IMG/VR virus record: IMGVR_UViG_3300005613_000008
Span: 32,001 to 96,000 of that record
Strand: one strand, 5' to 3'
From: a virus
Length of the DNA: 64,000 bases
Numbering within the stretch: position 1 is the first letter of the stretch; each line of letters opens with the position of its first letter. A model generated the notes under the pieces. The model saw nothing but the letters and a program-made list of their open reading frames with translations. It ran no database searches and had not been told where the DNA came from. Shown here piece by piece: positions 1 through 64,000 of this stretch. The position numbers were made by a program, and so were the translations under genes.

Positions 1-1
1 T

Positions 2-91
2 AGAGAACTAAATTTAGTTTGGGGTGGGGACTGGAAGACATTTATAGATAAACCACATGTTGAAATGAGCGAGAGAAGTGAAGATGCCTGA
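2..91 (+). CDS. 3' end of a partial gene ending in an M15-family (L-Ala-D-Glu type) peptidoglycan peptidase domain
   Basis: Not in the ORF track. Translation from position 2 gives RELNLVWGGDWKTFIDKPHVEMSERSEDA-stop(TGA 89-91). WGGDW..F.D.PH.E is the C-terminal Zn-ligand motif of Peptidase M15 endolysins (T5 endolysin/Ply500 type). Confidence 0.7.
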   Translation, partial: RELNLVWGGDWKTFIDKPHVEMSERSEDA

Positions 92-1112
92 ATCAAAAAA
101 AATAAAAATCTTTAATGATGAAAAGCTCAGTAAAGAGAAGCAAAGAATATTCAAAGAAGCACAAAGCCTAAACAAAATAATTCTCGGCTTAGACGGCTCA
201 AATCCAACAGCTCAGCCACTAAACTCTTCTGGTTTATTTGGCAAGAAGCCTTATGAGCCTCAAGTAAAATACAACTTTGCTCCAAGTGAAAACGTCATCA
301 ATAATGGCAATGCCTTCATAACACTTGGCAAAGATCGTCCTTCTGGAAAGGCATCTGGATTTGGTGGTCAAGGGGCTACAGGTGCCAATGCTATTGATTT
401 AGTTGTTGGTAGAATGGCTTCAAGTAAAAGACCAGATGGTGCTATTGTAGATAACAGTTTTTCAGCCGACGCGGCAAGAATCTACATAAGCCAGCTAACC
501 AACATTGATTTCAATTTTGGAATAGATCCGGGTAAGTCAGGTTACATGGAAGCTCGCTCTGGTATTGGAATAAAAGCAGATGGCGTTCGTGTCATCGGAA
601 GGGAGGGTGTCAAGATTGTGACAGGTCGGTCTACAAATAGCACTGGATTTGGAAACAAAGGCGAAACCAACTCTCTTGGAGGAAAAATCTCCCAACCAGC
701 ACCACTTATCGAGCTAATCGCTGGTAACAATACCGAATCAAGAGAAGTTGCTGGCGGTTTATTCAATACTCCAGAAAAATATGATACCCTACAAGGTGTC
801 GCAATGGGACAAAATACAGTCGAAGCCCTAAGAGATTTAAGTGAGATTTTAGATAAACTTACCTCTTCTTTGTTTAACTTTGTCAATCTACAGACGCAGT
901 TCAACGCTGCTTTGGCTGGAGCAGTTTCTTTACCTGCCCCGGCTGCTGGAGCCGCAGTTGGGGCTTTGACAACTGCCAACACAATCAGGATGCTGGTTCA
1001 AGTTTGGACTCCCTATTATCAAGCAAGGCTTGGAAAATTCTTGTGGGAAGTCAATCATCTACAACCGTTTGGCTATCGATACATAGAGAGTAGAAACGTT
1101 AAAACAACCTAG
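84..1112 (+). CDS. Putative baseplate hub/spike-associated protein (gp5 C-terminal-like)
   Basis: ORF track 78..1112; ATG at 84 overlaps the upstream stop region. Gly-rich beta-type segment (SGIGIKADGVRVIGREGVKIVTG), hydrophobic Ala-rich C-terminal helix; position between the lysin and gp25. Confidence 0.4.
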   Translation: MPESKKIKIFNDEKLSKEKQRIFKEAQSLNKIILGLDGSNPTAQPLNSSGLFGKKPYEPQVKYNFAPSENVINNGNAFITLGKDRPSGKASGFGGQGATGANAIDLVVGRMASSKRPDGAIVDNSFSADAARIYISQLTNIDFNFGIDPGKSGYMEARSGIGIKADGVRVIGREGVKIVTGRSTNSTGFGNKGETNSLGGKISQPAPLIELIAGNNTESREVAGGLFNTPEKYDTLQGVAMGQNTVEALRDLSEILDKLTSSLFNFVNLQTQFNAALAGAVSLPAPAAGAAVGALTTANTIRMLVQVWTPYYQARLGKFLWEVNHLQPFGYRYIESRNVKTT

Positions 1113-1132
1113 TTAGATAGATAGGAAAGGCA

Positions 1133-4100
1133 ATGGCTCAATCAGAATTTTTGAAGCACCAAGACAAGAATGGTGATTTTCTAATAGATAAATGTGAAGT
1201 AGAACTCCCTGGATCAGAAGAAAAGGTCTGTCTAGATTGTATTCCTAATCCGAAGGCTGTTCTAACTGATTGGAAAAACTTGGAGATTGATTCTCCAAGG
1301 CTGAACGAGCGCACTTGTAGGTATGAAGTGGCGGTCACTACTCGCTTCAAGACGACAGGCGGCGAGAATGCCTCAGATGAAGAAGAAGCAAAAAATGCCC
1401 TTGATGAGAGATTTTTAGATTATCGCGAAGAGGCGATAGCAGCCTTACTCGATGCTTACAAAAAGAAAGAAGATGCGTTAAGCCTCTTTACAATGCAAGA
1501 AAATATTCAGTTTACAAACTGGGATCTTGAAGCAAGACCAAATTCAAGATTAAAGCTACTTTATTCAGTCCCATTCGATATATTGAATAGTTTAGAAGAC
1601 GAAGATGAACAAAATGAATCAGACGAAAGTGATGGTCCATTAACTATATCTTTTTTGGCATCCGAATTGGCATTCATGAATGTGAGAGTCAGAAAAGGAT
1701 TGAATCTTTATTCTCGCTACGATAAAGTAAATAAGATTATGAGCAAAGAATACTTTGCGTATGTTGATAATCTAAAACCATTTGACGTTGGCATCTATGG
1801 AGATAATGGATTTTCTCGCACATCATTGATGGCTCGTGTTCTTATTGAGCTAGATCAATTTTTAGTCAATAGAGGATACAATCTACCGGGTGTTGGCAGA
1901 GGAGTCTTAAAAGATAGAGTTGTTAAAATACAGTTTAATTTTACACAGGAAAGAAAATTAAAAAAGCTTACAATTTTTACTGTTGGGTGTAGAGAAAAGC
2001 CTATTATTTTCAGTGGTCGTAAACTCTCTGCCCTTAACAGAAAAGAATCTTTTAAAGATAAGACTGCCATGGGCTACCTCTCAAGACTGAGGGATATGGA
2101 TAGGGCACTTACTGCAAGAGAGCCAGAACATTTTATTGAATTTTTAAAAAATAATACTTATCCACAAATCGATTTGTTTAATTCAATTCAGACTCTCGAA
2201 GAGAACAGCGATGAACAAGATGTTTTATCATGTGTAGGTGAAGCTCTCTTAAGTGAGGGTAAAGAACTTGGACAAGATATATTAGACGAGGTTCTGAACA
2301 TAGCAGATGTCCTTGCCTATCAGTTCCACAAGAATATCTGTAAAAGATCTGAAGAGGAAAGAAGAAAAGAAGCTGTTGCTATGGGTGAAAGCTTCGATCC
2401 TGATCTTCCAGCAAAAGATTATCTTCCTTTTGGACAAGGCAACCCACTTGCAATAATGGCTACTAATCAGGCATTTAGGCAAATTGAAGCAAGCGATAAT
2501 GTTTTTGTAAGACTGTGTGGAGAATTCCTTACAGACAAGATTACTGGAGGTTCTTTAGAGATTAGAGATCTTTATGATATTTCTTTCAACAAGATGAAAA
2601 TATGTGGTCTCCTTGATCTTATGACAGAAGGACTACAGTGTCTATTCAAGGGTCTTACACTAGAAGAAGCTTTGGCACAAGCAATTTCTGCTGCTCTAAA
2701 GGCGATGTCCATAGAGAACTTTGGTGTCTTATTTGTTGGACTACCACCAGAGAAACAATCAGAACTTGATGATCTTGTAAAGCGAAAGTTGGAATCTGGC
2801 AATCTTTTCTCAGAGCAATCGAATGCAGAAATACTTTCCGATGCCACTTCGGCACAACCAGATGATCGTGGACCATCTGCTCCTGTATTTGGAGAAATAA
2901 ACTTTGTTAAACCATGGGAAGACCAAGACTATATCGATCGAGAAAGAGAATCAATGATTCCCGGTCCATATGAAGCTATGTCTCCTTCAAGCAAGCTTGT
3001 TCAGCCACCCGGTGGTTCCGTAATTCGTCGTTCGCTTGGTAAAGATTACGACAATCCAAACCAGTTTGCAGAACAACAAACACCATTCGCTGATGCAATC
3101 AGGGCTGTCCAAACAGAATCAAAACAAAAGTTTAGCCCAGACAACCTTATGGAAGCTTATTTTGCAGCTTTGATCGAAGTGTATTCTGATAATCTTCTTG
3201 AACTTCTTGACATAATGAACAGATTCCCAGGAGCCGAGATTATATCAAAAGTTATAGCTCTATTTGATTGTCCTCGACCACCTCTGTTTACGCCAAGTGT
3301 GATGGATTTCTTGAAAGACATTGAGCTTCCTTTCTGTAGAAACGTCAATGATATCACTCTGCCTAGGCTCAACAACCCACTTGATTTTATTAATTTAGAT
3401 TTATTTAAGCTATTGATAGATGCTGCAAAGATTGCAATTCAGAATGCAATCGTGTCTATTTTGGTGAAACTAATTGTAAAAGTTTGTGAGATTATTGGTA
3501 GCGCTATTTGTAAAGCAATTGAGACAGCAGGTAGTTTGGCTGCTGGATTGCCAGGATTACTGACTGGCAGAAACACAATCAAAGACATTTTGCGCGAATC
3601 AATCTGTGGTCCCCAGGCAGATGAAAAAGCTTTAGATGATTCTATTGTGGATATGTATAAGCTGCTTGGAGGTGTAGCTCCTGAAATAGCAAACAGAGAA
3701 AAGGTTCTTGCTTTCAATGAAGCTATGGCTTCATCTGTCACACGCCGAGAACTAATCGAGGCTTCAATGGGAGAGCCTTCAGAATCATTCCTAACTCTCG
3801 TTGATAATCTTGTTGAGTTTGAGTTCCCCGAGTTTAGAGAATCATTCTCAAACAAAAGCGCGATCGGTAACTTTTTCAGAAACTTTGGAAACCTTCTTCC
3901 AGCCGACTTTAGAGATCAGGCACAGCAGTTTGTTGATGGCTTGGAAGAAGATGATCAGTTGCCAGCAAACCCAAGCCTATGTGCTTCTCCAGAGCAGATT
4001 GAAGAGTTTTGCTCTCTACGCTCTCAGATTCTAGAAGGTAGAGCATCAGCAGAACAGATTGCGCAACTATGTCGCCCCGGCGAAGAGTTTGCAGATATAG

Positions 4101-7100
4101 CAAGCATTATTCAGGATGGAATTCCAAAGACCTTAGAGAGCGGTATTCCACCCATTGTATCAGAGCCCGGCTGTAACAACGGCTTATTTCCTTATGAGAC
4201 GGAACAACAAACTGCCGCAACAGCGCAGATCATGAACAAGAATCTAGAGCAGTTGATGATTGCCTTCTCTTACGATATGCTTGGTAATGGTCCCGGCGAA
4301 AGAAACTGGGGCTTGATGAACATGGTGCTTTCGGACACTCTCGGAAGACCATTTACTGCTCACTCTCGTAAGGTGTTCAATGATCCCGGCAGGCAGCAGT
4401 ATGTTGATTTTTATGTTTCTAGTAGCACGCCCCTCGACGGCGGCGGCGAAGCCGGCATCACCGATAACTATGCAAAATCAGAACGACAAAAAGGCGCATT
4501 CCCAGTCTACATCGCAGAGTGGATGACTCAGGAGAATAATGGTCAGATAGCAGACTCTATCGGCATAAATAATCAAATCCAGCCAGATAAAACAACAGTA
4601 AAAGACTTTGATGAACTAAATCTTGGTCTAAGAGTAACTCCTTTAGAACTACCAGACTATGGCTATAGAGTTCAGTTTGAAGTGGACTATGAGAACAAGC
4701 AAGTCAAGTTTGTTGAGAAGAAGAGAAAAGCGACACCCGATTTGTCAATTGACTTCAGTAGTAAGATAGAGGATGACGAGGGATACAAGTTCTCTATGTC
4801 TGCTTACTTTGCAGACTTAGGCAACAAAGGCAATTACCCAACTGATAACGTAAGACTCAAAATAACAGAGACTATCATTGAAGATGGCGACAAAGAGTTA
4901 CAGGAGGACTACCTTGAGTTCTTGGCTAGTGATTCTACGCTACAAGACTTTGAAGAAGGCTTCTTGAACCAGTTTACCAGATTTACCGAGACATTCCAGA
5001 ATCCAAACAACACGATCTCACCTCCGATTGTGCTAATGTCTGAGATGCTAAACATTACAGAAGAACAGGCAACATCCTTCTGGAACTCCACAACTACAAA
5101 ACTTTATAACCAAATGTTTGAAAATGTTATGAGCACTTCAAGCATGGCGTTTGATTATGGTGTTGAGTTTGACAATCTCACGCCAGCAAGTGCCGATTAT
5201 CTCTACCCAGATGGAACTGGAACCCTCTATGCAGAAAAAGAAATTGATGATGGTGAGGGCGGAACGAGAAAATTGAACAATAGAGATGCAGTCCTTGGTA
5301 TAAGCCGCGATCAATTCGATAACCCAGATAACCCAAGGGTAATTTATTTAGATCCAGCCACCTATGGCGGCTCCTATCTGAATCCTCCAATCCATGTTCG
5401 TCCGCTCAAGAGTGCAGGATGGATGGGACTTGTAGATTCTGTTTTCCCCGAATTGAGTCCTTGTAAGCCGCCAAGAACAAATGTTATAGACTTTGGGGAG
5501 ATAGAATCTGAAATGATGAAGTCTTATAATCAATTGGCAGAAGACGAAAGGCTCGCGGGTGATCCAGATTGTGTTACAGAAGTTCCTTACAATAGAATCT
5601 TGACAAGACAAGGCAAGGCAGGAATCCAATCTGTGATAGAAGCCGCTTGCAGAATTCATTCTGTTGAACACTTCATCAAGTCTCTCGCAACATTCTCTAA
5701 ATTCAAACCAGACTTCAAGAATAACTTCAGCGATCTCTACGCTTCATACATTGTGGAGCAAATGGAGAAAGGATTCAAGAACGCACAACAGAATGAGTTC
5801 TTTGAATTGTTCAATCCATTTAAAGATGAAGAATTCTGGTATGCTTTCTTAGAACAATCAGTGCAAACCTACGGTCGCTTGCTTGATGAGGGGGAAATCA
5901 TGGATCCTCCAGAAACAGTTATCAACGCCTTGATCCGCCTCAACAACATCCAAGAACGTTATGATTACCCAGATCGTAAAGATCTGCGAGAGTCCAAAAA
6001 GAATAACGAAGTTTCAATCTTCAAAACTCTCAAAAACTACAGAAATGAAGATGCTCTAGGTGTCGTCAAGGAAACAGAAGACATTGCCAAAATGGTTCTA
6101 AAAGAGTTTGTAAAGAAGCAACTCGGCAAAGTAGCAGATTCTTTCGAGGCTTCTCTAAAGGAAAACGGCTTCATTGATGATTCTTATGCCACTAACATAA
6201 ATTATTATTTGCTAAGTTCTGCAACTGGACTTACAGCAGGAAGTGAACTGAATCTATTGGGAGAGTTGACAGAGGATGTGTCTGATGATCTGCTTACAAG
6301 AGAAGTCAAATACACTAATGGTGATGAGATGTCTCTACAAGATGGGACACCCTATGTTGGCTACTATCATTTTAGAGACGATCAACCGATGACAGGCGAA
6401 GAGCACAATGATGAATCACAAGATCTCAATCTTTTTGCGAAGAACATCATAGTAACTGCTGGCGGACAAGGGATCGGAAGGGTATCCCAAACAATGCCTT
6501 CTGGTGATATCCCCTTTGGTCTGAGAGCTTATCTAAAAACCCCAACTGGACAAAGTAATCCTTACGACCTCGGAGCGATAACAAGTCAAGAAGGCAATGT
6601 CTCAGATGTCTACCCAGGAACACTCAGAAAGGTTGTAAACGATTCTGGTAGAGTTGTCGGACTAGAAGGTGAACTTGGTTTGCGTTATGGTCTTGAGTTC
6701 TACGCAAATGTCGGTGGAGAAATGGTTAGTGTCACAAGCGTTGAGATCGATGTTCTCGATCTTCCACTTGCAAAGTTGCCACCACTACAGCCAAGTAGCA
6801 AAGAAATGCTTTGCCTTATCAACAATTTGTTAGATGACGATCGCTACAAAGCATTCATGAAATATTGCCTACCAACAACTAAGATTCCATCTATCATTGC
6901 AATCTATAACGACATGGCTTTCTTACCTTCTATTGGTGAAAATGTTCTTGATGATGCAAAGAGGAACAGTGGCAATTCTAAGCCCGGTAGAAAAGCTTCA
7001 GTAAATGATGATGGCGATGCTATAATTTATTCCCCAAATGATCCAGGCGAACAAGGTTGGTTCCCGAAGAAAGAGCGAAGAACCTTCACTCCATTTGTTT

Positions 7101-7363
7101 TGACATGGGACGAATGGGATCACGTCACGATGCGTAGAACTAATTCTCAACTCAAGAGAATGTTTAAAGAATACTACAACTCAAGAGATTTCGGAGATCA
7201 AGAAGAGGACGATAGTGGAATCGTTGGAACAAATCTTAAGGTTCTAAAAGAAAGGTTCTCGTTTGCACCCGGCAAGAGAATTCTTCCTTGGTGGAAGCGC
7301 CGCCGCCTACGCAGTAACCCGTTTAATGCAAAGGGAGAGCTTTGTAAAAATAAGGACGAATAA
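1133..7363 (+). CDS. Giant (2076 aa) acidic hypothetical virion protein
   Basis: Long ORF with SD-like AGGAAAGG, in the baseplate cluster. N-terminal DKNGDFLID Ca-binding-like loop and a GTPYVGYYH..MTG..H motif; no recognisable enzyme motif. Confidence 0.75.
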   Translation: MAQSEFLKHQDKNGDFLIDKCEVELPGSEEKVCLDCIPNPKAVLTDWKNLEIDSPRLNERTCRYEVAVTTRFKTTGGENASDEEEAKNALDERFLDYREEAIAALLDAYKKKEDALSLFTMQENIQFTNWDLEARPNSRLKLLYSVPFDILNSLEDEDEQNESDESDGPLTISFLASELAFMNVRVRKGLNLYSRYDKVNKIMSKEYFAYVDNLKPFDVGIYGDNGFSRTSLMARVLIELDQFLVNRGYNLPGVGRGVLKDRVVKIQFNFTQERKLKKLTIFTVGCREKPIIFSGRKLSALNRKESFKDKTAMGYLSRLRDMDRALTAREPEHFIEFLKNNTYPQIDLFNSIQTLEENSDEQDVLSCVGEALLSEGKELGQDILDEVLNIADVLAYQFHKNICKRSEEERRKEAVAMGESFDPDLPAKDYLPFGQGNPLAIMATNQAFRQIEASDNVFVRLCGEFLTDKITGGSLEIRDLYDISFNKMKICGLLDLMTEGLQCLFKGLTLEEALAQAISAALKAMSIENFGVLFVGLPPEKQSELDDLVKRKLESGNLFSEQSNAEILSDATSAQPDDRGPSAPVFGEINFVKPWEDQDYIDRERESMIPGPYEAMSPSSKLVQPPGGSVIRRSLGKDYDNPNQFAEQQTPFADAIRAVQTESKQKFSPDNLMEAYFAALIEVYSDNLLELLDIMNRFPGAEIISKVIALFDCPRPPLFTPSVMDFLKDIELPFCRNVNDITLPRLNNPLDFINLDLFKLLIDAAKIAIQNAIVSILVKLIVKVCEIIGSAICKAIETAGSLAAGLPGLLTGRNTIKDILRESICGPQADEKALDDSIVDMYKLLGGVAPEIANREKVLAFNEAMASSVTRRELIEASMGEPSESFLTLVDNLVEFEFPEFRESFSNKSAIGNFFRNFGNLLPADFRDQAQQFVDGLEEDDQLPANPSLCASPEQIEEFCSLRSQILEGRASAEQIAQLCRPGEEFADIASIIQDGIPKTLESGIPPIVSEPGCNNGLFPYETEQQTAATAQIMNKNLEQLMIAFSYDMLGNGPGERNWGLMNMVLSDTLGRPFTAHSRKVFNDPGRQQYVDFYVSSSTPLDGGGEAGITDNYAKSERQKGAFPVYIAEWMTQENNGQIADSIGINNQIQPDKTTVKDFDELNLGLRVTPLELPDYGYRVQFEVDYENKQVKFVEKKRKATPDLSIDFSSKIEDDEGYKFSMSAYFADLGNKGNYPTDNVRLKITETIIEDGDKELQEDYLEFLASDSTLQDFEEGFLNQFTRFTETFQNPNNTISPPIVLMSEMLNITEEQATSFWNSTTTKLYNQMFENVMSTSSMAFDYGVEFDNLTPASADYLYPDGTGTLYAEKEIDDGEGGTRKLNNRDAVLGISRDQFDNPDNPRVIYLDPATYGGSYLNPPIHVRPLKSAGWMGLVDSVFPELSPCKPPRTNVIDFGEIESEMMKSYNQLAEDERLAGDPDCVTEVPYNRILTRQGKAGIQSVIEAACRIHSVEHFIKSLATFSKFKPDFKNNFSDLYASYIVEQMEKGFKNAQQNEFFELFNPFKDEEFWYAFLEQSVQTYGRLLDEGEIMDPPETVINALIRLNNIQERYDYPDRKDLRESKKNNEVSIFKTLKNYRNEDALGVVKETEDIAKMVLKEFVKKQLGKVADSFEASLKENGFIDDSYATNINYYLLSSATGLTAGSELNLLGELTEDVSDDLLTREVKYTNGDEMSLQDGTPYVGYYHFRDDQPMTGEEHNDESQDLNLFAKNIIVTAGGQGIGRVSQTMPSGDIPFGLRAYLKTPTGQSNPYDLGAITSQEGNVSDVYPGTLRKVVNDSGRVVGLEGELGLRYGLEFYANVGGEMVSVTSVEIDVLDLPLAKLPPLQPSSKEMLCLINNLLDDDRYKAFMKYCLPTTKIPSIIAIYNDMAFLPSIGENVLDDAKRNSGNSKPGRKASVNDDGDAIIYSPNDPGEQGWFPKKERRTFTPFVLTWDEWDHVTMRRTNSQLKRMFKEYYNSRDFGDQEEDDSGIVGTNLKVLKERFSFAPGKRILPWWKRRRLRSNPFNAKGELCKNKDE

Positions 7364-7394
7364 CTAAGTAGTAGTAAGATTTGGAGGGCTATGG

Positions 7395-7763
7395 ATGGCT
7401 TCTTACGCGGTTAAACTACCATTGGCACAAGACTCAGCCGATGGTTATGCGATGATAAAGAGATTAAAGACTCTTGTAAAACAGAATCTCAAGATGCTTA
7501 TTCTCACCAACCCCGGTGAAAGAGTTATGGAGCCAAATTATGGAGTTGGCATAAGGCAATTCTTGTTTGAAAACTTTGATTCAAGTATCTATGCGAGAAT
7601 AGACAACAAAATAAGAGATCAAGTTGCTCAATATATGCCTGCTATTCAGATTCAAAAATTGCAGTTTGCTGGCTCTAATCCAGACACAAATACTCTAGCC
7701 CTTTACTTGGAGTATTCAATCCCACAAATCGCCACAAGTGATTTGCTTGAAATCACTATTTAG
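7395..7763 (+). CDS. gp25: Baseplate wedge subunit, gp25/GPW family
   Basis: LKMLILTNPGERVMEPNYGVGIRQFLFE signature; 122 aa; directly upstream of gp6. Confidence 0.93.
   Translation: MASYAVKLPLAQDSADGYAMIKRLKTLVKQNLKMLILTNPGERVMEPNYGVGIRQFLFENFDSSIYARIDNKIRDQVAQYMPAIQIQKLQFAGSNPDTNTLALYLEYSIPQIATSDLLEITI
7755..7762 (+). promoter_or_regulatory. Putative phage late promoter ACTATTTA
   Basis: Ends about 16 nt before the gp6 start. Confidence 0.55.
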
Positions 7764-7777
7764 TGTGAGGAAAATCA

Positions 7778-9568
7778 ATGTCAAATAAAAAGAAAGTAGC
7801 TATCAACTACACCAATCGTGATTACGAATCTATCAGGAATGATCTCACGCAAATAGCAGAGCGATTCTATCCTGAAACCTTTCAAGACTTCAGCGAAGGC
7901 TCATTTGGAGCAATGATGCTTGATGCGGTTGCGTATGTTGGCGACCAGCTTTCTTTTTATCTCGACTATAACGTCAATGAGACATTTCTGGACACAGCCT
8001 ATCAATATGGCAATGTTGTGCGTCAGGGTCGTATTCTCGGCTATAAGAACACGGGTCGTCCTTCAACTTATGGCAAGGTCGCTCTTTACGTTCAGGTACC
8101 TGCTTCAGCAACAGGTCTCGGACCAGACACTCGCTACATTCCGGTTCTAAAAAGAGGAACTCGTTTTACATCACAGAGCGGGTTGAATTTCGTTCTTACA
8201 GAAAATGTTGATTTTTCAGATCCTGCAAACCCAATCGTTGTTGCTAGAACAGACACTACGACTGGTGCCCCAAGTTATTATGCCATTAAAGCTTATGGTG
8301 ATGTTGTATCTGGTTTCTTTGGTGTAGAGCGCGTAACTGTTGGAGATTTTGAAAGATTTAAGAGAATCAAACTGACAAGCCCTAATGTGTCCGAGATCGT
8401 TAGTGTAACAGATTCTGATGGCAACGAATACTACGAAGTGGATTATCTCGCCCAAGACATTGTTTACAAAGAATTGACAAACAAGAACTACAAGTCAGAT
8501 AATGTTCCTTCTATTCTCAAACCATTGTTGGTTAGTAGGAAGTTTCAAGTAGTTCACGAACCAGAAGGTGTCTACCTACAATTTGGATCTGGTGAGGATG
8601 GGGCAAATGATGTTGTGGCAGAGCCACAGAATGTCGCAATGAATATTTTTGGCAAAAGTTATGTAACAGATGAAGCTTTTGATCCGAGCAGGCTCACAAA
8701 CAACAGAAGCTTTGGTATTGTTCCTGCAAATACAACTTTAACTATTGCTTATCGCCAAACCAACCCAACAAACTCAAATGTTGCTGCTGGTGGGCTAAAC
8801 CAAGTCGCAGGTGTTCTTGTTGACTTTGAAGACTTGTCGGTGTTGGCGGCAAACCAAGTTTCATTTATTCGCAATTCTTTTGAAGTCTCAAACGAAGAGC
8901 CAATCGTTGGTAATGTATCAAATCCCACAACTGCCGAGATCAAACAAAGAATTTATGACACATTCCCTACCCAGAACCGTGCAGTTACACAGAAAGACTA
9001 CGAGAGTCTTGTCTACAGAATGCCGCGCAAGTTTGGCTCAGTCAAGCGCTGTTCCGTTCAGAAAGACCCAGATTCCCAGAAAAGAAACCTAAATGTCTAC
9101 GTTATTTCTGAAAACACTCTTGGCAAACTAGTGCCTTCTAATGACACACTAAAGAAGAACCTCAAAGTGTGGTTAAACAACTATAGAATGATTAACGACA
9201 CCATAGACATTCTCGATCCTTTCATCATCAACTTTGGCATTAACTTCGTAGTCAAACCGGACAACTCGGCAAACAAGTTTGATGTTCTTGACCGTTGTGT
9301 CGAGAGACTAGCAAATAAATACTCAAGCCCAATGTTCATTGGTGAAAGACTATCCATCTCCGAAATCTTCTCAGAGTTGAACAAGGTAAAAGGCGTCAAT
9401 GATGTAGTAAAGGTACAGATCGTAAACAAGAACTCTGCCGACTACTCAAGTGTTGTGTTCCCAATTCAGGAGAACCTATCCCCCGACAGTGATTATCTAC
9501 TAACTCCTCAAAACGCAATTCTAGAATTAAAGTTCCCACAAACAGATATTAAAGGTAAGTTGAGATAA
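7778..9568 (+). CDS. gp6: Baseplate wedge subunit gp6 / baseplate J-like
   Basis: NYTNRDYESIRNDL, DFSEGSFGAMMLDAVAYVGDQLSFYLD and QNRAVTQKDY motifs typical of T4 gp6. Confidence 0.92.
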   Translation: MSNKKKVAINYTNRDYESIRNDLTQIAERFYPETFQDFSEGSFGAMMLDAVAYVGDQLSFYLDYNVNETFLDTAYQYGNVVRQGRILGYKNTGRPSTYGKVALYVQVPASATGLGPDTRYIPVLKRGTRFTSQSGLNFVLTENVDFSDPANPIVVARTDTTTGAPSYYAIKAYGDVVSGFFGVERVTVGDFERFKRIKLTSPNVSEIVSVTDSDGNEYYEVDYLAQDIVYKELTNKNYKSDNVPSILKPLLVSRKFQVVHEPEGVYLQFGSGEDGANDVVAEPQNVAMNIFGKSYVTDEAFDPSRLTNNRSFGIVPANTTLTIAYRQTNPTNSNVAAGGLNQVAGVLVDFEDLSVLAANQVSFIRNSFEVSNEEPIVGNVSNPTTAEIKQRIYDTFPTQNRAVTQKDYESLVYRMPRKFGSVKRCSVQKDPDSQKRNLNVYVISENTLGKLVPSNDTLKKNLKVWLNNYRMINDTIDILDPFIINFGINFVVKPDNSANKFDVLDRCVERLANKYSSPMFIGERLSISEIFSELNKVKGVNDVVKVQIVNKNSADYSSVVFPIQENLSPDSDYLLTPQNAILELKFPQTDIKGKLR

Positions 9569-11010
9569 TGGCAATCAAACGTTATAAGGCAGATGCCGAC
9601 AACACAATCGTAAATGCTTATGCACCAAATCTAAGATCTAGAGCATCTGGCTCCAACATGGGTCAGGCTGATGTAAGCGAAGTATATTCTATCTGGGGTC
9701 GCCAATCAACTTCCTCTGCGGAACTCTCCAGAGTTCTAACCAAATTTGATGTAGATTCAATCTCTTCAGATAGAACAGCAGGCACAATCCCAGCACAGGG
9801 AAGTGTTAGCTTTTATCTACGTTTATTCAACGCAGAAACGTCCAAGACCGTTCCAAAAAACTTTACCATAGTCGCACAAGCGATCTCAAAATCATGGGCA
9901 GAGGGCGATGGTCTAGACCTCGAAAACTACAAAGATTTGGGTAAGTCTAACTGGGTTTCTGCTTCTTCTACAACTGCTTGGGATACCGCTGGTGGTGATT
10001 ACCATGCTCTACCTGTCTTCTCACAATCATTTGCCACAGGACTTGAAGACCTTGAGATAGACATTACTGATCTTGTGGAAGAGTGGCTTGACGGAACAAA
10101 AGCCAACTACGGCGTTGGTGTTCGTTTGACTTCTTCTCAGGAAGCAAGTTCGTCTGCAAATCCTGACGGAGCAGAGACCTCCTATTACACCAAGCGCTTC
10201 TTTGCGAGAGGTACGCAATACTTTTTCAAAAAGCCTGTGATTGAGGCACGCTGGAACTCTTCCAACGGAGACGACAGGGGGCAGTTCTTTATGTCTTCTT
10301 CTCTCGCACCAGCAGCAGATAACCTTAATACGCTTTATCTCTACAACTACGTTCGTGGTCAGTTAACCAACATTCCGGCAGTTGGAACTGGTGAAATCTA
10401 TGTCGATCTTTACGAAACTCTCGGTGGAGACGCATTGACACAAGCAGTAGAGACACCAGCAACTGGCGGCTGGGTCTCAACAGGTATTTACTCTTGCTCG
10501 GTTTGTTTGACTGGAACCTACACAAGTCTGCGCGATGTGTGGCACACTGGTGGCGTAGAATACTTTACCGGTTCTATCTCGCCACAAACATTCGGTGCTT
10601 CTGGGCTCTCAACCGGAAACAACCGTTACATCACAAAGATCAAAAATCTAAGAAATAAATACTTCTCTGAAGAGGAAGCACGCTTCAATGTTTATGTCCG
10701 AAGCAAAAACTGGTCCCCAACTATTTATACAGTAGCGTCAAGTGAGATAGAAAATACTATTATTCCTAGCGCATCATACAGGGTTTATAGAGTTATCGAT
10801 GGTTATAATGCTATTCCACACGGCACAGGATCGGATCTTCAAACACTACTCTCCTACGATGTTTCAGGAAATTACTTTAACCTTGACATGTCCTTACTTG
10901 AGCCCGGCTACGAGTATGGTATCAAGCTTGCGTTCTACGATTCACAGCGACAGACTTGGATCGAACAAGACCAGAAATTCCTATTCAGAGTAGAAGATTA
11001 TGAGTATTAA
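9568..11010 (+). CDS. Baseplate/tail protein with a DNRLRE (CBM96-like) domain
   Basis: ADADNTI...SRVLTKFD...LEIDITDLVEEWL...NYGVGVRL...FFARGT pattern; translationally coupled (TAATG) to gp6. Confidence 0.65.
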   Translation: MAIKRYKADADNTIVNAYAPNLRSRASGSNMGQADVSEVYSIWGRQSTSSAELSRVLTKFDVDSISSDRTAGTIPAQGSVSFYLRLFNAETSKTVPKNFTIVAQAISKSWAEGDGLDLENYKDLGKSNWVSASSTTAWDTAGGDYHALPVFSQSFATGLEDLEIDITDLVEEWLDGTKANYGVGVRLTSSQEASSSANPDGAETSYYTKRFFARGTQYFFKKPVIEARWNSSNGDDRGQFFMSSSLAPAADNLNTLYLYNYVRGQLTNIPAVGTGEIYVDLYETLGGDALTQAVETPATGGWVSTGIYSCSVCLTGTYTSLRDVWHTGGVEYFTGSISPQTFGASGLSTGNNRYITKIKNLRNKYFSEEEARFNVYVRSKNWSPTIYTVASSEIENTIIPSASYRVYRVIDGYNAIPHGTGSDLQTLLSYDVSGNYFNLDMSLLEPGYEYGIKLAFYDSQRQTWIEQDQKFLFRVEDYEY

Positions 11011-14000
11011 AGACCTATTTGGTAAGTCTACAAATTACGTTTCAGAAACAGATCAGAAAGACGCATTCTCTGATGCTGAGTCATCTAAAAATGTCCAGCA
11101 GATCACAGAGAAGCAGAATTCATTTGAACCACAGATAGATTATACTGATCCGCAAACATTTGCAAAATATGGTTCCGCTGAGCAATACTACAAGTCTGCG
11201 ATTGATCGCATTCTTGATTTTTATCCTTATGACGGCTCTGACGCAGAATACAACAGTTTCTACAACAAGTCGCTTGACATTGAGAAGTACATCTTCAATA
11301 ATCTCTATCCTCGCACCAATGGTTATGTGGATTTTGCAGGGTCATCCTACATTAGCCTAAAGGGCGGACCACACACAATCGCCGCCTCCAACACCAAGGG
11401 GCTCTTCAAAGATCCACAGTCTTCACAGCGAGAAACAGCAAACATCTATGACGAAGACATTTACACAACCGAAGGTCTCCCGTCAGATTACGGACAAGGC
11501 ACAAGAGAGTCAAATCTTCTTTGTGACTTTGAAAGAGGCGTAACAGTAGAGTTCTGGCTAAGTTCATCTGCTATTTCTTCTGCTGACCAGCAGGCTATCT
11601 TCCACATTACAGGCTCAGGGCAGAATGACGAACTAACCATTTTCTTATCTGGAACAACTGGCTCTCCATTCCACGTTCGTTTGAAAGAAAATGGAGTAAC
11701 TATCCTTAATGATGAGCAGGTTGGAACAACTCCAACAACTTCATCTATTCTCGGATGGAACCACTACGCTCTTACATTCAAGAGCGCAAGTTTAGGCATC
11801 GCATCTATGCTTTACGTCAATGGTGTCCTTGACGCGCAAACAACTCTCGGCTCAACGGGTGCTGGCACATTTGAGCAGTCTGGCTCGCTTGGCTATGTCG
11901 CTTCTGGTTCTGCAACCGAAACCCTACTCAATGGTGCAATGGACGAGTTCCGCTTCTGGAAGGTCGAGAGAACAGCACAAGAAATCGGTAGAAACTGGTT
12001 TGGTCAAGTCAGAGGCGGTTCTAACACCGACATTTCTAACACCACACTTGGTGTCTACTACAAATTTAACGAAGGCATAACAGGCATTACAGCCCAAGAT
12101 AGCGTAGTTCTAGACTACTCTGGTCGTGTTTCAAACGGAACATTCACCGGCTACACCTTAACAACTCGTAACACTGGCTCTGCTATTGTTCTTGCTGGCG
12201 CTGCTGCAAGCGAGTACCTTGATCCAATCATCTATGCTAATCATCCTGATGTTTCATCTCTGAGAACAAGTCTTATTGAGACAGGCTCCATCTACGATTC
12301 TAACAACAATGCCTCAATCGGCAGCATGATGCCAAGCTGGGTTATCGAAGAACACGAAGAGACCCAAAACGACAACTTTACCTACTTGATGCACATTGTA
12401 GGCGCTTATTTCGACAAGATCCGCCTTCAAATTGCTGCTTTGCCTGACTTCAAAACCCCTGTTTACACCAGTTCTTCCTTCAAGGCATTGCCATTTGCAG
12501 AGCATTTGCCTGCTTCTTTGGGTCTAGAAACTCCACAATTGTTCGTTGATGCGGACGTTTTAGAGCGTTTTCTCAACAGAAACGAAACTCAGAACTACGA
12601 ATTTGACCTAAATGACACCAAGAACCTCATTTATCTCAACCTTTACAACAACTTAACTTACCTTTTCAAGTCAAAGGGCACCCACAAGGCTGTAAGAAAC
12701 GTTCTTCGTGCCTTCAACATTGACGATAAACTTGTAAGATTCAACACCTATGCTAACAACTTTGTCTATGATCTCGAAAATAATCTTCGACAGACAACCG
12801 TTTATGATGCTGTTGTAAACTTCAATCATGCCGACAATCTCGGCGCTGTTGTCTATTCCACAGCGTCAGCCGACAGCACACAACTTGGTTACATTTCGTC
12901 TTCAAATGATGACAAATACGAAGACCGCTACGGCTTCACGCTTGAAACAGACGTAACATTCCCCAAATTCATTCGCTCTATTGACACGTTTGATCGAAAC
13001 TTCATCACAGCGTCTCTATTCGGCATCCACTCTGCGAGCGCAGACAGCGCCGCCACTGAGATCTTTGACCCGAGCATCTATGTCTTTGCAGAAAGAGAAG
13101 AAGCCTACAGCAAGAACATTCGTTTCCGCTTGAGTTCTTCACTACTTTCAACAACTCTCACAAGCAGTAACTTCTTGGGTGTCTACAACGACCAGCCTTG
13201 GAGTCTTTCTGTCCGTCTACGTCCCGATTCATTCGGGCTAACTGGCTCTGTTGAGGGTGTTACAACCTCTAACTACATCCTTGAGTTCACTGGTTACAAC
13301 CAACTTCTAGGCGAGATCAGAGAATCATTCACAGTAACCGGTTCTGTTGCAAATGCAGATGCACAGAACCTTCTTAGATCACCAAAGAGACTTTATGTTG
13401 GTGCTCAGAGAACAGATGTTACTGGCTCTCTAATAAACAAGTCAGACGTTCTTGTCTCGGCAGTTCGTTACTGGTCAAAGAATCTTGACAACGAGACACT
13501 TAAACAGCACGCCTACGATTTTGAGAACTACGGAATCAAAGACTCAAACAAACACTTATCTCCGCTTGACGCCGACAACGCCAAAACTCTTAACTCTCAC
13601 ACTCTTGTTCTGAGTTACGACTTCTCTGGCATTACAACTTCTGATGGTTCTGGTGAGTTCGTTGTAAACGACATAAGTTCTGGTTCCATTGAGAACAGAA
13701 CAAAATTTGGAAAGCTTGGAGAGATCTCAAGTTATCTCTATCCCGCAAAGGGTGTAGGATTCGGAGTATCTTCGACTAAGGCTGTAATCAAGAAAGAATT
13801 CAACGTTCATCAATTTATTAATCCAGAATTGGCTATTGGGGAAAATCTTGTTCAGATCAAGACAGAAGACGATAAGCTATTCGATACACTCGACACAATC
13901 CCAAACTACCACTATCTTCTAGAAAAGAGCATGTATGGTGCTATCTCTGAGGAAATGCTCAACTTCTTTGCAGGCGTTGTTGATTTCCAAAATCTAATTG

Positions 14001-17000
14001 GGCATCCCGTAAATCAATACAGGATGGAATACAAAGAACTAAGTAAGCTAAGAGAAGTTTTCTTCCGCAGAGTAGCCGAGGTTTCAGAAGTTGAGAAGTT
14101 TGTTGACTACTACAAGTGGTTTGATGATTCTATTTCTCAAATCATTTCACAGCTTGTTCCAGCATCTGCCGACTACACTGCCGACATCTTGAATACTGTA
14201 GAATCTCACGTCCTTGAGCGTAACAAGTACCAGCACAGAATCCCAATGATGGCTTTCACTTCTTCAACCGAGGGTGTTGCTTTCGGTGCAGAAGAGTTGC
14301 GCTACAACTGGGATAGAAACCATGCTCCTGTAAGTGGATTAGAGCGCGATAACTCAAACTGGTGGAAAGAACGCGCCGAGCGTGAAGGCACCATTTCTTC
14401 TGGTGATGCTGCCGTAGACTCTGATAGAACTCAGATTCGCAACGTTACCACAAATCAGACCAATGGCGGCGTTGGTAGAAGTTTCACCACCGCAGGCGTC
14501 AAATACTCTCGTTCCAGCTTCAAGTACCGCACTCTATCCAAGGGTCAGGTTTTTGAAGCAAAGAGAACAAAAGAGATCAAGGGTGGCGTCAATTTTACTG
14601 ACGACAAGGATATTCATTACACTTATACAGCGCTACATCCCGCTGGTCCAGTAAATCAAGACAACGACATTTTTGTTCCAAAGAACGTTCTTCTCGGCTT
14701 TACAGACGATCTCGTTGCCCTTGAAGACACAAGCGATCCTCCCGAGAACCCAGCAGCCAAGGTCAAGAGAAGCATTCTTGTTCAGCACGGACGCGATTGG
14801 GAAGACGGAATCGGCTACAAAAACGTCAAATCCTCAAAGGCATTCCCATTCAACATCGTCTCTTCTTCTGTTCGCTCTGGCTACAACGCGCATGTTATCG
14901 CGAGAGCAACAGCAAGTATTGAGATCACAAACCTTCATAACGACGTTTACGGTCCAGACATGGAGCGTCCAATGCAGGGACCATTCACAGAATATGCTGT
15001 TGGTGGTCACCAATCTCGTCACATTAAACTCAACACAGGTGGCGACAACTATCTAAATCGTCCCGAGGCTTGGAAGATAGCATTGGGTAAATGCCCCAAC
15101 ACTGACGGCGCAATCGGTATGGTCGGCGCTGATTATCCTTATCCAGAGGCTAATGAAGAGGGTGAGTCACCTTACCCACTTACAGGTGCCCAAAAGGCAA
15201 CTTACTTCCGTGACGAAACCGCAAAGCGACCCGTCAACATTCGCAACATTCAGCATAGAACCGGTTCGACTATCCTTGGTAACTATAATCACAACTATGA
15301 TGTCGTTCACACTGTGGGTGGTTACTCAAACCCAAGAGCCTTCATTGATGAGCAGCCAACTCTTCCTGCTATAGCGGAAGGTGCAGATGTTGTCAAGACA
15401 ATTCTTGATTTAGAGAGAGGTCGAAACGGACACTTTACATTCGTTGATGACTACAATGCTGGTTATCTAACAGGGTCTGGAGACTACAAGAACAAAACTG
15501 TTATCGTCAGTCGCTTCTCTTCTCCAGGCTCACCAGAGACTTCTGCTCCTGCTTTCAAGGATTTTCGTTCTGGTGACTTCTCTGTCTACAACACAATCAA
15601 TAACAGAAACTGGACATCTCGTCGTCCATTCCAAGGTGTGACTTCTTCTATTGTTTCACAGACAACAGGCTTTAGAAGTTTCGATCACACCGGAAGAGAC
15701 TTTGGTTTTACTAACTTGGCTGCCCGACATTCTGCAAGATTCTTCCGCGACTCTTATGTCGAGAGTGATACTGATTTTCCAAATGTTCCAAGAAACACCC
15801 CTGACTTAAACTCTCCCGGTAACGCTGACGATGCTTTTACCGAGGCACCATCGTTCCACAAAGTTCATAGAAACAATTTGCTAAGAGCAAAAGTGCTTAC
15901 CACGGTTGCTGAAGAACCAAGCCCTCTTAATTTACAAAATGATAAAGCTGTTTATTTAGATTCTACAGGATTAACACATGGTTGTCTTGTGTCTGCCTTG
16001 TCTGGAACTACACAAGGCTTGGTTTCTTCTATTCAAAAAAACGGCTTTACTTTTTCAATATGGATGCAGCCTGGGGCTGTAAATCAAGAAATCTTTAACT
16101 TGGTTAGAACAAATTTTAGTGGATTACCTGCTCTAAGATTACATACATCATTTGTATCTTCTAGGCATAGACTAAATGTATCATTTGTTGGTATTTCTGG
16201 CTCTAACAAAGATTACGCCGAAATTTATGCAACTGCTAGCGCCGGTTTTGACCCAAGAAACCAATGGAATCATGTTGCTTTTTCTGTAGGTCAATATCTA
16301 AGTAGCTCAACAACTTCTATCTATTTGAATGGCTCAAAACTAACAAATTTTGTAACAAATGATTTAATTTATCCAGATGCCATATTATATGCTACTGGCA
16401 CTAATGGTAATAATTTTAGAGGCTGGGGAGGGAATTTGCCTGATGGAACACCGAGTTCTGGTCCAGATATGGCTGAACGTTTTTATGTAATAGGTGCAGA
16501 CTACAATAGTGCAAATGCCGTTGGTAACAATCCATTTACTGGCGCTATGGATCAGATAAGTATGTGGACAACTGTTCTATCTGATTCAGAAATTTCTTCA
16601 ATCTACAACAGTGGTACTCCCTATAACATAACAGGTTCCGAGGTTTATCAAAATAACTCTGCGAGCTTATTTGCTTGGTATAAATTTGATGATCCAGATT
16701 CTTTTAATGGCTCAAACATTGGAGAATACGATCCAGTAAATAATGCTGTGAATGATTCTTCTGGCAACAACCGACACATGTTTGCTATAGCGCCTTATTC
16801 ACAAACAAACCAAACAACCATAGTTTCTGCTTCTATTCCAGTACCTCTTGCGGGTGATAGTTCTACAATTATGGTTGAGAGGGATTCTTATATTTGTGAT
16901 CAGAAATACGACAACCTAAACTTACACCACCAGATCCCACGCTCCGATCGTCAATACTCTTGGATTGGTGCATCAATAACCCACACAGGAACCTGCGAGC

Positions 17001-20000
17001 CACGTTACTCTGGTTTTATGAAAGTAAATTCCAATCTCGCACCTTATTACGAGATAACAGGTAACTACTACCCATTCTTTGACTATGTGTCTGCGTCTGC
17101 CGCAACATCCGGCATTTACCAGAATACAACAAGACTTAGCCTTCTTGCTCTTGATAAAACCGGTTCTGCTATCAACACTCTTGGCGAATCAACAATTAGC
17201 GGCGCTCTACAAACTCCCGCTGATGGCGAGAGGCTAAACGCCCTACTCATTCGTCGTGGTGATAACTACGGTTGGAACTGGCGTGCCCATAGAATGCAAG
17301 ACCACCCGATCTTAGATCGAGAGCATAAAGAGAATCTACTAACTGCTCTCAAGAACGAGGAGATAAAAGAATTCCGCTTACCCCCAGTCTCTATGAAGGG
17401 CAGACCAGTCATGGTAAACATGGATGTCGGCGGCGAAAACGTCACTCTCAAGGCTACTCACAACAACGAGAAGATCTACTTCAACGAAAGAGAACTTAAC
17501 GATCTAGTCTTCCAGACCGAAGACCCAACAATCACACCATTCGACCAGTTGATTGGCGTAGCACAAGACTACAGCCTAAACTGGGTGCGTTACTCTGAGA
17601 CCCTATTCCCGTCCACAAGAAACGAGTTCTCAAGCGGATCACGCGAGAGACTTGGTTATGATAACAAGTTCTGGAGGGATAGCCGTAGCGAAAGGACTGA
17701 GCTAGGATCCACAGGCAGTTTTGAACTTGGTCCCGGTATCGGAGGCTCAAACTCTTTTGACGTAACAGTGAAGCAAAGTAGCTGGATTCTCGACGCCCCA
17801 GAAGATTTCACATCAAGAACCACAATCCAAACTGCATCACATGCGAACCCTTATGTATTTATGAGCGGAACTGCTGGTGAATTACAGAATGGATATTTGT
17901 TTGCTCACGTCGAAGGTGGTCTCCCCCCACTCCAGAAACTAGCTACGCAAGCAATAGGAAACAGAGCATCTGCGATTCTTTCAAGAAAGCAGAGTCTAAC
18001 ATCTCCAAATTCTGTTGTTTCAAGAACTGGTTTTGCACCAACTGCTTCTTTGACACACTCTATTACTGATCAAATTCAGACAAAAGGCGGCGAAGCACTT
18101 TGGGAAGCTGGAACTTACGCCACAATCAATATCAAGTCTGGCAGTTCTTTCGTAACTTCTTCTTACCCTTCCGAGCCTTGGTTTGACGAATATGGAGACT
18201 TCCGTGAAGAACTGCAACTTGTCGCGAGAGATTACGCCATTATCCCAGAGTTCAGAATCTCAGAGCACATTAACGATTACGTCAAGGGCGGGACTTTCAA
18301 CAAGTCCAGCTTCGACACCTTCGAGATCCCCGGAACAACAATCAGCAGTTCACAGCAGGACTTCTACAAAGACTACTCCAACTCCGACTTCTTGCGAGAG
18401 TTCGCAAGCATCAAGGACAAGTCTGGATTAAGTGCAAAAGAAATAATGTTGACCTGCAAGGCGGCAGTCCGCTTCAATCCTTACAAGGGTTTTTATCCAG
18501 CACAAAGAACTTTGGACTTGGTAAGTCAGTTCTCAAGCTCATTTTCTAGTGGCTTTTCAATAAATTATTCTGGAACTCAATACGGAGGCTTTATTAAGTC
18601 CGCTGCTGGTGCTTATCGTCCCCTTATTCAGCCTCTCTTCGCCCCAGGCATTCTCTATAACTCCATCAAATCTGGAATTGCGGTTGATTATCCGATTATT
18701 AACACTGAATTTAAAATAAATTCTTTTAACTATTCTGGCTCCAGTTCTCCAGACGCAGAAAATTACATGTTGGCACCCCTAGTGGACGGCGGCGATTTTG
18801 ATCCACTAACTACAAATCCATCAAGTTCAACAATTTGGGATCTTCGTGTTCCATTTGAAACAATGATACAGCCTGGAAAATACATTGACAAAATTCAGTT
18901 CTTAGATTTTGAGCCACATCCTTCTGCTTCCATAAACACAACAGCTTCATTGGATACTTCTGTTTCTGATGGAATCTATGAACTTATGGCAAAGAATTTC
19001 TTTGGACAGACAGGGGATTTCTTCTTAAAAAATTCTTCTTATACAAAGATTGAGTCTGATCTTATTCAAGACGGATTAAAGTTTAAGACTGGCGATGTCT
19101 TTGCTGCGAGACTAAAAATTAGAAAGTCTCATAATGGCAAGCGTTTCTATAGTAATGAATTTGGTTCTACTGGCGATAATTCAAACTTTGCAACTCTCGG
19201 TGCGCAAGCATTTTCTGGTTCTGGCGCAGGAACAGATTTTACTTCAATAAGTGGCTCTTTCCCTATTCCACAAGATCCTGCACACAACTCAGGTTTTCAA
19301 GAAACATTTACAATGTATTCTCGACCAACTGCATTTGGTCCAGCAATCAGTGGTCGAGGAAATGAAACACCATCGTTTAATGATTATACAGAAGCATTCA
19401 ACTCTGGTACTCTAGATTCACTTGAGGGTTATAACTGGGCTTATACACCTCCTTATTACCACGGCGAATCTTGGGTTGACTTTATTTTCCGACCAGATTC
19501 AACTAAAACTTACACACTTGAAGACATCTTGACAGAAACAGATACTGTCTATTGGCGCGCAGATCCGGGTCAATTGAGCGGAAGTGGCGGTTTAAACAAT
19601 AACTATAATCCAAAACTAATTCATTCTCAATTTAGGTTTGGTAGCGCTGCTATATCGACTGGTCAAGTCGCCCCAATCTACGGTGGACTTGCAATCAACA
19701 AAAACGCAATGCAACTTGATTCATCCCTCAATCTCTTCGGTGTTGAGCGAGTCCCCAAGAAGCGTAAAGACAAGTTCGGAAACACAATCCTTGATGAGAA
19801 CGAACTCGCCGGCAAGCGTTGGGTCATCCAGCCCAAGTGGGAAACACCGATGCTTAACTTCGCGAACGTAACAAGCGGCTCGGGCAACATTACTTATCCG
19901 ACAAACTTCTCCGAGTCTGTGCCGCGCGGTATGTGGCACCAATTTGGTGAAATACCGACAGATCCAAGCACGGGTGTGTTCCTCGAAATTGGTGACATTC

Positions 20001-20866
20001 CAAACGATTGGCTCAAATACCACTATGATGTCATTAATGAAGACTCGGTTTACAACAACAATGACCCCGCAGGTTCAGGTTCTACTGCTTACCTCGATTA
20101 CCAGTCTCTAACCGACCTATTCGGCTTCACACGCTCTCAGAAAAAAGACAGCGCAAAAGTACGCCTTGGAGAAATTGCAGACAAGAAAGAGGTTTATGAA
20201 GCCGTTGTTGCCATTCCTTATGTCGTGGAAGCAAACGAAGATTACTCAGGAAACCAAAAGAAGGATGCAATCGAGCGTAAGAAGTTCATTAGCATTCCAA
20301 GGCAGCGCTTTGATGCTGCCCTCAAGGGACGTGAAGGCTCTCAGGACGGTGATTCTCTAGAGACAGCAGGCGAGAGTATCCGCAAGATGGTACAGAAGAT
20401 GAAGCGCTATGTTATGCCACCACAATTCGATTTCATCAATTTCGACCAGATTGATCCAATCGTAATGTACTTCTTTGAGTTCAAGTACGAGTTTGACAAG
20501 GACGATCTCTCCTACATCTGGCAGAACCTTGCTCCGAGAGATTACAAGAAGATCACTTTCCAAGAGGCTTCTGTCGCTCATGATTTGATGAACACAGAGT
20601 TGCTTGAAGAGCAAAATATTATTGACAACCCCAACCTTCGTTGGATGGTATTCAAGGTAAAACAGAAGGCAACCAAAGATTATTATGACCTCATTCCTCC
20701 ACAGATCAAAGCTGCAAGACCTACTAGTAATCTTGATAAGCCCGAGACCGACAAGGATGATGAGTATCTACAGTTCAACTGGCCATACGATTACCTTTCC
20801 TTCGTAGAACTAGTTAAACTTGAAGCTGATGTTCTTTATAAGGCAGATGAAGAAGAAACAGAATGA
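11000..20866 (+). CDS. Giant (3288 aa) baseplate/tail protein with multiple LamG/concanavalin-A-like domains
   Basis: LamG signatures GVTVEFW..WNHYALT..YVNG..GAMDEFRFW and FTFSIW..WNHVAFS..YLNG..FTGAMDQISMW; Ser/Thr/Gly rich; position after gp6 corresponds to T4 gp7. Confidence 0.8.
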   Translation: MSIKDLFGKSTNYVSETDQKDAFSDAESSKNVQQITEKQNSFEPQIDYTDPQTFAKYGSAEQYYKSAIDRILDFYPYDGSDAEYNSFYNKSLDIEKYIFNNLYPRTNGYVDFAGSSYISLKGGPHTIAASNTKGLFKDPQSSQRETANIYDEDIYTTEGLPSDYGQGTRESNLLCDFERGVTVEFWLSSSAISSADQQAIFHITGSGQNDELTIFLSGTTGSPFHVRLKENGVTILNDEQVGTTPTTSSILGWNHYALTFKSASLGIASMLYVNGVLDAQTTLGSTGAGTFEQSGSLGYVASGSATETLLNGAMDEFRFWKVERTAQEIGRNWFGQVRGGSNTDISNTTLGVYYKFNEGITGITAQDSVVLDYSGRVSNGTFTGYTLTTRNTGSAIVLAGAAASEYLDPIIYANHPDVSSLRTSLIETGSIYDSNNNASIGSMMPSWVIEEHEETQNDNFTYLMHIVGAYFDKIRLQIAALPDFKTPVYTSSSFKALPFAEHLPASLGLETPQLFVDADVLERFLNRNETQNYEFDLNDTKNLIYLNLYNNLTYLFKSKGTHKAVRNVLRAFNIDDKLVRFNTYANNFVYDLENNLRQTTVYDAVVNFNHADNLGAVVYSTASADSTQLGYISSSNDDKYEDRYGFTLETDVTFPKFIRSIDTFDRNFITASLFGIHSASADSAATEIFDPSIYVFAEREEAYSKNIRFRLSSSLLSTTLTSSNFLGVYNDQPWSLSVRLRPDSFGLTGSVEGVTTSNYILEFTGYNQLLGEIRESFTVTGSVANADAQNLLRSPKRLYVGAQRTDVTGSLINKSDVLVSAVRYWSKNLDNETLKQHAYDFENYGIKDSNKHLSPLDADNAKTLNSHTLVLSYDFSGITTSDGSGEFVVNDISSGSIENRTKFGKLGEISSYLYPAKGVGFGVSSTKAVIKKEFNVHQFINPELAIGENLVQIKTEDDKLFDTLDTIPNYHYLLEKSMYGAISEEMLNFFAGVVDFQNLIGHPVNQYRMEYKELSKLREVFFRRVAEVSEVEKFVDYYKWFDDSISQIISQLVPASADYTADILNTVESHVLERNKYQHRIPMMAFTSSTEGVAFGAEELRYNWDRNHAPVSGLERDNSNWWKERAEREGTISSGDAAVDSDRTQIRNVTTNQTNGGVGRSFTTAGVKYSRSSFKYRTLSKGQVFEAKRTKEIKGGVNFTDDKDIHYTYTALHPAGPVNQDNDIFVPKNVLLGFTDDLVALEDTSDPPENPAAKVKRSILVQHGRDWEDGIGYKNVKSSKAFPFNIVSSSVRSGYNAHVIARATASIEITNLHNDVYGPDMERPMQGPFTEYAVGGHQSRHIKLNTGGDNYLNRPEAWKIALGKCPNTDGAIGMVGADYPYPEANEEGESPYPLTGAQKATYFRDETAKRPVNIRNIQHRTGSTILGNYNHNYDVVHTVGGYSNPRAFIDEQPTLPAIAEGADVVKTILDLERGRNGHFTFVDDYNAGYLTGSGDYKNKTVIVSRFSSPGSPETSAPAFKDFRSGDFSVYNTINNRNWTSRRPFQGVTSSIVSQTTGFRSFDHTGRDFGFTNLAARHSARFFRDSYVESDTDFPNVPRNTPDLNSPGNADDAFTEAPSFHKVHRNNLLRAKVLTTVAEEPSPLNLQNDKAVYLDSTGLTHGCLVSALSGTTQGLVSSIQKNGFTFSIWMQPGAVNQEIFNLVRTNFSGLPALRLHTSFVSSRHRLNVSFVGISGSNKDYAEIYATASAGFDPRNQWNHVAFSVGQYLSSSTTSIYLNGSKLTNFVTNDLIYPDAILYATGTNGNNFRGWGGNLPDGTPSSGPDMAERFYVIGADYNSANAVGNNPFTGAMDQISMWTTVLSDSEISSIYNSGTPYNITGSEVYQNNSASLFAWYKFDDPDSFNGSNIGEYDPVNNAVNDSSGNNRHMFAIAPYSQTNQTTIVSASIPVPLAGDSSTIMVERDSYICDQKYDNLNLHHQIPRSDRQYSWIGASITHTGTCEPRYSGFMKVNSNLAPYYEITGNYYPFFDYVSASAATSGIYQNTTRLSLLALDKTGSAINTLGESTISGALQTPADGERLNALLIRRGDNYGWNWRAHRMQDHPILDREHKENLLTALKNEEIKEFRLPPVSMKGRPVMVNMDVGGENVTLKATHNNEKIYFNERELNDLVFQTEDPTITPFDQLIGVAQDYSLNWVRYSETLFPSTRNEFSSGSRERLGYDNKFWRDSRSERTELGSTGSFELGPGIGGSNSFDVTVKQSSWILDAPEDFTSRTTIQTASHANPYVFMSGTAGELQNGYLFAHVEGGLPPLQKLATQAIGNRASAILSRKQSLTSPNSVVSRTGFAPTASLTHSITDQIQTKGGEALWEAGTYATINIKSGSSFVTSSYPSEPWFDEYGDFREELQLVARDYAIIPEFRISEHINDYVKGGTFNKSSFDTFEIPGTTISSSQQDFYKDYSNSDFLREFASIKDKSGLSAKEIMLTCKAAVRFNPYKGFYPAQRTLDLVSQFSSSFSSGFSINYSGTQYGGFIKSAAGAYRPLIQPLFAPGILYNSIKSGIAVDYPIINTEFKINSFNYSGSSSPDAENYMLAPLVDGGDFDPLTTNPSSSTIWDLRVPFETMIQPGKYIDKIQFLDFEPHPSASINTTASLDTSVSDGIYELMAKNFFGQTGDFFLKNSSYTKIESDLIQDGLKFKTGDVFAARLKIRKSHNGKRFYSNEFGSTGDNSNFATLGAQAFSGSGAGTDFTSISGSFPIPQDPAHNSGFQETFTMYSRPTAFGPAISGRGNETPSFNDYTEAFNSGTLDSLEGYNWAYTPPYYHGESWVDFIFRPDSTKTYTLEDILTETDTVYWRADPGQLSGSGGLNNNYNPKLIHSQFRFGSAAISTGQVAPIYGGLAINKNAMQLDSSLNLFGVERVPKKRKDKFGNTILDENELAGKRWVIQPKWETPMLNFANVTSGSGNITYPTNFSESVPRGMWHQFGEIPTDPSTGVFLEIGDIPNDWLKYHYDVINEDSVYNNNDPAGSGSTAYLDYQSLTDLFGFTRSQKKDSAKVRLGEIADKKEVYEAVVAIPYVVEANEDYSGNQKKDAIERKKFISIPRQRFDAALKGREGSQDGDSLETAGESIRKMVQKMKRYVMPPQFDFINFDQIDPIVMYFFEFKYEFDKDDLSYIWQNLAPRDYKKITFQEASVAHDLMNTELLEEQNIIDNPNLRWMVFKVKQKATKDYYDLIPPQIKAARPTSNLDKPETDKDDEYLQFNWPYDYLSFVELVKLEADVLYKADEEETE

Positions 20867-21861
20867 AGTTCCTAAACAAGAAAGAGCAGGTTTTTGACAT
20901 TCAGCTTACCCCCTACGGCAAGCAGAAGTTGTCTATGGGAAAGCTCAATCCAACTTATTATGCCTTCTTTGACGACAACATTCTCTATGACATCCAGTAT
21001 GCTCATTCTGGAGCATCCGAGACCCAAAACGACATCCATAAAAGAATCAAACAAGAGACTGCTTATCTTGAGAGTCAAGTATTATTTAATCAGATAATGT
21101 CTGGAACTCTTGTTGATGGTGGAACATTTGATACAGTCACCCTAAAACAACTTGATAATCTCTACACTACGGAAGCTTTCATTGGCGATGCGCTTTTGCA
21201 ATCAGAAGAGCAGAAAGTCGCTCCTGCTTGGAAAGTTATCACAATGCAGGGGCACATTTCATCTTCTGTTTCAACACCGCAGGGAGTTCTAAACAATTCT
21301 ACAAAGAATAGAAACAAAGCAGAGGCAGGTATAACACAAATCAATATTAGTGTCAATTATTCTTTGAGAGCTATGCCGTTGGAAACTCGTGTTTCATTTG
21401 ATAATTTAAGGCAAATCCAAGACACTTCCAATGTCTTTGCTGATGATACTGTAGTTCGTTTAGAAACAGAAGATGCCTTGATTTATGTTGAAGAGTTAAA
21501 CACCGAGCTACTTGTTGATAACTTTGACATTGAAGTATTTGAGGTTCCAGAAGACATTGAGAATAGCGAGTTGCGTCGTCTCTATTTCAAGAATAAGGTT
21601 CCGCAAGTTGTGGATGGAATGTTGGTTCATTCTGCTCCTGTCGAAAACACACAAGAACTAGACAAAGATAGCGTTGAATACTACTTCACTCTTGATAGAG
21701 ACTATCAGATCGATCCAAAGATCGCCTGCAAGTACATCAATCAGTTCAACACAGAGGACTATTTAATAGACCTAGATTTCGATTGTGAAGACATAGAGGG
21801 TGAAGACCTCTACTTTGATATCTACGGCAGAGTTACGGAGTCAGAGATATGTCCAGATTAA
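20863..21861 (+). CDS. Virion structural protein, paralogous N-terminus to 28660..29691
   Basis: MKFLNKKEQVFDIQLTPYGKQKLSMG...FFDDNILYD; ATGA overlap with the upstream gene. Confidence 0.65.
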   Translation: MKFLNKKEQVFDIQLTPYGKQKLSMGKLNPTYYAFFDDNILYDIQYAHSGASETQNDIHKRIKQETAYLESQVLFNQIMSGTLVDGGTFDTVTLKQLDNLYTTEAFIGDALLQSEEQKVAPAWKVITMQGHISSSVSTPQGVLNNSTKNRNKAEAGITQINISVNYSLRAMPLETRVSFDNLRQIQDTSNVFADDTVVRLETEDALIYVEELNTELLVDNFDIEVFEVPEDIENSELRRLYFKNKVPQVVDGMLVHSAPVENTQELDKDSVEYYFTLDRDYQIDPKIACKYINQFNTEDYLIDLDFDCEDIEGEDLYFDIYGRVTESEICPD

Positions 21862-24437
21862 TCTTTGAAGGCGATACGATAAGCCGTTTTGGCAAGAAGA
21901 TTCCAACTCCGTTTATCGAAAAAATAAAGATTTTTGAAGATAAGATTGAAGCAGAATTGGCGATCTATCTTCATATCACAGATGATGCGACAACTAACCA
22001 GCAAATTTATGAAGATTTAAACAATTTCGTTTTGTTTACTCCTGGCGAGAGGAATGGAATCTCAGTGATGGATTCTTTTGAAATTGTTAGAGATACAATT
22101 TATAACTCTAAATCTCAGAGATTTGCAAAACTTTTTTATAAAGAAAGCAAGAATTTTGACTTTGAGCGTTTAGGAAATAGAGAGCTTTATTATTATTGTT
22201 ATATTTCGATCTCAAGCGATGAAAGTGGAAACTCAAACACCAACTTAAACGAAGTGACTAGAAACACCTTAGTTTCAGCTATTGGAGCAAACACCTATGA
22301 TGAGAGAAAAAATTACTCCTCTCCTTTAGTTTACGAAAAGGTTTTAAATTTTGGAGGCGAGATAGCAAATGAGCCAATTTTAATTTACGAAAATTCATTA
22401 GGACTTCCTTATGAGTCTATCCCGCTACAATCAATTCAGAAAGATTACTACAAAACCATTGATTCATTTCGAGAAGACTTAAAAAAACAAATTGATGATC
22501 TTGTTGTTTCCTATGGAACAACTGAAGATCAACAGTTACAATCTTTTTTGGATAGTATTTCTTATATTGCTCAAACAGAAAGCAATGGTGTTATCTTTTT
22601 AACAGAGCTTGATAGGGTTAGGAACTCTTTTCCATCTAGAACTAGCACTAGTCAACTTGGGGTTCTCTATAATAGATTAAAGACAATAATTTTCTCAGCA
22701 AATGATGCCTTGATTCTGGGTGAAAGTTTGCAAAAAAAGATTGTCCCTAACACAAAATTAGTTGATTTGAGAGGTACGTTTCTTGGTCCAACACCCGAAT
22801 GGAGAAGAAGAGAAGAAGATTCTTATGAACCAAGGGTCGATGGTACAGGAGACATTCTTTATCGCACTGTTTTCATGGAAAGACAGCAGATCGAGGCTCC
22901 AAAAATTGCAACACTATCAACCGGCGAAGAAAGACTTTACGATGCTGGTTCTGGAATAACAGTTCCTGATTTTGATGTAACTTCTATTTTTGGTTATTTC
23001 TTTTTTGATTATGAAAAATCATTACACAAAAAGAGCAATATTTCGCAAGTTTATGAAGTTCAAAAACTTTTAGATATTTTTGGTAATGGGGTTTTGGATC
23101 CTTATTTTCAAATTGAAAAAACAGAACTAAGAAAATTTAGGTATAATGATGAGGAGAGAAGAATTACAACTCCCTATAAAGACAATCTCCCCCTTACTCA
23201 ACTTCTTACTCCGTCATCTGAAATAACTCCAGTTCGCAAGGTAGTTTACTCAGGCGAAGGGGGAGAGAATAGTTCTACAGAAATACCTTATGTTGTTCCA
23301 AGAGCGTTTGATACAGTAAGTGGACTAGAGGGCTATAGGCTGATTGCTTTTGAATTTCAAGATTTTGAAATCTCGAATGTTTCCACTTTACCAGGGCAAT
23401 CTTATCGATTCAATGTTTTCATAGATGATAACACTCTTGATTTTTATAAAATGCTTGTAGAGCAGTTTGAAGAAAATATAAATTTATTAAAAGAATATCT
23501 AAGTTTTGCAGAAGAATTTTGTAGCTATAACAACATAGATGATAGATTTAATGATTTTTTTACTAAAGCAGTAACTGAATTTTATGTTCAAAAGGGCTCA
23601 AAGCCTTGGCAATTGGTTCCAAAACTTTATGCCATTCATGCTGATTTGATTAGAGACAAATTTTCTGGTGTTCGCTCTTCTATTGCTAAATTTGCGGAAG
23701 AGCAGGCAATTTTAATTTCACCTGAAAATGGAACGCTTGAGCAACTTAGGAATTTTACTGAAACTGTTGAGGGATTCTACAATAAATATTATAGCTATGA
23801 CACTGGCGAAATCACAGTTCAAATTTCCGCAAGAATAAGTCCAGATGGAAATCTTCAACCAAGTCTTAGGGATAATGTTAGATTTATAGCAACAATTGGT
23901 TGGGATGATCTTCCAGATGTGATTGATTTTACTGTAGATCCACAACCGCCTTCAAAAATAAAATTGTGGAACGGAGAAGAGAAATTTGCAGATAAACAGG
24001 ATATAGAGACTTTTATAGATACTAGAGCCGCAACATTGGCTGCTGCTCGTGGTGAAGGCAAGAGTTTTGAACAATTTAAAACAGATAATGAAGGTTTTGA
24101 GACACTTGAAGGGCTTATACCAAGATTGGATACAGCGCAAAGTGTAAAAATAAGAAAATTTATAAATTTGATTATGAAATTCCTGTCGAGATTGCCGACA
24201 TCGGGAGACTCTTACACAGCAAGAAAGTCAGATATCAATTCGGAAATAGATTCTATGTTAAGCAGAAGCGGACCACAGATATATAAAGATTTGTCAGACA
24301 ATGATATAGATTTTATTCGTTCAAATAAAGCAGTCTTCGGCAACATAGGTTTAATGTATATCAAAGCTGAAAAAGAAAACATTATTTCAGACACCAATAA
24401 ATGGTTCAGAAGAAAAACCAAAAACATAAGGAACTAA
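21849..24437 (+). CDS. Hypothetical protein (862 aa), AT-rich, tail region
   Basis: Long ORF overlapping its neighbours in an operon; no recognised motif. Confidence 0.7.
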   Translation: MSRLIFEGDTISRFGKKIPTPFIEKIKIFEDKIEAELAIYLHITDDATTNQQIYEDLNNFVLFTPGERNGISVMDSFEIVRDTIYNSKSQRFAKLFYKESKNFDFERLGNRELYYYCYISISSDESGNSNTNLNEVTRNTLVSAIGANTYDERKNYSSPLVYEKVLNFGGEIANEPILIYENSLGLPYESIPLQSIQKDYYKTIDSFREDLKKQIDDLVVSYGTTEDQQLQSFLDSISYIAQTESNGVIFLTELDRVRNSFPSRTSTSQLGVLYNRLKTIIFSANDALILGESLQKKIVPNTKLVDLRGTFLGPTPEWRRREEDSYEPRVDGTGDILYRTVFMERQQIEAPKIATLSTGEERLYDAGSGITVPDFDVTSIFGYFFFDYEKSLHKKSNISQVYEVQKLLDIFGNGVLDPYFQIEKTELRKFRYNDEERRITTPYKDNLPLTQLLTPSSEITPVRKVVYSGEGGENSSTEIPYVVPRAFDTVSGLEGYRLIAFEFQDFEISNVSTLPGQSYRFNVFIDDNTLDFYKMLVEQFEENINLLKEYLSFAEEFCSYNNIDDRFNDFFTKAVTEFYVQKGSKPWQLVPKLYAIHADLIRDKFSGVRSSIAKFAEEQAILISPENGTLEQLRNFTETVEGFYNKYYSYDTGEITVQISARISPDGNLQPSLRDNVRFIATIGWDDLPDVIDFTVDPQPPSKIKLWNGEEKFADKQDIETFIDTRAATLAAARGEGKSFEQFKTDNEGFETLEGLIPRLDTAQSVKIRKFINLIMKFLSRLPTSGDSYTARKSDINSEIDSMLSRSGPQIYKDLSDNDIDFIRSNKAVFGNIGLMYIKAEKENIISDTNKWFRRKTKNIRN

Positions 24438-24439
24438 AC

Positions 24440-24931
24440 ATGCCAAAGCAAATAGATATAGAAGTTTTTTTAAGTGAAGAAATCACAGAAATAATAACTA
24501 TAAAAGACTCGCAAGAAGCAAAAAAGATTCTTGATAAAAATAAGCTTGGCTCTAACTTTGTAGAAGATGGGAGAATGAATGATTGTTATAATTTTCTAAC
24601 AATCATGGGTGTCTCAGTAGTATCCGTTAAACAAAAAAACTTTTCTTTAAAACAGATTTCAACAGATAATGAATTCATTAAAAATCCAAACATTATAGAA
24701 TCTAAAGATTACAAAGAAACACAGAATGAATACGATAAGCCAGATGATAAATTTCCAAACGAAAGTGATCCATTCTATCAACTTGATGACTACCGCGATT
24801 ATAGCGAAACAAAAACAAAAACGATAAATAGCATAGACAAAAGCGATGTCTTGGTCGATGTGATAGAGGACATTTTGAAAATAAACCTAGTAAATAATAG
24901 TTCTGTAAAACAATTTAAGGACTTAAGCTGA
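24440..24931 (+). CDS. Hypothetical protein (about 163 aa)
   Basis: Track start 24401; ATG 24440 follows SD AAGGA and the upstream stop (24435-24437). Confidence 0.6.
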   Translation: MPKQIDIEVFLSEEITEIITIKDSQEAKKILDKNKLGSNFVEDGRMNDCYNFLTIMGVSVVSVKQKNFSLKQISTDNEFIKNPNIIESKDYKETQNEYDKPDDKFPNESDPFYQLDDYRDYSETKTKTINSIDKSDVLVDVIEDILKINLVNNSSVKQFKDLS

Positions 24932-25743
24932 TGGCAAAAATAGTTTTAAGAAAACCAAAAAAAATAGTTTTAAGACAACCAAGAATAGCAGAAACCACGA
25001 ATATTGATAGAGGACGGAATGACATTACCAGTGGACTTGAGAGTGCTGGAAGTGCTCAGACTATCGAAAGTTCTCCACTTCTTCAGAACAACCAGCCTAT
25101 TGTTACCAGTGGTCTTAGGAGTGCTGGAAGTGCTCAGACTATCGAAGATTCAGTATCAACAACAGGGGATTTGCTAACAGAAAGACAAATAGAAGAAAGA
25201 GAAGAGGTACTAACAGAAAGGGGAGGTTCATCTTCTAGAACTCAAGTATTTGGAGACGAAGAGGACGAAGAATTGAGAATTGGCGGAAGTAGTGTACTTT
25301 TAGGTTTTGATACAGATTTTATTTCCGATGGTTTTTACCAATCATTGAGTCCAAGATTTGGAAATTCAAACTTAGAAGCTCGCGCACGTTCTGCCAATTC
25401 TGTCTTAATAAATAGAACTAGATTATATACTGGTAGAAAATTGGTTTTTGATTATACTCCGATTTCAAGATTTCCAAAACTCAATGTAGCACCACTCACA
25501 AGAGAAATCATTTACTCTGATCTAGAAAAAAATAAACTCTATACAATACTCAACAAAGACAAGACAAACAAGACACAAGCAAGAGAGGCAATAGAAAGTT
25601 ATCTAAATTTGGCGTCACAAGAAGAAATAGAAGATTCAATCATTACAAATCGCTTTGAAAGCAAAAAGAAAATCAAACTATCTTCTGTATCTGAAAATCT
25701 CGTAACAACAAATCCCGGTTCTGGTGGAGGATCTAGTTACTAA
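24931..25743 (+). CDS. Hypothetical protein (270 aa) with internal tandem repeats
   Basis: TGATG coupling with the upstream gene; KIVLRKPK/KIVLRQPR and twice TSGL.SAGSAQTIE. Confidence 0.65.
   Translation: MAKIVLRKPKKIVLRQPRIAETTNIDRGRNDITSGLESAGSAQTIESSPLLQNNQPIVTSGLRSAGSAQTIEDSVSTTGDLLTERQIEEREEVLTERGGSSSRTQVFGDEEDEELRIGGSSVLLGFDTDFISDGFYQSLSPRFGNSNLEARARSANSVLINRTRLYTGRKLVFDYTPISRFPKLNVAPLTREIIYSDLEKNKLYTILNKDKTNKTQAREAIESYLNLASQEEIEDSIITNRFESKKKIKLSSVSENLVTTNPGSGGGSSY
24936..24980 (+). repeat. Tandem 24-nt-period in-frame duplication
   Basis: aaaaatagttttaagaaaacc (24936-24956) vs aaaaatagttttaagacaacc (24960-24980). Confidence 0.85.
25025..25146 (+). repeat. 44-nt direct repeat, period 78 nt (26 aa)
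   Basis: ttaccagtggacttgagagtgctggaagtgctcagactatcgaa (25025-25068) vs ttaccagtggtcttaggagtgctggaagtgctcagactatcgaa (25103-25146). Confidence 0.9.
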
Positions 25744-25745
25744 AA

Positions 25746-28613
25746 ATGACAATCAAGACCATCAACATAGCAGACTCAAATCTGATTTCTGGCTCTTCTG
25801 AATTGATTCGCCAAGCCCTCGGTGGCTATTGGCAGTCAAGCGACACCACTCTGACTGCGATCAAGACCGAACAACTTTCTCAACAAGTAATTACAGATTT
25901 TGATAGCAACTATGCAGGAACTAACGCTCCTGTCGATCCAACTTCTTTGATCGATTCAGTTAGATATGCCTCTCGCCTTTACGGAACCTCAGACCCATCA
26001 AAAATCCGTTCAGACGAAGAATGGAAAGCTTATGTGGTTGGCGGCACTTTTGGGGCTGCATCCTACCCTGGCGTCTATAATGAGGCAATCTATTTTGACC
26101 ACAAAACCCAGATTGAACTGCCGTTATTTAATAATGAATTAACAGGCAATGATACAATAACTGGAAGAGCAGTAGCCCAATTTTATAACCAATACGAAAG
26201 ATATCAAAATAATCTTGTAAATGTGGCATCGGAACATCTACTTCCAAACTTCTACTTTTTGATTGACAACGGAATTTCAGATCTCGACATCGCCAAGATG
26301 ATCACTCTTGATGGAACAATAGGTAGTGATTATTTTAGCTATGCTGGGTTTATAAGAGAATTAATAGAAGAACAACAAACTATTATTACTTCATCTGCCG
26401 TGCGCGCCCGCGATATTGGAGGAAACTTCTCCCAGAGAATTAATAATTTTATTAATTTTGTATTTCAAGCTGAGGTCTCAGACCCAACGGGTTCTAATCA
26501 AATTAATACACTCTTCTCTAACGTTGCTTCTGATAAGGGTGTCCCACGTTACAGCTACAATAACATCAAAGATTATCTTAATGTTTCTTATGTTAACCAC
26601 ACTTATCAAGATTCTACAGCACAAAGACTTCAAACAAGATTACAAAACATTATGTTTTTGGAACCAAGCGTCCTAAATGAACATAACAATAAAAAGATAG
26701 CGACTGATTTCTCTTTTCTGAAAGATGATAAACAACAAGCAGTCTATTCTTTGATGCCGATGGCTAACGACATAAGTTTTGATGTGGATGTTAACACCAT
26801 CGGGCTAAAGCAAATAATAAAAGATAACGATTATGCTCCAAGATTTCTCAAGACGCTAAAAGAGATTTTTACAAACGAGATTGATCTCAAGCCAACACCC
26901 TATTCCTTCACCCTTGAAGACGCTTACAACAAAGACGTTACCGCAAGACAACTAAACATAGTTGATCTCCCCGAGATGCTTCTTTATGACTACGAGAATC
27001 TTTTATCAAGAACCAATAATGTTTTCTTTTATGGCGATTCATCAACAGAGGTGAAGGCAGCTTTCGACAACACAGGCGTTTACAGGTTTATTAACTCCGA
27101 GATAGCAATCAACACCCTGAACGATGTCGTTGGAATGATTAATACTAATTTTTCACCACCTGAAACTTTAGAACATTTCTTGAATGACCCTGTGACAACA
27201 GATAAAGGACACGAAGTTCTTGCCTACAGAGTTCAGAAAATAGGTGGTCCGCCTACTGGCGATTCACGAACTGAAAACACATTACAGAACTTCTGGTTTT
27301 TCAATCAGGACAGCGCAATTAAGTATGTGGACACTCAAGTCAAATACGGAACAGACTACACTTATAAGATCTTCTCTTATGTCGCAGTTCAGGGTTACAA
27401 ATACAGATTATCCGATCTCGCCGTAACAAGACAGATAGCAAAAGACGAAGACATTTATTGTTTAGAATTTTATGACCCAATGACAGGTGAAACTTCTGCG
27501 AATATTTTCAGCGATGATCAAACAATTGGAATTGAGACCACAAACGAAGCAAACAAGCGAGTGAAACAAGAGTGGCAAGAAGAGGTAAACGCCCTTCTTG
27601 CTCTAATACCCACCGCTCCCGCATCTGATGTGCCTGATTTGGTAGAGCAGTTGAGAGTATTAAATGAAGAAGATCCTCGCGCTGTCTTGGTGGCTAGCTC
27701 TTCCGAGGCCGATGTTAATCGGTTCTTTACTAACGCTCAAGCAAAATCAACATTCCGATACCTTGCTGATCTTAATATAAACATTGAGCCATCTCTCAAG
27801 ATTGTAGAGGTACCAATCCAAGAAAAAACATTCAAAATTTTGGACAACCCACCAAACGATCTTATTGCGACCCCACATCACATTAAAGATCAAAGCAATA
27901 GGTTGGCTTTCTTTTTGTCCTACGACACGTTCTCTCCAAACACAGTGCCTTACCCAGTTGCTCTAACATCACAGGACGTTCAAAACAAGGCTGACTATTT
28001 GACTGCCAATGACTTGTCAGAAAATAGCTTTATTGAAAGCGAATCAGTCTCTATGGCTGAAACCTTCGAGGTCTATCGCCTTTCAAGAAAACCAACTTCT
28101 TACCAAGACTTTGAGAACAACCTACGCAAGTCAATTGATTTAAGAATCCTGAAACAAGGTCGTATCAAGTTGGATGCAATGTTCATGGAGAAGGTGCGTC
28201 CAAATCAAAAATACTACTACACCTTCCGCGCAATAAACGAGAATGGTATCGCGGGTGAGTTCACGCCAATCTTTGAGGCTGAACTAATCAACGATGGCGG
28301 TTATATTTACGGCAACTTCAATCAATTAACAGCCGAAGATTTGGTTACAGATGACATTTCCGAACCATTAATGTCATTCAAGAAACTATTTAATGTCGTT
28401 CCCAACATTCAGCATTTGATTTTAGACTCTACAAATGTAGATTTCTCCAAGTCAGCGTTTGAAGAAGTTGGCAATTTCAAACTAGGAACAGCAGAAGAGT
28501 CGCTATTTAGCTCTGACGAAGAGAAGAGCAAGACCTTCAAGCTTCGTTTGACTTCAAAGAAAACTGGAAAGAAAATTGATCTCAACATTACATTTAACAA
28601 GACGAATGGTTGA
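25746..28613 (+). CDS. Tail-region structural protein (955 aa) with FN3-like segments
   Basis: YVDTQVKYGTDYTYKIFSY and VRPNQKYYYTFRAINENG resemble FN3 strand motifs. Confidence 0.6.
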   Translation: MTIKTINIADSNLISGSSELIRQALGGYWQSSDTTLTAIKTEQLSQQVITDFDSNYAGTNAPVDPTSLIDSVRYASRLYGTSDPSKIRSDEEWKAYVVGGTFGAASYPGVYNEAIYFDHKTQIELPLFNNELTGNDTITGRAVAQFYNQYERYQNNLVNVASEHLLPNFYFLIDNGISDLDIAKMITLDGTIGSDYFSYAGFIRELIEEQQTIITSSAVRARDIGGNFSQRINNFINFVFQAEVSDPTGSNQINTLFSNVASDKGVPRYSYNNIKDYLNVSYVNHTYQDSTAQRLQTRLQNIMFLEPSVLNEHNNKKIATDFSFLKDDKQQAVYSLMPMANDISFDVDVNTIGLKQIIKDNDYAPRFLKTLKEIFTNEIDLKPTPYSFTLEDAYNKDVTARQLNIVDLPEMLLYDYENLLSRTNNVFFYGDSSTEVKAAFDNTGVYRFINSEIAINTLNDVVGMINTNFSPPETLEHFLNDPVTTDKGHEVLAYRVQKIGGPPTGDSRTENTLQNFWFFNQDSAIKYVDTQVKYGTDYTYKIFSYVAVQGYKYRLSDLAVTRQIAKDEDIYCLEFYDPMTGETSANIFSDDQTIGIETTNEANKRVKQEWQEEVNALLALIPTAPASDVPDLVEQLRVLNEEDPRAVLVASSSEADVNRFFTNAQAKSTFRYLADLNINIEPSLKIVEVPIQEKTFKILDNPPNDLIATPHHIKDQSNRLAFFLSYDTFSPNTVPYPVALTSQDVQNKADYLTANDLSENSFIESESVSMAETFEVYRLSRKPTSYQDFENNLRKSIDLRILKQGRIKLDAMFMEKVRPNQKYYYTFRAINENGIAGEFTPIFEAELINDGGYIYGNFNQLTAEDLVTDDISEPLMSFKKLFNVVPNIQHLILDSTNVDFSKSAFEEVGNFKLGTAEESLFSSDEEKSKTFKLRLTSKKTGKKIDLNITFNKTNG

Positions 28614-28633
28614 GAGAATAAAAAAAACAAACT

Positions 28634-28641
28634 ACTATTTA
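28634..28641 (+). promoter_or_regulatory. Putative late promoter ACTATTTA
   Basis: Intergenic, about 19 nt before ATG 28660. Confidence 0.7.
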
Positions 28642-28659
28642 AGTGAGAGAGGAAAATAA

Positions 28660-29691
28660 ATGGGATTTTTAGATAACTCTGGCGACATCATCCTTGACGC
28701 CGTGCTAACAGATGTAGGTAGAAAGAGAATGGCGGAAGGTAACTTCCGCATTGTAAAGTTCGGTCTCGGAGACGACGAGATTGATTACTCACTCTACAAC
28801 GCCAATCATCCATCAGGTTCAGCCTACTATGACCTTGAGATTCTTCAGTCTCCAGTGATGGAAGCTGCCACAAAGCAAGCTTCTTCTATCAAGTATGGAT
28901 TACTAAGCATCACAAGAACTGATTTGGTTTACATGCCTGTTCTTGAACTAAACCAGAAGGCTGGCATTGATTCTGTAATCAAACACAACAACATTATCCT
29001 TCTTGCTGCTAACAAGGCAACCTACACCACTCTTGCTCAAGACGCTAACATTGGTTCATCCAAAATTCTAGAACCCAACACCCTAACACCTTCTGCTAAG
29101 GTAATCGTTGAATCTGGCATCACATCTACTGATCGTCAGCCAACCAGAGAGAACCGTGACAACATGCTCGTCAGCACAAACCTCGTTGACCTTCAGTTTG
29201 ATGTTAGATTTGATAGCCGCTTTATGGCTGGTTTGATTTCTGTTCAGCCACGTCAGGATCAAAGTTTTGCAAACAACACCGATGGTTCTAGAAGAATCAC
29301 CCTTACTGCGTTTGCTAGAAAGTCTGCTGTTTCTGCTACCCAGTTTATGGACAACTATGTCACTGCTGTTGCCGATGGACTTGAAGATCTCGTTCTTCAG
29401 TATACAACCGACACTGGTGGTGATGCAACCGGCGCAAATCTATCACAACTCGCTGGTCCCCGTGGCGGTATGACAGCACTATCATTTGCCCCAAGTACCG
29501 AAATCAATGCTCAAGGCACCGCTTCACCCAGTTATTACAGCCTCTACGGTTCAACCGGTGTTGTTGGAACTTCCCTTGGCTTTGCATCAACTGCTAACTT
29601 TGATTACATTGACACAACAGTTTATGTTCAGGGCTTGACAACTGGTGCCTCAATTCAACTACCAATCAGAATCGTAAGACAGCAGGCTTAA
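28660..29691 (+). CDS. Virion structural protein (tail-fibre/baseplate attachment-like N-terminus)
   Basis: MGFLDNSGDIILDAVLTDVGRKRMAEGNFRIVKFGLGDDEIDY; own ACTATTTA motif and GAGG SD. Confidence 0.7.
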   Translation: MGFLDNSGDIILDAVLTDVGRKRMAEGNFRIVKFGLGDDEIDYSLYNANHPSGSAYYDLEILQSPVMEAATKQASSIKYGLLSITRTDLVYMPVLELNQKAGIDSVIKHNNIILLAANKATYTTLAQDANIGSSKILEPNTLTPSAKVIVESGITSTDRQPTRENRDNMLVSTNLVDLQFDVRFDSRFMAGLISVQPRQDQSFANNTDGSRRITLTAFARKSAVSATQFMDNYVTAVADGLEDLVLQYTTDTGGDATGANLSQLAGPRGGMTALSFAPSTEINAQGTASPSYYSLYGSTGVVGTSLGFASTANFDYIDTTVYVQGLTTGASIQLPIRIVRQQA

Positions 29692-29704
29692 TCGGAGAAC
29701 TTAA

Positions 29705-30745
29705 ATGCCTATCAATTATGAAGTAATAAACCCAAACACAGATGTAGCAACTACAAAAACGCTACTACACGAGGTCATTCCACTAACAGGCACAATTGTT
29801 AGCGGCACCTACGGGACATTCCCAGATGACGATAACGTAAAGAACTACTCTCATGGCATGTTCCAGTCTGTCTATGACTACCCATACTTGAGTTCTTCCG
29901 CTAACCACATTTTTGATCTAACTATCGGTTATGACGAAAGCTCTGGTTTCTCTGGTTCAGCTAACACTCAGAATGCCAAGAAGATTAACATGTATAATCA
30001 GTTCTCTCAGGTTCTACTTGGTTACACTGGTTCTGCCAACACAGTTCGTCTTTTCGAGAGTGATCTAGAACTTGATGGGGCAAACCAGATGAAAGAGACA
30101 TTCTTTGTCAATCTTTCACGACTTCTCACAAAAGACGAAATCAAGAAGGGCTCGGTCTCCATCACTCTCGGTACTGCATCTTATGGCTCTCCTTTTGGTG
30201 GTACCGTTACCTACACTGATGCAAATGCAACAAACAACGCCGGAACTCTTAACACTGTTGGTGGAGATTACGGTGTTCTACTTGACACAAGTAACAATCT
30301 AACTGGCGGTATTGTATTTTATCAGGCTGGCGTTATGGTCTTGACGGCTTCTGCATTCAGCGGAGCCTTCGGTCTCCCAACAGACTTCTATGATGGCTTG
30401 ACCCTTGCAGATGTCATGACAGGTTCGGCAATTAGCGCGTCTGCTGATGCATTCCGCCACAGACTACAGAATCTTCAGTTCAACAATACGACTGAGATTA
30501 ACTCAACTGTCTACTTCTGCCGCGCTTCTCACAACAAGTTCAACTACTCAAACAACCCAACTTATTTGAGTTCAAGTGCGATTCGTGTCAAGAACCAAAA
30601 TAGAGACAATCCTCCTGTTTCTTACATTACAACAATCGGTCTCTACAACTCACAGAATGAGCTTCTTGCCGTAGCCAAGCTATCTGAGCCACTACGCAAG
30701 GATCCCACAAACGAACTAACCCTCCGCGTCAGGCTCGATTACTAG
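29705..30745 (+). CDS. Virion structural protein (DUF3751-like C-terminus)
   Basis: Ends YITTIGLYNSQNELLAVAKLSEPLRKDPTNELTLRVRLDY; paralogous to the next gene. Confidence 0.65.
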   Translation: MPINYEVINPNTDVATTKTLLHEVIPLTGTIVSGTYGTFPDDDNVKNYSHGMFQSVYDYPYLSSSANHIFDLTIGYDESSGFSGSANTQNAKKINMYNQFSQVLLGYTGSANTVRLFESDLELDGANQMKETFFVNLSRLLTKDEIKKGSVSITLGTASYGSPFGGTVTYTDANATNNAGTLNTVGGDYGVLLDTSNNLTGGIVFYQAGVMVLTASAFSGAFGLPTDFYDGLTLADVMTGSAISASADAFRHRLQNLQFNNTTEINSTVYFCRASHNKFNYSNNPTYLSSSAIRVKNQNRDNPPVSYITTIGLYNSQNELLAVAKLSEPLRKDPTNELTLRVRLDY

Positions 30746-30754
30746 GAGGGCACG

Positions 30755-32056
30755 ATGTCCCTCAAGAAGTTCGGACGAAGCGATGTGATAAGAAATGCTA
30801 TGAGGGCTTACCCTCATAACACTTTCTTTATTTACGATTCTTCAGTCTATTACGATCATAGACCGATAGAACAAGGTGCTTTCAATAGCGACATTCTGTC
30901 TGCTTCTGGAGGCATCAGCCTGTTTGAGTACAATATTGATAGAAGCGGAAGCACGGAATTTACATCTTCTCTATTAGTTGATGCAGAAAATTCTTTATTT
31001 CTAAGTGGCGATAACCCGCCCATAATCCCTTACGTGTTTCGTGGCTCTAACAGACAATTCTTAAAAGCGTCTTCTAGGACTCTATCGATTGACAGCACCA
31101 CTGGCGAGAAAACAGGTGGAATTGTTGATGTTTCTGATGCTTTTGTTGCCTCTCAAGGCACGACATCTATCTTTACTGGCTCGACTTATCCAGCCTCTGC
31201 ATCTATAACAAGAGAATTGATGCTCACAGCAGGAGGAAAATCAGAACCAACCCCCCATGTCTACAGCACAAATTATCCTCACTACTATTCTCTACGAAAC
31301 TCTCTCAACTTCTACGGCACACGCTCACCACATTACTTTGTTTCAAGTTCATTATGGAACAAAGACGAACAAGACATCAACCTTATCTCTATTCCAAAGA
31401 TCTTTTATGGAACACGAATCAAGCCCGGCTCGATGTCGCTAAAATTCTACATCACAGGCACATTGGTGGGAGAACTACAAGACACAAAATACAATGGCGA
31501 ATTAATTCAGGTCGGTCCTGAAGGTTCTACAGGTTCTGGCTCAGTTGCTGGAGTCGCAATGTACGAAGAAGGTTTTGTTCTTCTTACAGGTAGTTGGGAT
31601 CTCACCAACGATGCATATGATTTCGGCGCAGGATTAGCGACCGGCTCTTGGTTAAATTATGCAGCAGGAGCAAATGATGGAACAACTGTGTCAACTTCTG
31701 CTTCATTCGATCTTTCTTTCAAAGGTCACACAGAAACACAAGTCCTTACGATGTTTGCCCATGCTCGCAGAGGCGAAATAAATTATTCTAACAACCCGAC
31801 ATTCTTGGATTATGGACAAAGCAGGGTTGCCGTCACGTCTTCAAATGTCTATTTAGAGAATGATGCAGTGACAATAAAGAACACCGTATCGTCAAGTTAC
31901 GAAGGATTTGACGCTCCTTTCGAGAGGCAGGTTTACATTTCTAGAGTCGCTATCTACGATGAAGACAAAAAACTTATCGGAATTGCAACCTTATCTAACC
32001 CAATTCTCAAAAAAGAAGCACAAGATCTCTCATTTAAACTAAAATTGGATATCTAA
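30755..32056 (+). CDS. Virion structural protein, paralogue of 29705..30745
   Basis: Ends YISRVAIYDEDKKLIGIATLSNPILKKEAQDLSFKLKLDI and shares FxHA..G..NYSNNPT; SD AGGAGG. Confidence 0.65.
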   Translation: MSLKKFGRSDVIRNAMRAYPHNTFFIYDSSVYYDHRPIEQGAFNSDILSASGGISLFEYNIDRSGSTEFTSSLLVDAENSLFLSGDNPPIIPYVFRGSNRQFLKASSRTLSIDSTTGEKTGGIVDVSDAFVASQGTTSIFTGSTYPASASITRELMLTAGGKSEPTPHVYSTNYPHYYSLRNSLNFYGTRSPHYFVSSSLWNKDEQDINLISIPKIFYGTRIKPGSMSLKFYITGTLVGELQDTKYNGELIQVGPEGSTGSGSVAGVAMYEEGFVLLTGSWDLTNDAYDFGAGLATGSWLNYAAGANDGTTVSTSASFDLSFKGHTETQVLTMFAHARRGEINYSNNPTFLDYGQSRVAVTSSNVYLENDAVTIKNTVSSSYEGFDAPFERQVYISRVAIYDEDKKLIGIATLSNPILKKEAQDLSFKLKLDI

Positions 32057-32397
32057 TGAAACCTATTACCATAGTCTCTCCGTGGTTTACTAAGCTTATG
32101 TCGGTAGTGATCGATGTTTACGCAATCACAATCTTTCCATTTATTATTTCAAGAGAAAAAATGAATGAAAGAACCCTTAACCATGAAACAATTCACATTT
32201 ATCAACAGAAAGAGTTGTTAGTTATTCCGTTCTATCTTCTATACTTTTACTTTTATTTTATTGGAATTGTTAAGTATAGAGATAAACAAAAAGCTTATTA
32301 CATGATACCATTTGAGCAAGAAGCCTACGAAAATGACCATAATTTTGATTATCTAAAAACAAGAAAATGGTTTGCATGGCGAAGGTATAAAGTTTGA
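32056..32397 (+). CDS. Small membrane protein with a HExxH zincin-like motif
   Basis: Two hydrophobic segments flank NHETIH; distal PFEQEAY. Confidence 0.6.
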   Translation: MKPITIVSPWFTKLMSVVIDVYAITIFPFIISREKMNERTLNHETIHIYQQKELLVIPFYLLYFYFYFIGIVKYRDKQKAYYMIPFEQEAYENDHNFDYLKTRKWFAWRRYKV

Positions 32398-32933
32398 TTC
32401 TCGGAATAGACGTTTCCACTAGTATTACAGGTTTTGCGATTGTGGATAATGAAGGCAAGATCCTTCTCTCCGAAGCCTGTGATTTGCGAAAGCATAAAGA
32501 CTTTTTCTCTAAGTGTCTCGCGATAAGAGAACATATTTTGGACATTTGCGATAAACACTGTGCTGCGATCAATGGAGAAGGAATAAGCCACATTTATATT
32601 GAACAACCTTTCACCTTCTTCAACTCTGGCGGCTCTTCTGGCAAGACTATGGCGGCTCTACAACGTTTTAACGGTGTTGTTTCTTGGATGGTCTACGAAT
32701 GCTTTGAGATAAAACCATGCTATCTGGGGGCGACACAGGCGCGTAAAATGGTAGGAATCAAGGTGCCTCGTGGCGAAAAAGCAAAGAAAGTTGTCATGGA
32801 ACACCTGCTCGCAACTGACCCAGAGTTCGCGATCGAACGCACACCCAAAGGCAATCCTAAACCGCAAGAATATGACAGAGCCGATGCCCTCGTCATTGCG
32901 AGAGCAGGACTAAAAGAACTTGCGAAAGAGTGA
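32394..32933 (+). CDS. ruvC: RuvC-like Holliday junction resolvase
   Basis: ILGIDVSTSITGFAI, IYIEQP, DRADALVIA (D-E-D-D catalytic set); TTG start overlapping the upstream TGA. Confidence 0.9.
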   Translation: MILGIDVSTSITGFAIVDNEGKILLSEACDLRKHKDFFSKCLAIREHILDICDKHCAAINGEGISHIYIEQPFTFFNSGGSSGKTMAALQRFNGVVSWMVYECFEIKPCYLGATQARKMVGIKVPRGEKAKKVVMEHLLATDPEFAIERTPKGNPKPQEYDRADALVIARAGLKELAKE

Positions 32934-32937
32934 TTGT

Positions 32938-32982
32938 GGGTTTGTGATTTTTTTTAAAAAACGGCTTTAAGGGTTTGTGATT
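32938..32982 (+). repeat. 12-bp direct repeat upstream of the homing endonuclease gene
   Basis: GGGTTTGTGATT at 32938-32949 and 32971-32982, 21-nt spacer containing a T-run/A-run palindrome. Confidence 0.9.
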
Positions 32983-32990
32983 ACTATTTA
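32983..32990 (+). promoter_or_regulatory. Putative late promoter ACTATTTA
   Basis: Intergenic, about 22 nt before the GIY-YIG start, abutting the second direct repeat. Confidence 0.7.
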
Positions 32991-33011
32991 CTAATGTAAG
33001 AGGGTGGTCGC

Positions 33012-33638
33012 ATGAAAACATTTAGCGGTATTTACATCATTAAGAATAAAAAGACAAATAAAATTTATGTTGGTAGTAGCAATGATATACGGCGACGCTG
33101 GCGAGCACATAGAAGTCTTTTAAAAAACAACAAACATCACAGCATCTATCTACAAAACGCTTATAATCAATATGGTAAAAGTTGTTTTGAGTTCACAATA
33201 TTAAAAGAAGTCGCCATCGAGAAACTTCTAGATGAAGAACAAGCCATAATTAAAGCGCTTGACTGCTTAGCCCCAGCAGGTTACAATATGACTGATAGCA
33301 CACACGCACCGTTCGCCGGTTGTAGTCACTCTGTCGAGGCAAAGAAAGCTCAAAGCGAAAAGAATACAGGTAAAAATAATTACTGGTATGGAAAAACATT
33401 AACAGAAGAACATAATAGTAAGATAAGCAAGTCTACAAAAAGATATACCGATCAGGAAGAAAAGAGTTTCTATCTTCGTTTAGAGGGTGGAGAGAGATTA
33501 CAATCAATAGCAAATGAGCAGTGTGTTCATCCTACAACAATCCGCCGAGCGGTAGATCGATACATTCGATTTAAGGAAGAATATGATAGACGAGAGAAAA
33601 GCGCTGCCGATCCTACAAGTAGCGCTGGGTCGTTATAA
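33012..33638 (+). mobile_element. Free-standing GIY-YIG homing endonuclease (Seg/I-TevI-like, NUMOD3 repeats)
   Basis: GIYIIKNKKTNKIYVGSS...RWRAH...LQNAYNQYG; NUMOD3-like HSVEAKKAQSE and LTEEHNSKISKS; C-terminal HTH-like segment; overlaps the primase start by 56 nt. Confidence 0.9.
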
Positions 33639-34527
33639 GCAGGCTTCTAAAAATGAATTTTATTTTACGTGCCCTGCGTGCGGTCACCATAAGAGTAAAT
33701 TCGCTGTTAACATCAGCAAAAATGCTTTTCATTGCTGGATTTGTGATTATCGTGGTCGCAATATTAGGCGCATTATTAGACGTTTTGGTTCGTTTACACA
33801 ACTCCAGAAGTGGGACCAGATTACGGACAGAACAGATCTTAGTCACTTTTCTGAGCTATTCTCTGACGAAGGCAATGTTGATGTCGAAGATAAAATCGAA
33901 CTCCCAGCAGAGTTCATAAGCCTCGCCAATAAAAACCTCCCATTATCAGCCAATCGCGCTCTCCGCTATCTTAGCGAGAGAGGGATTACTAGGGAAGAAA
34001 TTCGGCGTTGGAAGATTGGCTTTTGCTATGACGGAGAATATGGCGGCAGAATCATCGTGCCGTCATTCGGCACCAGCGGCTATCCCAACTACTTTGTTGC
34101 CCGGTCTTATGTTGGGCACGGAATGAAATACAAGAATCCACAGGCGTCCAAGAATGTGGTATTTAATGATCTATTTACAAACTGGAACGACGACCTTACA
34201 ATTGTCGAAGGAGTATTTGATGCTATTCGGGCAGGAAACGCTGTGCCTATCTTGGGGTCTACACTACGGACAGACTCCGACCTACTACGAAAGATTGTAC
34301 GAAATGACACCCCGTGCTACATCGCCCTCGATCCTGACGCGGCTGACAAAGAACGTCGGATCATTCAGACGCTACTGCGCTACGATGTGGAACTCTATAA
34401 GATCGATGTGATAGGCTACGAAGACGTAGGCACTATGCCAAAAAAAATCTTCCAAGAACGAAAAGCAAAAGCTACATTTATCGACAGAGACAACTACTTA
34501 TTGCTAGATTTGCTAGCGGCGGTATAA
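33583..34527 (+). CDS. gp61: DNA primase (T4 gp61/DnaG-like)
   Basis: Zn finger CPACGHH...CWIC, RIIVP, TOPRIM motifs IVEGVFDAI and ALDPDA. Confidence 0.92.
   Translation: MIDERKALPILQVALGRYKQASKNEFYFTCPACGHHKSKFAVNISKNAFHCWICDYRGRNIRRIIRRFGSFTQLQKWDQITDRTDLSHFSELFSDEGNVDVEDKIELPAEFISLANKNLPLSANRALRYLSERGITREEIRRWKIGFCYDGEYGGRIIVPSFGTSGYPNYFVARSYVGHGMKYKNPQASKNVVFNDLFTNWNDDLTIVEGVFDAIRAGNAVPILGSTLRTDSDLLRKIVRNDTPCYIALDPDAADKERRIIQTLLRYDVELYKIDVIGYEDVGTMPKKIFQERKAKATFIDRDNYLLLDLLAAV
34493..34500 (+). promoter_or_regulatory. Late promoter variant ACTACTTA
   Basis: In the primase 3' end, about 31 nt before GTG 34531. Confidence 0.5.
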
Positions 34528-34530
34528 ATT

Positions 34531-35394
34531 GTGAAACACACTTTTACTAAAAAACAAATAAAAAGAATTATTATTGAAGAATTGCAGGCTGATTTGCTTA
34601 TTGAGAATACAACAAATCAGCTTATCGAAGAAGGTGTTGTAGAAACAGTCAAGAATTTAAAAAACAAATTCTTTCCAAATAAAAGTGATGAAGAGATCGA
34701 TACCGAATTGGAAGAAATTGGAAGAAATCCTTCACAATTAGAAAAAATGCCAAGATCCAAGAGAATAGGGATCCTATTCCTATCCGGATTGCTTGGCGGA
34801 TTCTTAACTCAAGCAAGTTTTGATTATAATAAGCTTAGCACTGCAACTGCTGCTGATGCTAAAAAAATATCATCTTCTCAACAAGTGACTGCTCAAAAAT
34901 CAAAAGATATTATCAATTTTAGACAAATGGCTTCTTCAGAGACTCTTGGAAAAACAGCCTCAACACAAAAAGAGGTAGATGCCAAAGTAAGAGAAATAAT
35001 TGATGATTATAAACCAGTTATGAAACCGGCACCAATATCTCCGGGTCGAGGACTTTTTATTGGAGGCGATCCGGCTAAAGGCAACTTTAGGGGCTTTGCT
35101 TATGTGCCATCGGAAAATATCCCAGATGATGAAATAATGCCATTTATTGCTATGTCTAAAGCAGATTATGAAATTTTGCTTAGAGCCACTTATCTAAGTG
35201 GGACTGAAGGTGACAAAAGATTGGAAGATCTCGTTATGGGACGAGGAAGAGCTGGCTCTTCTGTTTTTTGGGCTTATAGTGACAGATCCTCATATCAAGG
35301 ATACAATAGAAATTCCACCATTGCTTTGTTACCACTTGAATGGTCTGTTGCATATGGGTTATTACAAAAAAGACAAAATAGAGGCAAACGATAG
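34531..35394 (+). CDS. Hypothetical protein with IIxEEL leader and one transmembrane segment
   Basis: GTG start; MKHTFTKKQIKRIIIEEL; hydrophobic IGILFLSGLLGGFL; AT-rich. Confidence 0.65.
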   Translation: MKHTFTKKQIKRIIIEELQADLLIENTTNQLIEEGVVETVKNLKNKFFPNKSDEEIDTELEEIGRNPSQLEKMPRSKRIGILFLSGLLGGFLTQASFDYNKLSTATAADAKKISSSQQVTAQKSKDIINFRQMASSETLGKTASTQKEVDAKVREIIDDYKPVMKPAPISPGRGLFIGGDPAKGNFRGFAYVPSENIPDDEIMPFIAMSKADYEILLRATYLSGTEGDKRLEDLVMGRGRAGSSVFWAYSDRSSYQGYNRNSTIALLPLEWSVAYGLLQKRQNRGKR

Positions 35395-35398
35395 TCTC

Positions 35399-35427
35399 TT
35401 GACAAGCCGTCTTGCTCGTGTTATCTT
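35399..35427 (+). promoter_or_regulatory. Canonical sigma70 promoter with extended -10
   Basis: TTGACA (35399-35404), 17-nt spacer, TG at 35419-35420, TATCTT (35422-35427); intergenic, upstream of a small ORF and the Mre11-Rad50 gene. Confidence 0.8.
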
Positions 35428-35446
35428 ACTGTTACAGGAGATAACA

Positions 35447-35539
35447 ATGACAAGATTTCTTTTTGATTCTGCGATTAGCGGAGTGATTATGTATATCGGC
35501 TGGTTAGCTGGTATTGCTCTATATAGTATTTGTTTCTAA
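35447..35539 (+). CDS. 30-aa single-pass membrane micro-protein
   Basis: SD AGGAG 6 nt before ATG; MTRFLFDSAISGVIMYIGWLAGIALYSICF. This is the 3' part of track ORF 35198..35539. Confidence 0.6.
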   Translation: MTRFLFDSAISGVIMYIGWLAGIALYSICF

Positions 35540-35550
35540 TCGGAGGAGCC

Positions 35551-38500
35551 TTGATCAAAATTGCACACATTGCTGATACTCATATTAAGAATTTGAAGTA
35601 TCACGAAGATTACCGCGCCTGCTTTGAGCAGATGTACGAAATCCTTCGAGAGCAGGAAGTAGATTATATCGTTCACTGCGGCGACATCGCACACACAAAG
35701 ACCCAGATTTCCCCAGAGTTTGTGGAAATGGCGTCTGACTTTTTCACAAATCTCAGTAAGATTGCGACGACATTTATTATTCTTGGTAACCACGATGGTA
35801 ACCTAAAGAACAGTAGCCGCCAAGACGCAATAACGCCTATTGTTCAGGCGCTTGATTTTGGAACTCTCCGACTATTGAAGAACTCAGGCGAGACTCATCT
35901 TGCCTATGGCAACGTTGTTCTCAATGTTTTGTCTGTTTTTGATAGAGATAACTGGGTTCAGCCCACAGATCCAGATAAAATCAATATTGCTCTCTATCAC
36001 GGCGCAATCTCCAACTGCCAGACAGACGCAGGCTGGACGATGGAGCATGGTGAAGATAATCTCTCAATCTTTGAAGAGTTTGATTTTGCAATGCTTGGCG
36101 ACATTCACAAGCGCCAGTTCTTGGATAAGGAGCAGCGTGTCTACTACGCAGGATCTACCATCCAGCAGAACCATGGAGAAGAAGACAATAAGGGCTTCTC
36201 TGTTTGGACTATTAATTCTAAGGACGATTGGAACATTGAACACTTTGGGCTACAGAACCCTCGTCCATTTGTTACAGTCGAACTAACATGTACAGGCAAG
36301 ATCCCTCGCAAGACTACTGTACCTGCAAACGCCCGCCTACGTCTTGTAAGTGATAACAATCTGCCTCTTGACGTAATGCGTAAAGCAGTAGATATAGCAA
36401 AACACAAGTTTCGCCCAGAGTCTATCTCTTTCCTTAATCGCGCCGCAGGCAAACGTGGTGATGTTGAAGGGTTAACAGAAGGGCTTGGAGCACAGAATCT
36501 TCGAGATCCAGAAGTTCAGCAGGAGTTGATCTCAGAGTATCTCAAAGATTATCAGGTTAGTTCTGACACTCTATCTAAGGTTTATGAACTGAACTCAAAG
36601 TATAACGTTCGGGTCGAATCAAAAGAAGATATTTCTAGAAATGTAAATTGGGATCTCGTCAGATTTGAATGGTCTAATCTATTCAATTATGGAGAGAACA
36701 ACTGCGTTGACTTCAATAATGTAAATGGAATTGTCGGTATTTTTGGTAAGAACTTCTCAGGTAAGTCTTCCATTATTGATGCCATTCTCTTTACAATGTT
36801 CAATACAACTTCTAAAAACGAGCGCAAGAATGTCAATGTTGTAAATCAGAACCGCGATTGGGGCGAAGGCAAGTTGTCTATTGCTATTAACGATAAGACC
36901 TACACAATCTGTCGCAAGGTCACAAAATATGTAAAGAAAGGCAAAGACGGCGAAAGTACAGAAGCAAAAACCGAACTAGACTTTTTGGTCTATGACGCTG
37001 TTCTTGACGAGACTACTTCACTAAACGGCACAACTCGCAACGAAACCGACGCAGTAATCCGTCGTCACTTTGGGACTATTGACGATTTTCTTATTTCATC
37101 TCTATCCTCGCAGCATGGCGCTCTTGCGTTTATCAATGAGGGTTCAACCAAGCGTAAGGAAATCATTGCGAAGTTCCTCGATCTTCAGTTCTTTGATAAG
37201 AAATTCAAACTAGCCAAAGAGGACTCTATTACGTCCAAGGCACTCGTCAAAAAATTAGAAGGGCGAGATTACGAAAAAGAAATTCTGGAAGCAGAGGAAG
37301 CCTTTGAGAGCTACAAAAAGGCTATTTCTGTGGTAGAGGCAGAAGAGAAATTGATAGAAACCAAGTTGGCTACAGCCCATATCCTTCTAAACGATGTTTC
37401 TCGTAAGATTATCGATATTCCGACAGATGCGATCGATATCCACACAGTTCAGTCCGAGATCAAAACAATAAAAAATCAACTGATTTCTCTATCTCAATCG
37501 GTAGTTGAAGATTCTGAGAAACTAATTAAGGAAAGAGAACGCTTTGAGAAGATCTCGGCTTTAATGATGAGCCTTGATTACGACTCACTAAAAGACTCTC
37601 TTAGTACAATTCAGGAAACTGAAGAGAGGCTTAAGGGCTTCACAAGCAGATTGGAGATTGCGACCGAGAAAAAGAGGCTATTAGAAGATATTCCCTGTGG
37701 CTCATCTTACCCTGCTTGTAAGTTTATTCGTGATGCTCACGTCGCATCAGCGACAATTCCAGAAGTGGAATCAAAAGCGAATGAACTTCGCAACATTCTT
37801 GAGGGACTTAACCCCGAGATTGTACGAGACCACCTAAACAAGTACAGTGCGCTTGAAACAAAGCGAATCAACACCAAAACCTTTATTAAGGAACTGGAAC
37901 TATCGGTTGAAAAGATGAATAGCGCAATTCAGCGTCTGAATACAAAGATGCAGGAACTTGTCGCACAGCAGTCGGAATACAATGACAATAAGGAAGCAAT
38001 CGAGAATCTAGAAAAACTAATAAAGGAGAAGGATACATATGACAATCAAATCAAATCTCTTGAAAGAGAGAATCGATCAAATAACCAAAAGAAGATTGAT
38101 CTTTATAAATCACTTGGTTCAGAAGAACAACGAGTCGAAAGCCTCAAAGAAAGAAGAATAGAGTTCGAGACAATTCAATCGGAGTATGCAGCGTATGATT
38201 TATTCCTGCGCTGTATGCATCCGAACGGGATTGCTTACGATATCATCAAGCAGAAACTACCAGTAATCAACGAAGAGATTGCAAAGATCCTATCAAACGT
38301 CGTAGACTTTGAGATCTTTTTTGAGACATCAGGCAACAAGTTTGACATTTTTATCAAGCACCCTCGGTATGATGCCCGCCCTATTGAGATGGCGTCCGGT
38401 GCGGAGAAGTCTATGGCTGCTATGGCTATTCGTCTTGCTCTGCTCTCCGTATCTTCTTTGCCAAAGGGAAACACTTTCGTACTTGACGAGCCCGGTACTG

Positions 38501-38664
38501 CTTTGGACGAAGAGAATATGGCTGGATTTATTCGGATCTTGGAACTAATTAAGGTATATTTCAAGAACGTCTTGCTGATTTCTCACCTTGATTCTCTCAA
38601 GGATTGTGTAGATATGCAGATTGTGATTGAGAAAGAAGCAGGTTTTGCAAAGGTAAATCAATAA
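35551..38664 (+). CDS. Fused Mre11/SbcD nuclease - Rad50/SbcC ATPase (T4 gp47-gp46 fusion)
   Basis: Metallophosphoesterase motifs DTH, GD, GNHD, HG, GDIH; Walker A GKNFSGKSS; coiled coil; signature ASGAEK; Walker B VLDEP; H-loop ISH. TTG start at 35551 after SD GGAGG. Confidence 0.93.
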   Translation: MIKIAHIADTHIKNLKYHEDYRACFEQMYEILREQEVDYIVHCGDIAHTKTQISPEFVEMASDFFTNLSKIATTFIILGNHDGNLKNSSRQDAITPIVQALDFGTLRLLKNSGETHLAYGNVVLNVLSVFDRDNWVQPTDPDKINIALYHGAISNCQTDAGWTMEHGEDNLSIFEEFDFAMLGDIHKRQFLDKEQRVYYAGSTIQQNHGEEDNKGFSVWTINSKDDWNIEHFGLQNPRPFVTVELTCTGKIPRKTTVPANARLRLVSDNNLPLDVMRKAVDIAKHKFRPESISFLNRAAGKRGDVEGLTEGLGAQNLRDPEVQQELISEYLKDYQVSSDTLSKVYELNSKYNVRVESKEDISRNVNWDLVRFEWSNLFNYGENNCVDFNNVNGIVGIFGKNFSGKSSIIDAILFTMFNTTSKNERKNVNVVNQNRDWGEGKLSIAINDKTYTICRKVTKYVKKGKDGESTEAKTELDFLVYDAVLDETTSLNGTTRNETDAVIRRHFGTIDDFLISSLSSQHGALAFINEGSTKRKEIIAKFLDLQFFDKKFKLAKEDSITSKALVKKLEGRDYEKEILEAEEAFESYKKAISVVEAEEKLIETKLATAHILLNDVSRKIIDIPTDAIDIHTVQSEIKTIKNQLISLSQSVVEDSEKLIKERERFEKISALMMSLDYDSLKDSLSTIQETEERLKGFTSRLEIATEKKRLLEDIPCGSSYPACKFIRDAHVASATIPEVESKANELRNILEGLNPEIVRDHLNKYSALETKRINTKTFIKELELSVEKMNSAIQRLNTKMQELVAQQSEYNDNKEAIENLEKLIKEKDTYDNQIKSLERENRSNNQKKIDLYKSLGSEEQRVESLKERRIEFETIQSEYAAYDLFLRCMHPNGIAYDIIKQKLPVINEEIAKILSNVVDFEIFFETSGNKFDIFIKHPRYDARPIEMASGAEKSMAAMAIRLALLSVSSLPKGNTFVLDEPGTALDEENMAGFIRILELIKVYFKNVLLISHLDSLKDCVDMQIVIEKEAGFAKVNQ

Positions 38665-38879
38665 TGAAAATTACAAAGACTAGACTAAAGCAGATTATCA
38701 AGGAAGAGCTTAGGGAAACAATGATAGATGAAAAAGTAGATCTATTTCTTTCTGATTTTTGCAAAGACAATGATGGAGAAGATCCTGATTTTGCTGATGT
38801 AAAGGCGTTTTTTGGCGATTCTCACCTATCGAGTCTTGTGTGGGAAGAGATAAGGGGCATAAGGGCTCCTTGTAAATAA
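38664..38879 (+). CDS. Small acidic protein with IIKEEL leader
   Basis: MKITKTRLKQIIKEELRE; TAATG coupling. Confidence 0.7.
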   Translation: MKITKTRLKQIIKEELRETMIDEKVDLFLSDFCKDNDGEDPDFADVKAFFGDSHLSSLVWEEIRGIRAPCK

Positions 38880-38890
38880 AAGGTAAATCA

Positions 38891-40027
38891 ATGAATAACG
38901 ACGACGAGTTTGGCTTCTTGCCTCCCGCAGAAGCACCCCCATCATTCAACCAAGAAAAGGACCACTTCCACGAAGAAGTAGAAGCGGAAGACTTTGGTAT
39001 GGTTGAGGACTTCGGATTACAGATGGAATACTCTGACGAAGACATGCTCCCCGAGAACACAGCCCCATCATCTTTGAATGTGGGATTTGTCGGTGTTGGC
39101 GGGGGCGGCAATAAGATGGCGAACGCTATGATTGAGTTGGGCTTTAACAAAACCCTGCTTGTCAACAGCACAGGCAAAGACATTCCAAAGAATGTAGATG
39201 AAGAACACGTCGTCCTTATTCCTGACTCTGACGGCATCGGCAAGAACATCTCCTACGGCAAGGAAGTTCTAACACAGAACGGCGCAGTAGTTGAAGACGC
39301 ACTCCGCATCAAGCTAGGCAAGGTTGATTGGTTATTTGTTATGGCTGGTGGTGGTGGGGGCACTGGTTCGTCCGTGGTTGCTCTACAACCCGTCTTTGAG
39401 CGCTACCTACAATCTGTTCAGGCAAGCGGCAAGGTTGTCTATATCGTTTCTTGGCCAACAGCACAAGAAAACCTAAACCCAACCATCGCCCGTAACGCCC
39501 TGTCTCTGCTCAATGATGTGACCCCTTACCCACACATCGTTCTAGATAACGAGCGTTCTACGCGCCTCCTACGCGGTCGTATCGGTATGCTTGGTATGTA
39601 TCCAGTAGCTAATACTCAGTTCTCTAAAATCCTAGCTCAGATCCTTAAACTATCTACCGAGGATTCCCCAATCCAATCATTTGATTCCAAGGATCTAGAA
39701 ACCTGCTTAAACAAAGACGGTCGTGCCTTTATTGGTTCCACAATGATTAAGGATCCCAACACTGGCAAACTTGGCACAACGATCATGCACAACTGTATGA
39801 ATCGTTCTGCTTGTCCGCCACCCAAGGGCAAAGCGGCAGCCGGGTCGCTTATCCTTGTGGTCAGCGAAGAAATGGTTGCCGACCCTCGCGTGTCCAAGCA
39901 CCTTGAATCTGCGATTGCTTATGTTGGTGGTCGCTGCGAGACGCTTTTCTCTGGGGTTTATGTCAGAAAGAATGTCCCCGGACTGATTGCGATACTATCT
40001 ATGAATGGGATCGAGAAAGGAAAATAA
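38891..40027 (+). CDS. ftsZ-like: FtsZ/tubulin-superfamily GTPase
   Basis: GFVGVGGGGNKMA, tubulin signature GGGGGTGS, LDNE, T7-like SFDSKDL; acidic 60-aa N-terminal extension; no C-terminal tail. Confidence 0.9.
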   Translation: MNNDDEFGFLPPAEAPPSFNQEKDHFHEEVEAEDFGMVEDFGLQMEYSDEDMLPENTAPSSLNVGFVGVGGGGNKMANAMIELGFNKTLLVNSTGKDIPKNVDEEHVVLIPDSDGIGKNISYGKEVLTQNGAVVEDALRIKLGKVDWLFVMAGGGGGTGSSVVALQPVFERYLQSVQASGKVVYIVSWPTAQENLNPTIARNALSLLNDVTPYPHIVLDNERSTRLLRGRIGMLGMYPVANTQFSKILAQILKLSTEDSPIQSFDSKDLETCLNKDGRAFIGSTMIKDPNTGKLGTTIMHNCMNRSACPPPKGKAAAGSLILVVSEEMVADPRVSKHLESAIAYVGGRCETLFSGVYVRKNVPGLIAILSMNGIEKGK

Positions 40028-40031
40028 ATAA

Positions 40032-40277
40032 ATGAAGATCACAAAGCCTCAACTGAAACAGATTATCTTAGAAGAGTTATCTTCTTTGGAGACTGGCGAG
40101 CAACGCCGTGATTTCCAAAAAATGACTAATGCGCCAGCACAACAACAAACGTCTTTTGAAGAATGGGTTTCTGCTGTTTCGGCGTTTGGCTACGAGTTTG
40201 ACGAAAACTCCCCCAACCCCTATGATGCTTGGTTTGGGGGTCAGAGCCCAGAAGAGTATTTTAGGAGTTCTAGATAA
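40032..40277 (+). CDS. Small protein with IILEEL leader
   Basis: MKITKPQLKQIILEEL. Confidence 0.7.
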   Translation: MKITKPQLKQIILEELSSLETGEQRRDFQKMTNAPAQQQTSFEEWVSAVSAFGYEFDENSPNPYDAWFGGQSPEEYFRSSR

Positions 40278-40690
40278 TGCCTTACATGAAGAAAGGAAAG
40301 TGCGTCTACAAAAAAAACAAAGACGGCTCACAAGGAAAAAAGGTTGGTTGTACCAAAGGTTCAGTTGATGACTATTTAAAAGCGTTGTATGCGAATGTAG
40401 ATGACGCACTAAAAAAGGAAAACAAAACTATGAAAATCAAGAAGTCAGAGCTAATCGCTCTAATTAAAGAAGAGATTATGTCCGAGATGGATGGTCTCAC
40501 TATGATGGACGATCCATACGACGACGATGATATGGATATGAAGCAGGAGGGTATGGAAAACATTACCCCCGAGAACATCGAAATTGTTGGACAGGCTATG
40601 GCTCAAATGGCTCCACTTATTGGTGCTATGTCTCTTCCAGTTCTTATTGGAATGATCTACGAGAAACTAAAAGAAATGGGTGCTAAATAA
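40277..40690 (+). CDS. Hypothetical protein: basic N-terminal module plus internal IKEEI leader (probable second start at 40430)
   Basis: MPYMKKGKCVYKK...; in-frame ATG 40430 with SD AAGGA begins MKIKKSELIALIKEEI. Confidence 0.7.
   Translation: MPYMKKGKCVYKKNKDGSQGKKVGCTKGSVDDYLKALYANVDDALKKENKTMKIKKSELIALIKEEIMSEMDGLTMMDDPYDDDDMDMKQEGMENITPENIEIVGQAMAQMAPLIGAMSLPVLIGMIYEKLKEMGAK
40371..40378 (+). promoter_or_regulatory. Putative internal late promoter ACTATTTA
   Basis: About 52 nt before in-frame ATG 40430. Confidence 0.45.
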
Positions 40691-40890
40691 TGAGTGAAGA
40701 GACCAAACAAGCCCTGCTTGATAAAGGCGTAGAAAAGATTACTTCCCGCAAACTACTTGTGTGGATTGCTGCCACAGGTCTAATGCTGTGGGGCGGACTA
40801 GAATCAGGTGACTGGGTTATTATCTCTGGTCTCTACCTTGGTGGTCAATCTGTGATTGACGCTATTGTAAAACTAAAAGGAATGGAATAA
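40690..40890 (+). CDS. Putative holin (two transmembrane segments)
   Basis: 66 aa; SRKLLVWIAATGLMLWGG and WVIISGLYLGGQ.. pattern; next to spanin-like genes. Confidence 0.55.
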   Translation: MSEETKQALLDKGVEKITSRKLLVWIAATGLMLWGGLESGDWVIISGLYLGGQSVIDAIVKLKGME

Positions 40891-40892
40891 AA

Positions 40893-41180
40893 ATGAAAAT
40901 TACCAAAACTTTTTTAAAAAAAATCATTAAAGAAGAATTATCTTTCATAAAAGAGAATGATCCAATGTATGATCCTTTCGATGATGCGATCGTACCAGAT
41001 GAAACCCAGCAAGCTGCTGTGCCTGATGAAGAATATGAATCAGTAATGGATAAAATTAGAGAACTAGAATCTGTTTCAAAAAGCCTAGGAACTGTGAAGA
41101 TATCTTTCTTGAATACAGAATTAGATAAACTTCTTGATGAGCTATCAGAAATGGCAGATGTAATGCCTCGTCGTAGATGA
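40893..41180 (+). CDS. Small acidic protein with IIKEEL leader
   Basis: MKITKTFLKKIIKEEL. Confidence 0.7.
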   Translation: MKITKTFLKKIIKEELSFIKENDPMYDPFDDAIVPDETQQAAVPDEEYESVMDKIRELESVSKSLGTVKISFLNTELDKLLDELSEMADVMPRRR

Positions 41181-41557
41181 AAGAAAAAATACTAGTTTTT
41201 TGTTTAAAACACTGGAAGGAGATCGGGCTTGTCCTGCTCCTTCTTGTTGTTTTTGCAAAGGGACGATATGATATTCATAATATCGTTAAAGCAAATGAGA
41301 TTTCCAGACAATCACTTGAAAATCAAATTACAGAGCTTCAATCAATACATGAACAAGAAATACAACAAAGAGACGAAGCACTTGAGAGATTTAGAATAAG
41401 GAATGAGCAATTAGAAATGCGCTATCAGGATGCTCTAATAGATTTAGCAAATGAGATTGACAAGCGAAAAAAAAATGTTATTAAAAGATATAGAGAAGAC
41501 AAAGACTCTCTTCGCATTCAAATAGAAAATACTTACGGATTTACTTATGTTCCTTAA
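41177..41557 (+). CDS. Putative i-spanin (Rz-like)
   Basis: N-terminal TM (IGLVLLLLVVFA) followed by a long coiled coil. Confidence 0.5.
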   Translation: MKEKILVFCLKHWKEIGLVLLLLVVFAKGRYDIHNIVKANEISRQSLENQITELQSIHEQEIQQRDEALERFRIRNEQLEMRYQDALIDLANEIDKRKKNVIKRYREDKDSLRIQIENTYGFTYVP

Positions 41558-41954
41558 TATATTATTATTTACAACAGTTTCTTATGCTGGTTCTGAATTC
41601 ACTTTTATAGATCAAGGAGAGCGTTCTCCAATTGAAGGAGTGGTGTTCAATCCAGAGGCTTTATCGGAGGTTCTTGTGACCCCAGAAAGACTTAAACAAG
41701 AGTGTGAAATTGAGTGGACGAGAACTATAGAAAGAAAAGAAAATGAGTTTACACTAGAAATAGAAAAAGAAAAGATTCGTTACAACGCTCTCAATAAAAA
41801 GCACACCATAATGCTTATTGAAAAAGATACCGAGATTAATGAACTGCAAGAAATTGTAAAAAAGCAATCGCCAGCCTACAAGTGGATGTGGTTTGCGATT
41901 GGAATTGCAGCCGGTGGTGCTACCTACTATGGAATAGAACAGGTCACACAATGA
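41547..41954 (+). CDS. Putative spanin partner (signal peptide, coiled coil, C-terminal TM)
   Basis: MFLNILLFTTVSYA signal-like start; C-terminal WMWFAIGIAAGGATYY; overlaps the Rz-like gene. Confidence 0.4.
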   Translation: MFLNILLFTTVSYAGSEFTFIDQGERSPIEGVVFNPEALSEVLVTPERLKQECEIEWTRTIERKENEFTLEIEKEKIRYNALNKKHTIMLIEKDTEINELQEIVKKQSPAYKWMWFAIGIAAGGATYYGIEQVTQ

Positions 41955-42499
41955 GGCATACAAATCTTCCTTTTCACATTTATGTTTGGGTAAATAATAA
42001 ATATCTTGGACCTAAAATGCCAGAGGGCTACACTTATGCTTTATGGCATGGTATACATTCTAGAGAGGGGCAGATTCCTATGGCTCATGTTCTACTAGAA
42101 AGTGGTGCTCATTGGTCTGGCTTGCCGCTTCATGCAATGTCAAACTTTCACGGACCAGATACTTGGAAAGAAAAACCACATAACGATTTGATCCCTTGGA
42201 CTGCTATGGGACCAAACATAGAAGCATGGCACGCAAAATATTTAGAAGGACTTGAAGTAGAACTATTCCGCCATGGATGGAGTGGGAGGCATACAGGCAT
42301 AATAATCGACTGGATTGGTGGTTTTGATCGCTATCCGCAAGAACACAAACCTCTCAATCTTGTCTCTCTCGATGATGGTCAGTTTGCTCTACAACCAAAC
42401 AACTATTGTAGATTTAGAGACGATCATTTAATAGATGAAACTAAGTTTGAGCAAACAAAATTCTATCGCAGAGGCGAAGAGGTTTGGTGGGGACAATGA
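41951..42499 (+). CDS. Conserved-looking phage hypothetical protein
   Basis: ATG 41951 overlaps the upstream TGA; MRHTNLPFHIYVWV...HVLLESGAHWSGLPLHA. Confidence 0.65.
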   Translation: MRHTNLPFHIYVWVNNKYLGPKMPEGYTYALWHGIHSREGQIPMAHVLLESGAHWSGLPLHAMSNFHGPDTWKEKPHNDLIPWTAMGPNIEAWHAKYLEGLEVELFRHGWSGRHTGIIIDWIGGFDRYPQEHKPLNLVSLDDGQFALQPNNYCRFRDDHLIDETKFEQTKFYRRGEEVWWGQ

Positions 42500-42876
42500 G
42501 TAAAGATCCAGATTACATTGTAAAAGTAGAACAAGCCATCGCACAGAAGTATGGCGAAGAAACAATCCAGAACCCCAAGGCAGAATGGGACGAGAACAAA
42601 GAGAAAGTTTATCTTGAACAGATGAGAGAACTCTACAAAAAACAAAAGAAAAATGATGAAGCAAACGACAAAGTAGAACTAAATGGAATAAAGGTATCAA
42701 GAAAACTACTTAATAGAGAATCCAAGACAGGATGTCCTGTTTGTGGTGCCTTCTCACATTCTACCCGTGATGATGTCTCACTCGTAAAGTTTAACTGCTG
42801 TTACAAGTGCTACATCAAATGGGTTGAGGGAAGAGAAAAACGTTGGAAAGAAGGATGGCGACCAAATGAAAGCTGA
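42496..42876 (+). CDS. Hypothetical Zn-ribbon protein
   Basis: ATG 42496 in ATGA overlap; CPVC...CCYKC. Confidence 0.7.
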   Translation: MSKDPDYIVKVEQAIAQKYGEETIQNPKAEWDENKEKVYLEQMRELYKKQKKNDEANDKVELNGIKVSRKLLNRESKTGCPVCGAFSHSTRDDVSLVKFNCCYKCYIKWVEGREKRWKEGWRPNES

Positions 42877-43399
42877 AGAATTGAGAGCATTAATCAGAGA
42901 AGTGCTTAAAGAGCAAGACGACAAGATGACCTTAAAGTCTGGTTCAAAGACGCCACAGGCACTTAAAGCTGAAATCTTAGAGACTATCAAGAACATTGAT
43001 GTGGAAAAAATTAAATCACAAGAGCTAATGTTCTTAAATCAGATGATTGGTAAAATGTTTGAAATGGCTGCAACCGGAGATCTCGTTAGAGGTCGTCAGG
43101 CAATCCAGCGTGCTTTTGGGGTAATGTCTAAAGGCGTACCAAAAGAGGAGCCACAACAAACAAGTGAGGGTTATGAGCCGCCCATGATGCATGGTGGCAT
43201 CGATGACGATGACCATGAAGTCCAAATGGCTATGTCTGATCTTCATAAACTAGAAAAGTACGCCCCAGAAGTGTCACAACTTGCTTCGCAATACTCTGAC
43301 CTACCCGGCTGGGTTCAATCAAAAATTACTCTTGCTGCCGACTATTTAGGTAAAGTTTACCACTATTTAGATGGCAAGCACAATAAAGGAATGGAATAA
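42866..43399 (+). CDS. Head-region protein with leader-like N-terminus and DHEV..A..WVQSKITLA.DY motif
   Basis: ATG 42866 MKAEELRALIREVLKE; C-terminal DDHEVQMAMSDL...LPGWVQSKITLAADYL. Confidence 0.65.
   Translation: MKAEELRALIREVLKEQDDKMTLKSGSKTPQALKAEILETIKNIDVEKIKSQELMFLNQMIGKMFEMAATGDLVRGRQAIQRAFGVMSKGVPKEEPQQTSEGYEPPMMHGGIDDDDHEVQMAMSDLHKLEKYAPEVSQLASQYSDLPGWVQSKITLAADYLGKVYHYLDGKHNKGME
43341..43369 (+). promoter_or_regulatory. Two ACTATTTA copies ahead of the terminase operon
   Basis: 43341-43348 and 43362-43369; the second is about 30 nt before ATG 43399. Confidence 0.5.
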
Positions 43400-43947
43400 T
43401 GGCAACAGTTTACGAAATCGTTCAGGCTCTATCACAAGCCGCAGCAAATGCTTACGACGGCGCACACGACGCAGACGGTGAAGCAATCAAAGCAGGTCTT
43501 CAGCGCGAAGAAGGCAATCCACTAATCGACAAACGTGTTATGGACGGATTCGGTGTTAAGTTCCACGGCAACATGATGCGCCTATCTTACCAGTCTGAGG
43601 TGCAACTCAAAGAAGTTTACGCCAATGGATTCGAGGCTGACGTAGAGCAGCGCATGGCGGACATTGTTACTTTCCTCAAGAAAGAAGCACGCAAGTTAGG
43701 TGCTGGCTCTGTTTCTCTAACCAAGGAAGGCGAGATCGACATTCGCGTTGAGAACTCTTCTCGCGTTCGCTCTTGGGTCACTGCTTGCATGGACTACAAG
43801 ATTGGCGGCATGGAAGAGGTTGCTGTCGTTGGCGAAGCCACAGAAGACAAACTTGCTGCTGGCTGGGAAGCATTTATGAAGCAGGGCGGTCTTGGTAAGC
43901 GTCCACCCAACGATAAGAGACCAGCAAACTCTGGCAAGAAAGAATAA
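43399..43947 (+). CDS. Hypothetical protein upstream of the terminase
   Basis: 182-aa ORF with TAATG coupling and codon usage like the core genes. Confidence 0.7.
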   Translation: MATVYEIVQALSQAAANAYDGAHDADGEAIKAGLQREEGNPLIDKRVMDGFGVKFHGNMMRLSYQSEVQLKEVYANGFEADVEQRMADIVTFLKKEARKLGAGSVSLTKEGEIDIRVENSSRVRSWVTACMDYKIGGMEEVAVVGEATEDKLAAGWEAFMKQGGLGKRPPNDKRPANSGKKE

Positions 43948-43957
43948 AGAAAGATGA

Positions 43958-45538
43958 ATGCCAAGATTAACGAAAAAAGAAATTCTCAAAGAAGTCGTTA
44001 AGTGCGGTAAGGAACCTTCTTATTTCCTAAAAAACTATGCCCGTATATCTCACCCGATGCACGGGCTTATGTTATTTAAGACATTTGATTATCAGGATCG
44101 GCTGCTAGAAGATTTCAACAACTACCGCTTTAATATTATCAACAAAGGTCGTCAGCTAGGTATTTCAACGGTTACCGCTGGCTACATTGTTTGGATGATG
44201 CTGTTTCATCGTGATAAGACCATTCTTGTTATGGCAACTAAGTTTGAAACAGCAGGTAACTTGGTCCGAAAAGTTAAAAATATTATGAAGAACCTTCCTG
44301 ATTGGATCAGGATTGCAAATATTACAACAGACAACCGCACGTCTTTTGAGTTGTCTAATGGTTCTTCTATCAAGGCTGCCTCTACCTCTGGTGATGCTGG
44401 TCGTTCCGAGGCACTATCACTTCTTGTTCTTGACGAGGCTGCTCACATTGAGGGTCTCGACGATCTATGGACTGGTCTCTATCCGACACTATCTACTGGT
44501 GGTCGCTGCATCGCCATCTCCACACCAAATGGTGTTGGTAACTGGTTCCACAAAACCTGCGCAGGTGCTGAGAACGGAGAAAATAATTTCAATCTCACAA
44601 CGCTTATGTGGTGGGTCCACCCAGAAAGAGATGAAGAATGGTTTAAGAAAGAAACCAAGAACATGTCCAGAAGACAGATCGCACAGGAGTTGGAATGTAA
44701 CTTCAATACTTCAGGCGAAACTGTTATTGATCCAGAGAACATGGAATGGATCATGGCTAATGTCAAAGAACCAAAGCATAAAACAGGCTTTGATAGAAAC
44801 TTTTGGATCTGGGAAGAGTATGACCCAAGCTGCAATTATCTTATGGCGGCAGATGTAGCCAGAGGCGACGGCGCTGATAGTTCTACATTCCACATTCTAA
44901 AACTTGAAACAATGGAAATCATTGGCGAATACATGGGCAAGCCAACACCCGACCTTTATGCGAACATGTTAAATCAGGTCGGCAGAGAATTTGGTAACGC
45001 TATGCTCGTTGTAGAAAATAATTCTATTGGCTATACCGTTATAGATAAATTGATAGAATATGGATATCCTAATCTTTATTATTCAATCAAATCTACACAC
45101 GAATACATTGACCAGCACCTTGGGGAACACAAGTCCGGTGCTATTGCAGGTTTCTCAACCACAAGCAAGACTAGACCTCTCATCGTAGCCAAGCTAGAAG
45201 AGTTTATGAGAAACAAACTAGTTAAGACGTATTCTTCACGTTTAGCAAACGAGTTCCGCACTTTTATTTGGTATAACGGGAAGCCACAAGCCATGAGAGG
45301 CTACAACGATGACTTGGTGATGGCTCTTGCAATTTGTTGTTGGGTTAGGGACACTGCCCTCCAGTCAAACGCCCGAGACCTTAACTACCAAAAAGCATTT
45401 GTTGATGCCATTATGACTTCGAGGACAACCCTGAACACACAGATAAAAGGACAAATTGGCTACACAGGCGAAGACAATACAAGTAAAATGAACGAAGCAA
45501 AAAATCTATATTCCCAATATATGTGGATAATCAAGTGA
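43958..45538 (+). CDS. gp17: Terminase large subunit
   Basis: NKGRQLGIST (Walker A region), LLVLDEAA (Walker B), nuclease motifs DVARGDGAD and DDLVMALA. Confidence 0.96.
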   Translation: MPRLTKKEILKEVVKCGKEPSYFLKNYARISHPMHGLMLFKTFDYQDRLLEDFNNYRFNIINKGRQLGISTVTAGYIVWMMLFHRDKTILVMATKFETAGNLVRKVKNIMKNLPDWIRIANITTDNRTSFELSNGSSIKAASTSGDAGRSEALSLLVLDEAAHIEGLDDLWTGLYPTLSTGGRCIAISTPNGVGNWFHKTCAGAENGENNFNLTTLMWWVHPERDEEWFKKETKNMSRRQIAQELECNFNTSGETVIDPENMEWIMANVKEPKHKTGFDRNFWIWEEYDPSCNYLMAADVARGDGADSSTFHILKLETMEIIGEYMGKPTPDLYANMLNQVGREFGNAMLVVENNSIGYTVIDKLIEYGYPNLYYSIKSTHEYIDQHLGEHKSGAIAGFSTTSKTRPLIVAKLEEFMRNKLVKTYSSRLANEFRTFIWYNGKPQAMRGYNDDLVMALAICCWVRDTALQSNARDLNYQKAFVDAIMTSRTTLNTQIKGQIGYTGEDNTSKMNEAKNLYSQYMWIIK

Positions 45539-45546
45539 GAAATTAA

Positions 45547-47544
45547 ATGGCACCCCAGAACCCAAAACAAGGACAGAACCCGGCAAATAGAGATTCTCAA
45601 TTATTTAGATCTCTTACGCGCTTATTCTCTGGACCTATCATTAACTATCGTTCCGAATCTGGTCGCAAGATTCGCAGACAACATCTTGACAAATATTCTA
45701 CAAGATTCAAGTCAGCATCAGGGCAGCAGTTTAAGAAGCAGTCTTATAACCCATTAGACACAATCGCTGCCAATGCTATTGCAAATCAACGCCGCTCTGA
45801 ACGTTATATCGATTTCGATCAGATGGAATACATGCCAGAGTTGGCTTCTGCTCTTGACATTTACGCAGACGAAATGACCACATTCTCTGCTCTTTCTCCG
45901 ATGCTAAACATCAAGTGCCGCAACGATGAAATTAAAGCTGTTCTTAATATTCTTTACCACAACATTATGAATGTAGAGCACAATCTCTTTGGTTGGTGCC
46001 GCACAATGTGCAAGTATGGTGACTTCATTCTTTATCTCGACATCGATGACGAGATTGGGATTAAATCCACGATTGCCCTTCCCCTACAAGAAGTCGAGAG
46101 ACTAGAAGGTCTTGACGCTACAAACCCTAACTATGTTCAGTATCAGTGGAACTCGGCAGGAATGACCTTTGAAAATTGGCAGGTCGCCCATTTCCGCATT
46201 CTTGGTAATGACAAATACTCACCCTATGGAACCTCTGTTCTAGAACCAGCCCGCCGCATTTGGCGTCAATTGACCCTAATGGAAGACGCCATGATGGCTT
46301 ATCGCATCGTTCGCTCTTCTGAACGCAAAGTGTTCAAGATTGATGTTGGTGCCATTCCTCCACAAGAGGTAGAGCAATACATGCAAAAGATCGTTACTCA
46401 GCTAAAGAGGCATACTATTGTTGATAAAGATACAGGACGCATCGATCTTCGCTACAACCCTCTATCAATCGAAGAAGACTACTATATTCCGATTCGTGCT
46501 GGTTCTGTGACCGATATTCAATCACTCGCTGGTGGTCAGAACACAACGCAGATTGACGACATCAAATATCTCCGCGACAAAATGTTCTCTGCTATCAAGA
46601 TTCCACAAGCTTATCTTACAATGGGCGACGGAGCACAAGAAGATAAAACAACACTAGCAACCAAAGACATTCGTTTTGCTCGCACCATTCAGCGCCTACA
46701 GCGTTCTGTTATTCACGAACTAGAAAAGGTTGGCATTATCCACCTTTACACGCTTGGCTACAGAGGCGAAGATCTTATGAACTTCAAGCTTGCTCTCAAC
46801 AATCCAAGCAAGATTGCAGAACTACAAGAACTGGAGCACTGGAAGACAAAATTTGACATTGCTGCGGCAGCCACAGAGGGTTACTTCTCGCGTCGTTGGG
46901 TTGCCGACAATATCTTTGGTATGTCTCACGAAGAGTTCCTACGCAACCAGCGCGAGATGTTCTACGACCGCAAGCACGACACTGCCCTCGAAGGCGTTGC
47001 TGAGGCTGTCGCTGCTGGTGGCGGTGGTGAAGGTGGTGGAGGCGGTCTTGATCTTGGCGGCGACGGCGGCGGCTTAGATTTAGGTGGTGAAGAAGAAGGA
47101 GGACTCGATCTGGGTGGTGAAGAAGCCGGCGGCGAAGAAGCAGGCGGCGAAGAAGAGTCTGCACTCCTAGCGGCACCTCCCGGCTCTCGTCCCTCACCGC
47201 GTCTAGCACCTTCTCTTGGCAAGCGTGCGAGATCAGGTAAAAAATATCTAACTAAGGGCTCCAAAGGCAAAGTCTATCAAAAAGTAGCAACTGATAAACG
47301 ACCCGCTGGAGCTAGAACAAGAAACTATAACAGTGTTCCAACACCAGAAATGAATACTTATAGAACCAACAACCTCGGCGCTTCTGAACTAAGATCGTTA
47401 GCTAGAGGCATTTATGAGGAACAAGATCCTATTTACCTCAGAGAACAGGAAGAGGAAACCTCTCTTCTTGAAGTAAACAACTCAGTCAAGTTCCTGATTG
47501 AATCTTTAGAAAACAAGGTTATGGAGACCGACAATGAAGAATAA
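45547..47544 (+). CDS. gp20: Portal protein with Gly/Glu-rich C-terminal extension
   Basis: ELASALDIYADE, RIVRSSERKVFKIDVG, EEDYYIP, IDDIKYLRDKMFSAIKIP, DIRFARTIQRLQ. Confidence 0.96.
   Translation: MAPQNPKQGQNPANRDSQLFRSLTRLFSGPIINYRSESGRKIRRQHLDKYSTRFKSASGQQFKKQSYNPLDTIAANAIANQRRSERYIDFDQMEYMPELASALDIYADEMTTFSALSPMLNIKCRNDEIKAVLNILYHNIMNVEHNLFGWCRTMCKYGDFILYLDIDDEIGIKSTIALPLQEVERLEGLDATNPNYVQYQWNSAGMTFENWQVAHFRILGNDKYSPYGTSVLEPARRIWRQLTLMEDAMMAYRIVRSSERKVFKIDVGAIPPQEVEQYMQKIVTQLKRHTIVDKDTGRIDLRYNPLSIEEDYYIPIRAGSVTDIQSLAGGQNTTQIDDIKYLRDKMFSAIKIPQAYLTMGDGAQEDKTTLATKDIRFARTIQRLQRSVIHELEKVGIIHLYTLGYRGEDLMNFKLALNNPSKIAELQELEHWKTKFDIAAAATEGYFSRRWVADNIFGMSHEEFLRNQREMFYDRKHDTALEGVAEAVAAGGGGEGGGGGLDLGGDGGGLDLGGEEEGGLDLGGEEAGGEEAGGEEESALLAAPPGSRPSPRLAPSLGKRARSGKKYLTKGSKGKVYQKVATDKRPAGARTRNYNSVPTPEMNTYRTNNLGASELRSLARGIYEEQDPIYLREQEEETSLLEVNNSVKFLIESLENKVMETDNEE
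47017..47157 (+). repeat. Low-complexity Gly/Glu repeat (GGLDLGG x3, GGEE repeats) in the portal
   Basis: Seen in the translation. Confidence 0.85.
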
Positions 47545-48364
47545 GCATAATAAGAAGAGAAACACAGCTTTCGTTTTTGAAGCTCTCGCCCGCGAAGCAA
47601 CAACTGCGATCATCAAAGGAAATCAGGAGCGAAAAGTAAAAGTTGTCTCAATTATTCGTAAACACTTTACCGGTGATTCTCTTCTAAAGAAAGATCTTGA
47701 GTGCTATCGCTCACTTTATGAAAATCAGAATCTTGATGAGAACACAAGTCATAAGATTCTTGAAGCAGTAATGGCAGCAAAGCGTCTCATTGATCCTGAT
47801 GGTCTTTTCAAGCAACAGACTGAAGTTATCAACGATATCAACAAAGAACTATCCCCTGCTACTTTCAACAACTTTGTTCCAAACTACAAATCTCTTGCTA
47901 CCATTGCAAAGATGTTCAATACAAATTCACCAAAACAGAGGGTAATGCTTGAGTCAAAGATCGTTGAAGGAATGGTTGGAAAACTAGAAGAGCAGACCCT
48001 AGAGCCGATTGACTCACTTACTTTTGTAACCTTCACCAAGAAGTTCAACGAGAAATACAACGGTTCTTTACTCCGAGAACAAAAAGAACTACTAAACCAT
48101 TACATTTCTTCTTTTTCTCACGACGAACTTGAGACCAAGATTTATCTCAATAGAGAACTCGGCAGACTAAAGCTATCTCTATCAGAGGCAGTCAAGGTAG
48201 AAGAGATCGCTAATGATCCAGAAATGATCCGCAAGACAACAGCCGTCAAGGAACGTCTTGAAGATTTATCTAGCGAGACAACACTAAATGAATCAACCCT
48301 GCTGACTATTCTAAAGACACAGGAACTTGTAAAGGAAATCTACGACGATGGCAGTAACAGTTAG
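47534..48364 (+). CDS. Hypothetical helical head-region protein
   Basis: MKNKHNKKRNTAFVFEAL; directly downstream of the portal. Confidence 0.7.
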   Translation: MKNKHNKKRNTAFVFEALAREATTAIIKGNQERKVKVVSIIRKHFTGDSLLKKDLECYRSLYENQNLDENTSHKILEAVMAAKRLIDPDGLFKQQTEVINDINKELSPATFNNFVPNYKSLATIAKMFNTNSPKQRVMLESKIVEGMVGKLEEQTLEPIDSLTFVTFTKKFNEKYNGSLLREQKELLNHYISSFSHDELETKIYLNRELGRLKLSLSEAVKVEEIANDPEMIRKTTAVKERLEDLSSETTLNESTLLTILKTQELVKEIYDDGSNS

Positions 48365-48920
48365 GATTGTTCCAATCCCAGAGCCGGTCAAGGTTACAAT
48401 CAAGCCAAAGACCCCGCCCCCTACCGTAACTTTAGAATTAAACATTCGTAAATCTCTAAGCGGAGATCTAATGATCTTTGACCACGGCGACATCGACATT
48501 GTTTTATCTGGAAAGGACAAGAAGATAACTGCGTTCCCTAAGCAGACTCAGACTGACTTTACCTACGGCGCACAAAATCGCCTATTCAACCATCTTGCTA
48601 GAAAAGGCATCATAATCCCTGAGTCTATTCAGGGCGGCTCTTTCTACGGCGCTATGGAGGCAACCCTACAAGAAGCAGCAGACGGTAAGTTAAATGCTGC
48701 CAAATTTGCGCTTGTGAGCATTGAAAAATTCATTAAAGAAGAGAAGCCCTACTACGAAAATGTAGAAGCAGTTGTTGCTGGTGTTAAGGACGAATATACT
48801 GATCCTGATAAGACCGACTCTACCGAACTAGGCGAAGTTCCTCACCACGATGAACAAGGCTCTATCCGTAAGGGTTACATTCGAGATCCTTACACTTTCT
48901 CATATATGTACACTATATAG
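48348..48920 (+). CDS. Hypothetical protein
   Basis: 190-aa ORF overlapping the upstream gene; core-like codon usage. Confidence 0.7.
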   Translation: MAVTVRIVPIPEPVKVTIKPKTPPPTVTLELNIRKSLSGDLMIFDHGDIDIVLSGKDKKITAFPKQTQTDFTYGAQNRLFNHLARKGIIIPESIQGGSFYGAMEATLQEAADGKLNAAKFALVSIEKFIKEEKPYYENVEAVVAGVKDEYTDPDKTDSTELGEVPHHDEQGSIRKGYIRDPYTFSYMYTI

Positions 48921-48929
48921 GAGCCTGCT

Positions 48930-49388
48930 ATGTCTAACAACATGAAAGTCATAATGGAGCGTTGGGATAGATACGTTCTCGAAGAAGCGCCCTTAGAGAC
49001 AGTTGGAGATCTTAGAAAATTAATCAAGACCCACCGAGCTATGGAAGCAGGACTAGAGCTAGGAAAGAAAGCAGCGGAAGCAGTAATAGAGCAGATACCA
49101 GTTGTTAGTAGCATTTTCTCTCTTTGGAAGGGTGTGAAAGATGCTAAAGAAATTATTGGAAAACTGTATGGTGCTGAAGATTCTTTTAAATCAGCAACTG
49201 GACTAGACAAGCTAAACGTTGATGACGAAGTTTCCAAGATTGTTGATGATCCCATCGAGGTTGCTTTTATTAATGATCTTTTAAAAGCAATAGAAAACAT
49301 GGATGATCTATCCCCAATCCCAGACATAAACGCTGAACTTCAGAAATACTTAGCAAATAAATTCAACTCATATCAGGTAAAGAAATGA
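48930..49388 (+). CDS. Hypothetical protein with MK.IME.W..Y..EE leader variant
   Basis: SD AGGAG; MSNNMKVIMERWDRYVLEE. Confidence 0.65.
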   Translation: MSNNMKVIMERWDRYVLEEAPLETVGDLRKLIKTHRAMEAGLELGKKAAEAVIEQIPVVSSIFSLWKGVKDAKEIIGKLYGAEDSFKSATGLDKLNVDDEVSKIVDDPIEVAFINDLLKAIENMDDLSPIPDINAELQKYLANKFNSYQVKK

Positions 49389-49729
49389 TGGAACTTCTAC
49401 TATTCGTCCTTATAGCCTACGGACTAACACAAATTTTAGTCTATAGCGATATGCCTATACTAAAAAAACTACGCCCTCAGAAGGACTCCTACAAGGGCTA
49501 CGGCAAAGTGTTTCACTGCCCTATGTGCATGGGATTTCACGTCGGATGGTTTTTGGTCCTGCTTTCTCCTTGGACCGAACTATTTACGTTTGACACAACA
49601 ATTGTCAATGCTTTTATGCTTGGTTGTCTCTCATCAGCAACATCCTATGTTCTCAACATGGCATTTTCGGATGAAGGAATCATGATAAAGCATAACTACA
49701 AACACGATAACTTTATGGGAGAAGAGTGA
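49385..49729 (+). CDS. Membrane protein, DUF1360-like
   Basis: TM helix, then CPMCMGFHVGW, then further TM segments. Confidence 0.65.
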   Translation: MMELLLFVLIAYGLTQILVYSDMPILKKLRPQKDSYKGYGKVFHCPMCMGFHVGWFLVLLSPWTELFTFDTTIVNAFMLGCLSSATSYVLNMAFSDEGIMIKHNYKHDNFMGEE

Positions 49730-49794
49730 TGAACAACTACCTAATCAGTAAGTGGGGCTTACAGCCCGTTCGTCGTTGCTGTAAAGGCTCCTAG
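49729..49794 (+). CDS. 21-aa micro-ORF MNNYLISKWGLQPVRRCCKGS
   Basis: TGATG coupling to the upstream stop; ends TAG 49792-49794 just before a terminator. Not in the ORF track. Confidence 0.5.
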   Translation: MNNYLISKWGLQPVRRCCKGS

Positions 49795-49799
49795 CTCGC

Positions 49800-49825
49800 G
49801 CGGGTAACGCCCGCTTTTTACTTTT
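49800..49825 (+). terminator. Intrinsic terminator
   Basis: GCGGG-TAACG-CCCGC followed by TTTTTACTTTT. Confidence 0.65.
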
Positions 49826-49839
49826 GAGAGAACATTAAA

Positions 49840-50439
49840 ATGAAACTACTACGAGAATACTACGAACTATGTGAAGGCGGCGTTTGCCAAGACCTTCTTA
49901 CCGAGGACGAGAAGCGCTTTGTCTCCAATGGCGGCATGATGCTTACAGGTAAGCTACAAGAAGCAGATGTTCAGAACGGCAACGGTCGTGTTTATCCTTA
50001 CAAAGTTTTAGCCCGAGAAGTCCAAAACTACAAGAAACTAGTAAAAGAAAACAGGGCACTTGGCGAACTAGACCACCCTGACGATTCAGTTATCAATCTA
50101 AAAAACGCTTCACATATGGTTACAGACATTTGGATGGAAGATAAGGCTGTTATGGGTAAGGTCAAGGTTCTCAACACTCCATCAGGTCAGGTTCTCAAGT
50201 CTCTCGTAGAGTCAGGGGTTAAACTTGGCATCTCTTCTCGTGGTATGGGCTCCGTATCAGAAGGCGCAGGCAAGGTTATAGTCCAAGAAGACTTTCAGCT
50301 TATTTGCTTTGACTTTGTATCGGAGCCATCGACACCAAACGCATTTATGATGCGAGAAGCAAAAGAGTTTAATAATAGAGTATTCACAAAAGCCGACCGA
50401 ATCAACAGGTTATTAAACGAGGTATTAGAAAATGAATAA
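49840..50439 (+). CDS. gp21: Prohead core protease
   Basis: NGNGRVYP, ALGELDHP, GISSRGMGS, FDFVSEPSTPNA. Confidence 0.95.
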   Translation: MKLLREYYELCEGGVCQDLLTEDEKRFVSNGGMMLTGKLQEADVQNGNGRVYPYKVLAREVQNYKKLVKENRALGELDHPDDSVINLKNASHMVTDIWMEDKAVMGKVKVLNTPSGQVLKSLVESGVKLGISSRGMGSVSEGAGKVIVQEDFQLICFDFVSEPSTPNAFMMREAKEFNNRVFTKADRINRLLNEVLENE

Positions 50440-51106
50440 GTCAGATTTAGAAAAAATTCTATTAGAAGAAATAGAAACAGTTATAAACGAAGAAGAACTT
50501 GATGAGCAGAGTTTTCTAAAAAGAGTTGCCTCTGCTTTTAGAGGAAAACGACGTGGAGATCAATTAAGAGCAAAGAGAGCCAAAGCGAGAAGCAGAGGCA
50601 CTTACAATGTGGATGATTCTGGTCAAGCTCCCGCAGACACAAAAACTCCAGAACCAGCAGCAAAAGAAGACTCAGGTAAAACGATATCTTTGACAAAGGA
50701 TATCTTTCCTGATCTGATACCAGATATTCCATCACAAGATCGACATAAGCTAACCAAGTTGGTAAAAAGATTAAAGAGAGATAGAATAATTGGAAAAAAA
50801 ATCTCCAACTCTGAAAGAGAGAGACTAAAAGATGAATATTCTAAGATAGACGTTTATTCAAGCAAGTTAAGAGATGCAATCAAAAATGCAGGTTCAAAAC
50901 GCTCACAACTTGCATCACAGATGTCAAAAACAGTATCAGTTGATGACGTAAAGAATAAAATTCAGAATGCTGCCAGTATTGTAGATATAGATCCACAGAT
51001 AGTGAAATACATACTCAACGATATTGAAGATAATACAACCTTGGTAGAAAATATAGTATTAGCAATAATAAAAGAAAATCTAAATGGAAATAAGGTGGTA
51101 TTGTGA
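50432..51106 (+). CDS. Hypothetical AT-rich protein with LLEEI leader
   Basis: MNKSDLEKILLEEIE followed by a basic region. Confidence 0.65.
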   Translation: MNKSDLEKILLEEIETVINEEELDEQSFLKRVASAFRGKRRGDQLRAKRAKARSRGTYNVDDSGQAPADTKTPEPAAKEDSGKTISLTKDIFPDLIPDIPSQDRHKLTKLVKRLKRDRIIGKKISNSERERLKDEYSKIDVYSSKLRDAIKNAGSKRSQLASQMSKTVSVDDVKNKIQNAASIVDIDPQIVKYILNDIEDNTTLVENIVLAIIKENLNGNKVVL

Positions 51107-51534
51107 ATAAAGCACAATTAAAGAAGCTAATCAAACCAGTCGTAAAAGAATGCATCCAAGAAGTCCTCATAGAAGAAGGTCTTCTCACGGAAGTTGTATC
51201 TCAAGTAACTGCTGGTTTATCGAAGAAACCAATTGTTGAGAATAAACCAAAGAAAACAAAAGATAACCTATTTAATGAAGACTTGCAGATGAAACGCAAG
51301 ACCCAAGAGGTGAACCAGAAACTACAGGAGCATCGTAAGAAACTCCTAGATTCAATTGGTAAAGAAGCTTATAATGGCGTAGATCTCTTTGAAGGCACAG
51401 AACCCATTAGAGAATCAGGAACACCCGGAGCCTCACATAGACCAAATGTTCTAGGCGACGATCCAAATGATGCTGGTGTAGATATCAGTTCACTAATGGG
51501 AAATGCAAGTAAAGTCTGGCAAGCACTTAAATAG
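51103..51534 (+). CDS. Hypothetical head-region protein with leader-like N-terminus
   Basis: GTG start; MNKAQLKKLIKPVVKECIQEVLIEE. Confidence 0.7.
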   Translation: MNKAQLKKLIKPVVKECIQEVLIEEGLLTEVVSQVTAGLSKKPIVENKPKKTKDNLFNEDLQMKRKTQEVNQKLQEHRKKLLDSIGKEAYNGVDLFEGTEPIRESGTPGASHRPNVLGDDPNDAGVDISSLMGNASKVWQALK

Positions 51535-51542
51535 GAATAACA

Positions 51543-51791
51543 ATGAGCAGAAGAAAGGGCGCTAACGTTAAAGTAACAGCAAAAGAGTGCCGTGGTAATC
51601 ACGAGAAGATGATCCGAAAGTTCATCAAAAAGTGTAAAAAAGAAAAAGTTATTGAACAGATTAGAGATAGAAGATATTTTAAGAAACCTTCAGATGTAAA
51701 GAGACATGCAAAACAGGCTGCTATTCGCAGACAAAAGCGTGACGTTGCAAAGCAAAAGGCAAAAGATGCTGCCCGCGAAAGAAATAGTTAA
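51543..51791 (+). CDS. rpsU: Ribosomal protein bS21 homologue
   Basis: EKMIRKFIKKCKKEKVIEQIRDRRYFKKPSDVKRHAKQAAIRR matches the bS21 core (RRFK..V.K.G...E...R..Y.KPS..R). Confidence 0.85.
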   Translation: MSRRKGANVKVTAKECRGNHEKMIRKFIKKCKKEKVIEQIRDRRYFKKPSDVKRHAKQAAIRRQKRDVAKQKAKDAARERNS

Positions 51792-51792
51792 G

Positions 51793-51800
51793 ACTATTTA
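51793..51800 (+). promoter_or_regulatory. Putative late promoter ACTATTTA
   Basis: Intergenic, about 30 nt before ATG 51830. Confidence 0.72.
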
Positions 51801-51829
51801 TTCTGACTATGTAAAAACGGAGGTTTCTT

Positions 51830-52273
51830 ATGTCTAACTTTATCAAATCCTATCAAGCGAATGTAGGACTTAACCATGTGCCTGCCTATCAGGTTTCAGG
51901 ACAGCCATTCGCCACAGGGTCCATAACTGCTAATCCAGTCACAGGAGATGTAGTAAAGGTTGAGTTTCCATATGTTACTAGATGGGTTAAAATTGTAGCC
52001 ATTACTGGTAGTGCGAATACTCACTTGAGAGTAGGCTTTTCTGAAAATGGTGTTAAAGGCGACAACTACTTTAGATACCTTGCAGGAAACAACTTTAATC
52101 ACGAAGGTGGTCCATCTGCTCCGCTTGAATTAAAAGTGAGTGAACTTTACTTCTTGGGTGATAATGGAGCAACAGTTGAATTTGATGTTGTGGCTGGCTT
52201 AACTTCTATCCCTAGTTCTCGCACCACAACCGATAGTGGTCCAAGCTGGTCAGGCTCTGCTGGGGTGGGTTGA
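51830..52273 (+). CDS. Putative virion (head decoration-type) protein
   Basis: Own ACTATTTA motif and GGAGG SD; beta-rich, first gene of the fibre cluster. Confidence 0.55.
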   Translation: MSNFIKSYQANVGLNHVPAYQVSGQPFATGSITANPVTGDVVKVEFPYVTRWVKIVAITGSANTHLRVGFSENGVKGDNYFRYLAGNNFNHEGGPSAPLELKVSELYFLGDNGATVEFDVVAGLTSIPSSRTTTDSGPSWSGSAGVG

Positions 52274-52276
52274 TAG

Positions 52277-52924
52277 ATGGCTCAGTTTGGATGGGCATAT
52301 GTAAATTGTTCTAGTTCTGGAGGTACCGCAAATCATGCAGGACCAATCCAGTCTATTCAGTTTTTAACATCTTCCACAGACACAAGCGGGTCATCTAACT
52401 TTCTGTATCTAACCTCCAGCAACACTGTTTATCTTTCTGGAACTTTGCAAGTTGTAGGAACAATTACAGCAAGTTCTTTTGTTGTTGATCAAACAGATAT
52501 TATTTCTGGTTCTACCATTTTTGGCAACTCTACTGATGATACTCACCAATTTACTGGTTCTGTTTATATTGGTGCTTCAGCAAGTGCTCCTACTTTTCAA
52601 GTAGATCCGGTAAACTCTCAAACAATCACACAGGGCTTGAGAGTAAATTATAGACAAATTACTTCAGCAGGAACCTCTTCTACTATCGACTACATTCTTG
52701 GCTTTGCCGGGGCAGGGGCTATAGAGTTTAGAATCCACTCTGCTTCTGTTGCAGGTGAAGGTGCTTTAGTATTGGTAAAGGATGAATTATCTTCTCGCGC
52801 TGGCGCAATTACCCTATCGGCATCTTCAGGTGAAACTATTGATGGTAATTCATTTTATGAAATCACAGGCTCATCTCCAGCAATCAGCCTTTATTCCAAT
52901 GGGACAAGCTGGTTCGTATTCTAG
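52277..52924 (+). CDS. Fibre/decoration protein with T4 gp9/10-like C-terminal domain
   Basis: Ser/Thr-rich; ends VKDE...ITLSASSGETIDG...ISLYSNGTSWFVF. Confidence 0.65.
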   Translation: MAQFGWAYVNCSSSGGTANHAGPIQSIQFLTSSTDTSGSSNFLYLTSSNTVYLSGTLQVVGTITASSFVVDQTDIISGSTIFGNSTDDTHQFTGSVYIGASASAPTFQVDPVNSQTITQGLRVNYRQITSAGTSSTIDYILGFAGAGAIEFRIHSASVAGEGALVLVKDELSSRAGAITLSASSGETIDGNSFYEITGSSPAISLYSNGTSWFVF

Positions 52925-52942
52925 TAATGGAGAAGGCTGTAG

Positions 52943-53926
52943 ATGGCGAAAAATCACTTAACAGGCAATGTCCAGGCACCAGCCTACTTTGGTCCATTAG
53001 GTAACCAACCAGTAGCAAATATTATCTCTGGTGCATTTCACGGAGATGGAACGAACGTAACTAACGTTGCAAGAGTTACGGCTAACGATATTAACGATTA
53101 TGTTGTTACGCTAGGAAATCAGCCACAGAGTTTGGTCGGAGAACCAAACTTAAGATTTAATGGCTCTCGCCTCTATGTTAATGCACCAGTAACAGCTTCT
53201 GCATTACATTTAACTGCACTTCCTGTTGGAATAGCGACAACAGCCTCTTATCTTGCCCTTGATGAAAATAACAATGTTATTCTTACATCTTCTGTTATAG
53301 ATACGGGAGCAGAAGGTCAAGGACCAATTAATTCAATCCAGATTCATACCGGTTCTAGTGGAATTTCTGGCTCTGCCAACTTTATCTATGATCCCTCAAC
53401 AAATGTAGTAGAGCTATCTGGCAATCTAATAATTTCCGGCAATATTACAGCACACACATTTGATATCATACACACAGATATAATCGAGATCGATTCTTCT
53501 GGATCTACAAGATTCGGTGATAGTAATGATGATGTTCACATTCGCACTGGCTCTTTGTCTATCATGTCTTCATCAGCAGAACAATTCAAAGTAGACATAA
53601 TAAATAAAGTTACCTCTATCAACACAGGTGTTTCTTTCAATAGAATCTCAACCTCTATAGATTACAATGTTAAGAAATCAAATTACATTATAGGAGTAGA
53701 TAGCACAAGCAATCCTGTAACAATCACCTTGCCTGATGCAAGTACTTTATCTAGCGGTCACACATTTGTCGTAAAAGACGAAGGTGGCGCTGTTTCCAGC
53801 AATGCCATTACGATTTCGGCGTCTGGATCTCAACAAATCGACAGTGTAAATTCGATTGTTTTGGAAGTGCCTTATTCATCTATTCAGCTTTATTGTAACG
53901 GCACATCAAAGTTCTTTGTTTTCTAA
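52943..53926 (+). CDS. Fibre/decoration protein, paralogous C-terminal domain
   Basis: Ends TITLPDA...FVVKDEGG...ITISASGSQQID...LYCNGTSKFFVF. Confidence 0.68.
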   Translation: MAKNHLTGNVQAPAYFGPLGNQPVANIISGAFHGDGTNVTNVARVTANDINDYVVTLGNQPQSLVGEPNLRFNGSRLYVNAPVTASALHLTALPVGIATTASYLALDENNNVILTSSVIDTGAEGQGPINSIQIHTGSSGISGSANFIYDPSTNVVELSGNLIISGNITAHTFDIIHTDIIEIDSSGSTRFGDSNDDVHIRTGSLSIMSSSAEQFKVDIINKVTSINTGVSFNRISTSIDYNVKKSNYIIGVDSTSNPVTITLPDASTLSSGHTFVVKDEGGAVSSNAITISASGSQQIDSVNSIVLEVPYSSIQLYCNGTSKFFVF

Positions 53927-53947
53927 ATCCTGTTTATGATCATTGTA

Positions 53948-53955
53948 TCTATTTA
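53948..53955 (+). promoter_or_regulatory. Late promoter variant TCTATTTA
   Basis: Intergenic, before the hairpin and ATG 54016. Confidence 0.6.
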
Positions 53956-53962
53956 TAATCAA

Positions 53963-53988
53963 ATAAGCAAGCCTATGCGTTTGTTTAT
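53963..53988 (+). promoter_or_regulatory. 5' UTR RNA stem-loop of the long fibre gene
   Basis: ATAAGCAAGC-CTATGC-GTTTGTTTAT: 10-bp stem with two G-U pairs, between the promoter motif and the SD. Confidence 0.5.
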
Positions 53989-54015
53989 CTTAATGACATT
54001 ATAGGAGGATTTTAT

Positions 54016-55923
54016 ATGTCTAATGGTTTTGTTCCCGCAAAGGGTACTCAGGATCCACTCTGGAAGGGTGGTGGTCTTGAGATTTCAGGTTCCGGCGTAC
54101 TTCGTGTCACCGGTTCCGGTGCTGGTGGTGAAGATATTCACGCTGATTTCAAGGAACACCTTGGTATCTCTGCTGTTGAGTCTCGCGCTACTGTTCTAGA
54201 AGGCGATGTTGTCTCTATCGACACCCGCATCACTGACGAAGAGTCTGCTCGCCTCGCTGGTGACAACTCTCTAGAAGCTGCTCTATCTTCTGAGATTTCT
54301 GCAACAAACGACGATGTTGATTCACTCGACGTTCGCGTCTCAGCCCTTGATTCCGAGCAGGATGCAGATCAGGTTTCTATCGACGCTGCAATTTCTGGTG
54401 AGGTTTCTGCCCGCATTGCTGGTGATGACTCTCTCCAGACACGTCTATCTGCCGAAGAGTCCCGTGCTGGCTCTGTCGAAGTTAGCCTTCAGGGTTCACT
54501 AGACGCCCGTGTTTCTGCTCTCGATTCTGAACAGGATGCAGATCAGGTTTCTATCGACGCTGCAATTTCTGGTGAGGTTTCTGCTCGTGTCGCTGGCGAT
54601 GGTTCCCTAGAGACCCGTCTAAGCGATGAAGAGGTTGCTCGCGCTTCTGTCGATGCTGTCGCATCTGCTGCCCTATCTTCTGAGGCTTCAGAGCGTCTCG
54701 CTGGCGATGGCTCTCTTGAGACCAAGATGGATGCTGCCGATGGTTCACTCACAACTCGCATCTCTGGCGAAGAGTCTGTTCGTCTCGCTGATGATCTTTC
54801 TCTCCAGACCCGCCTAAGCACTGAAGAGTCTACTCGCACCGCCGAGATGGCTTCTAACGATACAGCACATACCTCTCTAGAGACTAAGATTTCTACTGAT
54901 GTTTCTGCTGCTAACGCTTCTGTCGATCTTCGCGTTAGTAATGAAGAAGATGCGCGCGCTGCTGCCGATGCTTCACTTACCACTCGCGTAAGCGATGAAG
55001 AGGTTGCTCGCGCTTCTGTCGATGCTATCGCATCTGCTGCTCTCTCTTCTGAAGAGTCTGCTCGCGTTGCTGGCGATGCTTCACTTACCACCCGTGTTGG
55101 CAATGAAGAGAGTGTCCGTGCTTCTGCTGACGCTTCTATCGTTGCTATGCACGAAGCTGACGAGGTTTCTCTCAACGCTCGTTTGAGCACTGCCGAGTCT
55201 CAGGAAGCTGCTGATGTCGCTTCTCTCGAAGTTGTTGATGGTTCTCTAGAGACCCGTCTAAGCGAAGAGGAATCTACTCGCACTTCCGAAATGGCTTCTA
55301 ATGATCTAGCACACAGCACAATGCAGTCTATAGTTCAGTCTGTTGATGGTTCTCTAGAGACCCGTCTAAGTGATGAAGAGGATGCACGCACTTCTGGTGA
55401 TAATTCTCTCACCACTCGCATCTCTGGTGAAGAGTCTGTTCGTCTCGCTGACGACCTCTCACTCCAGACACGTCTAAGCACAGAAGAGTCGCGTGCCTCT
55501 GCTGCTGAAGGTTCTCTTGAGACCCGTCTAAGTGAAGAAGAATCTCTTGCTGTTGCAGAGTTCGCTTCAGTCGATGCCGCAATCTCTTCTGAAGAGTCTG
55601 CTCGCATCTCTGGCGATGCTTCTGTCTTGGCTGCCATCGTTGCTGGTTTCAAGGACATTCAGGTTCTCGGCACCAACACAACCCTAGATAACACTTACAC
55701 CCACGTTGTTGCTGGTGCTGATGGTCTAACCTTCACACTTCCAGCCACTCCCGGTGCTGATGAAATCTACTTCATCAAGAACTTCGATGGTGTTGATGCT
55801 CAGGTTACAATCGCCGGTAACGGTAACAACATTGATGGTCAGTCCAGCATCTCTCTAGATGTTCCAAACGCTGCTGTCAAGGTTGTTTACGATAGCGCTA
55901 CTGACGAGTGGTACATCTTCTGA
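54016..55923 (+). CDS. Long coiled-coil fibre protein (18-residue repeats) with gp9/10-like tip domain
   Basis: Recurrent SL.TR.S.EE..R..xD unit; C-terminal TFTLPA...IKNFDG..VTIAGNGNNIDG...VVYD....WYIF; SD AGGAGG; MCP-like codon usage. Confidence 0.75.
   Translation: MSNGFVPAKGTQDPLWKGGGLEISGSGVLRVTGSGAGGEDIHADFKEHLGISAVESRATVLEGDVVSIDTRITDEESARLAGDNSLEAALSSEISATNDDVDSLDVRVSALDSEQDADQVSIDAAISGEVSARIAGDDSLQTRLSAEESRAGSVEVSLQGSLDARVSALDSEQDADQVSIDAAISGEVSARVAGDGSLETRLSDEEVARASVDAVASAALSSEASERLAGDGSLETKMDAADGSLTTRISGEESVRLADDLSLQTRLSTEESTRTAEMASNDTAHTSLETKISTDVSAANASVDLRVSNEEDARAAADASLTTRVSDEEVARASVDAIASAALSSEESARVAGDASLTTRVGNEESVRASADASIVAMHEADEVSLNARLSTAESQEAADVASLEVVDGSLETRLSEEESTRTSEMASNDLAHSTMQSIVQSVDGSLETRLSDEEDARTSGDNSLTTRISGEESVRLADDLSLQTRLSTEESRASAAEGSLETRLSEEESLAVAEFASVDAAISSEESARISGDASVLAAIVAGFKDIQVLGTNTTLDNTYTHVVAGADGLTFTLPATPGADEIYFIKNFDGVDAQVTIAGNGNNIDGQSSISLDVPNAAVKVVYDSATDEWYIF
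54358..55530 (+). repeat. Interleaved near-identical DNA repeats in the fibre gene
   Basis: 53-nt exact repeat 54358-54410/54532-54584; 38-nt exact repeat 54620-54657/54989-55026; about 77-nt imperfect repeat 54754-54830/55414-55490; several ggttc..t.gagacccgtctaag copies. Confidence 0.9.
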
Positions 55924-55944
55924 TAACCCTGTAGTCTAAATCTT

Positions 55945-55980
55945 GGGGGCACCTCTTCGGGGGTGCCCCCATTTCGTTTT
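55945..55980 (+). terminator. Intrinsic terminator with cUUCGg loop
   Basis: GGGGGCACCTC-TTCG-GGGGTGCCCCC followed by ATTTCGTTTT. Confidence 0.9.
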
Positions 55981-56005
55981 GTTAGTTCTTAAATGGATTC
56001 GTGAT

Positions 56006-56013
56006 ACTATTTA
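56006..56013 (+). promoter_or_regulatory. Putative late promoter ACTATTTA
   Basis: After the terminator, about 28 nt before ATG 56041. Confidence 0.72.
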
Positions 56014-56040
56014 CGAGTGCTTGTAGCGGAGAACAAAAGA

Positions 56041-57144
56041 ATGAAAATAAGCAAGAATGTAAAGATCGGAATTACCACCAAGTGTGACGAAAATCTATTT
56101 GGAAATGGGCTCAACCAAAACGTTTGGTTCCTATACAGACTTCTAAGTGGTGCCGGATACGATGTGCATCTAGTGTCGGAATCAAACAAGCATCACGGTA
56201 AGAAGCTGATTACCCAAGACATTCTTCCCTTAACAAAAGAAAATATAAAAGAATACGGCATGATTATGGAGTGCGCTTTTGCTCTTGAAAATGCTACTGC
56301 TGATGCTCTAATAGAATCTGGTGGAGTTCGCATTGGTATTCAGTATGGCAACAGACTCCTAATTGATTTAGAGAACATGCTCTTTAAACCAGATAACGGC
56401 GGTATAGGTAAGAAAGACATTCATGAAATCTGGTGCTCTCCACACTTTGAGTTCTCAATCCCAGCATTGGAGATCTTAGAGAAAACAGAAATGCATGTTT
56501 GCCCCTATGTTTGGAGCCCTGACGTTGTTACTCACACTTACATAAACTTTAAGATCAATCCGTTCTTTAAGCCATCTACAAACATCAATAACATTTCATT
56601 TTTTGAACCTAACCTAAACATTGTAAAGTCTTGTATGATTCCCATGATTGTTGTTGAAGATGTCTACAATAGAAGACCAGAACTTATCAATGACGTTTAT
56701 AACTTTGGTTCACTTAAGCTCGCAAAGCATAAAACCTTCTTATCGATGGTTAACAAACTAAATCTAAAGAAAGACAAAAAGATTTCTTTTGAAGGTCGCT
56801 ACAAGTTTGTTTGGGCTCTTCACAAAGAGTTTGCTGGCACCATTGTTAGCCATCACTGGATGAACGGGCTAAACTATCTTCAGCTTGAGGCAATGTACTT
56901 TGGAACCCCATTCGTCCACAACTCTGAGTTTTTCAAAGACCATGGTTATTATTTCCCTGAATGGGATGCTAAGGAAGGTTCACGTCAATTAGAGCGCGCT
57001 ATTGAAACCCATAAGGGCGTCTACCTAAAAGAGAGAGAAAGAGACAGAGAAAAACTTTGGGAGTTCCATCCAGACAACCCTAAGAACATTGAAGGCTATT
57101 CCGAGCTAATTGAAAATGCTCTTGCAAAGCATTTGAGAAAATAA
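56041..57144 (+). CDS. DUF2827-like protein (putative GT-B glycosyltransferase)
   Basis: KIGIT..LFGNGLNQN, HEIWCSPH, CPYVWSP, FFEPNLNIVKS..IPM, SHHWMNGLNYLQLEAMYFGTPFVHNS...GYYFP; ATG 56041 preferred to track start 56017. Confidence 0.75.
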   Translation: MKISKNVKIGITTKCDENLFGNGLNQNVWFLYRLLSGAGYDVHLVSESNKHHGKKLITQDILPLTKENIKEYGMIMECAFALENATADALIESGGVRIGIQYGNRLLIDLENMLFKPDNGGIGKKDIHEIWCSPHFEFSIPALEILEKTEMHVCPYVWSPDVVTHTYINFKINPFFKPSTNINNISFFEPNLNIVKSCMIPMIVVEDVYNRRPELINDVYNFGSLKLAKHKTFLSMVNKLNLKKDKKISFEGRYKFVWALHKEFAGTIVSHHWMNGLNYLQLEAMYFGTPFVHNSEFFKDHGYYFPEWDAKEGSRQLERAIETHKGVYLKERERDREKLWEFHPDNPKNIEGYSELIENALAKHLRK

Positions 57145-57154
57145 AGAAATAAAA

Positions 57155-57162
57155 ACTACTTA
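57155..57162 (+). promoter_or_regulatory. Late promoter variant ACTACTTA
   Basis: Intergenic, about 23 nt before ATG 57185. Confidence 0.62.
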
Positions 57163-57184
57163 CTACAAAAAATAGAGGTTTTAT

Positions 57185-58309
57185 ATGGCTTATAATGTTA
57201 TTAAGGGAAATATTGAGTTCAGCGGACCAACTCAAGGCACAATTGAGGATATGGTTGATGTTCATAGTGATCAAGTAATCGGTGGAACTAAAACATTCTC
57301 TCAAATGGTCACAGCATCCTCTGGTCTGTCAGCTTCTATTTTTTATGGCGATGGATCAAACCTAGATGGTATCACCTCTGGACCTATTGATACTTACGAT
57401 AACTCTGGTAATAACAGAATTATAACTTCTGTTGATTCTACCACAATCCAAGGCGAAGCGAACCTTACCTTTGACGGCACTTCATTGTCGGTAACTGGAG
57501 ACGTAACTGCTTCTGCTAATGTTTCGGCATCAGCATTCCAAGGTGACGGCAACAGTCTAACAAACATTGGTCCTTCTAGTTTAAACTTAGGTGCAGGATT
57601 GCAAGATCTTGCTGGAAATTTAGAACTAAACTTAGATACAGCCTCTGGTCTTCAAATAGCAGCAGGTGGTTTAAAAGTATATCTAAGTACGTTATCTAAC
57701 GCTGATCCACTTGCTGATGGTGATTTGTTTATTGCAGACCAGAGTGGAAATAAAAAAGCAACAGCATTACAGCTATACAACTACGTTGATGGCAAATTAT
57801 CAATCCCGATCGTAGCTGGTGCAAATACTCAGATTCAATTTAATGATGCTGGGGATCTCGGCGCAAGCACCAATCTTGCTTTCAATTCTGCTACAAATAT
57901 TTTTTCTACTGTTACTGCAAGTTTTACTGGAGATGTAGAGATTGGTGGGAATCTAGAAATAAGTAAAGAATTAACAGTTACAGGTTCTACCAGAACAGCC
58001 GCAAGGTTTCATTCGGTTTCTGTTCAGACAGCTAGTTACTCAGCAACAAGTGGCGATGAAATAATTCTTATGAATAGTTCCTTGGCAACAACTGCAAGCC
58101 TGCCTCCAATTTCTAGCACTCTTGTTGGACTTACCTTGACAGTTAAAAGAACTGGAACCGGCGAGGTACAAGTTTCTGGAAGTAATGGTATAGATACTCA
58201 GCCAACAATAAATCTAACACCACAGGGTGCTTTTGTCAAGATTATAGCCGCAGATTTCGGAGGCTCTAGTTATGGTTGGGCTATTATAGCTAAAAGCGGC
58301 TCTTTCTAA
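57185..58309 (+). CDS. Fibre/decoration protein, fourth paralogue
   Basis: DQVIGGTKTF fibre motif, V/T-A-S repeats, C-terminal TASLPP..GLTLTVKRTG..GIDT..L..QGAFVKI domain. Confidence 0.65.
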   Translation: MAYNVIKGNIEFSGPTQGTIEDMVDVHSDQVIGGTKTFSQMVTASSGLSASIFYGDGSNLDGITSGPIDTYDNSGNNRIITSVDSTTIQGEANLTFDGTSLSVTGDVTASANVSASAFQGDGNSLTNIGPSSLNLGAGLQDLAGNLELNLDTASGLQIAAGGLKVYLSTLSNADPLADGDLFIADQSGNKKATALQLYNYVDGKLSIPIVAGANTQIQFNDAGDLGASTNLAFNSATNIFSTVTASFTGDVEIGGNLEISKELTVTGSTRTAARFHSVSVQTASYSATSGDEIILMNSSLATTASLPPISSTLVGLTLTVKRTGTGEVQVSGSNGIDTQPTINLTPQGAFVKIIAADFGGSSYGWAIIAKSGSF

Positions 58310-58316
58310 TGCTTTT

Positions 58317-58324
58317 ACTATTTA
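58317..58324 (+). promoter_or_regulatory. Putative late promoter ACTATTTA
   Basis: Intergenic, upstream of the scaffold-MCP operon. Confidence 0.75.
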
Positions 58325-58371
58325 TTGTTACTAGTTAGAATGAAAAACTAATGTTATAGGAGTTTTTGTTA

Positions 58372-59610
58372 ATGTCTTCATTATTAGAGCAAGCAATCGT
58401 AGACGCCAAAGCGTTGAAGGAAGCCGCAATGAAAAATGCGGAAGCAACCATTATTGACAAGTATTCAGAAGAGGTCAAATCAACCTTGAACCAGCTTCTT
58501 GAGCAGGATGAGTTGGAAGCACTACTTGGTGGCACTGACGAGACCACCGCAGATGCAGAAGCAACTATGGATGAAGAAGTCGAGAAAGATGAGATTGTTG
58601 AAGGCGTTCCAGATGCTTTTACCGAAGACATTTCTGAACTTGGCGGTGTAAACGAAGGCGATGAGACAGAAGTTACTGTTGATTTTGCCGAACTTGCCGA
58701 GGCTCTAAAAGAACTTCGCGAAGGCGTCGAAGAAGAGACACTCAACGAAGAAGGCTACGATTGTATCAAGGATATGATGGCCGAAGGTATGTCCCGTAGA
58801 GAAGCAATTGCCGAGTGTAAGAGAATGGGCAGACTTGACGAGGCAGAAGAAGAAGATCCAATGGACGAAGAAGTCGAACTTGACGAAGAGTCTATTATGG
58901 AGATGGTTGCTGCTATGCTTTCCGGCGATTCTGCTGCCGCAGAAGAGGAAGCAGACGCCGACCAGATGCAGATGGCTGGTCTCGAAGAAGCCGAAGAGGA
59001 AGAAGAAGTTATGGAAGAAGGTGAAGATGAAGATCTTTACGAAGAACTTTCTGATTCTATGCTCGATGCAATCGTAGAAAAACTTACTGTAGATATGGGT
59101 GCTACGCTCTCTGGTTGGGCAGGTCGTTCTGACGACGATATGAAACACCAGATGGAGCTAGAGATGGCACATCGCCGCAGCACCGAAGTTGCAGAAGAAC
59201 TCGAAGCACTCAAGAAGGCTCAAGAAGAGCTAGTCTTCGAGAACAAGAAACTAAAAGAAACACTTTCTAACTACAAACAAGTAGTTAACTCACTTAAGGA
59301 GAATGTGCAGGATGTAAATCTTAGTAATGCACGTCTTCTTTACACCAACCGCACGCTAAGAAATACCTCCCTGAATGAGCGACAAAAAGAAAGAATTGTC
59401 GAAGCGATTTCTAAAGCTGGTTCGGTTGAGGAAGCAAAGACAATCCACGAGACACTTCAAAGCACAGTGGCGTCCACTCCCAAGAGAGGACCACAATCAC
59501 TAAGCGAAGCTATCACCCGTCCAACTTCCATTATCCGTGCATCCCGTAAGGAAGAACCCAAAGTGGATCCCTTCCAGGCGAGAATGCGTAAACTAGCAGG
59601 TTTAGAATAA
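58372..59610 (+). CDS. gp22: Prohead core scaffold protein
   Basis: Highly acidic helical protein (MSSLLEQAIVDAKALKEAA...LSNARLLYTN...RMRKLAGL) directly upstream of the MCP; SD AGGAG. Confidence 0.8.
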   Translation: MSSLLEQAIVDAKALKEAAMKNAEATIIDKYSEEVKSTLNQLLEQDELEALLGGTDETTADAEATMDEEVEKDEIVEGVPDAFTEDISELGGVNEGDETEVTVDFAELAEALKELREGVEEETLNEEGYDCIKDMMAEGMSRREAIAECKRMGRLDEAEEEDPMDEEVELDEESIMEMVAAMLSGDSAAAEEEADADQMQMAGLEEAEEEEEVMEEGEDEDLYEELSDSMLDAIVEKLTVDMGATLSGWAGRSDDDMKHQMELEMAHRRSTEVAEELEALKKAQEELVFENKKLKETLSNYKQVVNSLKENVQDVNLSNARLLYTNRTLRNTSLNERQKERIVEAISKAGSVEEAKTIHETLQSTVASTPKRGPQSLSEAITRPTSIIRASRKEEPKVDPFQARMRKLAGLE

Positions 59611-59636
59611 CAAAATAAAAAGGAGGTTTATTCATT

Positions 59637-61442
59637 ATGTCTAGTATTGTTGAAAGACTCACCGAGGGTGTAGTCAACCGTGATATGCGTGCCGAGTCCC
59701 ACGCTCTTCTATCCAAGTGGAAGAAAACAGGTCTTCTTGAGGGTCTAGAGGGTGAGCGTCAGGCTAACTCCATGGCTCGTCTACTTGAGAACCAAGCCAA
59801 GGAGCTACTCCGTGAGGCTAACTCTATGTCTTCTGGTGATGTCGAAGGCTTCGCTGCCGTCGCATTCCCCATTGTTCGTCGCGTTTTCGCTGGTCTTATC
59901 GCCAACGATCTCGTCAGCGTTCAGCCCATGAGCCTACCTTCTGGTCTCATCTTCTTCCTCGATTTCACTTTCTCTGGTGATCTCGGTGATGGTAATACTC
60001 AGGATCGTCGCTTCGGTAACGTTGCTGATAAGTCCATCTACGGTACCGATCAGGTTGGTTCACAGGTTACCGGTGGTGTTGATCTCGTTGATACTCGCGG
60101 TGGTGACCTTTCTGGTCCTCGTTCTTCTGCTCGCGGCTACGCCTACGCTAGCCCAAGTGGCTCCGCTATCCTTAGCTCCTCTGCTACAGCATTCACCTCT
60201 TCAGGTTGGCAGATTGGCGCTGAGACAGCAGCACAGCGTAAGGCTGTACAGTTCGACCCAGATGTCATGCAGTTCTCTGGTTCTAGCACTGCTCATTACA
60301 TCCTAGAATTGCAGCTTCCAAAGGCAGCCACACAATGGTCTTCTGGTGACTGGGCTTATCTAGACTACAACAACCTCTCAGCGGTTGATGTCATGGACCT
60401 AACCGATCTAGACGATATCACTGACGGTGCTAGCGGAGGTTACACCTCTTCTAACACTTCACGTCTACGTCGTCTAACTCAGGTGACCGATACTCTTGTT
60501 AAGCTTTACTTCTTGACAACTGTTGACACTACTGCTACTGCTGATGGTACTGGTGGCAGCGCGAACCTAAACGTAGAATTCCCAATTGTTGATCAGTTCC
60601 AAGCTGGTGCCAACACTTCACTTGGCGCGGTTCGTGGCGATACTCCTTGGGGTCTTGAAGGCAACGCTGACATCCCTGAGATCGACATCAAGGTCGATTC
60701 CATCGCTGTCACCGCTCAGACCAAGAAGCTCAAGGCTAAGTGGACCCCCGAACTCGGTCAGGATCTCAACGCCTACCACAACCTCGATGCCGAGGTTGAG
60801 CTTACCAGCCTTCTCTCCGAGCAGATTGCTCTTGAGATCGACCGCGAGATCCTTGCTGACCTCGTTAACGGTGCTACTGCTGGTACCCGCTACTGGTCAC
60901 GCGCTCCCGGTCTCTTCGTTGATTCCAACGGTAACGAGATTGGTGCCAGCGCTAAGGCTCCCGACTTCACTGGTACTGTCAGTGAGTGGTACGAGACCCT
61001 CGTTGAGACCATCAACGATGTCTCTGCTCAGATCCACCGTAAGACTCTTCGTGGTGGTGCTAACTTCGTCGTCTGCGGACCTGAAGTTGCCAACATCCTT
61101 GAGTTCACCGCTGGCTTCCGCGCAAGCGTCACTCACACCGACGAGAAGGGCTCCATCGGCGCTCTCAAGGTTGGTTCACTCAGCAAGAAGTTTGATGTCA
61201 TTGTTGACCCCTACTTCCTACGCAACGTCATCCTAGTTGGTCGTCGCGGTAGCTCCTTCCTCGAAAGCGGCTACGTCTACGCTCCCTACGTCCCGCTACA
61301 GACTACACCCACAATCTTCGGACCAGAAGACTTCGTACCGCGTAAGGGCGTTATGACCCGTTACGCCAAGAAGATGGTTCGTCCAGATATGTACGGTCTA
61401 GTCGTCGTTCGTGGTCTCCTAGGTGAGTCTGGCGGCTCCTGA
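59637..61442 (+). CDS. gp23: Major capsid protein (T4 gp23 family) with a large insertion
   Basis: FPIVRRVFAGLIANDLVSVQPMSLPSGLIF, KLKAKWTPELGQDL, LEIDREI, GYVYAPYVPL, PRKGVMTRY; SD AAGGAGG. Confidence 0.97.
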   Translation: MSSIVERLTEGVVNRDMRAESHALLSKWKKTGLLEGLEGERQANSMARLLENQAKELLREANSMSSGDVEGFAAVAFPIVRRVFAGLIANDLVSVQPMSLPSGLIFFLDFTFSGDLGDGNTQDRRFGNVADKSIYGTDQVGSQVTGGVDLVDTRGGDLSGPRSSARGYAYASPSGSAILSSSATAFTSSGWQIGAETAAQRKAVQFDPDVMQFSGSSTAHYILELQLPKAATQWSSGDWAYLDYNNLSAVDVMDLTDLDDITDGASGGYTSSNTSRLRRLTQVTDTLVKLYFLTTVDTTATADGTGGSANLNVEFPIVDQFQAGANTSLGAVRGDTPWGLEGNADIPEIDIKVDSIAVTAQTKKLKAKWTPELGQDLNAYHNLDAEVELTSLLSEQIALEIDREILADLVNGATAGTRYWSRAPGLFVDSNGNEIGASAKAPDFTGTVSEWYETLVETINDVSAQIHRKTLRGGANFVVCGPEVANILEFTAGFRASVTHTDEKGSIGALKVGSLSKKFDVIVDPYFLRNVILVGRRGSSFLESGYVYAPYVPLQTTPTIFGPEDFVPRKGVMTRYAKKMVRPDMYGLVVVRGLLGESGGS

Positions 61443-61464
61443 TAGCTAGCCAACTCTAAAACCT

Positions 61465-61496
61465 AAGCCCCCTGCTTCGGCAGGGGGTTTTTGTTT
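61465..61496 (+). terminator. Intrinsic terminator after the MCP, cUUCGg loop
   Basis: AAGCCCCCTGC-TTCG-GCAGGGGGTTT followed by TTGTTT. Confidence 0.93.
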
Positions 61497-61504
61497 GTGC
61501 GCCC

Positions 61505-61512
61505 ACTATTTA
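61505..61512 (+). promoter_or_regulatory. Putative late promoter ACTATTTA
   Basis: Immediately after the MCP terminator, about 23 nt before ATG 61535. Confidence 0.75.
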
Positions 61513-61534
61513 CTACGATTAGGAGGCTCTATGA

Positions 61535-62812
61535 ATGCCCACAAACTTACAACCACTTTCCGAGACTAGCGCAGTAATTCTTTCATCAACTGGCGATCCG
61601 TCAGCAGTAGCCGCAGCAGTTCCGTTTGGAATCTATAATGATTCAAACTATTTTCTCACAGGAGCAGCAAAGCAGGTAGATTTTGTCTACAAAAGACTTG
61701 GTGGCGATGTAGTAGACATTGAGCTTACAAACGCAAATGTTTATGCTGCTTATGAAGAAGCAGTCTTAGAATACTCCTACATCCTCAACATGCACCAAGG
61801 CAAGAATGTTCTTGGTGATGCTCTTGGGAAAACAACAGGAACCTTCGATCATAACGGTGATACCCTAACAGGACCAGAAGGAGCGAACCTACAATACACA
61901 AAGATTACCCTTTCTTATGCTAATAAAGTAGGTGACGCTGTTGCTACTATGGCTGGTGTTGGCGGTTCTACTCCAATCTACTCTGCTTCTTTCACAACAG
62001 TAAAAAACCAACAGGATTATGATCTTCAATCGATTATCTCCGCAGCTTCCGACACAGGTTTAGACGATGCTGGCAATGCTGTGCCTTATGCTGGAAAAGT
62101 TGGAGATTCCAGAGTAATCATCGATAAGGTTTTTTATCGCTCTCCAATCGCAATGTGGCGCTTCTATGGCTACTACGGAGGCATGGGTGTCGTCGGCAAC
62201 TACTCTACCTACGGGCAGTATGCTGATGATTCTACTTTTGAGATCGTACCAACTTGGCAAAATAAACTTCAAGCCATTATGTATGAAGACTCACTTTACA
62301 CAAGAACCTCTCATTATTCATTTGAGATCATTGATAACAAGCTAAGGCTTTATCCAACTCCACGCGGAGAAGATAACTTCGCTGGCTATCTTGATCGTAT
62401 TTGGGTTCGTTTCCGCATTGTTGATAACTCTTGGGGTGAGGACGGAGATACAAACACAGGTGTAAATGGTGTCAACAACATCAACACACTTCCATTTGAT
62501 AACATCCCTTATGAAAACATCAACTCTATGGGTAAGCAATGGATTCGCAACTATGCTCTTGCTCTATGTAAAGAGATGTTAGGGCAGATTCGCGGTAAGT
62601 TCCAAACTGTCCCAATCCCCGGTGAGTCTGTTACTCTCAACTATTCTTCCCTTCTATCCGAGGCTCAAAAAGAAAAAGAAGACCTACGACAGAAGCTAGC
62701 AGATATGTTGAAAGAAATGGAATACCCAGAACTCGCAAAGAAAGATCAAGAGAAGGTTACGGCAGCAGAAGAAGTTCTTCGTCGCTCTCCACTACCTATC
62801 TTTGTAGGATAA
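61535..62812 (+). CDS. gp13: Neck protein (gp13-like head-tail adaptor)
   Basis: KRLGGDVVDIELT, WIRNYALALCKEMLGQIRGKF..IPG.SVTLN..LLSEA. Confidence 0.85.
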   Translation: MPTNLQPLSETSAVILSSTGDPSAVAAAVPFGIYNDSNYFLTGAAKQVDFVYKRLGGDVVDIELTNANVYAAYEEAVLEYSYILNMHQGKNVLGDALGKTTGTFDHNGDTLTGPEGANLQYTKITLSYANKVGDAVATMAGVGGSTPIYSASFTTVKNQQDYDLQSIISAASDTGLDDAGNAVPYAGKVGDSRVIIDKVFYRSPIAMWRFYGYYGGMGVVGNYSTYGQYADDSTFEIVPTWQNKLQAIMYEDSLYTRTSHYSFEIIDNKLRLYPTPRGEDNFAGYLDRIWVRFRIVDNSWGEDGDTNTGVNGVNNINTLPFDNIPYENINSMGKQWIRNYALALCKEMLGQIRGKFQTVPIPGESVTLNYSSLLSEAQKEKEDLRQKLADMLKEMEYPELAKKDQEKVTAAEEVLRRSPLPIFVG

Positions 62813-62816
62813 CTAA

Positions 62817-63308
62817 ATGTCAGATAACGAATGGTCTAGACCAGCATCACCTCCACCGCCACTCTTTCTTGGCAAGAAAGAACGTGATCTCGTTAAGCAA
62901 GTCAATGACGAACTTGTAGAAAAAGTAATCGGACAACAGATTCTCTATTACCCTATTGATCTCGAAACAACAAACTTTCATGAGCTTTATGGCGAGGCTA
63001 TAGAAAAAACTTATCTACCACCAATAAGAGTTTATGCTCTTGTTAAGTTCGATCAAGATGATACTTCTTATCTAGACTCAGTTGGTATTGATAATGTATC
63101 TGAGATTACGATTCATTTTCATAAACGCAGACTTACAGAAGACCAAAATGTTTTTGTAAGAGAAGGCGACTTTGTTCTCTATGGAGATCTCTATTATGAA
63201 ATTATGGCTCTTTCTTCGCAAAGAAAATTGTTTGGTCAAGTAAACCACGCATTTGAAATTTCTGCTAAATGTAAGAGAGCACGCAAGGGACTATTCGATG
63301 CTACCTGA
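62817..63308 (+). CDS. gp14: Neck / head completion protein (gp14-like)
   Basis: IGQQILYYPI...LYGEAIEK..PPIRV...GDFVLYGDLYYEI. Confidence 0.8.
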   Translation: MSDNEWSRPASPPPPLFLGKKERDLVKQVNDELVEKVIGQQILYYPIDLETTNFHELYGEAIEKTYLPPIRVYALVKFDQDDTSYLDSVGIDNVSEITIHFHKRRLTEDQNVFVREGDFVLYGDLYYEIMALSSQRKLFGQVNHAFEISAKCKRARKGLFDAT

Positions 63309-64000
63309 TAATTTTGACTTCGCACAACTTCCTGAAGATAAAAAAGACTTTACCCTTAAAGAAGTAGGGATGCTTGCTTCTCGCATAGAGGACATTGACT
63401 ACGCAATTGTTTCTTGGATTAAAGAAGATTTAGATTTGTCAACTCTAACGAATGAAGGCTACAAGCGTGTACCTGTTTTGTGGCAAACACCAGAGAGAGC
63501 ATTCCAAATAAAGAATAACAAAGACCTTCGAGCGCCTGATGATCATAGTTCAGGTGCCATTACACTTCCTGTGATCACTATTGAAAGAACTGGTATCACC
63601 AAAGATCCGACAAGAAAGGGAGGTTATCAGGCACAGATCTTTTCAAATCAACGGAATGGCAGAGTAGGTCGTATGACTATCGCCAAGCGTATCAAGCAAG
63701 ATAAGACTCGCAACTTTGCGGTTGTTGGAAACACTCGCACAAACACTTCAGGAGATAGGCAAAAGTTCTTTCCGAGAGTAAACAAGAAGGTTGTTATTGA
63801 AACCCTTTCAATCCCTATTCCTATCTATGTCAATCTCGACTATAAGATTGTTGTCAAGACAGAATACCAACAGCAAATGAATGATCTTACCCAGCCATTC
63901 ATGACGAGAACAGGACAAATAAATTCATTTGTAATGCGTAGAAATGGTCATCTTTATGAAGCCTTTATTGACCAAGGTTTCAACCAGTCCAACAATGTCG
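63298..64000 (+). CDS. gp15: Tail terminator / sheath stabiliser (gp15-like), partial at window end
   Basis: Not in the ORF track. Open from ATG 63298: VPVLWQTPER, ITLPVITIERTG, PIPIYVNLDYKIVVKTEYQQQMNDL. Confidence 0.7.
   Translation, partial: MLPDNFDFAQLPEDKKDFTLKEVGMLASRIEDIDYAIVSWIKEDLDLSTLTNEGYKRVPVLWQTPERAFQIKNNKDLRAPDDHSSGAITLPVITIERTGITKDPTRKGGYQAQIFSNQRNGRVGRMTIAKRIKQDKTRNFAVVGNTRTNTSGDRQKFFPRVNKKVVIETLSIPIPIYVNLDYKIVVKTEYQQQMNDLTQPFMTRTGQINSFVMRRNGHLYEAFIDQGFNQSNNV

What the first reader, a model, noticed from the sequence alone, without database searches (positions are those of the whole stretch)
38891..40027. FtsZ/tubulin-like GTPase in a T4-type phage, lacking the FtsZ membrane-tether tail
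Seen: intact GGGGN and GGGTGS motifs and an acidic T7-like loop (SFDSKDL), a 60-aa acidic N-terminal extension with a small EDFGMVEDFG repeat, and a C-terminus that stops right after the globular domain with no DIPxFL-type peptide. Established: PhuZ/TubZ spindles are characterised mainly in phiKZ-like and some Clostridium/Bacillus phages or plasmids. Inference: it may position phage DNA or capsids, or poison host FtsZ to cause filamentation. It lies between the recombination gene and the lysis genes.
Basis: partly seen in the sequence, partly recalled or inferred. Interest (0 to 1): 0.7.

Follow-up and report, generated by a model that had tools for sequence, protein, structure and literature searches.

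The report
Tail-first tubulin of marine T4-like phages
An uncultured marine phage distantly related to T4 carries an intact, very divergent tubulin/FtsZ-type GTPase from a large, apparently virus-only, unstudied family that is conserved more strictly than the phage's own DNA-packaging genes, which suggests that phages without a "phage nucleus" also build their own cytoskeleton.

Summary
Window 38891-40027 (+) is a real 378-aa gene under strong purifying selection (omega about 0.03). Its model has a complete two-domain tubulin/FtsZ fold (pLDDT 87), intact GTP loops (GVGGGGN, GGGGGTGSS) and a T7 DxxD (SFDSKD). It has a disordered acidic N-terminal arm and no C-terminal tail.

The family is large (at least 389 IMG/VR loci; 972 protein clusters at 90% identity). 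As far as tested it is viral only, and I found no paper describing it. It is the most conserved of 10 core genes in 24 of 26 related loci. In several clades it lies next to or within 2.4 kb of the prohead protease. All clades keep an acidic-aromatic N-terminal peptide (DFGxxExFG / DFDF).

Best reading (inferred): a self-assembling GTP-dependent filament serving late replication, packaging or capsid logistics. Deep phylogenetic placement is unresolved.

This scan had already noted the same family on other viral contigs.

The parts
38891..40027 (+). Gene for a 378-aa divergent tubulin/FtsZ-superfamily GTPase (the finding)
38891..38980 (+). Residues 1-30: variable, acidic, Pro-rich, disordered start of the N-terminal arm
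   Evidence: pLDDT below 50 for residues 1-31; mean majority-residue frequency 0.31, against 0.76 for the core
38987..39016 (+). Residues 33-42, EDFGMVEDFG: conserved acidic-aromatic peptide (family consensus DDFGFIEHYG or DDFDFVEAY)
   Evidence: D34 and F35 each in about 90% of 39 sequences filtered at 85% identity; present in all clades down to 51% identity, with an acidic-hydrophobic equivalent in the 25-30% identity relatives
39047..39058 (+). Residues 53-56, LPEN: conserved anchor of the arm on the core; the only [LI]xE motif in the arm
   Evidence: L53 0.9, P54 0.8, N56 0.9; pLDDT 91 for residues 51-60; motif scan
39092..39112 (+). T1 loop GVGGGGN (phosphate binding)
   Evidence: G70 and G73 invariant across 37 sequences, including the distant relatives
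39347..39373 (+). T4 tubulin signature GGGGGTGSS
   Evidence: G155, G157 and G159 invariant; G156 and T158 at least 90%
39677..39697 (+). T7 loop SFDSKDL carrying DxxD, the residues that in FtsZ and tubulin complete the GTPase site of the neighbouring subunit
   Evidence: D265 invariant and D268 at least 90%; HMMER aligns it to the FtsZ 'nlDfaD' motif
35530..38664 (+). Upstream gene: fused SbcD/SbcC (Mre11-Rad50-like) nuclease, 1044 aa; in 17 related loci its stop codon overlaps the tubulin start by 4 nt
   Evidence: Pfam Metallophos + SMC_N/AAA_23; PHROG 77 and 100; gap distribution
38664..38879 (+). 71-aa ORF with the leader MKITKTRLKQIIKEEL, inserted between SbcCD and the tubulin; flanked by the repeated junction AAGGTAAATCAAT (38650-38662 and 38880-38892)
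   Evidence: Present in only 4 of 83 loci; sequence and repeat
40032..41180 (+). Downstream block: variable leader-tagged small ORFs (40032, 40277/40430, 40893) and a conserved 66-aa two-TM protein (40690-40890)
   Evidence: Found in 14, 28, 1 and 81 of 83 loci respectively; leaders
43958..47544 (+). TerL (43958-45538) and portal (45547-47544), conserved synteny partners 4-6 kb downstream
   Evidence: PHROG 2 and PHROG 213; synteny
49840..50439 (+). T4 gp21-type prohead core protease; directly adjacent to the tubulin in the sister clade at about 60% identity
   Evidence: Pfam Peptidase_S77, E 1.7e-30; adjacency in 12 loci

Best explanation
The gene encodes a member of a large, apparently virus-restricted and uncharacterised branch of the tubulin/FtsZ superfamily. 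Shown: it has the full two-domain fold, every GTP-binding loop and the T7 DxxD pair, and it is under very strong purifying selection. Inferred: the protein polymerises head-to-tail on its own in a GTP-dependent way. Each subunit's T7 loop would activate GTP hydrolysis in its neighbour, as in FtsZ, TubZ and PhuZ, giving a dynamic filament inside the infected cell. Inferred: the acidic N-terminal arm, with its conserved DFGxxExFG / DFDF peptide, takes over the job that C-terminal tails do in FtsZ, TubZ and PhuZ. That job would be either latching onto a neighbouring subunit or binding a cargo or partner. Inferred from gene neighbourhood: the filament serves the late part of infection, organising replicated or recombining DNA, procapsids and packaging. 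This resembles PhuZ-type capsid and DNA logistics, but in a phage without a phage nucleus.
Against: No biochemical or imaging data exist for any member. No multimer model could be made here. No conserved adaptor or partner gene was found, so the cargo is unknown. Contexts differ between deep clades: DnaB and dNMP kinase in L083, PhoH in L124. Marine hosts are small cells, in which a positioning spindle is less obviously needed. The loci were selected by tubulin similarity, which slightly favours the tubulin in the identity comparison.
Confidence: 0.55

Rival explanations
1. Host-division interference. The protein co-assembles with or caps host FtsZ filaments. Because it lacks the membrane-tether peptide, it would block Z-ring function and cause filamentation, enlarging the cell for phage production.
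For: It lacks any FtsZ-type C-terminal peptide. It retains the FtsZ-like T7 loop and top surface motifs. The AU test does not reject a sister relationship to FtsZ (p 0.097).
Against: It is only about 17-21% identical to any FtsZ. TIGR00065 scores 51.6 bits against a cutoff of 295. The family spans many phage lineages, presumably with diverse hosts, yet stays internally conserved, which suggests self-interaction rather than tracking of host FtsZ. Known phage FtsZ inhibitors are small peptides (established knowledge). The conserved N-terminal motif has no role in this model.
Confidence: 0.12
2. Prohead-associated protein. The tubulin is a capsid assembly or core component, or a packaged internal protein, and the prohead protease removes its N-terminal arm, for example at the conserved LPE|N.
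For: It lies directly beside the gp21-type prohead protease in 12 loci and near head proteases of other types in three further clades. In the window it is flanked by small ORFs whose leaders end in IxE, which matches the T4 protease consensus (the consensus is from established T4 knowledge). The only [LI]xE in the arm is the conserved L53-P54-E55.
Against: The tubulin does not carry the neighbours' leader: the IKEE-like motif occurs in 1 of 27 sequences of one clade and in none of the others. LPEN is modelled as packed on the core (pLDDT 91). The phage G homolog was not detected in the virion proteome (10.1101/2024.12.16.628780). Intact GTPase and T7 machinery is not expected for a passive core protein.
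Confidence: 0.12
3. TubZ-like partition motor that segregates the phage genome as a plasmid-like prophage or during pseudolysogeny.
Against: No TubR-like DNA-binding gene or other conserved neighbour was found. There is no C-terminal helix or tail. The genome architecture is that of a lytic T4-like myovirus. No match was found in 72,556 plasmids.
Confidence: 0.08
4. A non-polymerising GTPase switch or enzyme that has merely kept the tubulin fold.
For: Nothing here shows polymerisation directly. The Pfam score is marginal (35 against 33).
Against: The T7 DxxD pair is useful only in trans, within a polymer (established for FtsZ and tubulin), and it is invariant or nearly invariant. Whole-surface conservation exceeds that of TerL.
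Confidence: 0.08

Closest known systems
TubZ (type III plasmid/prophage partition GTPase; B. cereus RepX 4ei7, B. thuringiensis 2xka, Clostridium phage c-st 3v3t)
   Different: 17-20% identity. No long C-terminal helix or flexible C-terminal tail. No TubR or tubC partner. The tail is N-terminal and acidic. The genome is a lytic T4-like phage. In the tree the two TubZ references do not group with the clade.
CetZ (archaeal cell-shape tubulin/FtsZ family; 3zid, 4b45, 4b46)
   Different: About 20% identity. CetZ is archaeal and chromosomal, while this family is viral. CetZ-specific features were not tested. The one haloarchaeal paralog in the tree groups with FtsZ, not with this clade.
FtsZ (TIGR00065)
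   Different: 51.6 bits against a cutoff of 295. No Pfam FtsZ_C hit. No linker or C-terminal peptide. Not cellular.
PhuZ (tubulin of nucleus-forming Chimalliviridae)
   Same: A phage-encoded tubulin, also located near head genes in phiKZ. It is the functional analogy proposed here. The PhuZ tail is also acidic and mediates subunit contacts (established knowledge).
   Different: No detectable pairwise similarity (E 1.9). Foldseek TM only 0.51. Not in the top 50 by Z. The PhuZ tail is C-terminal. No chimallin in this lineage.
Bacillus phage G gp138 ('putative FtsZ-like cell division protein')
   Same: The only cultured-phage relative found by tblastn (24-26% identity). Uncharacterised.
   Different: Very distant. 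In the tree it falls outside the branch (93/89 support) that unites this clade with its viral relatives. It comes from a Gram-positive megaphage.

Membership tests
Tubulin/FtsZ superfamily | Two-domain fold: a Rossmann-like GTPase domain, helix H7 and a C-terminal domain | tested here: met
Tubulin/FtsZ superfamily | Signature [SAG]GGTG[SA]G (T4), a glycine-rich T1 loop, and acidic residues in T7 | tested here: met
   GGGGGTGSS, GVGGGGN and SFDSKD; invariant or at least 90% conserved
FtsZ (TIGR00065 equivalog) | Score above the curated cut-off | tested here: not met
   51.6 bits against 295.2
FtsZ (TIGR00065 equivalog) | Disordered C-terminal linker plus a conserved C-terminal peptide that binds membrane tethers | tested here: not met
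   The protein ends 4 residues after the last strand in the whole near clade
FtsZ (TIGR00065 equivalog) | Cellular gene (division cluster) | tested here: not met
   Viral contigs only; the two MAG hits are phage contigs
TubZ / type III partition | C-terminal helix H11 and a flexible tail required for assembly dynamics and TubR binding | tested here: not met
   No residues beyond the last strand; no TubZ_C or TubZ-like_C Pfam hit for the query
TubZ / type III partition | Operon with a DNA-binding adaptor (TubR) and a centromere | tested here: not met
   No family other than the tubulin is shared across clades within +/-10 kb at blastp sensitivity; neighbours have no HTH hits. Remote homologs could have been missed.
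PhuZ | Sequence similarity to PhuZ | tested here: not met
   BLASTP E 1.9 against phiKZ gp39; Foldseek E 9e-12, TM 0.51 against Noxifer PhuZ
PhuZ | Co-occurrence with the chimallin phage nucleus | tested here: not met
   No match to phiKZ gp54 in the window's own record or in four relatives rated 100% complete; the phiKZ control was found. The search was by sequence only.
CetZ | Archaeal distribution and CetZ-specific sequence features | tested here: inconclusive
   Best profile hit is 3zid, but identity is about 20% and the distribution is viral. Only one haloarchaeal reference was in the tree.
Cytomotive filament (functional class) | GTP-dependent self-polymerisation | not testable with these tools
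   Inferred from T7 conservation and strong constraint

The most novel reading that the evidence does not exclude
A third mechanistic class of phage cytoskeleton: a tubulin that carries its interaction tail at the N-terminus. It would be used by abundant, nucleus-less, T4-like marine phages of about 190-290 kb to couple procapsid maturation to DNA packaging. An even bolder version is that the prohead protease processes the protein and it acts inside or on the prohead.
Probability: 0.35. Interest if true: 0.8.

Novelty: new variant of a known kind. Interest (0 to 1): 0.62.

Why it matters
Phage tubulins are studied almost only in nucleus-forming jumbo phages (PhuZ) and in plasmid-like prophages (TubZ). 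This family would show that ordinary lytic, T4-like phages, abundant in the ocean, also depend on their own tubulin, and that they conserve it more strictly than terminase and portal. Its reversed architecture, with an N-terminal acidic peptide and no C-terminal tail, offers a natural experiment on how tubulin-family filaments use disordered tails. It also adds a deep, virus-only branch that is relevant to the early evolution of the superfamily.

Tried and rejected
1. The tubulin carrying the neighbours' MKITK...IIKEEL leader: rejected. An IKEE-like motif occurs in only 1 of 27 arms in one clade and in none elsewhere.
2. A conserved partner gene: none found by all-against-all blastp across 7 clade groups. 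The two other cross-clade 'families' are antisense shadow ORFs inside the tubulin gene.
3. Promoter motifs: ACTAATTA and TATAAATA are not enriched. Sigma-70-like sites are at the chance level. So the timing of expression is not resolved.
4. Plasmid relatives: none.
5. PHROGs: no family matches the query.
Context of distant relatives therefore came from IMG/VR only.
8. The AU test of a forced clade + FtsZ grouping gave p 0.097 and is not decisive.
9. Literature: five full-text searches and six papers checked gave no description of this family. This covers only the library held here.

Full report
OBSERVATION. The window has a 378-aa ORF at 38891-40027 on the + strand.
- EDFGMVEDFG at residues 33-42
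- GVGGGGN (T1 loop) at 68-74
- GGGGGTGSS (T4 tubulin signature) at 153-161
- SFDSKDL (T7 loop) at 263-269

The protein ends ...MNGIEKGK, four residues after the last predicted beta-strand. Residues 1-60 hold 18 Asp/Glu and one Lys/Arg. Pfam gives Tubulin PF00091 at 35 bits against a cut-off of 33. PHROGs gives nothing. NCBIfam gives only ftsZ TIGR00065 at 51.6 bits against a cut-off of 295.2. So the protein belongs to the superfamily but is not an FtsZ ortholog.

GENOME. The window is bases 32001-96000 of a 127,323-bp IMG/VR viral record that CheckV rates 70% complete. Close relatives rated 100% complete are 191-196 kb, and one of them has terminal repeats. Window genes include a baseplate wedge protein, primase, a fused SbcD/SbcC nuclease, TerL, portal, a gp21-type prohead protease and a gp23-like major capsid protein. 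The capsid protein is 42-49% identical to those of Flavobacterium phage immuto, Microcystis phage Mel-JY01 and Rhodothermus phage RM378, and 31% identical to T4-group (RB69) gp23. 'T4-type' therefore holds only in the distant, 'far-T4' sense. No phage record matches the DNA at megablast level.

FOLD. AlphaFold2, run on a 37-sequence alignment, gives pLDDT 87.3 and pTM 0.82. Residues 1-31 and 35-46 are disordered, and the rest is a complete two-domain tubulin/FtsZ fold.
- Foldseek matches CetZ 3zid, many FtsZs and TubZ at E about 1e-19 to 1e-20 and 18-21% identity.
- A family profile against PDB sequences ranks 3zid (104.6 bits), RepX/TubZ (94.9), M. jannaschii FtsZ (92.3), CetZ2 (89.9) and S. 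aureus FtsZ (about 80).
- PhuZ is much further away: BLASTP E 1.9 against phiKZ gp39 and Foldseek TM 0.51.

FAMILY AND DISTRIBUTION. A search of 5.8 billion proteins returns 972 clusters. The top 120 are 58-95% identical, come mostly from marine sources (Tara, JGI, ENA), and are unnamed or auto-named 'cell division GTPase FtsZ'. An exhaustive HMMER search of 1.84 billion representatives finds only 609 proteins at E <= 1e-3. It shows a sharp drop from three full-length clusters at 43-51% identity to a broad set at 24-33%.

IMG/VR holds at least 389 relatives. Two of the 25-30% identity relatives also sit on IMG/VR contigs (80 kb and 375 kb) among phage genes. In 185,579 species genomes only two close hits appear. 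Both are on short MAG contigs that carry the same phage TerL/portal synteny, and the MAGs are binned to unrelated taxa, so these are mis-binned phage contigs. That scan detects only close relatives. No plasmid matches. The only cultured phage with a relative is Bacillus phage G (gp138, 24-26% identity). Its paper calls gp138 an FtsZ/tubulin-like GTPase, a KEGG CetZ homolog, not detected in the virion proteome. ESM Atlas neighbours are 87-100% viral.

PHYLOGENY. A 51-row IQ-TREE (LG+C20, careful search) recovers the near clade with 100/100 support on a stem of 1.8 substitutions per site. A 93/89 branch joins it to the viral 25-33% identity proteins. The two FtsZ references (100/99) group with a Haloferax pHV4 paralog. 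Phage G gp138, c-st TubZ and PhuZ lie outside. The backbone is weak and long branches abound. An AU test does not reject a forced clade + FtsZ grouping (p 0.097). The clade is therefore clearly not nested in FtsZ, but its deep position in the superfamily is unresolved. The reference set was small: 2 FtsZ, 2 TubZ, 2 PhuZ and 1 haloarchaeal paralog.

SELECTION. Across 26 loci that hold full-length primase, SbcCD, tubulin, TerL and portal, the tubulin is the most conserved of ten core genes in 24. Mean identity to the window is 90.9%, against 83.3% for TerL, 76.1% for portal and 64.8% for SbcCD. Nei-Gojobori omega is 0.025-0.037 in the three unsaturated pairs, equal to or lower than for TerL and portal. 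In the deeper pairs dN is about 0.10, against 0.14-0.18 for TerL and 0.17-0.23 for portal. One caveat is that the loci were chosen by tubulin similarity. All GTP-contact loops and D265/D268 of T7 are invariant or at least 90% conserved even when the 22-27% identity relatives are included. In FtsZ and tubulin the T7 acidic residues act only in trans, on the nucleotide of the next subunit (established knowledge). Their conservation, together with whole-protein constraint, is the main argument for a self-assembling filament.

THE ARM. Residues 1-30 vary (mean majority-residue frequency 0.31). Residues 31-60 are constrained (0.59), with D34 and F35 at about 0.9 and L53, P54 and N56 at 0.8-0.9. Every clade keeps [DE][DE]F[GD]F[VI]xxY...(D/E)xxLPxN about 20 residues before strand S1, preceded by an acidic stretch of very variable length. 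The distant relatives have an equivalent acidic-hydrophobic peptide, for example IPDLDIE or LEEFE. The family thus carries a short linear motif on an N-terminal tail. FtsZ, TubZ and PhuZ carry theirs on a C-terminal tail. Its target is unknown.

CONTEXT. In the near clade the gene order is primase, then SbcCD, then variable small ORFs, then the tubulin, then more variable small ORFs, then a 66-aa TM protein, a spanin-like gene, and on to TerL, portal and the prohead protease. In 17 loci the tubulin start overlaps the SbcCD stop by 4 nt. In the window a 71-aa ORF with the leader MKITKTRLKQIIKEEL is inserted between them. It is flanked by a duplicated AAGGTAAATCAAT junction.

Position changes in the other clades:
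- In the ~60% identity clade the tubulin lies after portal. In 12 loci it is 2-5 nt upstream of the gp21-type prohead protease.
- In a sister sub-clade the protease is 0.7-2.4 kb upstream of the tubulin.
- In a ~52% clade a ClpP-type protease is 623 nt upstream.
- In distant L082 a head-maturation protease is 1.9 kb upstream.
- Other deep loci have DNA-metabolism neighbours.

No other gene family travels with the tubulin across clades. No promoter signal was resolved. Chimallin is absent from the window's own record and from four complete relatives, while the phiKZ control was found.

INTERPRETATION. The best-supported reading (confidence about 0.55) is a phage-encoded, GTP-dependent, self-assembling filament whose N-terminal acidic peptide replaces the C-terminal tails of known families. 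It would act in late infection, linking replicated DNA, procapsids and packaging, in a phage that builds no nucleus. The rivals are:
- interference with host FtsZ (0.12)
- a prohead-associated protein processed by the protease (0.12)
- a TubZ-like partition motor (0.08)
- a non-polymerising GTPase (0.08)

Fold, motifs, distribution, constraint and synteny are shown. Polymerisation, the arm's role and the cellular function are inferred.

NOVELTY. I found no paper describing this family in the library held here. Databases label members only automatically. It is a new variant of a known kind, phage tubulins. Earlier notes of this scan flagged the same family on other viral contigs and reached a similar reading. 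I re-derived the points used here independently.

Noticed in passing
window 38664-38879, 40032-40277, 40430-40690, 40893-41180 (also 34531, 42866, 50432, 51103): Small ORFs share an N-terminal leader (MKITKTxLKQIIKEEL and variants) that ends in an IxE-type motif, and then diverge completely. Those flanking the tubulin are hypervariable between relatives, present in 4, 14 and 1 of 83 loci. They may be capsid-targeted cargo cleaved by the gp21-type protease.
   Followed up: partly
window 38650-38662 and 38880-38892: The 13-nt junction AAGGTAAATCAAT (RBS plus start context) is duplicated on both sides of the 71-aa ORF. This suggests the ORF was inserted as a cassette at the SbcCD/tubulin junction, which is a 4-nt overlap in 17 relatives.
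   Followed up: partly
window 35530-38664: The SbcD (Mre11-like phosphoesterase) and SbcC (Rad50-like SMC ATPase) are fused into one 1044-aa protein. T4 encodes gp47 and gp46 separately.
   Followed up: no
window 1133-7363 and 11000-20866: Two giant ORFs (2076 and 3288 aa) flank the baseplate-wedge gene. They are presumably tail fibre or baseplate proteins. No family was assigned here.
   Followed up: no
window 59637-61442: The major capsid protein is 601 aa. Only residues ~308-595 align to T4-type gp23, so about 300 N-terminal residues are extra and are shared only with 'far-T4' phages.
   Followed up: no
L137 (PAAD01000063.1) and L138 (PBLX01000051.1): Contigs binned into a Flavobacteriaceae MAG and a Legionellales MAG are phage contigs of this lineage (tubulin 88%, TerL 77-79%, portal 78-81% identical). 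These are likely binning contamination and not evidence of the host.
   Followed up: yes
P0257 (624 aa, distant relative): A tubulin core is fused to an AAA+ lid (PF25601) and a Fis-type HTH-like C-terminus. This could be a direct link to DNA binding or an assembly chimera.
   Followed up: partly
window 56017-57144: A strong DUF2827 match (E 2.8e-70) lies among head and tail genes. Its function is unknown.
   Followed up: no
window 41882-42499: An ORF matches PHROG 3704 ('ferredoxin', moron/AMG class, E 1.9e-16) and is present in only 9 of 83 related loci.
   Followed up: no
L082 9165-9974: In a distant tubulin-bearing phage contig, the gene immediately upstream of the tubulin has an Hfq (Sm-like) domain (E 3e-11).
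   Followed up: no

Follow-up and report, generated by a model that had tools for sequence, protein, structure and literature searches.

What does a glycosyltransferase-like gene of the family DUF2827 do among the fibre genes of a phage? The gene lies in the window, the whole stretch of 64,000 nucleotides that was analysed, which comes from an uncultured marine T4-like phage. In the initial annotation it was suggested that this phage glycosylates its own head or collar fibres. On balance, the evidence leans towards an active, late-expressed DUF2827 glycosyltransferase, which would add sugar to serine and threonine residues of the surrounding fibres. The features of the locus are listed in Table 1.

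Table 1. Features of the fibre and DUF2827 cluster, with positions in the window
Feature	Position	Strand	Remarks
ACTATTTA late-type promoter-like motif of the cluster's first gene	51793..51800	+	exact motif, 30 nt before start 51830
Small protein opening the cluster, 147 aa	51830..52273	+	no Pfam or PHROG match
Fibre paralogue 1, 215 aa	52277..52924	+	28% Ser+Thr, highest of the contig (rank 1 of 135 ORFs); E 6e-34 to 52943
Fibre paralogue 2, 327 aa	52943..53926	+	residues 232-327: gp10/tailspike-adaptor-like docking domain
Repeat fibre, 635 aa, 15% Ser	54016..55923	+	18-residue repeats, then shared C-terminal domain
Intrinsic terminator 3' of the repeat-fibre gene	55944..55971	+	12-bp stem, 9 G-C pairs, TTCG loop, T-run
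ACTATTTA motif of the glycosyltransferase gene	56006..56013	+	35 nt before ATG at 56041
DUF2827 (PF10933) GT-B glycosyltransferase, 367 aa	56041..57144	+	Pfam, AF2, Foldseek, VIA
Fibre paralogue 4, 374 aa, 23% Ser+Thr	57185..58309	+	E 1e-7 to 52943
ACTATTTA motif before the scaffold-like gene (context)	58317..58324	+	start-proximal copy
Scaffold-like acidic protein	58366..59610	+	position and composition only
Gp23-type major capsid protein	59637..61442	+	Gp23 Pfam E 2.9e-72; PHROG major head protein 8.6e-71

The Pfam profile of DUF2827 matched the protein at positions 2-362 of 362 with an E value of 2.5e-70 (237.6 bits, cut-off 25), and the genome-level search returned the same result. In the Pfam scan with E values up to 0.01 DUF2827 was the only family found; no match to Glycos_transf_1 (PF00534) or to the GT1 clan was detected for this protein. 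The family comprises at least 1,458 sequence clusters and is without a characterised member. The HMM comparison gave no relative in the PDB. In the AF2 model (pLDDT 92.8, pTM 0.89) two Rossmann-like beta/alpha/beta domains enclose an interdomain cleft, as is typical of the GT-B fold. The best Foldseek matches were GT4 enzymes, with a VIA Z score of 24.3 for BshA (rmsd 4.0 A, 323 residues aligned). A Z score of at least 8 was reached by 806 of the 998 re-aligned chains; those listed were all GT-B enzymes. Hence, both the family named in the initial annotation and the GT-B fold, whose absence was named there as an argument against the proposal, were found.

The C-terminal LEAMYFGTPFVHNS had also been likened to the donor motif of GT4 enzymes. 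By hhalign it was aligned on LLEAMSAGLPWIS of the phage's own GT4 enzymes with an E value of 0.0011, at a probability of only 21%; structural similarity to GT4 enzymes over the entire length is consistent with this placement. The second Glu of the EX7E motif is represented by E283, which is conserved in at least 90% and aligns with the Glu of GT4 enzymes. Eight residues upstream Asn275 is found, likewise conserved in at least 90%, so that DUF2827 lacks an EX7E motif with both Glu residues. Strong conservation was observed for N22, G23, K196, R253, N278, E283, H293 and N294. Among these, K196, N278 and H293 are invariant in 116 diverse relatives, and the polar, pocket-type residues K196, R253, N278, E283, H293 and N294 are invariant or nearly so despite identities of 24-30% among relatives. 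As modelled, the protein is a GT-B glycosyltransferase nearest to the GT4 enzymes, and the anomeric configuration is therefore probably retained. The Asn in place of the first Glu and the low hhalign probability count against the reading as a fibre-glycosylating enzyme.

With 22-28% Ser+Thr against a contig median of 11.7%, the four fibre ORFs rank 1, 3, 4 and 5 of 135 ORFs, which bears out their description as Ser/Thr-rich. Their description as four paralogues was correct in that the relationship is real (E 6e-34 to 2e-4), but it is partly confined to the C-terminal domain; fibre paralogue 1 and the repeat fibre are similar over the last ~100 residues (E 2e-4). The repeat fibre is built from 18-residue units with the core L-x-T-R-x4-E-S, equivalent in total to ~25 copies. 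Its identity autocorrelation peaks at lags of 18, 36 and 54, and the length of the repeat region differs between metagenomic strains. The small protein opening the cluster was ruled out as a fibre paralogue (E 0.15). Homologues of it occur in close relatives and also in the class C loci L016-L021, there 8-9 kb from DUF2827.

For fibre paralogue 2, PHROG matches to a tail fibre proximal subunit (8.3e-7) and a baseplate protein (1.2e-4) were obtained. In its AF2 model the C-terminal domain reaches a pLDDT of about 90, the remainder stays below 50. This domain superposed on residues 62-175 of CBA120 TSP4 (VIA Z 12.9, rmsd 1.8 A, 94 residues), on a baseplate chain of Klebsiella phage KP1 (Z 11.9, 31% identity) and on the capsid spike of Pa223 (Z 9.5). 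The top four entries of the fold search had Z scores of 12.9, 12.2, 11.9 and 11.9, and from rank 9 the score was below 4. No Pfam match, including T4_gp9_10_N, was found in any fibre ORF. The only sequence link to T4_gp9_10_N came from look-alike clusters in the Atlas, in which 12-50% of the members have this family; those of fibre paralogue 4 were all viral, some carrying it. Structural similarity of the shared domain thus extends from baseplate and tailspike adaptors to a capsid spike. The GT-B fold and the linkage to fibres and adhesins speak for glycosylation of the phage's own fibres, but for head or collar fibres specifically, as stated in the initial annotation, no support was obtained.

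The motif ACTATTTA occurs 14 times in the window, always on the plus strand, versus 2.7 expected; 14 or more copies were reached in none of 100 shuffles. In the whole contig 22 copies lie on the plus and one on the minus strand; about 14 of these precede a start by no more than 60 nt. These start-proximal copies include 51793 and 58317 (Table 1) as well as 61505. The DUF2827 gene possesses its own copy, like the structural genes, and a GGAG ~11 nt ahead of its ATG. The terminator preceding this gene shares the top rank in 49000-64000 with the terminator that follows the major capsid gene. In other samples, three runs from two studies yielded contigs that span fibre, terminator, DUF2827 and fibre. 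The gene order is large terminase (43958), portal (45547), prohead protease (49840), the region 50432-58309, scaffold-like gene and major capsid protein. The last two place the cluster in the head module. Motif, terminator and position just upstream of scaffold and capsid genes are as first described, the scaffold-like gene being assigned by position and composition only.

Neighbourhoods of DUF2827 were surveyed in 25 dereplicated viral groups. Ser/Thr-rich proteins of at least 200 aa made up 17% of the genes at distance 1-2 versus 2-5% at a distance of at least 6. In 11 of the 25 groups such a neighbour was present within three genes. For 14 of the 25 groups no Ser/Thr-rich neighbour was found within this distance, and this counts against the reading as a fibre-glycosylating enzyme. 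Neighbours in classes B and C were genes for HNH endonuclease, PhoH and aminotransferase, in class G endolysins. Six locus architectures have a homologue of the repeat fibre close to DUF2827. It is adjacent or within ~4 genes in classes A, D, F and H and also in L032 and L044, and these classes are scattered across the DUF2827 tree. In L054/L059 two DUF2827 genes lie within a 16-kb run of Ser/Thr-rich genes, flanked by homologues of window genes 30755-32056 and of the RuvC-like gene 32394. Here, in relatives of the present phage, the cassette is located in a different module from its own; enzyme and fibres therefore stay together across rearrangement. Nevertheless, a high Ser/Thr content is common among phage fibres and structural modules keep their synteny, so that the linkage may partly reflect inheritance and not function.

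Pathway context lends further, indirect support. Two DUF2827 genes adjoin a protein with GT2, RXYLT1_C and GT34 domains in class F loci. Fusions in single polypeptides combine DUF2827 with GT2, GT11, GT31, GT32, GT41, Fringe, FkbM methyltransferase and SET domains. They fit glycan extension on any acceptor as well as initiation on protein. DUF2827 was also found in giant-virus contigs (L067, L068, L072, L073); for the protein of Pyramimonas orientalis virus 01B a TM of 0.87 at 26% identity was obtained.

A YadA-type trimeric autotransporter adhesin (TAA) was located within 10 kb of DUF2827 in six of the eight Burkholderiales loci examined. These adhesins contain 27-51% Ser+Thr, and 2-3 tandem DUF2827 genes occur in those loci. 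A preprint of January 2026 proposes DUF2827 proteins as TAA glycosyltransferases and describes them adjoining TAAs in Burkholderia, Veillonellales and Pasteurellales (bioRxiv 10.64898/2026.01.22.700529). Our survey agrees with it, and the earlier statement that no role of DUF2827 has been described is outdated. The expected link to fibre or adhesin genes is seen in phages and in bacteria, although about half of the viral groups lack it within three genes. A fibrous Ser/Thr-rich neighbour, characteristic of the class of SdgB, GtfA/B and HMW1C, is present in the phage cluster, in other phage classes and beside the bacterial TAAs.

Because the gene lies amid phage fibre genes and bacterial copies lie beside trimeric adhesins, the enzyme probably glycosylates fibrous surface proteins; we infer this from association. 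It would be a GT-B, GT4-like enzyme dependent on a nucleotide sugar and probably retaining. Its own ACTATTTA promoter would drive late expression of the gene, alongside that of the structural genes. The predicted catalytic activity would put sugar on Ser/Thr side chains of the neighbouring fibres by O-linkage, in the cytoplasm and before or during their trimerisation and docking on the virion. The likeliest targets would be the repeat fibre and the paralogues 1, 2 and 4. About ten glycan-synthesis genes are clustered at C1:19572-29307, 64 kb upstream of the DUF2827 gene. They include three GT4 genes, which match PF00534, Galactosyl_T, Caps_synth, a methyltransferase, an epimerase (epimerase/dehydratase) and GlmS. 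The five other glycosyltransferases of this cluster may add further sugars, and its methyltransferase and sugar-precursor synthesis (GlmS, epimerase/dehydratase) may cooperate.

An active virion-glycan glycosyltransferase might also use an acceptor other than the adjacent fibres. It could lengthen a glycan that a different enzyme has started, or act on some other virion protein, e.g. the capsid protein with its long N-terminal extension. This is suggested by the assembly-line-like fusions of DUF2827 to many glycosyltransferase domains, by the five further glycosyltransferases of the phage and by capsid and tail-tube subunits as the reported targets in mycobacteriophages (Freeman et al. 2023, cited in PMC12619734). 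However, four deep branches of the family have DUF2827 amid fibre genes, an arrangement that outlasts relocation of the cassette, and a single obvious fibrous substrate adjoins the bacterial homologues; we regard this reading as rather unlikely. A target outside the virion seems similarly improbable. Host envelope polysaccharide, LPS, capsule or a small molecule would then be modified, as by BshA, MshA and TarM, in an auxiliary metabolic or superinfection-exclusion role. The late structural-gene promoter and the position between fibre genes argue against it, as do the linkage of a cytoplasmic enzyme to adhesins in bacteria and the lack of a membrane segment or lipid-carrier enzyme beside the gene. 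It would agree with the closest solved structures, which act on small molecules, lipids and teichoic acid, with the PhoH, aminotransferase, cytidylyltransferase-like and endolysin genes adjoining classes B, C and G, and with the resemblance of the separate GlmS and epimerase cluster to polysaccharide synthesis.

Activity on DNA, named in the initial annotation as an argument against the proposal, could take the form of glycosylation of phage DNA for evasion of restriction, as by the T4 alpha-glucosyltransferase (AGT). T4 AGT belongs to the structural neighbours (Z 20.6 over 316 residues), the phage is T4-like, and DNA hypermodification by several glycosyltransferases is reported (Pyle et al. 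2024, cited in PMC12619734). Dozens of further GT-B enzymes, however, score as well as AGT. A search for a hydroxymethylase of the thymidylate synthase family (PF00303) gave no match in the 127-kb contig (~70% complete) or in four relatives, including a 191-kb genome rated 100% complete by CheckV. That no pyrimidine hydroxymethylase was detected in these sequences argues against DNA glucosylation, as a substrate pathway was not seen. Furthermore, T4 agt and bgt are early genes, from which the late promoter and the position in the structural module differ, and adhesins adjoin the bacterial homologues. Modification of DNA is thus very unlikely. Hardly more can be said for a catalytically dead protein with GT-B fold, serving as chaperone or adaptor of fibre assembly. 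In its favour, phage fibres frequently depend on chaperones of their own with neighbouring genes, and the first EX7E Glu is missing. In contrast, the six pocket-type residues are preserved at 24-30% identity, and fusions to active-type glycosyltransferase domains and the bacterial tandem paralogues fit enzymes rather than chaperones.

To our knowledge, mycobacteriophages are the only tailed phages for which experiments have demonstrated glycosylation of the virion; there it changes immune recognition. Glycosylation of the fibres by DUF2827, if true, would add marine T4-like phages, which are abundant, and would bring in fibres, which meet host or environment. The system would be compact, with a single enzyme gene flanked by candidate substrates. 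It would give the first functional handle on the DUF2827 family and bear on the proposed glycosylation of TAAs, which are adhesion and virulence factors. More tentatively, and with some reserve, DUF2827 may be an unrecognised protein O-glycosyltransferase family for Ser/Thr-rich trimeric fibres, comprising bacterial TAAs and virion fibres of marine T4-like phages (and giant viruses). A glycan coat on host-recognition or head fibres might then arise from a wholly phage-encoded pathway of DUF2827, five further glycosyltransferases, a methyltransferase and sugar-precursor enzymes.

Compared with the GT4 enzymes BshA (6n1x), MshA (3c48), PimA (2gej), TarM (4x7r) and SdgB (7vfm), DUF2827 shares the whole-length two-Rossmann fold (Z 20-24, 310-330 residues) and the Glu of the EAxxxGxP helix. 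It differs in lacking a Glycos_transf_1 match, in the Asn at the first EX7E Glu and in an identity of 10-16%. SdgB is a precedent with GT4 fold, which glycosylates Ser-rich repeats of surface adhesins. The C-terminal fibre domain superposes on the T4 gp10-like and CBA120 TSP4 XD adaptors, in agreement with the PHROG baseplate and tail-fibre matches, but in tailspikes the XD domain belongs to the N-terminal part.

With the bacterial DUF2827/TAA loci the phage shares the Pfam family (25-30% identity to Burkholderiales copies), a long, repeat-built, Ser/Thr-rich trimeric surface fibre as neighbour and frequent tandem paralogues. A TAA of Ramlibacter albus (L078) has the core L-x-T-R-x4-E-S of the phage fibre, a pattern noticed post hoc at non-significant BLAST similarity. 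The substrates proposed in bacteria are secreted outer-membrane adhesins with YadA anchor, those of the phage candidate virion fibres with gp10-like docking domain; both roles are proposals.

Giant viruses encode nucleotide-sugar synthesis and several glycosyltransferases, as known for chlorovirus capsid glycans and mimivirus fibril glycans. Both functions are virus-encoded here as well, and DUF2827 occurs in giant-virus contigs and multi-glycosyltransferase polypeptides. However, these are viruses of eukaryotes, in which DUF2827 is without assigned role. For mycobacteriophages, decoration of virion proteins by glycosyltransferases encoded beside structural genes is reported as shown or proposed (Freeman et al. 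2023, cited in PMC12619734, PMC12801897). The phage-encoded glycosyltransferase beside structural genes is common to both systems. The reported cases are siphoviruses of Actinobacteria, in which other glycosyltransferase families modify capsid and tail-tube subunits at their C-termini. In contrast, the present locus combines a marine T4-like myovirus, fibres as candidate targets and DUF2827, and represents a credible variant of virion glycosylation.

The elements from which a fibre-glycosylation locus had been proposed in the initial annotation were all found present at the locus. The gene between the fibre genes 54016 and 57185 encodes a DUF2827 (PF10933) protein, as proposed there, with a full-length Pfam match (E 2.5e-70). 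It is preceded by the strongest terminator of the region and has its own ACTATTTA motif. The locus runs from large terminase and portal through prohead protease, two small proteins and the fibre cluster to scaffold-like protein and capsid protein. In T4, gp21 is directly followed by gp22. Thus, the cluster represents an insertion at this place. Fourteen copies of ACTATTTA were counted in the window, all of them on the + strand, compared with 2.7 expected; the whole contig contains 22 copies on the + and one on the - strand, mostly 16-60 nt 5' of gene starts. T4's TATAAATA was detected only twice (+) and five times (-) in the whole contig. The behaviour of ACTATTTA fits a candidate late-promoter element, a reading drawn from comparison to the T4 late promoter; the element differs from T4's TATAAATA.

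Coordinates of the features discussed (window numbering unless C1, whole contig, or L077, fetched locus, is given)
Feature	Position	Remark
Structural block	1133-32056	
RuvC-like resolvase	32394-32933	
GIY-YIG/homing endonuclease	33012-33638	
Primase	33583-34527	
Prohead protease	49840 (start)	
Fibre cluster	51830-58309	opened by small gene 51830
Variable stretch within the repeats of fibre 54016	54236-55700	
Terminator	55944-55971	ahead of the DUF2827 gene
DUF2827 gene	56041-57144 (+)	367 aa
Interval compared with relatives	58309-58366	
Major capsid protein	59637-61442	601 aa
ACTATTTA copies	7755, 28634, 32983, 43362, 51793, 56006, 58317, 61505 and others	56006: DUF2827 gene
ACTATTTA 5' of glycan block	C1:16055	
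Glycan-synthesis block	G000:C1:19572-29307 (= L077:7572-17307)	contiguous, upstream of the window

The IMG/VR viral contig comprises 127,323 bp, of which the window covers bases 32001-96000, and is about 70% complete (CheckV); all large genes of the window are carried by the + strand. The capsid protein is of the Gp23 type according to the Pfam scan. Among cultured phages, the nearest to it are distantly related T4-like phages that infect Flavobacterium, Microcystis and Rhodothermus; they share 42-49% identity with it along about 60% of its length. Among 50,697 GenBank phage records, these relatives were reached through the capsid protein only; no match was obtained there for the locus (megablast) or for the DUF2827 protein and the fibres 52943 and 54016 (tblastn). 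Related sequence occurs in marine, sponge, seawater and sediment metagenome runs. The Gp23 profile covers mainly residues 322-586 of the capsid protein and a second PHROG major-head match lies at residues 30-102, which indicates a long additional stretch, either inserted or at the N-terminus. The long structural block, without any PHROG match, ends at the stretch of RuvC-like, endonuclease and primase genes.

The structure of the DUF2827 enzyme was modelled with AlphaFold2 from 44 homologues (pLDDT 92.8, pTM 0.89). Foldseek and VIA-align placed the model squarely in the GT-B glycosyltransferases, as had been supposed, with GT4-family enzymes first. The top match in VIA-align was BshA (Z 24.3, 323 residues), next came MshA, TarM, PimA and the glycogen and sucrose-phosphate synthases; Z was 20.5 for SdgB and 20.6 for T4 alpha-glucosyltransferase (AGT). 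By sequence the enzyme is not a GT4 member, as a Glycos_transf_1 match was absent in the Pfam scan. Searches of PDB sequences with the single protein and with a profile yielded zero relatives, and PHROGs gave no match for the enzyme, nor for most fibres. The predicted resemblance to the GT4 donor motif was recovered: in a profile comparison of low probability, which agrees with the structural superposition, LEAMYFGTPFVHNS of the enzyme was aligned to LLEAMSAGLPWIS of the phage's own GT4 proteins. E283 is thereby matched to the second EX7E glutamate, and the position of the first Glu is a conserved Asn. In 116 relatives with only 24-30% identity to the enzyme, K196, N278 and H293 are invariant; N22, G23, R253, N294 and others are at least 90% conserved. 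Judged from the alignment, this pattern is that of a putative enzyme pocket, unlike that of a scaffold protein. With 1,458 clusters (50% identity, E up to 1e-3), the DUF2827 family is far bigger than public annotation indicates.

The flanking proteins had been described as very rich in Ser and Thr. Indeed, the four ORFs hold ranks 1, 3, 4 and 5 of 135 ORFs (22-28% Ser+Thr, median 11.7%). Their supposed paralogy is present, but resides mainly in a domain that occupies roughly the last 100 residues. The AF2 monomer model of 52943 is confident in this domain only, residues 1-231 being unreliable (pLDDT <50). The domain could be superposed on tailspike 4 of CBA120, at its gp10-like adaptor domains (Z 12.9, rmsd 1.8 Å, 94 residues). 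Further superpositions were obtained with a baseplate chain of Klebsiella phage KP1 (Z 11.9, 31% identity), with a tailspike from Acinetobacter (Z 11.9) and with the capsid spike of Pa223 (Z 9.5); unrelated chains reached Z <4. Hence, the four ORFs encode virion appendages that share a docking module, for which head, collar or baseplate are all possible sites.

Fibre 54016 is made of 18-residue repeats with the core L-x-T-R-x4-E-S, and its terminator suggests high expression. In its repeat region, blocks of 45-433 bases are missing from, or substituted in, contigs of marine, sponge and seawater runs. Hence, the repeat number differs among environmental strains. The reading that the enzyme gene alone is conserved (share about 0.25 in metagenomic contigs, which inform on presence and linkage alone) was dropped, since fibre 57185 is at least as conserved in the same strains. 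The close relatives L003-L008 possess an extra Ser/Thr-rich gene of 250 aa (cluster c19) 3' of the 57185 homologue, some of them also an additional 717-aa fibre (c86); both genes are absent from this phage. Thus, the fibre content is variable around a constant enzyme gene.

For the proposed neighbourhood survey, the genes of 72 IMG/VR loci encoding DUF2827 were mapped and dereplicated at 60% identity to 25 groups. Ser/Thr-rich proteins of at least 200 aa accounted for 17%, 17% and 12% of the genes at distances 1, 2 and 3 from DUF2827, and for 2-5% at distances of at least 6. Such a protein was located within three genes in 11 of the 25 groups. Furthermore, six different architectures contained 54016-type repeat proteins either directly beside DUF2827 or no more than about four genes away. 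In a DUF2827 tree, a quick one and not a full careful search, fibre-linked classes appeared in every major branch and bacterial sequences were nested among the viral ones. The most telling case is that of the phages L054/L059, which share homologues of the window genes 25746-32056 and of the RuvC-like gene. Between these homologues a 16-kb run of Ser/Thr-rich genes is inserted, containing two DUF2827 genes 28% identical to the enzyme; this module differs from the head module used here. Enzyme and fibres have thus been kept together through a relocation. In contrast, DUF2827 lies beside HNH endonuclease, PhoH, aminotransferase and a cytidylyltransferase-like protein in the neighbourhood classes B and C, and adjoins endolysins in the large class G. 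In class C, 54016-like and 51830-like genes do occur 5-9 kb from DUF2827. The viral DUF2827 domain was also found within much longer ORFs (688 aa in L045/L046, 2236 aa in L069). Among cultured viruses, Pyramimonas orientalis virus 01B encodes a homologue.

A 2026 preprint described bacterial DUF2827 genes as "constantly associated" with trimeric autotransporter adhesins (TAAs) and suggested glycosylation (bioRxiv 10.64898/2026.01.22.700529). Scanning bacterial genomes with the viral DUF2827 alignment gave no match; with a Paraburkholderia member as query, eight Burkholderiales loci were obtained. As an independent check of the preprint, six of these eight contained a protein with ESPR, YadA_head, YadA_stalk and YadA_anchor within 10 kb of DUF2827. 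The YadA-type proteins consist of 27-51% Ser+Thr, and DUF2827 is present in two or three tandem copies in the adhesin loci. Culturable bacteria with DUF2827 genes beside the adhesin include Ramlibacter albus (L078) and Ralstonia psammae (L085). Thus, in two unrelated biological settings the family is paired with trimeric surface fibres that are long, rich in Ser/Thr and built of repeats. BLAST of the phage fibres against the bacterial TAAs yielded one weak match alone (E 0.002). The TAA adjoining DUF2827 in Ramlibacter albus (L078:3868-9546) has a 21-residue stalk repeat with the same core as fibre 54016. Among the neighbour proteins, 93 from bacteria and 1,536 from viruses, at least two copies of this core were detected only in this TAA and in 54016-like proteins; the pattern was defined post hoc, with both proteins already seen, and the shared core is a lead only.

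The phage also possesses a glycan-synthesis block. The domain scan of all its genes but one of 212 aa revealed a glutamine-synthetase-like gene, three GT4 (Glycos_transf_1) genes, Galactosyl_T, Caps_synth/Gly_transf_sug, a methyltransferase, an NAD-dependent epimerase/dehydratase and GlmS (GATase+SIS). From this gene content, the phage is plausibly able to make sugar precursors and assemble an oligosaccharide, and the block may cooperate with the DUF2827 locus. The relatives, too, keep GT4 genes far from their own DUF2827. In class F loci, two DUF2827 genes adjoin a protein with GT2, RXYLT1_C and GT34 domains. Long family members carry DUF2827 fused to GT2, GT11, GT31, GT32, GT41, Fringe, Nucleotid_trans, FkbM methyltransferase or SET domains. 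Giant multi-domain proteins (P0057, P0059, P0169, P0136) combine DUF2827 with up to five other glycosyltransferase domains, with GT41, or with SET and FkbM methyltransferase.

For a T4-like phage, glucosylation of its DNA is the obvious alternative to fibre glycosylation, and AGT is a structural neighbour of the enzyme model. However, its score is no better than that of many other GT-B enzymes, and a thymidylate-synthase-family hydroxymethylase is absent from the contig, about 70% complete, and from four relatives, one of them a complete 191-kb genome. It is also conceivable, though jointly less likely than fibre glycosylation, that the acceptor is the host envelope or a small molecule, or that the enzyme extends a glycan on another virion protein. 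A non-catalytic chaperone role is unlikely, as the conserved polar residues and the DUF2827 fusions speak against it.

The initial annotation knew of no described role for DUF2827. The family is indeed one without a characterised member, but glycosylation of fibrous adhesins had already been proposed for bacteria in the preprint. Fibre glycosylation by the enzyme would resemble the working of adhesin-dedicated GT-B enzymes, among which SdgB, acting on Ser-Asp repeats, is the closest structural precedent, and that of phage and giant-virus virion glycosylation. By sequence, however, the enzyme is a DUF2827 member outside these families. New are the phage-fibre setting of DUF2827, the recurrence of the pairing across viral lineages with its persistence after relocation, and the glycan cluster that this phage carries in addition; the DUF2827-fibre system is directly testable.
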